Below are positions 1 to 24,000 of a stretch of DNA of 24,000 nt, piece by piece. The notes under the pieces are model-generated. The model did no database searches, had not been told where the DNA came from, and saw only the letters and a list, made by a program, of their open reading frames with translations. How positions within the stretch are numbered: position 1 is the first letter of the stretch; each line of letters opens with the position of its first letter. This stretch comes from an uncultured Hyphomicrobium sp. (lineage in GTDB: Bacteria > Pseudomonadota > Alphaproteobacteria > Rhizobiales > Hyphomicrobiaceae): positions 237 to 24,236 of the forward strand of contig CAZUKP010000045.1 of assembly GCA_964620915.1 (NCBI GenBank), written 5' to 3'. The position numbers and the translations under genes were made by a program.

Positions 1-1181
1 TAGTTTTTGGTACCCACAGTCATGACCTGTGCGGCTTCCAAAAAAGCCCAATCAAGCCAATGTGTCAGAGCGTCTATATCCGCTGCTTCAACTGTGGCGC
101 CGGCCCAGACACGCAACCCTGCAGGCGCGGCGCGGTAAGATTCAATGTCTCGAGCGACGCCCTCCCGGTCGAGTAGACTGGTCATTATTTTTACGAACCG
201 TCGTTGTGATTCAGCTGACATACCAGCAACATCTGGTGCAACGATCTTCAGGCACACCGAGGTATTCGAACGCGTGGCCGAATCCTCTGCGAGGTTGGCG
301 ACCCACGCGGTTCGGTCTATCCACGAAAACAAAATATTTGCATTTCTTGTTGCGCGCGCACGCAGGCCGTCAAGTCCGCCGACGCTCTCTGCCCACCGGA
401 GTGCATCGATATAATCTTCAAGACAAAGCATCGACGGTGTGTTGATCGTCTGGCCACCCAGCAAGGCAGGATCGACTTTGTCGCCTTTCGTCAGACGGAA
501 AAGCTTAGGTACGGGCCAAGCAGGCTTGTAGCGCTCAAGTCGCTTCGAGGCGCGGGGACCTAGAACGAGCATCCCGTGGGCCGCCTCTCCCCCCAGGACT
601 TTTTGCCAAGAGAAGGTAGCGACATCGATTTTTGTCCAATCAATCTCTTGGGCAAATACAGCCGAGGTTGCATCGCATAAAGTGAGACCGTCGCGATCAG
701 TTGAGATCCACTCGGCATTGGGGACGCGAACGCCGGATGTGGTGCCATTCCAAACAAAGACCACGTCCCTGGAAAAATCGACCTTCGCGAGGTCTGGCAA
801 ACGCCCATAGGGCGCATCGAGCGTGCGCACGTCGCTCAGCTTGAGCTGCCGCCTGATGTCCAGCTCCCATTCAGAGCCGAAGCTATCCCAAACAAGAACG
901 TCGACGCCCCGTTCTCCCAGTAGCGACCACATCGCCATTTCAAAAGCGCCAGTGTCAGAGCCTGGCGTGAGGACGATCTGGTGCCCCGCTGGAAGTCTGA
1001 GCATTTCACGCGTCCAATTAAACGCGAGCTTGAGTTGGGACATGCATTCCGGTGAGCGATGAGATCGCCCCAGCCGAGCATCCGCGAGGACATCCGGCGT
1101 CCAGCCGGGGCGCTTGGCGCAAGGTCCTGATGAGAACAAGGGTCTGGCGGGGCGCTGTGTCGGTTTTGGATTGGACGTCAA
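1..1181 (-). CDS. serC: Phosphoserine aminotransferase (SerC); 3' end clipped by the window edge (stop codon incomplete at base 1)
   Basis: Absent from the ORF track because there is no in-window stop. Manual minus-strand translation gives (TTG)TSNPKPTQRPARPLFSSGPCAKRPGW...GSDTGAFEMAMWSLLG...ATFSWQKVLGGEAAHGMLVLGPRA...TINTPSMLCLEDYIDAL...NTSVCLKIV, typical of alphaproteobacterial-type SerC including the SWQK PLP-lysine motif. An in-frame TAG lies two codons upstream of the TTG at 1179-1181. Confidence 0.85.
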   Translation of the reverse strand, partial: MTSNPKPTQRPARPLFSSGPCAKRPGWTPDVLADARLGRSHRSPECMSQLKLAFNWTREMLRLPAGHQIVLTPGSDTGAFEMAMWSLLGERGVDVLVWDSFGSEWELDIRRQLKLSDVRTLDAPYGRLPDLAKVDFSRDVVFVWNGTTSGVRVPNAEWISTDRDGLTLCDATSAVFAQEIDWTKIDVATFSWQKVLGGEAAHGMLVLGPRASKRLERYKPAWPVPKLFRLTKGDKVDPALLGGQTINTPSMLCLEDYIDALRWAESVGGLDGLRARATRNANILFSWIDRTAWVANLAEDSATRSNTSVCLKIVAPDVAGMSAESQRRFVKIMTSLLDREGVARDIESYRAAPAGLRVWAGATVEAADIDALTHWLDWAFLEAAQVMTVGTKN

Positions 1182-1289
1182 CGTCTACAGCCCTTTCTTC
1201 GCTTCGAGCTGCCAAGCAGCATTGGGGATGGGCCAAAGCCCAGTTTGAATTCCTAATCGATAGGTGGGATGTCCCTGGCAGTGCCTGGA

Positions 1290-1322
1290 GCGGGAGATCG
1301 GGGAGGAAGGACGATCTCCCGC
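1290..1322. repeat. Perfect 11-bp inverted repeat (gcgggagatcg / cgatctcccgc) with an 11-nt loop, in the serC / phosphatase divergent intergenic region
   Basis: Read directly: 1290-1300 is the reverse complement of 1312-1322. It lies in a 336-bp divergent promoter region. Function unknown (operator, REP-like element or RNA hairpin). Confidence 0.4.
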
Positions 1323-1517
1323 TCCGTGGCAAGAGCATCCGCAGCAAAAACGCTCAATGCATCAAAATACGCCTGCGCCGGGGCGTCAATTGGACCAAGG
1401 TAGAGGATTACGTAATTGCGAGATCAGCGTAACAAGAAAAGGGGGCGGACAATGACTCGTTCTACTTTGGGCGAGCGCTCAAGCGCGACAACTTCACGCG
1501 CCCGGAAACTCTGAGCT

Positions 1518-2177
1518 ATGACGGACCGGAAACGAGGCTACGACATTGTCTGCTTCGACTGCGACAGCACGTTGAGCCGCATCGAGGGGATCGACGAGCT
1601 GGCAAGACGCGCCGGCGTTGAGGCGGAGGTTGCACCGCTCACCGCGGCCGCCATGGCGGGATCGCTTTCCCTCGATGCTGTTTACGCGCGGCGCCTTTCG
1701 TTGGTTCGTCCCGACTGCGCTGCTATCGAATGGCTTGGCCAGCGCTATGTCGAGGAGATGGTCCCGGGTGCCCGGGAGACGATCGTGGCCCTCACGCACG
1801 CCGGCAAATCTGTGCATATCGTGAGCGGTGGGTTGCGGCCTGGCTTGGAACCGCTCGCCCGGGTCCTAGGTATTCCGAATACTCAGGTCCACGCTGTCGA
1901 GGTCATCTTTGCAGACGACGGGACCTACAGAGACTTTGATCGCGGATCGCCGCTGATTCATGCTGACGGTAAGGCAGTCGTTTGCCGTTCGCTCGCGGCC
2001 TCCCGCCAGTCAATCGCGCTGGTCGGTGATGGCGCTAGTGATCTCGCGGCGCGCAAGGCTGGCATTTTCGTTGTCGGATTCGGCGGGGTCGCGCGTCGTG
2101 AAATAATGGTTGAGGGTGCCGACGTTTTCGTGGCTGGTCCTGAACTGACCGCGGTTCTCGACCCTCTGCTGGGGTAA
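1518..2177 (+). CDS. serB: HAD-IB family phosphoserine phosphatase-like hydrolase
   Basis: 219-aa ORF with HAD motif I FDCDST (DxDxT), motif SGG and motif GDGASD. It is flanked by serC and serA. It is the short single-domain form, without the N-terminal ACT-like domain of classical SerB, so substrate assignment rests on context. Confidence 0.7.
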   Translation: MTDRKRGYDIVCFDCDSTLSRIEGIDELARRAGVEAEVAPLTAAAMAGSLSLDAVYARRLSLVRPDCAAIEWLGQRYVEEMVPGARETIVALTHAGKSVHIVSGGLRPGLEPLARVLGIPNTQVHAVEVIFADDGTYRDFDRGSPLIHADGKAVVCRSLAASRQSIALVGDGASDLAARKAGIFVVGFGGVARREIMVEGADVFVAGPELTAVLDPLLG

Positions 2178-2212
2178 GAAAGCGATCTCAGCCGCGGATT
2201 GCACCGCCCTCG

Positions 2213-2743
2213 CTATGGCACCGGAAGCATCAGGTGCTCGTACGGTGTGCCCCGCCACATGACGAAAGGTTTCGCTGGGTCCGCTTTTGGGTCGTTCGGG
2301 TAGCCTTTCGTCAACCCTGCGACCTCACCTACAACCATCATATGCGGGCCCGTCTGAACCCAATAATTGTCTGCCGTCTTCTCAGTGGCAAAGGGGTCGG
2401 TGTTGCTCGCGCCGGCATCGCCCTTGAGCATATAGATTACACCAACCTTCTTCGGCGGGGCCGACTTAGCCTTCAGTGCACGTACCCACTCCATCGCTGC
2501 CTCGTCAGCACACATCGGTGATGGGCCACCCATGCAAGTCCAGCCATTGCTGCCCTCCTTGACGATCTCCATACCCTTGTCAGGCCCGACCTTCATTATG
2601 GTCGCATCGTCGAGTACGGTGGCGGGAGCAGCACCTTTTATTGCCGCCATGACTTCATCGACGCTCGCGCTCGGTTGCTCCGCTCGTGCTTCTGGCAGGC
2701 CGAGGAAAAGGATAATCAGTGCAAGCAGAAAACCGGTTTTCAT
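2213..2743 (-). CDS. Secreted hypothetical protein (signal peptide, about 176 aa)
   Basis: Internal ATG at 2741-2743 is preceded by GGAGG (complement of 2751-2755) and gives MKTGFLLALIILFLGLPEARA|EQP, a classical signal peptide. The 33-codon upstream extension in the ORF track has no such features. Family not recognised. Confidence 0.7.
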   Translation of the reverse strand: MKTGFLLALIILFLGLPEARAEQPSASVDEVMAAIKGAAPATVLDDATIMKVGPDKGMEIVKEGSNGWTCMGGPSPMCADEAAMEWVRALKAKSAPPKKVGVIYMLKGDAGASNTDPFATEKTADNYWVQTGPHMMVVGEVAGLTKGYPNDPKADPAKPFVMWRGTPYEHLMLPVP

Positions 2744-2962
2744 GCGAACTCCTCCAGAAACATTTTTGCTAGTCCGCGACAAGCGTTGCGAGGGAACATT
2801 ATTGGCCGACCGGTAGTGCCTTTCAACTAGACCTTCGTCCAAGACGAGGCCGTTCAGGCCGAATTCAACGCGCTGCTGCGCCTAAACGCCGGCCACTACT
2901 TCAGCGGCAAAAGAAGATGATTACGCGGAAGCGCCGGGCTTCATTGCTGTTCTAGCGGGGTT

Positions 2963-4555
2963 TCATAGGTCAATCTCGATGGCTTGTTTGATCGATGGCA
3001 ATGCCCGGATTTCCGACAAGGTAGCGGGCAACAAGGGTGCGGAGATGCCCAAGAGACCGATCGCCAGCGAGTTCCCATCGACAACCCCAACCTGCATACG
3101 GCTGATGTTGATGCTCTCCCGGCCTAGAATCCCACCAAGAGCGCCGATAACGCCGGGACGATCCTCGTGGCGGGTGAAAAGCAGTGGGCCTTCCAGAACG
3201 GCTTCAATGTCATAGCCATCGATGCGCACGAGACGAGGATTGGAACCGCCCAAGAGCGCCCCGGCAACGCTGATGCTACTACCTGCCGATGATGCAGTGA
3301 CCTCGACGAGTGAAAGATAGTCGCTCACATCTTCCGATCGAGACTCCCGTATCGACATGCCCTGAAGGCGGGCAAGATGAGCCGCATTGACGCGATTTAC
3401 GGGACAAGTGAAGCGCTTGCTCAGCAGTCCGACCAAGGCCTCGCTGGTGATGGGACGCGGGTCGAGTTCTGCCACCCGGCCAAAAAGGCGCACGACGAGC
3501 TTGTCGATTGGTTCCTCGGCGAGAGCCGCGATGAGTTTGCCAAGAGAATTCGCGAGCTTCTGATAGGGTTGCGAGCGCCGAAACTGCTCGCCCGCGATGC
3601 GTGGGAGATTGACCGCAGACTGCGCCGCACCAGTTTCAAGAAAGTTCGCTATCTCTTCGGCAATTCGTACGCTTACCGCTCGCTGTGCTTCTTCCGTTGA
3701 GGCGCCGAGATGCGGCGTTAGCACCACGTTATCGAGTTTGAGCAGCGCAGAATCCGTTGGAGGCTCATGTCCGTAGACGTCGAGTGCAGCTCCCGCCAGC
3801 CGGCCTTCGCTCAGCGCCCAATAGAGAGCTTCTTCATCGACGAGACCGCCACGCGCGCAGTTGATAAGCCGTGCCGTCGGCTTCATCAGGGAGAGCCGTT
3901 CGCTATTTATGAGAGAGTGCGTTTTTTCCGTCAGAGGGCAGTGCAGCGTCACAAAATCCGCGCGCGCAAGAAGCTCGTTCAGTTCGACCGGTTCCACGTC
4001 GGCTTCTTCCAAAGTTTCCTTTGTCACGAAGGGGTCATAGGCCAAAACATTCATTTTCAAGCCTCGGCACCGCTCCGCCACCAAGCGACCGATTACTCCG
4101 AAACCAATGATGCCAATAACCTTGCCGGCGACCTCAGTGCCGACATATTGGGCAGGGCGCCACTCATTCCGTCGCAGGGATTGATCCGCTCGAGGAAGAT
4201 TTCTGCTCATTGACAGCAGGTGAGCCAAGGTCAATTCGGCGGTGGTCGTGGCATTCGCATCGGGCGTGTTAAACACGACGATGCCTTGCTCCGTCGCGGC
4301 TGCGACGTCGATGTTATCGATCCCAATGCCCGCACGACCGATCGCCTTCAAATTGCGCCCCGCGAAGATGACGTCACGAGTAACGCGTGTTTTTGAGCGT
4401 ACGATAAGGGCCTGATAGTCCGGTATACGATCGATTAGCGCGGCGGCATCGAGGTTCTGTGCAATGTCGATGCGGATCGATTTGTTTGCCGCGAGCAATC
4501 GCCGCCCTTCGTCATGGATGGGATCAGCGATGAGAATCCTATGCGTTGCCCTCAT
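2963..4555 (-). CDS. serA: D-3-phosphoglycerate dehydrogenase, long form with C-terminal ASB/ACT regulatory region
   Basis: From MRATHRILIADPI (ATG at 4553-4555) the product is 530 aa. It has the Rossmann motif GIIGFGVIGRLVA, the 2-hydroxyacid dehydrogenase signatures NCARGGLVDEEAL and LTPHLGAST, and an ACT-like C-terminus. The 70-codon upstream extension in the ORF track is not SerA-like. Confidence 0.9.
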   Translation of the reverse strand: MRATHRILIADPIHDEGRRLLAANKSIRIDIAQNLDAAALIDRIPDYQALIVRSKTRVTRDVIFAGRNLKAIGRAGIGIDNIDVAAATEQGIVVFNTPDANATTTAELTLAHLLSMSRNLPRADQSLRRNEWRPAQYVGTEVAGKVIGIIGFGVIGRLVAERCRGLKMNVLAYDPFVTKETLEEADVEPVELNELLARADFVTLHCPLTEKTHSLINSERLSLMKPTARLINCARGGLVDEEALYWALSEGRLAGAALDVYGHEPPTDSALLKLDNVVLTPHLGASTEEAQRAVSVRIAEEIANFLETGAAQSAVNLPRIAGEQFRRSQPYQKLANSLGKLIAALAEEPIDKLVVRLFGRVAELDPRPITSEALVGLLSKRFTCPVNRVNAAHLARLQGMSIRESRSEDVSDYLSLVEVTASSAGSSISVAGALLGGSNPRLVRIDGYDIEAVLEGPLLFTRHEDRPGVIGALGGILGRESINISRMQVGVVDGNSLAIGLLGISAPLLPATLSEIRALPSIKQAIEIDL

Positions 4556-4857
4556 AGCGTTCTGGTTGCAGCAGGTCTGATGTGTCGGGTGTACAGGTCT
4601 AAGGTGCCGAAGATAGTCGCGGAGCGGGGGAATGAGAAGGTGGTTCGTTCCTCCCTCCCGCTCCGCGACTGTGGCGCCTTTGCTGTCGAGGCAGGGACGA
4701 CAGACAAGGGCCCATTTTGCAGAAGAGCACGCGGGCTCATCTGCAGAACCAAAGGAAAGCTTCAATCACTCAAAAGTCGAAGTTCCATCCTGTGCGCCGA
4801 CGCCGCAGGCATAGTTCGTGTCCCGTTAATGGTTCCAGCTTACAGCCACAGCCACAT

Positions 4858-5247
4858 TCAACTCGGGCCTCCCCTTGGCGGAGGCCCCGAACGATTGAGT
4901 TCCTCGACCTCCTCGTCGGTGAACACACGCGAGCGCGTCAAGAAGCGCACACCTTCTGGCGCTTCCAACGAGAAGCCCGCGCCTCGGCCTGGGACAGCGT
5001 CGATAATCAGCTGGGTGTGCTGCCAGTACTCGAATTGCGGTCCCGACATGAAGAAAGGGCAGCCCTCAATTTCACCAAGATAGACGTCGCCTTGACCGAT
5101 TTTGAAATCGCCAAGAGGATAACACATGGGGGCGCTTCCGTCGCAGCAACCGCCTGACTGATGGAACATGATGTCACCATGCGCCCCGCGCAGCCTTTTG
5201 ATCAATGCTGCGGCTTGCGCCGTGTTGGTAACTCGCTCAACAGCCAT
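4858..5247 (-). CDS. DUF779 family protein (usual partner of exaC/acoD-type aldehyde dehydrogenases)
   Basis: 129-aa ORF with FHQSGGCCDGSAPMCY and the FEYW motif characteristic of DUF779. It lies immediately downstream of the aldehyde dehydrogenase, the usual arrangement. Confidence 0.85.
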   Translation of the reverse strand: MAVERVTNTAQAAALIKRLRGAHGDIMFHQSGGCCDGSAPMCYPLGDFKIGQGDVYLGEIEGCPFFMSGPQFEYWQHTQLIIDAVPGRGAGFSLEAPEGVRFLTRSRVFTDEEVEELNRSGPPPRGGPS

Positions 5248-5265
5248 CGTCAGCTCCGCCGGGAG

Positions 5266-5309
5266 GGCGGGGTAAAAAGATCTAGCGATTGCCGATCTTT
5301 CACCCCGCC
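5266..5309. repeat. Imperfect inverted repeat / hairpin between the aldehyde dehydrogenase stop and the DUF779 start
   Basis: ggcggggt-aaaaagatc (5266-5282) pairs with gatctttc-accccgcc (5294-5309): 8 bp plus 7 bp around a small internal loop, with an 11-nt apical loop. Intercistronic position on the minus-strand transcript. Confidence 0.35.
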
Positions 5310-5319
5310 GGAGTGGCGC

Positions 5320-6465
<1,146 letters not shown>

Positions 6466-6477
<12 letters not shown>

Positions 6478-7044
6478 TTAGCAGTGATCATCACTAGCTA
6501 TGTCGCGCTTTGGTCATACCTCTGGTTCACCCGGGACAGACATCTCGATAGGCTGTCGCCTCGGGAGGAGCTCAAACGCTACTTCAATCTACTGTTCTTC
6601 ATCCTGGTCTATGTCTTCTCGGTCTACTTCGCGGCGAGCTTCTTCGCCGAGCAGGATGCGGCGTGGCATCAGACTGTGGTCCGCGATACGAGCTTCACTC
6701 CAAGCCACATCGTGCTCTTCTATGGAACGATGCCGCTCTACGTGTTGTTCGGCGTTGGCTCCTTCTTGTACGGGATGACGAGAATTCCAGCGTTTGCCAA
6801 GAATATCTCTATTCCTTTCCTGGTCGCCGTCGTTGGCCCTTTCTTGATCCTGCCGAACCTCGGGTACAACGAATGGGCCCATGCGTTCTGGCAGATCGAG
6901 GAGGTCTTCTCGGCGCCTGTACACTGGGGCTTTGTCATAATGGGCTGGAGCGTGCTCGGTCTGGGCGGTCTTTTGGTGCAGATCGTTCAGGGCACACTCA
7001 GTGCGATGAGGCGGGTGGACGGCGAGTCGCACGCACGAGCTTAG
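6466..7044 (+). CDS. amoC: Copper membrane monooxygenase subunit C (AmoC/PmoC family), N-terminally truncated; about 70-80 residues and the first two TM helices are missing
   Basis: Similarity to AmoC/PmoC begins at about [38 protein letters not shown], which corresponds to about residue 75-95 of full-length proteins. It continues through [28 protein letters not shown] and [22 protein letters not shown]. The Asp/His/His metal ligands are conserved (D at 6655-6657, H at 6667-6669, H at 6706-6708). The ORF-track portion 6091-6465 is antisense to the aldehyde dehydrogenase, not AmoC. The first in-frame ATG inside the homologous part is 6466. Confidence 0.75.
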
Positions 7045-7075
7045 AACCAAAAAACTAAAAAATTCTCGTTCAAGA

Positions 7076-7104
7076 CTCCGCCGGACATGGAATGTCCGGC
7101 GGAG
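7076..7104 (+). promoter_or_regulatory. Perfect 13-bp stem, 3-nt loop hairpin in the amoC-amoA intergenic spacer (probable mRNA processing/stability element)
   Basis: ctccgccggacat (7076-7088) is the exact reverse complement of atgtccggcggag (7092-7104). No T-tract follows. The amoA RBS gggaggaagg lies at 7109-7118. Confidence 0.5.
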
Positions 7105-7123
7105 CACCGGGAGGAAGGTAATC

Positions 7124-7948
7124 ATGCAGAAGTTGGCTGACGCTGAGACCGTGCAAATCTATGGGGTAACGTGGTCTAAGTGGGCTGCGAGCCTATCGCG
7201 CCGATTTGATTTTCTTCTGGCGGTCATAGTTGGTCTGGCCATTATGTCCGCCTTCCACTTACATTTTATGCTTCTAGCCGGCGACTGGGATTTCTGGGTT
7301 GACTGGAAGGACCGACAGTGGTGGCCCACACTCACCCCGATTGTCGCCATCACGTTTCCTGCGGCTGTGCAGTATGTATTCTGGGAGAAATTCAGGCTGC
7401 CGATCGGCGCCACCTTTTCGCTCACGCTCTTGGTTCTGGCCGAATGGGCTTCGAGATATGGCGGATTTAATCTCTGGTCCGACTTCCCGGTGAGCTTGAC
7501 CTGGCCGGCCACGATCATTCCGGGGGCGATCGTTCTTGATTGCGTGCTTCTGCTGACCGGAAACTTCCTCCTGACCGCCATCTTTGGCGGCATGGCATTC
7601 GGCCTGATGTTCTATTCAGGCAACTGGCCGATGCTGGCGGCCTACCGGATCCCCATGGAGGTGATGAACACCATGGTTTCGGTGGGAGACTATATCGGTT
7701 ACGCCTTCCCCCGGACAGCCACGCCCGAGTACGTGAGGCTGATCGAACGCGGGACGCTGCGAACCTTTGGCGGACATTCAGCCTCCATCGCGGCATTCTT
7801 CGCCGGCTTTGCCTGCATCCTGATGTACCTGGTCTGGTGGTACATCGGCTGGTTCTTCGCCAGGCTCATCTGGGTACCCAACAAGCTTGCGACGGCGATG
7901 GGGTTCAAAAAGGAACACCACAAGGCAGATGAGGTGCCGGCGGTCTAG
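7124..7948 (+). CDS. amoA: Copper membrane monooxygenase subunit A (AmoA/PmoA family)
   Basis: 274-aa polytopic membrane protein with HLHFMLLAGDWDFWVDWKDRQWWPTLTPIVAITF, FYSGNWP, TPEYVRLIERGTLRTFGGHSASIAAFF and WWYIG, hallmark AmoA/PmoA blocks. Strong RBS upstream. Confidence 0.92.
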   Translation: MQKLADAETVQIYGVTWSKWAASLSRRFDFLLAVIVGLAIMSAFHLHFMLLAGDWDFWVDWKDRQWWPTLTPIVAITFPAAVQYVFWEKFRLPIGATFSLTLLVLAEWASRYGGFNLWSDFPVSLTWPATIIPGAIVLDCVLLLTGNFLLTAIFGGMAFGLMFYSGNWPMLAAYRIPMEVMNTMVSVGDYIGYAFPRTATPEYVRLIERGTLRTFGGHSASIAAFFAGFACILMYLVWWYIGWFFARLIWVPNKLATAMGFKKEHHKADEVPAV

Positions 7949-7957
7949 CGACCAAGG

Positions 7958-9289
7958 GTGGGACACAACGGCGTTAGGGATTGGAACCAGGAAATGGGCA
8001 AGAAAGTCGTTTTCACTATCAGGAAAGTCGGACGGCGAGTGACCCTGTTAGGACTCGCCGGATGGCTCGGGCTTGCGATCACGCTTTGCGGGCTATGCAT
8101 CAGCACGGACGCCTACGCGCATGGTGAGCGCAACCAAGAACCGTTCTTGCGCATGCGAACAGCGCAGTTCTGGGATGTGAAATGGAGTACCGACAAGCTA
8201 GGTGTTAATGACACTCTCACTCTGACTGGGAAGTTCAGGTTGTTCCCTGATTGGCCGAACAACCTTCCTCTGCCTGACTTGGCGTTCCTGGGCAGCGGCA
8301 CGGCCGGTCCGGTTTTGTCGCGGCTCGAGAGCTACATCAATGGTAAGCCGGCGATCCAATCAGGCAAGCTTGAGCTCGGCCGGGATTATGATTTCAAGGT
8401 GGTTTATAAGGGCCGCCAACCCGGCAAGCACCACGTTCACGCGCTGCTGAATGTGGATGGAGCAGGAGCGATCCTTGGCCCAGGAAAATGGGTCGAGGTG
8501 ACGGGAAACCAGGCAGACTTCGTACTTCCTGCGACCACGCTGGACGGCACCCAGATCGCGGATCTGAGTACGTGGGGACTCGGAACCGTCCTCGGATGGC
8601 ACGCGATCTGGATCGTAATCGGGCTTGCGTACATGCTCTGGTACATTTCCAAGCCTATGCTCATACCTCGTTACCTCGTGATTGAGGAGGGCGACCCGGA
8701 TACGCTCATCACGCGTTGGGACCGTATCTGGAGCGCTGGGTTCCTCATTCTTGCAGTTGTCACGGTTATCGTCGGTGTGCAGTGGGCCAATGCGGCCTAT
8801 CCCAGAACCGTCCCTCTGCAGGCAGGCGTCTTCAAAGTCGATCCCTTGCCGGACGAAACAGGTAACATCAAGGTGAATGTGGATCGGGCCGTATACGACG
8901 TTCCCGGACGGTCGATGCGCCTGGATTTAGAAGTGACCAACGATGGGACCGAGCCCCTCCGCCTCGGTGAGTTCACCACTGCGGGGCTTCGTTTCGTAAA
9001 CCAGGCCGTTCCCGAGGCCATCGCCGGCGTTGATGAGGACTATCCGGAGGATCTTGTTGCCCCTGAAGGGCTCAAGGTAGATGACGATAGCCCTATCCAA
9101 CCCGGCGAGACGCGCAAGCTTCACGTCGATGCGACGGACGCAGCGTGGGAGCTCGAACGTCTCACGAGCCTCTTAAATGATCCGGATAACCGGGTCGGTG
9201 GCCTGCTATTCTTCTTCGGTCCAGACGGCGATCGGAAGATAGCGAACGTCTACGGCCCGATCGTGCCGAATTTTACTAAGGCCGAGTAA
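7958..9289 (+). CDS. amoB: Copper membrane monooxygenase subunit B (AmoB/PmoB family)
   Basis: Signal peptide ending DAYA|HGERNQEPFLRMRT, with His at 8120-8122. HxH copper motif GKHHVHALLNV at 8429-8440. Two central TM helices, and a C-terminal cupredoxin-like region YDVPGRSMRLDLEVTNDG, GEFTTAGLRF, GPIVPNFTK. Start is GTG 7958 or ATG 7994 (MGKKVVF); undecided. Confidence 0.92.
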   Translation: MGHNGVRDWNQEMGKKVVFTIRKVGRRVTLLGLAGWLGLAITLCGLCISTDAYAHGERNQEPFLRMRTAQFWDVKWSTDKLGVNDTLTLTGKFRLFPDWPNNLPLPDLAFLGSGTAGPVLSRLESYINGKPAIQSGKLELGRDYDFKVVYKGRQPGKHHVHALLNVDGAGAILGPGKWVEVTGNQADFVLPATTLDGTQIADLSTWGLGTVLGWHAIWIVIGLAYMLWYISKPMLIPRYLVIEEGDPDTLITRWDRIWSAGFLILAVVTVIVGVQWANAAYPRTVPLQAGVFKVDPLPDETGNIKVNVDRAVYDVPGRSMRLDLEVTNDGTEPLRLGEFTTAGLRFVNQAVPEAIAGVDEDYPEDLVAPEGLKVDDDSPIQPGETRKLHVDATDAAWELERLTSLLNDPDNRVGGLLFFFGPDGDRKIANVYGPIVPNFTKAE

Positions 9290-9302
9290 AGCTAGAACAG
9301 AG

Positions 9303-9333
9303 CGGGAGAAGGCTCCTTCCGGGTCTTCTCCCG
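9303..9333 (+). promoter_or_regulatory. Hairpin just downstream of amoB (possible partial terminator/attenuator before the accessory genes)
   Basis: cgggagaag (9303-9311) is the reverse complement of cttctcccg (9325-9333), with a 13-nt loop. It is followed by ttggagttggaag and the ATG at 9347. There is no clear U-tract, so read-through is likely. Confidence 0.3.
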
Positions 9334-9346
9334 TTGGAGTTGGAAG

Positions 9347-9967
9347 ATGACGGCTTATCGATTAGCCCGGACCGCCTCGGTACGGAGTGCGGCCGGGATC
9401 GTTTCAGCGGCATTCATCGCGTTGGTTCCTCACCTGGCGTTTGCACATGGCGGCCTCAGCATGGAGAAGGACCTGTGCAAGCTGTTCATTGGCCCCTACA
9501 CCATGCATTTCACGGGGTATCAGCCCCTGACCTCCGGCACGCAGGAATTTTGTGAGGATATCCCCAATGTCGGCGAAATTGTCGTCGTGCTCGACGCGGT
9601 CGATTCTTCGCTCAGGAAGGTTCCCATCGATGTGCGGATCATTCGCGATACCGGGGTGCCTGAAACTGAGCAGGATGACATTGAAAACGTGACCGTGATG
9701 CATCTTCCGGCCAAGGTTTACTCGTCTGGGACCGTTTCGCTGGAGCACACATTTCCAAAGCCCGGGAAGTTCGTGGGATTGGTCACCGCGGTCGATCCGA
9801 ACGGAACCTATGTCTCCAGATTCCCTTTTAGTGTAGCCAGGAGTTGGAGTTGGATGACGCCGTATCTTCTGATCGGAATCGTCGTTTTGGCGGGCGCCGG
9901 GCTTTACTGGTACTCCACCAATCTCCCCAAGATGAGGGCGGCGCGGGCTCTTAGGAAGGCCCGCTGA
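9347..9967 (+). CDS. Membrane-anchored periplasmic protein, candidate PmoD/AmoD/AmoE-like copper protein (hypothetical)
   Basis: 206 aa. Signal peptide ...LVPHLAFA|HGG (His at 9446-9448), a beta-rich soluble domain carrying a C-x8-M-H cluster (CKLFIGPYTMH), and a single C-terminal TM helix (MTPYLLIGIVVLAGAGLYWY) with a basic tail. Architecture and position directly after subunit B match orf4/orf5 (amoE/amoD) and pmoD. Sequence homology not verified. Confidence 0.6.
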   Translation: MTAYRLARTASVRSAAGIVSAAFIALVPHLAFAHGGLSMEKDLCKLFIGPYTMHFTGYQPLTSGTQEFCEDIPNVGEIVVVLDAVDSSLRKVPIDVRIIRDTGVPETEQDDIENVTVMHLPAKVYSSGTVSLEHTFPKPGKFVGLVTAVDPNGTYVSRFPFSVARSWSWMTPYLLIGIVVLAGAGLYWYSTNLPKMRAARALRKAR

Positions 9968-9971
9968 CAGC

Positions 9972-10940
9972 ATGCACGGGTGCTCGGAGCTGTTGCGCAT
10001 CGATCCCCGTGTCTGGTTCCAATGGCCGGTAATAGCGGTCCTGCTCGCCGGTTGTCTCCCCGGATCCGATTCTGATCAGTCTACAGCAGTTGCCGCCTTT
10101 GATTATGCCGCGGCAGAGCGCCGTGGGACTTGCGAGACGGGCGCGAAGCCGGGCGCAGGCGGCGCGACCGACGGATATACTGGCAGCGTCACTTACAATG
10201 TCAGGGCGCCGGCAAATTACGATCCTTCATTCGCCCATCCTCTACTTGTGGTCTACGCTGCTGCGGGAATGACCGCGGAGGAAAGTGAGGAGTTCACAGG
10301 CTTTACCAAAGCGGCGACACAAAACGGATGGATTGTTGCCTACGCTGACCACAAGCGCATGTCCGTTGAGGCTGTACGTGACTTGGCAAAGCTGCCGGCT
10401 GAAGTCAGCGAGAAGTGGTGCATCGACATGAGTCGCGTTTACGCGACGGGCCATTCTGACGGTGGTACCGTATCCACGGCGATCGCGCTCTTGGACGGGA
10501 CCCGGGACACTTTGGCTGGGATTGCACCGAGCGCTGCCGGATTCCGCAAGAGCGACTTTGAGACCTTCAAATGTCCGTCGGCCCCGTTTCCGGTCATGGT
10601 GATGCACGGCAGCTGGGATGTGGCGTTTTACGGCTGGGGTAAACAGGCGGCCGAGTGGTGGGCATCCTGCAATGGTTGCAGCATGAGTGAGGCGCCGCGT
10701 CCCCTCGGCGATGGATGCGTCGCGTATGACGGCTGCGCTCGGGATGGCCCGACGGTTTACTGCGAGGGCCCACGATTGCACAGCCAATGGCCCGGCCTGT
10801 CGGCGCAGATCATCGACTTTTTCGACGCCGTACACGGCCGCTCCGGTATGAGCACGCCATCAGCAGCCATAGAGAGGACGCACGCGTCTGCAATGAAACC
10901 CCACAAGGTTGCCCGGATAAAACGAAAAAGTCGGAGGTAA
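9972..10940 (+). CDS. Lipoprotein alpha/beta-hydrolase, polyhydroxybutyrate depolymerase / esterase (LpqC-like) family
   Basis: Lipobox VLLAGC near the N-terminus, nucleophile elbow GHSDGG (GxSxG), a later HG motif (MVMHGSWD) and a Cys-rich C-terminal region as seen in COG3509-type esterases. A TTG a few codons downstream is an alternative start. Confidence 0.65.
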   Translation: MHGCSELLRIDPRVWFQWPVIAVLLAGCLPGSDSDQSTAVAAFDYAAAERRGTCETGAKPGAGGATDGYTGSVTYNVRAPANYDPSFAHPLLVVYAAAGMTAEESEEFTGFTKAATQNGWIVAYADHKRMSVEAVRDLAKLPAEVSEKWCIDMSRVYATGHSDGGTVSTAIALLDGTRDTLAGIAPSAAGFRKSDFETFKCPSAPFPVMVMHGSWDVAFYGWGKQAAEWWASCNGCSMSEAPRPLGDGCVAYDGCARDGPTVYCEGPRLHSQWPGLSAQIIDFFDAVHGRSGMSTPSAAIERTHASAMKPHKVARIKRKSRR

Positions 10941-10945
10941 AACGA

Positions 10946-11332
10946 ATGTGGATCGTAAGGCGCGCCATGTTGGTCGGCAGTACCGCCGTGGCGCTGGTCG
11001 TAAACCTCATCTGTTCGCCCGATGCTTTTGCACACGCGCAATTGGTCAAGTCGGAACCTGCGCGTCGGGCCGTGATTAGTGAATCGCCTAAGCAAGTTAA
11101 GCTCTGGTTCAACGAGGAGATCGAAGGCGCCTACGCCACGCTCACGGTGCTCGACAGCAAGGAGAAAGCCATTACGGAGAATAGCCCTGAAGTTGCGGCC
11201 GACGATCCAAAGCTTCTCACCCTGGCAGTGCCAGCTTTGCCGCGGGGTAAATATGTCGTCAAGTATCGCGTTCTTTCCGTCGATGGCCACGTGGTGGAGT
11301 CGACTTACGACTTCACAATAAAAGGCAACTGA
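10946..11332 (+). CDS. copC: Periplasmic copper-binding protein CopC (Cu(II)-site-only type)
   Basis: ATG at 10946 has GGAGG 8 nt upstream. Signal peptide ...SPDAFA|HAQLVKSEP, with mature N-terminal His at 11033-11035. The D-x-H ligand motif is SVDGHVVES. The mature sequence contains no Met, so it lacks a Met-rich Cu(I) site. The 53-codon upstream extension in the ORF track overlaps the esterase gene. Confidence 0.9.
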   Translation: MWIVRRAMLVGSTAVALVVNLICSPDAFAHAQLVKSEPARRAVISESPKQVKLWFNEEIEGAYATLTVLDSKEKAITENSPEVAADDPKLLTLAVPALPRGKYVVKYRVLSVDGHVVESTYDFTIKGN

Positions 11333-11347
11333 CCAGAGTTTGTAACA

Positions 11348-13372
11348 ATGATCGAAGTCATCGGCGCGACCGCGAAATGGTTGCAGCTTGTCGCCAATAT
11401 GCTTCTCGTTGGGGCGTTTACGTTTTTCGCCATCACGGCATACGACCGTGCGGGTGTCGACAACCAATGGCTCGACCGCCTGGAGCGCGCTTTGCCCGGG
11501 TTGACGGTGGCCTCAGCCATTCTTCTTATCGTTGTTCTGGCGATTACGGCGGCCGAGGTCACTGACGTCGCCGGTAATGCGTTTAAGCCTGACGCGTGGT
11601 GGGGTGTCCTCAAGAACACTTGGCTCGGGAAGGTTTGGACGGCCCGCATGGGTCTAACGCTGCTTGTCCTCCTGCCCGCTACCGCCTACACACGCATCGC
11701 TCCGAGTGCCCGCTGGCGCTATTTGCTCTGCGCCGGAATTGCTGCGGCGGTGTTGGCGGCGGGAGCTTTTTCCAGCCACGCGGCGGCCGAGGAGGCGCCG
11801 TGGCTCGCTATCGGACCATACGCGCTTCACATTGTCCTAGCCGCTGTTTGGCTTGGCGGCCTGTCGGCCTTCCTCGCCGTGCTCTACGGCTCGTCTCCGC
11901 GCGAATCGCCGCGATCGCCTCAGAGTTATTCTGCCACCACTGCGATCACGCGCTTCTCCGCGATGGCGCTACCGGTGATGGCCGGCATCGTCGCAACCGG
12001 TCTGATAGTCGCCAACAACCAGATCGAGTCGCGATATGCCGCTCTCGTGTCCACCGACTATGGCTGGTTCTTGGTTAGCAAGCTCGGCTTGCTGTGCGCC
12101 ATCCTGGTCATCGCCTCCTACGCACGGTTCGCTTGGCTACCTTCGTTAGAGAAGGGAGATCCGGACGATTCGGCATGGCGCCCGCTTCGCACCGGCGTCA
12201 GCGTCGAGTTCGGGCTCGCCATCTTGCTTGTTCTTGCGGCGACGCTATGTGCGAGTTCGATACCAGCCAAGCATGCTGTGATCGACCAGTGGCCCTATTC
12301 GTTCCGCTTCTCGCTGAAAGCGACCCTGGAACTCCCGGAGACGATCACCAATCTCGTCGTAGCGGGCGTATTGGTCTTTGCAGCCGCGGCGGCGGCCGTC
12401 ACTTGGGTTGGCGGACGCGTGCGCTGGTCCCGCGCCGCCCTCAGTGCGAGCATTATTCTCACTGTCGCTTCGGCCTGCATGACGCTCTATGCCATCGCCA
12501 CGGCGGCAAGCGTCGACACCTACCGAGGCAGTGCAGTTCCTTTCGACGCTATTTCAATTGCGCGCGGCGCTCATCTCTTCGCCGAGAACTGCACGATGTG
12601 TCATGGACCCCAGGGAAAGGGCAATGGCCCGCTCGCTACCAGCCTTCCCAAAAGCCCGGCGGATTTGCTGACCGAGCCGCATACAGCAAGACATTTGGCC
12701 GGTGACCTTTATCACTGGATCAAGGTCGGCATTCCTGCGGGCGAAATGCCCGGCTTTGGTCACAAGCTCTCCGAGGACGACCGCTGGGACGTCGTCAACT
12801 TCTTGCATGTTGTATCGAGGGGGTACGAAAGCAGAATCTTGCGCACGCGTGTGGTGCCGGACAGCCCGTCGGAGAATCTCGGTGCGCCCGACTTCTCGTT
12901 CGTCGACCAGCATGGAAACTCGCACACGCTAAAGGACTACCGGGAGAAGAAATCCGTGCTGCTGGTGTTTTTCAAGTGGCCGGAGGCAGAAGAGCGCCTG
13001 AAGACGCTTCAGGCTCAATATGCAGCGATCCAGTCCAACGAAGCCGAGGTCATCGCTATCCCGTGGGGTGGCAGCGCCCCCGATCGGAGTTGGGCCGAAA
13101 AGTTGCCTTTTCCCGTCGCTCAGGGCAGCAGCGAAATCGGCGAGACATACGCAGCTTTCCGTCGGTCGCTCGGCCATCCGGACCTGTTCGGGGCTGGAAT
13201 AGTTCCAGATCGCATGGAGTTACTCGTGGACCGGTTCGGCTATCTGCGCGGACGCTGGCTCCCTGCCCAAGACGAAACGGGCTGGGACGACACCAACCGG
13301 CTCGTTGCACAGCTCGGCCAGCTTCGAAGCGAAGACGAGATCTTACCGCCTGCAGAAGACCACGTGCATTGA
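11348..13372 (+). CDS. copD: CopD-family inner-membrane protein fused to a class I c-type cytochrome domain and a C-terminal thioredoxin-fold (AhpC/TSA/redoxin-like) domain that lacks the CxxC cysteines
   Basis: 674 aa. About 10 predicted TM segments over the first 400 residues, immediately after copC. Heme motif CTMCH at residues 415-419 (12590-12604) with a downstream GEMPGFG candidate Met ligand. From about 12884 the pattern APDFSFVDQHGNSHTLKDYREKKSVLLVFFKWPEAEERL resembles TlpA/ResA/peroxiredoxin, but WCxxC is replaced by WPEAE. Confidence 0.85.
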   Translation: MIEVIGATAKWLQLVANMLLVGAFTFFAITAYDRAGVDNQWLDRLERALPGLTVASAILLIVVLAITAAEVTDVAGNAFKPDAWWGVLKNTWLGKVWTARMGLTLLVLLPATAYTRIAPSARWRYLLCAGIAAAVLAAGAFSSHAAAEEAPWLAIGPYALHIVLAAVWLGGLSAFLAVLYGSSPRESPRSPQSYSATTAITRFSAMALPVMAGIVATGLIVANNQIESRYAALVSTDYGWFLVSKLGLLCAILVIASYARFAWLPSLEKGDPDDSAWRPLRTGVSVEFGLAILLVLAATLCASSIPAKHAVIDQWPYSFRFSLKATLELPETITNLVVAGVLVFAAAAAAVTWVGGRVRWSRAALSASIILTVASACMTLYAIATAASVDTYRGSAVPFDAISIARGAHLFAENCTMCHGPQGKGNGPLATSLPKSPADLLTEPHTARHLAGDLYHWIKVGIPAGEMPGFGHKLSEDDRWDVVNFLHVVSRGYESRILRTRVVPDSPSENLGAPDFSFVDQHGNSHTLKDYREKKSVLLVFFKWPEAEERLKTLQAQYAAIQSNEAEVIAIPWGGSAPDRSWAEKLPFPVAQGSSEIGETYAAFRRSLGHPDLFGAGIVPDRMELLVDRFGYLRGRWLPAQDETGWDDTNRLVAQLGQLRSEDEILPPAEDHVH

Positions 13373-13425
13373 GCAGGCGGCATGGGCTTGGGAGCCCAAG
13401 AAACTAGGGAAGGAGAGTAAGGCGA

Positions 13426-13902
13426 ATGAAAGGAAAATGGATCGTTGCCCTCGTAGGCACGGTGCTCCTGTGGACGACGCCAGCGTGGTCGCACAGTGAC
13501 GAATTTTTCGACAGCAGACCTTCAGCCCATGGTGGTCAGACCCGCATGGCAGGCCCGTACCACCTCGAGCTCGTGCCCGGTAAGGACGAAGTAACCGTCT
13601 ATGTGACCAATCACATTGAACAGGATGTCCCGACGGCGGGCGGTGAAGGCAAGGTCGTTGTCAAGGCGAAGGAAGGCGACGTCACGATCATGCTGAAGCC
13701 TGCCGGCAATAACATGCTCAAGGGTAACGGCACGTTCACTCTCGACCAGGGCACGGTTATCGTGCTCTTCGTGAAGCTGCCGGAGCACGAGGCCCAGGCG
13801 GCCAGGTTCACGCCGCTGAAGCCCAAAGCCAGCGCTGCCAAGCCCGATGACGACAGCGCTCATGGCGACGGCCATGGTCATCATGATCACGATAGTCACT
13901 AA
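13426..13902 (+). CDS. Periplasmic His-rich protein, putative metal-binding protein/metallochaperone (hypothetical)
   Basis: RBS aaggagag upstream. Signal peptide ...TTPAWS|HSDE (His at 13492-13494), a beta-rich core (YHLELVPGKDEVTVYVTNH) and the C-terminal tail SAHGDGHGHHDHDSH. Confidence 0.75.
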   Translation: MKGKWIVALVGTVLLWTTPAWSHSDEFFDSRPSAHGGQTRMAGPYHLELVPGKDEVTVYVTNHIEQDVPTAGGEGKVVVKAKEGDVTIMLKPAGNNMLKGNGTFTLDQGTVIVLFVKLPEHEAQAARFTPLKPKASAAKPDDDSAHGDGHGHHDHDSH

Positions 13903-13950
13903 CCGGAGCCAGGCAGGATTTAGGAATCGTTCGAATGAAAGGAACGCAAG

Positions 13951-14358
13951 ATGACGAAAACTAGTGGAGCGTGCCTATGCGGAGCCGTGACGTATAACTT
14001 TGATGCTGAACCGCAAATGTTGGCGCTATGTCATTGCTCGCATTGCCAGAAAGCCACGGGCTCGGCCTTTTCGATGAACTTGGGAGTCCCGATCGAGAGC
14101 GTGCAAATGGAGGGAAAGCCGTCAGTGTATGAAGACGTCGGAACCTCCGGAGAACCGGTGCTGCGCATGTTCTGCGGCAAGTGCGGTTCAGCCATCGCGA
14201 CCGAAGCCAAGGCATTTCCGGGGGTTCTGTTCATAAAGGCTGGTACCCTCGACGATGTATCCAAACTGGAACCAGATATGGAGATCTGGACGGGCTCCTC
14301 GCAGGCATGGGTGTCGCCTTGCGCCAAGGCCAAGAGGTTCCCTGCCAATCCCGGCTAA
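13951..14358 (+). CDS. GFA family protein (glutathione-dependent formaldehyde-activating enzyme / CENP-V fold, Zn-Cys)
   Basis: 135 aa with the characteristic cysteine pattern GACLCGAV, CHCSHCQK and FCGKCGS. Confidence 0.85.
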   Translation: MTKTSGACLCGAVTYNFDAEPQMLALCHCSHCQKATGSAFSMNLGVPIESVQMEGKPSVYEDVGTSGEPVLRMFCGKCGSAIATEAKAFPGVLFIKAGTLDDVSKLEPDMEIWTGSSQAWVSPCAKAKRFPANPG

Positions 14359-14395
14359 TCGAAGAGAAGCGTTGCGGCGGCCTTGCTGAGCGAAC

Positions 14396-15328
14396 ATGCA
14401 CTCTCGGCCGCAAGGGGTCAGACCCAGCGCACCGGCGGAGATGTTCGAAGGGTTTGAGCACAAGCTGGTCGATGTGGATGGCATCCGCATCGCCTGCACC
14501 ATTGGCGGATCTGGTCCGCCCGTGCTTCTGCTGCATGGTTTTCCTCAGACCCGCGCGATGTGGGCCAAGGTCGCGCCGCAACTCGCCGAGTCTTACGCCG
14601 TTGTCTGCTCCGATCTCCGCGGCTATGGCGACTCGGACAAGCCGCAATGTCTGCCCGACCGGTCGAACTATTCTTTTCGAACCTTCGCTGCGGATCAGCT
14701 TGGCCTTATGCGCCAACTGGGTTTCGAACGATTTCACCTAATCGGGCATGATCGTGGCGGCCGCACCGGACACCGCCTTGCCCTGGATCACCCTGAGGCC
14801 CTGTTGAGCCTTGCCCTACTGGACATTGTGCCCACCCATTTGATGTTCACCCGAACCAATTGGGCCCTGGCCCAAGCCTATTGGCATTGGTATTTTCTCG
14901 CCCAGCCCGAGCCCCTCCCAGAGCGGCTGATTGGCGCCGACCCGGACTTCTTCTACGAGAGTTGTCTCGTTGGTTGGGGTGCAACGCCGCTGTCGGACTT
15001 CGATCCGGAGATGCTAGCCGAGTATCGTCGTGCCTGGCGGCACCCTGGCATGATTCACGGTTCCTGCGCAGACTACCGTGCCGCCTTTAGCCAAGATTTC
15101 GCCCACGATGACGCCGACATCGACAAGAAGGTCGCCTGCCCCACGCTCGTCCTCTACGGCGCGTCCGGAGTTATGGCGCAACTGTTCAACATTCCGGAGG
15201 AGTGGCGGAAACGGTGCAGCCGCGTAATGGAGGCTTCGTTGGAGGGCGGTCATTTTTTTGTGGATCATTTGCCGAATGAGGTCTCGCACCTGCTGCTATC
15301 GTTCCTCGGCGGCAGCGCAGATGACTAG
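14396..15328 (+). CDS. Alpha/beta-hydrolase of the fluoroacetate / haloacetate dehalogenase H-1 family (Asp nucleophile)
   Basis: [23 protein letters not shown], Asp-nucleophile elbow [11 protein letters not shown] including the two Arg, YWHWYF (His/Trp halide pocket), SCADYRA and GGHFFVD (catalytic His) match my recollection of characterised fluoroacetate dehalogenases (Burkholderia FAc-DEX FA1, R. palustris RPA1163). An alternative start is ATG 14441. Confidence 0.75.
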
Positions 15329-15412
15329 CGTCGAGGATTGCTGAACAAGTGATTTGCCTAGTCGAGCGTCCAATTTTACATTGAGCGTGAAAGTGTTTAG
15401 AAGGCGGCGAGC

Positions 15413-16783
15413 ATGAGTATGTCTGGTGATATGGCGCCCACGGAGATCTCTGAATCCGATCGGCTTCAGCACGAAGTCGCTAAGCTCAAGAAGATCAATG
15501 CCGTTCTTATGCGGCGTGTTCAACAATCGACGGATCAACAGGTCAGCGCTTACTCCATATTTCAGACCGCAATTGCCCTTGAGGGCCAGGTGCGCGGCCG
15601 GACCGAAGATCTGAAGAACGCGCTGCTACGACTGGAACTCGCCAACAAAGATTTGTTGACGGCGCGTGACGCCGCCGAACGTGCCAACCGCTTCAAGACT
15701 CGCTTCTTTACGGCGGTCGGGCATGACCTGCTGCAACCGCTGCATGCGGCGCGATTATCGGTTAGCGCCCTTACCAATCCCGAAGTCACGCCGTATCAGG
15801 CAAGGTTGGTGAACGCGATTGATCACGCGCTCGCAACAATTGAGGAACTCCTGACACCCATTCTTGATATCTCGAAATTGGAAGCTGGCGTCATTACGCC
15901 AACTTTACGACCGATCGACCTGGACAGTTTGTTTCACTCTTTAGCTGTCGATATGGAGCCCCTAGCGAGGACCAAGAATCTCGCGCTTAGCTGGCAGTCC
16001 AATTCTCTGTGGGTCACGTCTGACCCGCTAATGCTGCGGCGGATGCTACAGAACCTGCTGGCAAACGCTGTGCAGTACACGCAACAAGGTGAGATCAACC
16101 TCATTGCGTGTTGGCATGGCGACAAGATCAAGATCGAGGTCTCCGACACGGGACCGGGCATTCCGCTGGCCGAGCGCAAGATGATATTCGAAGAATTTCA
16201 AAGGGGCCCCGCTACCGATCAGCCGGCAATAGGCGGGTTTGGTCTCGGTCTTTCGATTGTGGAACGCATGGCGGAAGCGCTCGGTCATCCGTTCAGCCTT
16301 TGGTCTGAACTTGGTCATGGCACGCGGTTCTCGATCATCGTGCCATCGGTGGCCAAGGTTTGTTCCGGTACCAAGAAATCCGAAGCGGCGGACCGCGCGC
16401 GTAGCCACGGCCTCGTCGGTGCCAAAGTACTGGTAATCGACAATGACGATCACGTGCTTGAAGCAATGCAAGCACTCTTGGAACGATGGTCTTGCGAGGT
16501 ACAGGCTCTCCGCAGCTTATCCGAACTCGACTCTGTCACCTCGTCACAGTCATTCCGGCCTGACATCGTGCTGGCCGATTATCATCTCGATCAAGGAGAG
16601 AATGGCTTAGCCGCGGTCAAACGTCTGCGGCAGATCATCAACCCGCGGCTACCTGCCGTGATGGTAACGGCTGACCGTTCAACAGCGGTCTCACTTAAAG
16701 CCAGTAGAGGTGGATGCGAACTGCTGTTGAAACCGATCAAGCCGGCGGAGCTGCGTGCGCTTATGGCGCATCTGTTGGGTTGA
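15413..16783 (+). CDS. Cytoplasmic hybrid sensor histidine kinase (coiled-coil N-terminus, HisKA, HATPase_c, C-terminal receiver)
   Basis: No TM segment. H-box FFTAVGHDLLQPL (His at 15722-15724), N/G boxes NLLANAVQYT, DTGPGIP and GFGLGLSIV, and receiver VLVIDNDDHVL...DIVLADYHLD...LLKPIKP. Confidence 0.88.
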   Translation: MSMSGDMAPTEISESDRLQHEVAKLKKINAVLMRRVQQSTDQQVSAYSIFQTAIALEGQVRGRTEDLKNALLRLELANKDLLTARDAAERANRFKTRFFTAVGHDLLQPLHAARLSVSALTNPEVTPYQARLVNAIDHALATIEELLTPILDISKLEAGVITPTLRPIDLDSLFHSLAVDMEPLARTKNLALSWQSNSLWVTSDPLMLRRMLQNLLANAVQYTQQGEINLIACWHGDKIKIEVSDTGPGIPLAERKMIFEEFQRGPATDQPAIGGFGLGLSIVERMAEALGHPFSLWSELGHGTRFSIIVPSVAKVCSGTKKSEAADRARSHGLVGAKVLVIDNDDHVLEAMQALLERWSCEVQALRSLSELDSVTSSQSFRPDIVLADYHLDQGENGLAAVKRLRQIINPRLPAVMVTADRSTAVSLKASRGGCELLLKPIKPAELRALMAHLLG

Positions 16784-16818
16784 GGAGCCCCGGTCTTTGC
16801 CGGGACCTGTTTTGCCGT

Positions 16819-17493
16819 TCACTCCGCGTCGGAATCCTGACGCTGCGATAGAATGGCATCGAAATCGATCCTAGCCGCCTCTATGACGGCTTGCGTTCGG
16901 GACGTAACTTTGAGTTTGCGCAGGATTTCCGAGACGTGGGCCTTAATTGTGGCCTCTCCGACGCCAAACTCGTGCGCGATCTTTTTATTTTGCTTGCCTT
17001 GACGCAGCATCTGCAGAACACGGAGTTGCTGCGGAGTAAGCGTGGCAAGGCGGGCGCTGAGATCCGACTCGCACCTGCGATCATCCCCTTCCGGTATCTG
17101 ATATGCCTTCGGCAATGTGATCGAGCCCGCCATCACGTCGCGGATGGCAGAAGCAAGATCCAAACCCCGCGTTGATTTTGGTATGAAGCCGGCAGCCCCG
17201 CAGGCTAACACCTCCTGGACTATTCGAGGGTCTTCCATCGCGGAGACGATCACTATTGGCAGTTTGGGATAAGAAGTCCTGAGCTCCAGCAGCCCATCGA
17301 GACCATGGGTTTCGGGCAGTGCTAGATCGAGCAGAGCGATATCGAAGCTCGGGTTTCTATCGATGGCCGCGCGCGCCGATTGAATGGACGTCGCTTCGTC
17401 GATGCTCGCGCCTGGAAAGGCGCCTTGAACTACAAGCTTCAAGGCTTCGATGAACAAAGGGTGGTCGTCGACAATCAAGAAACTCGTCGGCAC
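16819..17493 (-). CDS. NarL/FixJ (LuxR-type HTH) family response regulator
   Basis: GTG start at 17491-17493 with GAGGAG about 9 nt upstream. Receiver FLIVDDHPLF...IALLDLALP...FIPKS. C-terminal HTH LTPQQLRVLQMLRQGKQNKKIAHEFGVGEATIKAHVSEILRKL. Confidence 0.9.
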   Translation of the reverse strand: MPTSFLIVDDHPLFIEALKLVVQGAFPGASIDEATSIQSARAAIDRNPSFDIALLDLALPETHGLDGLLELRTSYPKLPIVIVSAMEDPRIVQEVLACGAAGFIPKSTRGLDLASAIRDVMAGSITLPKAYQIPEGDDRRCESDLSARLATLTPQQLRVLQMLRQGKQNKKIAHEFGVGEATIKAHVSEILRKLKVTSRTQAVIEAARIDFDAILSQRQDSDAE

Positions 17494-17595
17494 CGCAATT
17501 TGTCTCCTCAGAGACAGTTGGCGCGCCTAGAGCCGTCCCAGGAAAGATTCAGTTAGGCGCTTCCCGTGAGCCGGTCTTCAAGGCCAGCTTCTACC

Positions 17596-17616
17596 ATTGA
17601 TATTATTGATAAATTA
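17596..17616. promoter_or_regulatory. AT-rich tandem ATTGATA motif upstream of the response-regulator gene (possible promoter/operator)
   Basis: ATTGATA occurs at 17596-17602 and 17605-17611, inside the only strongly AT-rich patch of the 17494-17779 intergenic region and about 100 nt upstream of the regulator start. On the minus strand it reads TAATTTATCAATAATATCAAT. Confidence 0.2.
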
Positions 17617-17779
17617 CTCGATGGAAAGGGCCCAGTAAAGTTACTTCCGGCCCAGTTATCCTTTGGTCACAAAATTTGGCTGGCGATGACCTGACATTCC
17701 AACGCCCTTCCAAGTCGGCCAAATCCGATTCGGAATAGGCGTTGACCATCCATACCGCCGCCTGCTTGAGGGCCGGCGG

Positions 17780-20479
17780 TTATCCTTCTCGCGAGAGAAT
17801 GGAAGCCGGAAACCGGCTAAGGGTGTCTGCCACTGAAAGTGTGGAGCCAGCTTTGACAATGCCGTTTGTAAGGATGTCGCGGAACGGCCGGTTGCCGATA
17901 TTTTCGGGCAACCGGACAGCAGTCTGTCCCCAGCGCTCCGGCGGGACAAACGGCGTATGCTGATCGTGGAGGAGATCGAGAGTCAGCCGGGGCACAATCA
18001 CGATCGCCGCCTGATCGCCAAACACGCGCGCGAAGGCCAGCACATGCTTGGCCGCCGGTCCCTCCACCTGCAAGGGCACATAATCGCCCTTGCCAAACAG
18101 GTCTTGGCGATCGAGGCGGACCCTCAATCCCGTTTGCAGCAAGAACATTTTGGGGACGCCGCTTCGCCAATGGGCGAGGAGCGTTTCGGGGGTGGCATCG
18201 AGCTTGGCTTGCGTCGCTTGGCAGTGATCGAAATCGACCGGGCGGCGATTGTCGGGATCGACCAGGCTCAAGTCCCAAAACTCGGCCCCCTGGTAAATGT
18301 CGGGCACGCCGGGGGCTGTCACTCTGATTGCGCTTTGCGTCAAGCTGTTGAGGGCGCCGGCGATGAAGACCGGTTCGCAAGCAGACACAAAGTCGCTCAG
18401 AAATACGCGCGACTTGGCCGGATCGAGAACGCTCCGTGTGAAGCTTTCGATCGCCTCTTCATAAGCGGCATTCTGTCCGGTCCAGCTCGTGTGAACCTTG
18501 GCCTCGCGCACGGATTTCAACATGAAGCCGGTTAAACGCTCGCTCAGAGTGGCAAGTCCTTCAACATCGCCGGGCTTCAGGTCTGATGGCCACACGCCGG
18601 CGAGGGCCTGATAGAACATCCACTCCGTCTCGGCCTCAGGCACGGCAATGCCCTCGACCTCCCGCCGATGATCTTTGTTCAGATCCGACCAGCGGCGAAC
18701 CGCCTTTGCCCATGACTCAGGCATCTCGCTCAGAACATAGAGTCGGGCACGGGCGTCCTCGCCGCGCTTGGTGTCATGGGTCGATCCCGCGCTAAGTCCG
18801 GCAGCCTGACGCCGCAAGCGCCTTATCATCGCGGCGTGAAACGCGTCGGCCGGCGCGCCGAACCGGTCCGGCTCGCCGCCGACCTCATTCAGCGCGATCA
18901 GGCGGTTGTAGCGGTAGAACGTGGTGTCCTCGAGCGCTTTAGCCATGACCGGACCGGAGGTCTGCTGGAGACGCGTGGCAAATTCGAGCGCGGACGCCTG
19001 GTCCTCGGGGGAGTCGAAGTCGAGGGCAAGCGCGCGGCCGAGGAAGTCGATCGCGTGCTCGTCTTCGACCTCACGCGTTCCCTTGGCCTTCTCGATAGCC
19101 GCGGCGAGAATGGCCCGGTCCTCATCGTGCGCACCCGTCACGTCGACATAAGTGCGGTAGACGGGAAGCGCCGCGACCAGCTCGATGATGGCGCGGCGGA
19201 GCGTGTCGGTGCCGAGATCCCGTGTTGCCAGGTGGCGCGCGGCCAGAGCCCCCGCCATGTCCTTGAGCCGATCGAGCTCGCCGGCAAGATTCCGGGTAAG
19301 CGTGCGCCTCTTGGTCTCGAGCGCGAGCGCGGCATAATCCACATGCTCACCGAGAAAGCCCTCGTAGGCCTCGGTCATGGCGGCTTCGCCGTCCGGATCG
19401 ACCAGGAGCCCGGCGAGGCTGGTAATGAACTCGTAGCCGGTCGTGCCGGCAACGGGCCATTCAGCGCGCAGCTCCTCCTCAGGCCCCAAAATCTTTTCCA
19501 CCACGAGATAAAGCGGATCGCTCTCGCCGAACGTCTTTTGCAGGCGTTCGAGATAGCCGTTCGGGTCGGCCAAGCCGTCGATGTGATCGAGGCGCAAGCC
19601 ATTGACGCTTCCCGATGCAACGAGTTCGCCGACCTTTGCATGCAGCTCATCGAACACGCGCGGACTTTCCACTTTCAACCCGACCAGGTCGGCGATCTCG
19701 AAGAACCGGCGATAGGTCAGTGTCTCCCGGGCAACGCGCCAATAGGTCAGCTGCCAAGTCTGCATCTCATGCAGCTCATGCAGGGCGTTCGTGTCTGCGG
19801 CAACCGCGGCGATGGCAGTTTCAATTACCCGCCTGGTTTCGTTTTCCTGCGCAGCCTCGGCAAGCTCGGCCTTTAGGCCGGGCGAGGTCTCCGGCGTCAC
19901 GACCGCGAAGCGCCGTGCCCATTCGGCAAATTCGTCGCCTTCGGTGCGGGCAAGAACATGGGCATAAGACGGGGGCGTGATCGGGAGCTTGAGGCCGCCG
20001 TAGGAGAACGTGATGCCGCCATCGTTCGTGTCGAAATTGAGCCCGAACTTCCCTTGTTCCAGAGCCTCGCCATAGCTCGTCCCCAGGGCCGGCACGAGCA
20101 GCTTGGGCGCCGCCCAATCGATGTCGAAGAACTGGGCGTAGTCGCTGGCCTGTCCCCACTCCAGCACGTCACGCCAATAGGGATTATAGGTCGATGCACT
20201 CATATGGTTGGGCACGAAATCGAGGAGGAAGCCGAGCCCTTCCGCCTGGAAGGCCGCGATCATGCGTTTGAAGCCCTCATCCCCGCCGAGAACTGGGTCG
20301 ATGACGCAATCGTCGACCACGTCATAGCCGTGCGTCGACCCCGGCTCGGCCTTGAAGATCGGCGATCCGTAAACATGGCTGATGCCGAGGCGCGCCAGGT
20401 ATGGCGCAAGGCCCGCAGCCCGCTCGAAGGTCAGGCTGTTGCGGAACTGCAAGCGATAGGTTGCTGACGGGACGATCAT
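17780..20479 (-). CDS. treY: Malto-oligosyltrehalose synthase
   Basis: 899-aa ORF starting MIVPSATYRLQFRNSLTFERAAGLAPYLARLGISHVYGSPIFKAEPGSTHGYDV, with LRLDHIDGL and other GH13 TreY signatures. Its ATG overlaps the malQ stop (ATGA). Confidence 0.92.
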   Translation of the reverse strand: MIVPSATYRLQFRNSLTFERAAGLAPYLARLGISHVYGSPIFKAEPGSTHGYDVVDDCVIDPVLGGDEGFKRMIAAFQAEGLGFLLDFVPNHMSASTYNPYWRDVLEWGQASDYAQFFDIDWAAPKLLVPALGTSYGEALEQGKFGLNFDTNDGGITFSYGGLKLPITPPSYAHVLARTEGDEFAEWARRFAVVTPETSPGLKAELAEAAQENETRRVIETAIAAVAADTNALHELHEMQTWQLTYWRVARETLTYRRFFEIADLVGLKVESPRVFDELHAKVGELVASGSVNGLRLDHIDGLADPNGYLERLQKTFGESDPLYLVVEKILGPEEELRAEWPVAGTTGYEFITSLAGLLVDPDGEAAMTEAYEGFLGEHVDYAALALETKRRTLTRNLAGELDRLKDMAGALAARHLATRDLGTDTLRRAIIELVAALPVYRTYVDVTGAHDEDRAILAAAIEKAKGTREVEDEHAIDFLGRALALDFDSPEDQASALEFATRLQQTSGPVMAKALEDTTFYRYNRLIALNEVGGEPDRFGAPADAFHAAMIRRLRRQAAGLSAGSTHDTKRGEDARARLYVLSEMPESWAKAVRRWSDLNKDHRREVEGIAVPEAETEWMFYQALAGVWPSDLKPGDVEGLATLSERLTGFMLKSVREAKVHTSWTGQNAAYEEAIESFTRSVLDPAKSRVFLSDFVSACEPVFIAGALNSLTQSAIRVTAPGVPDIYQGAEFWDLSLVDPDNRRPVDFDHCQATQAKLDATPETLLAHWRSGVPKMFLLQTGLRVRLDRQDLFGKGDYVPLQVEGPAAKHVLAFARVFGDQAAIVIVPRLTLDLLHDQHTPFVPPERWGQTAVRLPENIGNRPFRDILTNGIVKAGSTLSVADTLSRFPASILSREG

Positions 20480-22347
20480 GGCGTGCGCGGCCGTTCCCGC
20501 GCGACCGCCGATGTCACCGCGCGGAACAGCTCGGTCGCGGCGATCTCGTCGAGAGTCATCGGCAGTTTCCGGCGCCAGTTCGGGTGCTCGTCGACCGTTC
20601 CCGGAAGATTGGCTTGTTCCAGCTTGCCTGCCAAATCCTCAATCTGCACCGCGAACATGCGTGATGCCGACTTGGCAAGCAAGGTATGGGTGGTCACCAC
20701 GACGGTCTCCGGCAGATCGTCGGGGCAGGGGCGGGTCCCATGCAAAACCCCCTCCATTGACGGCGGCAAGAGACCGCACTCGTTGAGTGCCGCGAGAAGA
20801 CGGCAGCGATCGTTTGCCCGTGCCTCCCGCGCCTGGGCCGCGCTTGCGGGAGAGGCGATCCCCACCCTTGCGTTTTCGTCGATATCGCTCCCCGCCCACC
20901 AGCCCCTTAACGTCGGAAGATCGTGCGTCGAGATGCAGGCAAGGGCCCGGTGAGCGTAATCGGCGGGCGCGCGGAAACGGGCGTCCCCCTCGCGCTCGAA
21001 ATAGAACACGCGGTAACCTTGAATTTCGGCTTCGTGCATCACCTCGCGAAACCCTTCAGGCACCGTGCCAAGATCCTCGCCGATGACGATCGTGCGCCGG
21101 GCCTGGGAGACTTCGGCAAGAACGCGAAGCATATCGCCGAGCGGATAGGTGAGATAGGCGCCGTTTCTCGCCTCGATCTCCTGTGGGATCAGATAAAGCC
21201 GCTTCAGACCCATGGCATGATCGATGCGGACAGCGCCTGCGCTGCGCATGAGTTCGTCGAGGACATCCTTCAGCGGCTCGCAGTGGCGCGCGGTAAGCGC
21301 GGTGGGAGAAAGCGGGGCGAGCCCCCAGTCCTGGCCTCCTTGGTGGAGCATGTCAGGCGGGGCGCCGAGACGGGCTTGTCCGAGCACCGTATCCGGCTCG
21401 GACCAGGTATCGGCCCCGTCCGGTGCGACGCCGACGGCAAGATCGAGATAGAGACCGATGCGCATGCCGGCAGCAAGAGCGCGCTCCTGAGCGTGCCGAA
21501 GCTGCGTCTCGGCCAGCCATTGCAACCACATATGGAAAGCGATGCGATCGGCATTGTCTTGTCCGAACTGCCGCACCGCATCTGCATCGGCCTTCCGGTA
21601 CGCCTCAGGCCAGCCAGGCCAGCCGGCAGGATAGCCTTGGCCGACAAGATCTTCCGACAGCGCCTCGTAGAGAGCAAAGCGGACGAGCGGCGCTCCGCGC
21701 GCGGCGCAGAACTCGGTGAACCGCGTCATGGCTTCGGGCTCGGACCGTTTAAACACACGGTAGGCCTCGTCCAGCGCGCGCCGCTTAAGCCGTGTCACTT
21801 CGGAGTAATTCACGAACTCGCTTGCGCGCGTAGCCGCGGCCGCTTCTCGGTCTGCCGGCACTGCGTATGGCGTTTTATCGAGAGCGATATAGAGGGGATT
21901 GAGGAAGCGTCTGCTCGAGGGCGAATAGGGGCTGATACGCGATGGGTCGGCCAGGAACAGCGCGTGGAGTGGATTCACCCCGATAAAATCGGCGCCGGTA
22001 GACGCAGCGAGCTCGGCCAGCCGGGCGAGGTCTTCGAAGTCGCCAATGCCCCAATTGCGGTCCGAGCGAAGCCCATAAAGTTGGCAGGTGATTCCCCATA
22101 CGCGCCCGTGCGCGAGCCAGCCGGGCATAAAGCAGCGCACGTCCGCCGCCGTCGTGCTGTCGGCTGTGCGTTGCGGCGCCGATTGCAGGCTCGCGGCGAT
22201 CTCGGCCTCGTCCGCGGCTGCGATTCCCAACACGCGCAACAGAGCGCGCTTGGTTGCATCGCTGGCGATGCAGTGTTCGCCTGCTTCGCTGATGTAACTC
22301 GGCTCGATACCGTAAGCCTGAGCCAGCCGGTCAAGAGTGTCGCTCAT
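20476..22347 (-). CDS. malQ: 4-alpha-glucanotransferase (amylomaltase, GH77)
   Basis: From MSDTLDRLAQAYGIEPSY (ATG 22345-22347) the product is 623 aa, with WGITCQLYGLRSDRNWGIGDF, GVNPLHAL, VRIDHAMGL and IGEDLGTVP. The 81-codon upstream extension in the ORF track overlaps the treZ coding end. Confidence 0.88.
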   Translation of the reverse strand: MSDTLDRLAQAYGIEPSYISEAGEHCIASDATKRALLRVLGIAAADEAEIAASLQSAPQRTADSTTAADVRCFMPGWLAHGRVWGITCQLYGLRSDRNWGIGDFEDLARLAELAASTGADFIGVNPLHALFLADPSRISPYSPSSRRFLNPLYIALDKTPYAVPADREAAAATRASEFVNYSEVTRLKRRALDEAYRVFKRSEPEAMTRFTEFCAARGAPLVRFALYEALSEDLVGQGYPAGWPGWPEAYRKADADAVRQFGQDNADRIAFHMWLQWLAETQLRHAQERALAAGMRIGLYLDLAVGVAPDGADTWSEPDTVLGQARLGAPPDMLHQGGQDWGLAPLSPTALTARHCEPLKDVLDELMRSAGAVRIDHAMGLKRLYLIPQEIEARNGAYLTYPLGDMLRVLAEVSQARRTIVIGEDLGTVPEGFREVMHEAEIQGYRVFYFEREGDARFRAPADYAHRALACISTHDLPTLRGWWAGSDIDENARVGIASPASAAQAREARANDRCRLLAALNECGLLPPSMEGVLHGTRPCPDDLPETVVVTTHTLLAKSASRMFAVQIEDLAGKLEQANLPGTVDEHPNWRRKLPMTLDEIAATELFRAVTSAVARERPRTP

Positions 22348-24000
22348 GGCCGGGGCCGGGATTGCGGCGGCACATCGCTGAGCCGCACGACCACAGACCA
22401 GGGGGGGAGGGTGCCGGATTGCAAGCCTGCCGACAGGCCCGGGACTGTTTCGTAGATCAGCTTTCCGGTCGCGGCCTGCCGCACCGAGGTTGGAAGCTTC
22501 CAGATGTCGCCGCTGAGATTTGCAAATAGCACCAGCTCGCTTCCCTCGCCGAGCCGCCACTGGACGGCAAGCCCTTGCGTGTCGGCGCAAAGCGTCGTGC
22601 CGGCATTGCCATCGATGCTCACAAGCCGAGGGGCAATCTCGCGCCGCCGGATTTCGAGCAAACGCCCGACCAGATCGGCCCGCTCGCTATAGGGTGAAGC
22701 CGATTGTTTGTCCCAATCGATCTTCGACGCCTGGAATGTCTCTTCGGCATTCGGGTCCGGGATTCGCTTTCGGGTCTCAGGATCCTGAAAGCTTTGCCAA
22801 CGTCGAAACTCATTGCGGCGTCCCTCGCGAACCTGTTCGCCAAGCTCGCCGTGAAAATCCGTGAAATAGTAGAACGGCCGGGTTTCGCCCCACTCCTCGC
22901 CCATGAACAGCAGCGGAATCTGCGGGCTCAAGAGCAGAATTGCGAGCAGGGCCTCTATGGCTTGCGGTGAGGCCAATGACGAAAGCCGCTCGCCGAAGGC
23001 GCGGTTTCCGACCTGGTCGTGATTTTGCAGGAAATCCACGAAAGCTGTAGGCGGCAGACCCGCGCTCGGTTCGCCGCGGCGCGCGCCATCGCGGAAGACC
23101 GACGGCTCGCCCTGATAGATGTAACCCTCGGCCAGCGCGCGCGCGAGCTTCGCCACCGGAGCCTCGGTGTAGTCGCGGTAATACCCGTCGGACTCGCTCG
23201 TCGCGATGACATGGGCGGCATGATGGAAATCGTCGTTCCATTCGCCCGTGTACAATGTCGGCATGCCGTCTTGGCGTGGATGGAGACTGACGATGTTGCG
23301 ATCGTCCTCGGTGGTCAGATGCACCGGACGATCCCTGATGCGGCTTCGTATCGCGACCGCGATCTCCTCAAGCAAAGACGGCTTGGATTTATCGCGAATC
23401 TGATCGATGGCATCGAGGCGTAAACCGTCGAACCGGAATTCCTCCAGCCAATAAAGGGCGTTCTCGATGAAGAAACTGCGGACCGGCGCGCGGTCGTAAG
23501 CGATCGCGGCACCCCACGGCGTGTGGTCCTCGGGATGGAAGAACTCGGGCGCATAGAGATGCAGGTAATTCCCGTCAGGACCGAAATGGTTGTAGACGAC
23601 ATCGAGAAGGACCATCAGCCCGCGCGCATGTGACGCGTCGATCAGCCGCTTGAGCGCTTCGGGACCGCCATAAGCGACATGCGGCGCATAGAGCAACACG
23701 CCGTCATAGCCCCAGCCGCGATTGCCGGAAAACTGTGCCACAGGCATGAGCTCGATCGCGGTCACCCCGAGTTCGACGAGGTCATCGAGCTTGGCTTCGA
23801 TGCCGGCAAATGTTCCTTCTTCGGTGAAGGTGCCGGGATGAAGCTCGTAGATGACGGCCTCCTCCCAAGGCCTGCCTTGCCAATTTGAGCTTCGCCAATC
23901 GTAGCCGCGCGGGTCGATCAAGAGGGAAGGGCCGTGCACGTCGCCGTCTTGAGCTCGCGCCGCGGGGTCCGGCACGCGCATGCCATCGGGCAATTGGAAC
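22344..24000 (-). CDS. treZ: Malto-oligosyltrehalose trehalohydrolase (GH13), 5' end beyond the window
   Basis: VPDPAARAQDGDVHGPSLLIDPRGYDW...WEEAVIYELHPGTFTEEGTF...GYDGVLLYAP...FDGLRLDAID...WNDDFHH...NHDQVGNR are TreZ/GH13 blocks. The frame stays open to base 24000, and the N-terminal CBM48-like part is missing from the window. Confidence 0.9.
   Translation of the reverse strand, partial: FQLPDGMRVPDPAARAQDGDVHGPSLLIDPRGYDWRSSNWQGRPWEEAVIYELHPGTFTEEGTFAGIEAKLDDLVELGVTAIELMPVAQFSGNRGWGYDGVLLYAPHVAYGGPEALKRLIDASHARGLMVLLDVVYNHFGPDGNYLHLYAPEFFHPEDHTPWGAAIAYDRAPVRSFFIENALYWLEEFRFDGLRLDAIDQIRDKSKPSLLEEIAVAIRSRIRDRPVHLTTEDDRNIVSLHPRQDGMPTLYTGEWNDDFHHAAHVIATSESDGYYRDYTEAPVAKLARALAEGYIYQGEPSVFRDGARRGEPSAGLPPTAFVDFLQNHDQVGNRAFGERLSSLASPQAIEALLAILLLSPQIPLLFMGEEWGETRPFYYFTDFHGELGEQVREGRRNEFRRWQSFQDPETRKRIPDPNAEETFQASKIDWDKQSASPYSERADLVGRLLEIRRREIAPRLVSIDGNAGTTLCADTQGLAVQWRLGEGSELVLFANLSGDIWKLPTSVRQAATGKLIYETVPGLSAGLQSGTLPPWSVVVRLSDVPPQSRPRP

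Follow-up and report, generated by a model that had tools for sequence, protein, structure and literature searches.

A five-gene block behind a damaged CuMMO operon of an uncultured Hyphomicrobium sp. is probably a copper-handling counterpart of the accessory amo genes of ammonia oxidizers

Five co-oriented genes were found directly 3′ of xmoB (which ends at position 9289) in the window, that is, the whole 24,000-nucleotide stretch of DNA from an uncultured Hyphomicrobium sp. analyzed here. They probably represent the accessory, copper-handling half of an extended CuMMO operon, gene-for-gene orthologous to the amoD-copC-copD-His-tail set of betaproteobacterial ammonia oxidizers (beta-AOB). Judged by sequence, one lipoprotein hydrolase is inserted relative to that set, and amoE is absent. 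The present window adds little beyond one more, damaged, example of the extended operon. The block consists of:

9347-9967, + strand: g1, AmoD/PmoD orthologue (match to 6CPD, identity to AmoD)
9972-10940, + strand: g2, lipoprotein serine hydrolase of the alpha/beta fold (lipobox, triad, esterase matches)
10946-11332, + strand: g3, CopC (PF04234)
11348-13372, + strand: g4, fusion of CopD, cytochrome c, and a thioredoxin fold (Pfam)
13426-13902, + strand: g5, small secreted His-tailed beta-sandwich protein (homologues, AF2 model)

The spacers from xmoB through to g5 measure 57, 4, 5, 15, and 53 bp. CopC begins at 10946, in agreement with the gene call (5024-5410 in L001), and not at 10787, the mechanical ORF start. 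All five reading frames are unbroken, and each product aligns over its full length to homologues. A preliminary description of this DNA had proposed five co-oriented genes after subunit B, which is borne out by the ORFs at 9347-13902 on the + strand; the five identities it assigned hold as well (6CPD and AmoD matches, a hydrolase with lipobox, PF04234, three Pfam domains, and a His-rich tail, respectively). As relatives of g1-g5 adjoin xmoCAB in dozens of independent genomes, the arrangement is not due to chance.

Conservation beside CuMMO operons was quantified in a census of 39 genome loci in which xmoB is flanked by at least 7 kb to either side. Of these well-flanked loci, 38 had a PmoD-like gene, 21 the esterase, 18 CopC, 20 the CopD carrying cytochrome c, and 6 g5; all five genes were found together in 6/39. 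Lack of conservation beside related CuMMO operons, named initially as a refuting outcome, thus does not apply: all or most of the block is found again beside such operons in Alpha-, Beta-, and Gammaproteobacteria. Its gene order was identical in loci L002-L005, L086, L087, and L169, and synteny with CuMMO genes was observed in 80 genome loci. Cultured carriers of the cluster include Azoarcus sp. DD4 and Bradyrhizobium species (e.g., the L009 and L016 types). copCD was absent nearby in 19 of the 39 CuMMO loci; therefore, the module is not obligatory. CopC and CopD are common outside CuMMO organisms (PMC6189053, PMC8689200), and relatives of g2 and g5 occur in other contexts. Both observations would suit a role of the genes in general copper homeostasis or resistance, to the benefit of every periplasmic cuproenzyme, with the monooxygenase as no more than a neighbor. 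This reading is nevertheless improbable, because every retrieved context of the three-domain CopD not cut by a contig end adjoins amo/xmo or amoD-type genes, and because linkage to xmoCAB has persisted in three proteobacterial classes although the genes have been shuffled in order and orientation.

The product of g1 is assigned to the PmoD/AmoD family on the strength of its match to the PmoD structure 6CPD over residues 42-162 (E 1.2e-21) and its identity of 55% to Nitrosospira orf5/AmoD (32% to orf4/AmoE). It is predicted to have a cupredoxin-like domain between a signal peptide and a C-terminal membrane helix, the latter two being placed by hydropathy at residues 15-33 and 168-186, respectively. 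C44 and C69 align with Cys41 and Cys65 of PmoD. The motif C44-x8-M53-H54...C69 (C44-KLFIGPYT-M53-H54) is of the Cx8MH type, which was found in 42 of 81 PmoD-like ORFs surveyed in the loci; Cx7MMH was found in 11. The CuA-forming motif of PmoD is Cx7MxHxnC (PMC6189053), and as g1 has Cx8MH instead of Cx7MxH, its assignment as a CuA-type PmoD/AmoE was ruled out. The lack of Cx7MxH is also a point against the favored reading of the block.

The g3 product scored 84.3 bits with PF04234 (gathering score 23.3) and 83.2 with the CopC equivalog model of NCBIfam, which is below the cutoff of 95. Its mature N-terminus is predicted to be a His, an Asp-x-His (D-G-H) is located near the C-terminus, and Met is absent; it is a predicted CopC of the Cu(II)-site type. 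For g4, the Pfam models CopD (PF05425), Cytochrom_C (PF00034), and AhpC-TSA (PF00578) all scored above cutoff, and the following parts were delineated:

aa 1-390, + strand: CopD membrane domain, about 10 helices (Pfam, hydropathy)
aa ~396-492, + strand: class I cytochrome c domain (Pfam; cytochrome c552 match, E 7e-18)
12590-12604, + strand: heme motif C415-T-M-C418-H419 (conserved in homologues)
aa ~505-660, + strand: Cys-less ResA/TlpA-like thioredoxin fold (AhpC-TSA 35.5 bits, Foldseek)
C-terminus, + strand: H672-x-H674 (invariant in homologues)

Among 119 homologues of g4, the CxxCH and Met467 are invariant, five His and the HxH at the C-terminus are conserved, and no conserved Cys was found outside the heme CxxCH. 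The structural model (pLDDT 71.5) matched ResA in Foldseek (TM 0.70, E about 2e-5). The C-terminal fold resembles that of the ResA/TlpA/CcmG thioredoxins and the AhpE/Bcp peroxiredoxins, but their CxxC or peroxidatic Cys is replaced in g4 by W543-P544-E-A, of which Trp-Pro is conserved across homologues. The extension of CopD originally described as thioredoxin-like is therefore thioredoxin-like in fold, but not in its redox cysteines. Lacking CxxC, the domain cannot act as a thiol oxidoreductase; a redox-active thioredoxin or peroxiredoxin was ruled out, neither CxxC nor a peroxidatic Cys being present. PDB sequence and fold searches found no solved membrane domain of the CopD family; for all members of the family, the direction of transport by CopD and the part played by the heme domain are putative.

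The cytochrome c and thioredoxin-like extension had also been thought absent from described clusters, which proved incorrect, because the same domains are present in CopD of Nitrosomonas, Nitrospira, and Nitrosospira. g4 is 47% identical, at 100% coverage, to named CopD proteins of Nitrosomonas and Nitrospira; the three-domain architecture of ~673 aa is the standard CopD of both genera and also of Nitrosospira (704 aa), and it is found in comammox-type Nitrospira loci, too. A literature search found no mention of a CopD with a cytochrome c domain, and a 2026 AMO review mentions neither copC nor copD. In AMO-lineage clusters, CopD always carries the heme domain, which is closest, among structures in the PDB, to soluble cytochrome c552, so that it might be envisaged to feed, together with the cupredoxin-like AmoD, electrons to the CuMMO active site, copper transport being secondary; electron delivery is among the possible PmoD roles named by Fisher et al (PMC6189053). 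Such a chain has little probability, however, considering that g1 contains Cx8MH and not the CuA-forming Cx7MxH, that a heme domain tethered to a CopD-family transporter beside CopC is a better fit to metal handling, and that the fusion is absent from many CuMMO loci of the clade.

The g5 product contains a signal peptide, a predicted mature N-terminus at His23, and a disordered His-rich tail. No Pfam or NCBIfam model matched it, but it has 692 homologues, including ones from Nitrosospira, Nitrosovibrio, and Nitrospira. An alignment of homologues showed H46 and H63 to be invariant, with H35 almost so. The AF2 model (pLDDT 79.7) is a beta-sandwich, for which Foldseek returned CrdA as the best PDB match (E 5e-4, TM 0.43 by query and 0.60 by target, 13-15% identity). 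CrdA of Helicobacter pylori (9ll2, 9ll4), a periplasmic copper-resistance protein, is a similarly small beta-sandwich; g5 differs from it by an invariant His set of its own and the His tail, and any relationship is tentative. The notion that known clusters lack the His-rich protein had to be abandoned, as homologues follow copD in Nitrosomonas sp. Nm132 (170 aa, His-tailed, 40% identity, E 2e-34) and in Nitrosospira sp. Nsp2 (162 aa). One locus, L167, carries g5 among cytochromes, away from CuMMO genes. The occurrence of relatives of g2 and g5 away from CuMMO genes is another point against the favored reading.

Of the three parts taken to be undescribed, only the esterase is thus an addition, the other four genes matching the nitrifier set. 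It was not found in the AOB and comammox loci examined, for which its absence from described clusters was corroborated, and a literature search found no mention of an esterase in CuMMO clusters. g2 is predicted to encode a periplasmic alpha/beta-hydrolase lipoprotein with intact triad: it contains a lipobox (LAGC, Cys28) and the nucleophile elbow GHSDGG (G-x-S-x-G), and this elbow, the triad Ser162/Asp216/His270, C28, and eight Cys are invariant in 15 homologues, the motifs recurring in most of 41 loci. Among proteins of solved structure, carboxyl and feruloyl esterases are its nearest kin (8jh8, a feruloyl esterase, E 1.8e-9). A true PHB depolymerase or extracellular scl-PHA depolymerase was ruled out, the scores being far below the cutoffs (24 versus 107.85 for TIGR01840 and 47.8 versus 150 for NF050058). 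The family is small (only 99 representative clusters at E<=1e-30) and often, not always, located near CuMMO genes: 7 of 15 well-flanked metagenome loci with g2 had no CuMMO or cop gene nearby, and in 12 loci, g2 accompanied CuMMO genes without copCD. The latter loci, the invariant triad, the kinship to carboxyl and feruloyl esterases, and the alkane/alcohol oxidation context of the cluster (see below) would all be consistent with a catabolic enzyme of a hydrocarbon pathway, hydrolyzing, e.g., esters or lactones formed after oxidation, in place of a part in copper handling. We consider this unlikely. The ester-hydrolyzing steps known in alkane pathways are cytoplasmic, whereas g2 is a disulfide-rich periplasmic lipoprotein; furthermore, Nitrospira-like contigs, in which a hydrocarbon pathway is not expected, carry it next to a solitary amoC and a pmoD-like gene.

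The block is flanked by the following features:

5320..6465, − strand: remnant of an ExaC-type aldehyde dehydrogenase gene without its first ~123 codons (Pfam Aldedh, NCBIfam AcaldDHExaC)
6466..7044, + strand: xmoC, 5′-truncated, 192 codons left (partial AmoC profile)
7124..7948, + strand: xmoA, CuMMO subunit A, intact (PF02461, 315 bits)
7994..9289, + strand: xmoB, CuMMO subunit B, intact, 431 aa (PF04744, 484 bits)
9301..9335, + strand: 15-bp GC-rich hairpin in the xmoB-amoD spacer (MFE −27.4 kcal/mol, z = −3.3)
13951-14358, + strand: GFA-family protein (Pfam, NCBIfam)
14396-15328, + strand: alpha/beta hydrolase of the haloalkane-dehalogenase/epoxide-hydrolase type (Pfam, NCBIfam)
15413-16783, + strand: NahK/ErcS-family hybrid histidine kinase (NCBIfam)
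16819-17493, − strand: ErdR-like LuxR-type response regulator (NCBIfam)

The exaC remnant, which is 86% identical to the aldehyde dehydrogenase at the start of L002, covers positions 99-461 of the 461 in the Aldedh profile and 124-503 of the 503 in AcaldDHExaC. It forms the left side of a deletion junction (6465/6466), and the genes on both sides are truncated. xmoC matches the AmoC profile only at positions 62-237 of 245, and its homology to the L002 protein begins at residue 79; at full length, XmoC comprises 271 residues in L002 and 267 in L169. No Shine-Dalgarno sequence or ribosome-binding site was found 5′ of Met6466 of xmoC. The products of xmoA and xmoB are 53% identical to Nitrosospira AmoA and identical to protein P0001, respectively. 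In comparison with the closest genome, a deletion of ~7.6 kb has joined the truncated exaC to codon ~79 of xmoC, stripping the operon of its promoter region and xmoC of its ribosome-binding site and first membrane helix. Because the front end of the operon was thereby taken, the module may be a recently orphaned remnant or be in the service of another copper enzyme. The proposal that it is dedicated to the CuMMO is weakened for the present genome, xmoC being 5′-truncated and promoterless. The truncation of xmoC and its lack of a ribosome-binding site also speak against the favored reading.

It is conceivable, if doubtful, that the locus is a decaying, unexpressed remnant in which the deletion silenced the downstream module as well. 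The junction with its truncated genes, the remaining xmoC without ribosome-binding site, and the loss of the alcohol dehydrogenase and acetyl-CoA synthetase genes still present in L002 would conform to this, as would the outcome of the consensus scan, in which the stretch from the junction to the module contained no sigma-70-like site. The downstream ORFs, however, are all intact and full-length, so any decay would have to be very recent; internal promoters may have escaped the consensus scan; and the module could serve a second CuMMO locus (xmoCAB-pmoD) without copCD, as found ~24 kb away in related genomes (L022, L025).

Over positions 5200-17600, promoter-like sites were fewer than in shuffled sequences (sigma-70 consensus scan), and no canonical intergenic terminator was detected inside the block; Rfam had no match on the whole window. 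Strong hairpins of different sequence occupy the position of the one after xmoB in L002, L003, L086, L087, and L169, and in Nitrosospira (L166), a hairpin followed by a U-run is found at the equivalent position. The hairpin at 9301..9335 is probably an attenuating or mRNA-stabilizing stem, which suggests weaker expression of the module than of xmoCAB.

Orthologues of the GFA and hydrolase genes, 69-78% identical, occupy the corresponding site in L002, L003, L086, and L087, and the kinase and regulator genes have ~70% identical ones in the same place in these four loci; relatives of the latter pair (46-50% identical) lie beside the Bradyrhizobium CuMMO loci L058 and L061. Kinase and regulator matched the NCBIfam models NF041832 (384.7 bits, cutoff 400) and NF041830, and this ErcS/ErdR-like pair is a candidate for regulating the cluster. 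The neighboring genes, namely those for ExaC and the ErcS/ErdR-like regulators in the window and, in relatives, for an alcohol dehydrogenase plus an acetyl-CoA synthetase, point to alkane/alcohol oxidation and not to nitrification. No hao or cyc genes were found within the 24-kb window. The AmoA_BACT and AmoB_BACT models of NCBIfam scored above cutoff and AmoC_BACT below; the CuMMO would be annotated automatically as ammonia monooxygenase despite its alkane/alcohol context.

For the favored copper-handling operon half, the following mechanism can be envisaged. All five products would face the periplasm. CopC would capture Cu(II) by its N-terminal His and Asp-x-His site and pass it to the membrane domain of CopD, where the fused c-type heme domain could donate an electron, copper thereby being handled as Cu(I). 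The Cys-less thioredoxin fold and the C-terminal His-x-His might provide a docking or metal hand-off surface, not a thiol reductase. g5 would buffer or shuttle copper via its N-terminal His, conserved His, and His tail, and the membrane-anchored AmoD would act at the monooxygenase. A more far-reaching, and rather unlikely, interpretation is that AmoD, CopC, the heme-bearing CopD, and the His-brace-like g5 form a dedicated metallation and/or electron-delivery apparatus of the whole AMO lineage (beta-AOB, comammox, and hydrocarbon-oxidizing relatives), with the esterase as a further, hitherto unrecognized CuMMO-associated factor in the non-nitrifier branch. If this is true, CuMMO biogenesis would involve two new protein families, represented by g5 and the esterase. 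The papers searched make none of three points that emerge here: in the AMO lineage, copD always encodes a transporter joined to a c-type heme domain and to a thioredoxin fold devoid of Cys; it is followed, even in Nitrosospira and Nitrosomonas, by the gene for a conserved His-rich protein; and a small esterase family accompanies the non-nitrifier CuMMO branch.

Among known systems, YobA-YebZ(-YebY) of E. coli and YcnJ of B. subtilis, for which a role in import has been proposed (PMC8689200), likewise combine the Cu(II) His/Asp/His site of CopC with a CopD-family membrane protein. YebZ and YcnJ, however, lack the heme and thioredoxin-fold domains of g4, and g5 has no kinship to their third partner (YebY or YcnI). 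CopC/CopD has been regarded as a putative Cu importer (PMC8689200), and published work connects pmoD and copCD with pmo/amo operons and with growth dependent on copper (PMC6189053). In the alphaproteobacterial methanotroph operon, pmoCAB-pmoD-copC-copD-PCuAC (Fisher et al, 2018; PMC6189053), a PmoD homologue directly follows subunit B and precedes copC and copD, as is the case here; in contrast, g1 has Cx8MH in place of the CuA motif Cx7MxH, and a PCuAC gene is absent. The comparison drawn initially with the beta-AOB order amoCAB-orf4/orf5-copCD is upheld. The present cluster differs from the beta-AOB one in having no amoE paralogue, an extra esterase between amoD and copC, an alcohol/aldehyde oxidation context instead of nitrification, and a truncated xmoC. 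Order and orientation are otherwise those of amoCAB-amoE(orf4)-amoD(orf5)-copC-copD plus an unnamed His-tailed ORF, as exemplified by CopC-CopD (673 aa)-g5 homologue in Nitrosomonas sp. Nm132 and by amoA-amoB-189 aa-198 aa-CopC-CopD (704 aa, CopD + CytC + AhpC/TSA)-g5 homologue in Nitrosospira sp. Nsp2 (L166). The likeness extends to identities of 55% for AmoD, about 45% for the g5 homologue, and 53% for XmoA/AmoA, to the hairpin after subunit B, and to a three-domain CopD shared at 47% identity with the named members from Nitrosomonas.

Behind the gene for subunit B of the copper monooxygenase (CuMMO), five genes follow in the same orientation, as the preliminary description had it. The gene run from the truncated xmoC (xmoC') to g5 is uninterrupted on the plus strand, and the surrounding features are arranged as follows:

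5320-7044, exaC on −, xmoC on +: exaC/xmoC junction, breakpoint 6465/6466, from alignment to L002, the closest genome
6466-7044, +: xmoC', 5′-truncated
7124-7948, +: xmoA
7994-9289, +: xmoB
9347-9967, +: g1, AmoD/PmoD-type protein
9972-10940, +: g2, esterase lipoprotein
10946-11332, +: g3, copC
11348-13372, +: g4, three-domain CopD
13426-13902, +: g5, His-tailed protein
13951-17493, downstream of the module: GFA protein, dehalogenase/epoxide-hydrolase-like α/β hydrolase, NahK/ErcS-family hybrid kinase, ErdR-like regulator

The spacers of the block measure 57, 4, 5, 15, and 53 bp, a Shine-Dalgarno sequence is recognizable for most genes of the run, and window positions 5923-15340 match an independent Logan assembly (run SRR9700687) base for base. 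A search of the five-gene block for canonical terminators and promoter signals found none. Between xmoB and g1, a GC-rich 15-bp hairpin is predicted (9301-9335; −27.4 kcal/mol, z = −3.3). Five relatives (L002, L003, L086, L087, and L169) have a strong counterpart of different sequence at the same position, and in Nitrosospira (L166) the equivalent hairpin after subunit B is followed by a U-run. These hairpins suggest attenuated read-through into the accessory genes.

The front of the operon is damaged. What is left of xmoC covers the 245-position AmoC profile from 62 to 237 only (full-length XmoC of relatives comprises 267-271 aa), and no ribosome-binding site was found upstream of it. Directly upstream, on the opposite (−) strand, an ExaC-type aldehyde dehydrogenase gene lacks its first ∼123 residues. 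With L002 (71-86% protein identity) as the reference, a deletion of 7.56 kb (L002 898-8453) is implied, which took the 5′ end of exaC, acetyl-CoA synthetase, a Zn alcohol dehydrogenase, a FIST protein, a small Fe-S protein, OmpW, the xmo upstream region, and xmoC codons 1-78. The independent Logan contig runs across the junction, which is therefore supported by reads. That the whole locus is a silent remnant in this genome is somewhat doubtful; the genes downstream of the junction are intact, and the deletion is therefore either recent or a population variant. Within exaC, the SRR9700687 Logan assembly is interrupted (∼5398-5923; contig L170 stops near 5398, and L001 begins at 5923), which may reflect an assembly-graph branch or a strain variant near the deletion.

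The four genes downstream of the module are syntenic in the closest relatives (L002, L003, L086, and L087). Together with ExaC-DUF779 in the window, alcohol dehydrogenase and acetyl-CoA synthetase in L002, and PQQ genes in L169, they indicate short-chain alkane/alcohol oxidation, not nitrification, as the context of the locus. Despite this alcohol/aldehyde-oxidation context, automatic annotation would label the CuMMO an ammonia monooxygenase; the NCBIfam equivalog cutoffs are passed within 7124-9289 (AmoA_BACT, 326.8 vs 290; AmoB_BACT, 528.4 vs 336). The kinase/regulator pair also adjoins the CuMMO loci L058 and L061 of Bradyrhizobium. Farther downstream (17780-23993, −) lies an apparent trehalose/maltooligosaccharide set with two α-amylase-family proteins and one 4-α-glucanotransferase; two mechanical ORFs there, 20476-22590 and 22344-23993, share ∼250 nt, so that one start codon is probably over-extended.

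An XmoB profile search yielded 80 loci in genomes of Alpha-, Beta-, and Gammaproteobacteria, which were compared with the window proteins by tblastn. Almost everywhere, a PmoD-like gene lies directly 3′ of xmoB, and esterase, CopC, heme-CopD, and g5 genes occur near xmoB in varying order and orientation. Of the 39 loci flanked by at least 7 kb on each side, the PmoD-like gene was present in 38, the esterase in 21, heme-CopD in 20, CopC in 18, and g5 in 6; g1, g2, CopC, and g4 occurred together in 15 and all five genes in 6. The refuting case named in the preliminary description, a block not conserved next to related CuMMO operons, thus fails, because its genes recur at CuMMO loci, in identical order at L002-L005, L086, L087, and L169. 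That the module merely comprises general copper homeostasis genes is quite improbable. In each of the two closest MAGs, two CuMMO operons lie ∼24 kb apart on one contig (L002/L022 and L003/L025), the second (L022, L025) with only a PmoD-like gene of the Cx9H type and without esterase, copCD, or g5. L004 has three PmoD paralogues (6658-7867 and 11332-11838), of which two precede xmoC and one follows xmoB, and L076 two tandem xmoC genes (7510-9060).

In the protein g1, a signal peptide and a C-terminal membrane helix flank a region that matches the solved periplasmic domain of PmoD (6CPD, E 1.2e-21). Its motif, C44-x8-M53-H54...C69, rules out a CuA-type PmoD; formation of the CuA site is restricted to Cx7MxH proteins (Fisher et al, PMC6189053), which places g1 among the AmoD-type, non-CuA members. 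Of the PmoD-like motifs in this CuMMO clade, Cx8MH is the most frequent (42/81). CopC (g3) has an N-terminal His, a D-x-H site, and no methionine.

In g4, CopD, Cytochrom_C, and AhpC-TSA domains are joined. Among 119 homologues, His144/His161/Met211/His309 of the CopD part, C415xxC418H419, Met467, and His445/449/487 of the heme domain (nearest to cytochrome c552), and the C-terminal H672-x-H674 are conserved, and Trp-Pro occupies the CxxC position of the thioredoxin fold. In the structure model, the C-terminal domain superposes on ResA/CcmG/AhpE (TM ∼0.70). No Pfam or NCBIfam model matched g5. Across its family (692 matches), the predicted mature N-terminal His, H46, and H63 are invariant, H35 is nearly so, and the tail is His/Met-rich; the AF2 model (pLDDT 79.7) is a β-sandwich, with Helicobacter pylori copper protein CrdA as best, if weak, PDB match (E 5e-4). 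One homologue (L167 10001-10474) has no copCD or CuMMO nearby; its neighbors are c-type cytochromes, a SoxA-like protein, a molybdopterin oxidoreductase, and a Metal_resist-domain protein.

From these features, CopC would bind periplasmic Cu(II), the CopD membrane domain would move copper, and the tethered c-type heme could be the electron source for Cu(II)/Cu(I) conversion. Docking or metal hand-off might be the role of the Cys-less thioredoxin fold and its HxH tail, g5 might serve as a copper buffer or carrier, and AmoD would act at the monooxygenase. That the module is instead an electron-delivery chain appears quite improbable.

The lipoprotein g2 (lipobox LAGC, Cys28) resembles PHB-depolymerase-type esterases weakly, below cutoff, and feruloyl/carboxyl esterases at E ∼1e-9. 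Ser162 (GHSDGG), Asp216, His270, and eight cysteines are invariant in its relatives. That g2 is a catabolic esterase is unlikely. It belongs to a small family, with 99 representative clusters at E<=1e-30 among 1.84 billion. Members also occur in housekeeping contexts and beside lone full-length amoC on Nitrospira-like contigs, and of 15 well-flanked metagenome loci, 8 have CuMMO/cop genes nearby and 7 none. The association with CuMMO is real but loose. The g2-like genes lie 1-6 kb from the lone amoC (L108, L125, L141, L142, L151, L155, and L164) on contigs of Nitrospira-like housekeeping content (MutS2, PGK/TPI); L108 and L151 have an additional divergent pmoD-like gene on the opposite strand.

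Besides the esterase, which is indeed absent from the loci of ammonia-oxidizing bacteria (AOB) and comammox examined, the preliminary description had considered the CopD extension and the His-rich protein new to described clusters. Neither is: in Nitrosomonas and comammox Nitrospira, CopD is ordinarily of the ∼673-aa three-domain type (g4 is 47% identical to named members over full coverage), and g5 homologues follow copD in Nitrosospira and Nitrosomonas. In the literature searched, the genes are simply named copCD, and the extra CopD domains and g5 are not discussed. Nitrosospira sp. Nsp2 has the order amoA-amoB-orf4-orf5-CopC-CopD-g5 homologue, with a 704-aa CopD of the same three domains; of its two genes between amoB and CopC, the second (orf5/AmoD) shares 55% identity with g1 and the first (orf4/AmoE) just 32%. 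In Nitrosomonas sp. Nm132, copD is followed by the gene for a poly-His-tailed g5 homologue of 170 aa (40% identity, E 2e-34), and comammox-type loci read amoD/E paralogues-CopC-CopD. With these counterparts of AmoD, CopC, CopD, and g5, four of the five genes correspond one-to-one to genes of the betaproteobacterial AOB cluster, and the locus is one more, damaged, example of the known extended CuMMO operon.

Follow-up and report, generated by a model that had tools for sequence, protein, structure and literature searches.

The window, a stretch of 24,000 nucleotides from an uncultured Hyphomicrobium sp., carries on its forward strand, to which all coordinates below refer, an operon with the order xmoCAB, a pmoD-like gene, copC, and a gene coding for a CopD/cytochrome c/thioredoxin-like fusion protein (copD). 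The xmoCAB genes (6463..9289; Pfam AmoC, AMO, and Monooxygenase_B) code for a copper membrane monooxygenase (CuMMO), with xmoA at 7124-7948 and xmoB at 7958-9289; the xmoB product scores 528 bits against NCBIfam AmoB_BACT. This enzyme falls with the monooxygenase of a propanotroph and not with those of known ammonia oxidizers. As xmoC is truncated at its 5′ end, with homology beginning at 6466 and an apparent junction with an aldehyde dehydrogenase gene at about 6455-6480, this copy of the operon may not be fully functional. The next gene (9347..9967) codes for a periplasmic copper protein of the PmoD/AmoD family (PDB 6cpd, PmoD, E 1e-21). It is followed by an esterase-like gene, an extra element relative to the operons of beta-AOB and comammox bacteria, and then by copC (10946..11332; Pfam CopC), whose product is the partner that binds Cu(II) in the periplasm. 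The fusion gene (11348..13372) starts with ATG 15 nt after the end of copC and codes for 674 residues. Downstream, a gene at 13426..13902 codes for a secreted 158-residue protein with a His-rich C terminus (HGDGHGHHDHDSH) that has no match in Pfam, NCBIfam, or the PDB. A scan of the window with Rfam returned zero matches, and a scan for promoters and terminators between the genes of the operon gave nothing exceeding the shuffled background.

The fusion protein is composed of a CopD-type membrane domain, a heme c domain, and a Cys-free peroxiredoxin/TlpA-like domain, in that order. A sequence-only reading of the window had described such a triple-domain ORF. Profile searches agree with it, as the ORF matches Pfam CopD, Cytochrom_C, and AhpC-TSA, the latter two providing support for a cytochrome c and a thioredoxin fold in the portion beyond residue ~400. 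An AlphaFold2 model of the full-length protein has a pLDDT of 78.8 overall and of ~90 for residues 510-660; its pTM of 0.56 makes the placement of the domains relative to each other uncertain. The possibility that a frameshift or a misassembly joined separate genes is next to inconceivable. Its sole support is a separate rearrangement or assembly breakpoint at ~6466, ~5 kb upstream. Against it, at least 265 species genomes have the same single ORF of ~673 codons with the same domain order, among them complete genomes of isolates such as Azoarcus sp. DD4 and draft assemblies of isolates such as Nitrosospira multiformis. Conservation of the reading frame across hundreds of genomes thus rules out an artifact.

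These collinear, full-length relatives occur in Nitrosomonas, Nitrosospira, comammox Nitrospira, Rhodocyclales, and alphaproteobacterial MAGs. The protein is 44-51% identical to those of Nitrosomonas, Nitrospira, and Azoarcus, 60-61% to those of the alphaproteobacterial MAGs, and 74% to its best metagenomic match; for 120 relatives of ~673 residues, the query coverage is 100%. A phmmer search with the C-terminal domain matched 343 clusters (built at 50% identity), and CxxCH is present in 76 of the 77 full-length cluster representatives (29-60% identity). Matches of ~200 residues do not represent stand-alone C-terminal domain proteins. Nearly all start within the cytochrome domain, most of them at or slightly upstream of the MPGF/MPAF motif, and they are truncated gene calls. 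The novelty implied in the sequence-only reading does not hold. The architecture was already known: approximately 4% of CopD sequences were reported in 2025 to have a cytochrome domain joined to a Sco1/thioredoxin-like domain, in a subgroup that includes Methylosinus trichosporium OB3b (PMC11923076), and a JGI annotation describes one relative as [quoted passage not shown] What appears to stand is that no member has been characterized, as no biochemical or functional study of the family was found in the searchable literature. The family is widespread and already in print, and the protein is one of its divergent members. Fusions of this type are the standard copD in the amo clusters of beta-AOB and comammox bacteria and in further CuMMO operons. 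With the CopD proteins of beta-AOB and comammox bacteria it shares the three domains, the copC partner, and the PmoD/AmoD and CuMMO neighbors, but it belongs to a divergent lineage. In the following, residue conservation was counted in 80 diverse relatives and gene neighborhoods were counted at 83 loci.

The membrane domain (11348..12517; residues 1-390) matches Pfam CopD over residues 199-299 (E 9e-19, 68.2 bits against a cutoff of 32.1) and NCBIfam copper_CopD over residues 9-300, which correspond to profile positions 7-288 of 295. The equivalog level of NF033808, which would imply the function of canonical CopD, was not reached (111.7 bits, with a cutoff of 195), and the domain is 26% identical to Escherichia coli YebZ. 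Hydropathy and the positive-inside pattern predict 10 transmembrane (TM) helices, i.e., the 8 CopD helices and 2 extra ones that would bring the chain back to the periplasm. Positive-inside analysis places both ends of the chain outside, for this protein and family-wide. The cytochrome and thioredoxin-like domains are thus predicted to be periplasmic, in line with the topology expected in the sequence-only reading. His144 (11777-11779) and His161 (11828-11830) form a periplasm-facing pair kept in 78 and 80 of the 80 relatives, respectively. They correspond to a His pair of YebZ, His161 aligning exactly and His144 one column off, beside a gap. In YebZ, His135 and His154 (numbering of that paper) were shown by mutation to be essential for copper uptake (PMC11923076). 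A third His, His309 (12272..12274), lies in a PAKH motif in the predicted periplasmic loop after TM8 and is conserved in 78/80 relatives; the surrounding loop has low confidence in the model. The membrane domain lacks conserved Met or Cys residues of the kind usual in Cu(I) transport, Met211 being Met in only 39 of the 80. Judged by the domain profile, at least 8 predicted TM helices, two putatively periplasm-facing His residues, and the adjoining copC, the protein belongs to the CopD family.

The neighboring CopC is 29% identical to E. coli YobA, a copper-binding homologue of CopC, the similarity including the signal-peptide/His1 junction. The mature protein, which contains no Met, probably begins with HAQL.... 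It is a CopC of the Cu(II) type, devoid of Met for a Cu(I) site.

The heme domain (12518..12823; residues 391-492) matches Pfam Cytochrom_C over residues 404-487 (E 8e-15), as well as Cytochrome_CBB3. The single CxxCH motif noted from the sequence, CTMCH (C415-H419), is indeed at 12590-12604 and within the Cytochrom_C match; Met467 (12746-12748), in an MPGF motif, is the probable axial ligand. C415, C418, H419, and M467 are conserved in 79 to 80 of the 80 relatives. These features identify a class I c-type cytochrome with CxxCH and a distal Met, to which heme is predicted to be attached; the periplasmic location that such attachment requires is likewise a prediction. In the PDB, the best match is cytochrome c552 (CytC552) of Thioalkalivibrio paradoxus (7o9u/9vr0, E 7e-18), with which the domain shares a DL..EPH...H.GDL motif. 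This motif contains a conserved surface pair, His445 and His449 (EPHTARH, 12680..12694), found in 74/80 and 75/80 relatives, respectively. CytC552 has His-rich flexible termini and an Em of approximately +160 mV, and it exchanges electrons with a copper enzyme. Its authors placed His83, the residue with which His445 aligns, in the electron-transfer path to the copper site of that enzyme, thiocyanate dehydrogenase (TcDH). Whereas CytC552 is a soluble, stand-alone protein that takes electrons from TcDH, the heme domain of the fusion is linked to a transporter on one side and to a thioredoxin fold on the other. Retention of the full set of ligands and close homology to an electron-transfer cytochrome argue that this domain is a working redox center.

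The third domain (12878..13330; residues 511-661) matches Pfam AhpC-TSA over residues 513-606, with 35.5 bits against a cutoff of 26 and 39.1 bits when run alone. Foldseek searches with the AlphaFold2 model returned Bcp4, ResA, AhpE, and TlpA (target-normalized TM scores of 0.69 to 0.75, E ~1e-5), and a profile of the family matched AhpE in the PDB at E 5e-8. The fold and the order of strands and helices are those of 1-Cys peroxiredoxins of the AhpE/Bcp type and of TlpA/ResA. WPEAE (12977-12991) occupies the position of WCxxC, as had been read from the sequence. These matches could favor an active peroxiredoxin or thiol-disulfide oxidoreductase protecting or reducing a Sco- or apocytochrome-type partner, but such an activity is very improbable. 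Beyond residue 418, Cys is absent from this protein and from all of 120 close relatives, and the last 175 residues are Cys-free in 67 of 77 diverse full-length representatives. In addition, the active-site Thr-x-x-Cys loop is three residues shorter than in peroxiredoxins. Unlike in the AhpE/Bcp and TlpA/ResA enzymes, the position of the peroxidatic Cys is occupied by Ser in 57/80 relatives, and that of the catalytic Arg by His in 71/80. The family-wide absence of Cys leads us to reject an active oxidoreductase at the sequence level, and the label "redox-dead" given in the earlier reading is borne out in the thiol sense. A one-off loss of Cys in this organism is rejected as well, the loss being ancestral to the family. 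Ser547 and His622 belong, together with Arg550, Glu624, Asp628, Arg634, and Arg636, to a remodeled pocket conserved in the family. The Hyphomicrobium protein departs from its beta-AOB and comammox counterparts at two of these positions, with Ala547 at that of the peroxidatic Cys in the alignment and Arg622 (13211-13213) at that of the catalytic Arg, aligned with Arg116 of AhpE.

A relationship with Sco proteins has been suggested for this domain (PMC11923076). There was no match to Pfam SCO1-SenC at E ≤ 1, and no Sco protein was among the 44 PDB profile matches listed at E ≤ 10; membership in a Sco-like family is unsupported by these searches. The CxxxC copper ligands of Sco are absent from this Cys-free domain.

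Another feature distinguishing the domain from AhpE/Bcp and TlpA/ResA is an added PPxDHxH tail. The chain ends in a flexible segment (13331..13369) terminating in PPAEDHVH-COOH, with His672 and His674 conserved in 77/80 and 78/80 relatives, respectively. A terminal HxH is present in 128 of 151 matches to the domain and in 74 of 77 full-length representatives that are 29-60% identical. The pLDDT of the tail is ~25 in the model. We propose that it is a candidate copper-binding arm; no mention of a PPxDHxH-COOH tail was found in the literature searched.

Gene neighborhoods tie the family to copC and frequently to CuMMO genes. The copC gene is directly upstream of the fusion gene at 82 of 83 loci, as it is in each of five distant contexts inspected, a pmoD-like homologue lies upstream of copC at 67/83 loci, and a homologue of the 158-residue protein gene directly follows the fusion gene at 33/83 loci. 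CuMMO genes cluster with the fusion gene in the window and its relatives, in Nitrosomonadaceae, in comammox Nitrospira, and in two distant members (33-36% identity). Three other distant members have copC with no CuMMO gene found within 8 kb, and strict specificity for CuMMOs is therefore rejected.

Our working model, to which we grant a little less than an even chance, is that of a CopC-fed copper transporter with a His hand-off arm that serves the monooxygenase and with a built-in module for one-electron exchange between Cu(II) and Cu(I). The inner-membrane CopD transporter would take Cu(II) from the CopC encoded just upstream, and the heme would exchange one electron with copper bound to CopC or to the CopD His pair. 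We infer that the likeliest direction is from Cu(II) to Cu(I), which would free the metal from the Cu(II)-only site of CopC. Copper might then be transported, or passed along His144, His161, His309, His445, His449, and the terminal HxH, the final recipient being the monooxygenase or its PmoD-type partner. The thioredoxin-fold domain has lost thiol chemistry and carries a remodeled pocket, most members having Ser and His there. Coupled Cu(II)/Cu(I) chemistry, as envisaged in the sequence-only reading, fits the context of a Cu(II)-type CopC and a heme domain resembling CytC552. Also in favor of the model are the conserved His pair, the linkage to copC and often to CuMMO genes, the retained HxH terminus, and the precedent of YcnJ, a CopD protein whose C-terminal extracytoplasmic domain helps metallate a specific enzyme (PMC13344008). 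That this protein is a CopD with intrinsic cupric reductase (or oxidase) activity, whose HxH arm shuttles copper, we nevertheless regard as somewhat doubtful. In the current model of Bacillus subtilis YcnJ, transfer from CopC to CopD occurs as Cu(II) (PMC13344008), and so reduction may be unneeded, or the heme may work in reverse. Also against the model are the lack of conserved Met or Cys in the membrane domain, the distant members without a nearby CuMMO gene, the uncertain placement of the domains in the AlphaFold2 model, Ala547 and Arg622 in this protein, and the truncated xmoC of its operon.

Another possible role of the periplasmic domains is a non-redox one, in chaperoning copper or in docking, the heme being structural or a sensor that gates transport in response to the redox state of the periplasm. 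The thioredoxin-like domain and the HxH tail would then bind copper or dock onto PmoB, PmoD, or CopC, which would suit the conserved pocket and the near-invariant terminus. A precedent exists in the C-terminal extracytoplasmic YtkA domain of YcnJ, which helps metallate a specific enzyme (PMC13344008), and the comparison with Sco1 made in PMC11923076 points the same way. Conservation of CxxCH and Met in almost all relatives and near homology to an electron-transfer cytochrome argue against a heme without redox function, however, and the Sco comparison is weakened by the absence of any Sco protein among the profile matches listed at E ≤ 10 and by the absence of the CxxxC ligands. We hold this alternative to be unlikely. 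It is quite improbable that the protein is mainly a membrane-anchored cytochrome c acting as the electron partner of the CuMMO in catalysis or activation, with CopD as little more than an anchor. Clustering with xmoCAB in many lineages and the similarity of the heme domain to cytochromes that partner copper enzymes would be consistent with this role, and there is no settled view of the physiological reductant of CuMMOs. However, linkage to copC is near-universal and linkage to CuMMO genes is not. The His pair required for copper uptake is kept, which indicates that the transporter part is under selection. In addition, one would expect a lone His/Met heme c to have a potential too high for a good reductant in O2 activation.

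The preferred model, a CopC-fed transporter with a redox module and a His arm, can be set beside characterized systems. Like E. coli YebZ and B. subtilis YcnJ, the protein has a CopD fold, two periplasm-facing His residues equivalent to those essential in these proteins, and a CopC partner, which is separate in YobA/YebZ and fused in YcnJ. Soluble domains are absent from YebZ, which has 8 TM helices, whereas two such domains and 10 TM helices are predicted here. The accessory domain of YcnJ is of the YtkA type, while those of the fusion are a heme domain and a thioredoxin fold. The role proposed, enzymatic reduction of Cu(II) to Cu(I) linked to copper trafficking at the membrane, would resemble that of the dedicated cupric reductase CcoG of Rhodobacter capsulatus (cited in PMC13344008), a likeness that is a functional analogy only.

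Our analysis bears on how copper gets to ammonia, methane, and alkane monooxygenases and on the oxidation state of the copper moved by CopC/CopD systems. CopC and CopD are nowhere mentioned in a 2026 review of ammonia monooxygenase, and a 2026 study of YcnJ states that CopC/CopD systems have no known reductase (PMC13344008). As the architecture is already cataloged, the value of the present work lies in a testable mechanism and a map of conserved residues rather than in a new type of protein. The combination of CopD, a heme, and a conserved His-ended arm offers a direct experimental handle on the route and the oxidation state of copper. If the protein does have intrinsic cupric reductase activity and an HxH arm that shuttles copper, the fusion would provide the reductase said to be missing in the CopC/CopD field and would represent a self-contained, redox-driven metallation route for particulate methane, ammonia, and alkane monooxygenases.

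The fusion is encoded by a single ATG-initiated ORF on the + strand (11348-13372, 674 aa). Pfam placed a CopD domain at residues 199-299 (E 9e-19), Cytochrom_C/Cytochrome_CBB3 at residues 404-487 (E 8e-15) and AhpC-TSA at residues 513-606 (35.5 bits; gathering cut-off, 26), and the NCBIfam CopD model aligned over residues 9-300 (111.7 bits, below its equivalog cut-off of 195). The CTMCH heme motif (nt 12590-12604) and the WPEAE motif (nt 12977-12991) lie where the sequence-only reading had put them. That reading, of a CopD membrane part followed by a heme c domain and a thioredoxin-like domain without its cysteines, described the protein and its domains correctly, as both C-terminal parts are supported by profile past residue 400.

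Ten membrane helices were predicted by a hydropathy scan, of which the third (about residues 95-115) fell under the threshold and was positioned by eye and from the structural model. Lys+Arg density alternates between loops (0.17-0.27 vs 0.00-0.08 per residue, mean over 80 diverse relatives), and the same alternation is seen in the window's own fusion, indicating that both termini are outside. The two helices beyond the eight of CopD are predicted to return the chain to the periplasm, which places the heme and last domains there, as heme attachment requires and as had been supposed. The predicted periplasmic loops hold His144, His161 and His309.

A word-seeded search with the fusion returned 578 relatives, the best 120 of which had 100% query coverage and, in nearly all cases, a length of 669-676 aa. 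When a single genome from each GTDB species was scanned, 265 were found to encode a full-length relative, including Nitrosomonas, Nitrosospira, comammox Nitrospira and Rhodocyclales; the closest are two uncultured Alphaproteobacteria MAGs (60-61% identity). Such full-length, collinear relatives argue against the frameshift joining separate genes that had been envisaged, and leave practically no chance that the fusion is an assembly artefact. Among 77 full-length representatives with 29-60% identity to the window protein, CxxCH is present in 76 and an HxH end in 74, and 67 have no Cys in the last 175 residues. The three-part fusion is thus old and stable, and the window protein is a fairly divergent addition to a known family. 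The architecture, for which the sequence-only reading named no characterised protein, is indeed uncharacterised, as no biochemical study of any member was found in the literature searched; the family itself is not new, since one relative is annotated by JGI as 'putative copper export protein/mono/diheme cytochrome c family protein/peroxiredoxin', and a 2025 paper (PMC11923076) puts at about 4% the share of CopD sequences in which a cytochrome domain is joined to a Sco1/thioredoxin-like one. In the literature on ammonia oxidisers and comammox bacteria, copCD is assigned to copper homeostasis within the amo cluster and the extra domains go undiscussed; CopD has been seen by proteomics, in low amounts, in N. 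europaea and N. multiformis, and a 2026 review of ammonia monooxygenase mentions neither CopC nor CopD.

The genes of the cluster, assigned by Pfam, NCBIfam or homology, all lie on the + strand and are separated by short gaps. The copper membrane monooxygenase (CuMMO) genes xmoC (6463-7044), xmoA (7124-7948) and xmoB (7958-9289) are followed by a PmoD homologue (9347-9967; 6cpd, E 1e-21), an esterase-like gene (9972-10940), copC (10946-11332) and the fusion, and then by genes for a conserved 158-aa His-tailed protein (13426-13902), GFA (13951-14358) and an alpha/beta hydrolase (14396-15328). We compared 83 loci, 80 from the genome scan and three from contig look-ups. copC lies directly 5' of the fusion in 82, the remaining locus being cut by a contig end; a PmoD/AmoD homologue is found upstream in 67 and xmoA/xmoB within the fetched flank in 27. 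Two of five distant representatives (33-36% identity to the window protein) have operons of the order xmoCAB, two small ORFs, copC, fusion, one of them also encoding a MimR-like activator together with a Toluene_X porin; the other three have copC and no monooxygenase within 8 kb. CopC thus accompanies the fusion universally, whereas CuMMO is common alongside it without being required. The window CopC is 29% identical to E. coli YobA, has a predicted mature N-terminal His (AFA/HAQL) and lacks Met in the mature chain, which marks it as a Cu(II)-type protein lacking any Met-rich Cu(I) site. In the PmoD homologue, C-x7-T-M-H stands in place of the C-x7-M-x-H of CuA-forming PmoD, and with its Met displaced by one position a PmoD-type CuA site may not form.

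The 322-aa esterase/PHB-depolymerase-like product encoded between the pmoD-like gene and copC has weak family matches (NCBIfam 47.8 bits, below cut-off), and its gene is confined to 5/83 loci, those of the window's clade, Azoarcus DD4 and a Rhodocyclales MAG. The secreted 158-aa protein, whose C-terminal end is HGDGHGHHDHDSH, matched nothing in Pfam, NCBIfam or PDB. In 33/83 loci (Nitrosomonadaceae and the window's clade) the gene immediately 3' of the fusion encodes a homologue, and the protein may be an additional partner in copper handling.

The nearest relatives of the monooxygenase (6463-9289) are those of two uncultured Alphaproteobacteria MAGs (XmoA 79% identity), followed by the propanotroph Azoarcus sp. 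DD4 (69%), whose locus has an upstream Toluene_X porin, and a Rhodocyclales MAG (66%); the AmoA proteins of Nitrosomonas and Nitrospira share just 45-54% identity with it. No hao genes were found in the 24,000 nt, where GFA and hydrolase genes come after the fusion cluster. The substrate may be a hydrocarbon or an unknown compound and not ammonia, notwithstanding an NCBIfam AmoB_BACT match above cut-off (528 vs 336). At 6300-6480, xmoC and an opposite-strand aldehyde dehydrogenase gene, both 5'-truncated, abut head to head. AmoC homology to related loci begins abruptly at nt 6466 (residue 79 of 271), and nothing matching residues 1-78 turned up in the whole window; the reading frame of the dehydrogenase (5320-6333), which stays open to about 6478, starts at Pfam profile position 142. 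The junction is either a mis-join in the assembly or a true deletion or rearrangement, in which case a 193-aa AmoC starting from the ATG at 6463 is left. The sole promoter-like site found is at 6332-6360. Glycogen/trehalose-type genes occupy the minus strand at 17780-24000 (an 899-aa alpha-amylase-family ORF, a 4-alpha-glucanotransferase and a third long ORF), with 62-64% GC vs 56-60% in the monooxygenase cluster, a difference consistent with the latter being a separate genomic island.

Residue conservation was counted in a diverse alignment of 80 sequences. The membrane domain is 26% identical to E. coli YebZ, in which mutation showed that copper uptake needs two histidines (PMC11923076): the second aligns exactly with His161 (80/80), and the first falls within one column of His144 (78/80), beside a gap. 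His309 is conserved in 78/80. No conserved Met or Cys lines this domain, Met211 being Met in 39/80. The heme site is intact (C415, C418 and M467, 79/80 each; H419, 80/80). The nearest solved structure to the heme domain is Thioalkalivibrio paradoxus cytochrome c552 (7o9u/9vr0, E 7e-18), which has an exposed heme with an Em of about +160 mV and takes up electrons from the tri-copper thiocyanate dehydrogenase (PMC9456337). His83 of that cytochrome, assigned by its authors to the electron-transfer path (PMC9456337), aligns with His445 (74/80), which is accompanied by His449 (75/80). With the terminal H672 (77/80) and H674 (78/80), alignment and predicted topology give eight conserved histidines facing the periplasm.

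The fusion is a CopD-family transporter with the functional His pair, linked in the genome to a Cu(II)-type CopC; it bears a periplasmic heme c whose ligand set is complete and ends in a conserved HxH. Its identification as the CopD transporter that partners CopC in a CuMMO operon stands on much firmer ground than any redox mechanism. The Cu(II)/Cu(I) chemistry proposed earlier is unproven but reasonable: one electron would be exchanged between the heme and copper on CopC or the His pair, reduction would free the ion from a Cu(II)-only site, and histidines, including the mobile terminus, would relay it either into the transporter itself or onward to PmoD or the monooxygenase. We favour this scheme, tentatively as a whole, because the heme domain is homologous to a cytochrome whose redox partner is a copper enzyme and because YcnJ offers a precedent: in this CopC-CopD protein a C-terminal extracytoplasmic YtkA domain contributes to CuA assembly, and its authors know of no reductase for the system (PMC13344008).

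Against it count the absence of Cu(I)-type ligands from the membrane domain and the current YcnJ model, in which Cu(II) moves from CopC to CopD (PMC13344008). A chaperone or docking module that does no redox chemistry and uses the heme as a sensor is rather unlikely. The existence of members without a nearby monooxygenase also speaks against electron-assisted copper transfer; that the fusion is instead an electron partner of the monooxygenase itself seems quite improbable.

The AlphaFold2 model of the full-length fusion (mean pLDDT 78.8, pTM 0.56) reaches about 90 at residues 510-660, and it matched Bcp4, ResA, AhpE and TlpA with target-normalised TM of 0.69-0.75, predicting a thioredoxin fold for this last domain. 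A 25-sequence family profile retrieved AhpE first (E 5e-8), with Bcp, ResA and TlpA next; Sco proteins were absent from its matches up to E 10. In the profile alignment the peroxidatic Cys and catalytic Arg116 of AhpE correspond to positions 547 (Ser in 57/80) and 622 (His in 71/80), and the loop corresponding to Thr-x-x-Cys is shorter by three residues than in AhpE. In the same domain R550 (78/80), Y601 (75/80), E624 (79/80), D628 (80/80), R634 (80/80) and R636 (79/80) are kept. The thioredoxin fold is thus thiol-free, and its pocket is remodelled yet conserved. An active peroxiredoxin or oxidoreductase, as the fold might suggest, is effectively excluded by the lack of Cys. The window protein has Ala547 (12986-12988) and Arg622 (13211-13213; Arg in just 2/80), an unusual departure within the putative pocket; its closest homologues carry His at 622. 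The PPxDHxH tail has a pLDDT of about 25, suggesting that the terminus is flexible. Exhaustive phmmer with residues 495-674 alone gave 343 clusters at 50% identity (152 with E <= 1e-10), almost all C-termini of 600-775-aa proteins. Matches of ~200 aa that resembled stand-alone domains begin within the cytochrome domain, which identifies them as truncated gene calls.

What the present analysis adds is that, in this family, the cysteine-less state of the last domain is ancestral, with Ser and His standing in for the peroxiredoxin Cys and Arg, that the domain, which by its profile appears not to be Sco-like, is found solely within the CopD/cytochrome fusion, and that HxH-COOH ends almost every member.
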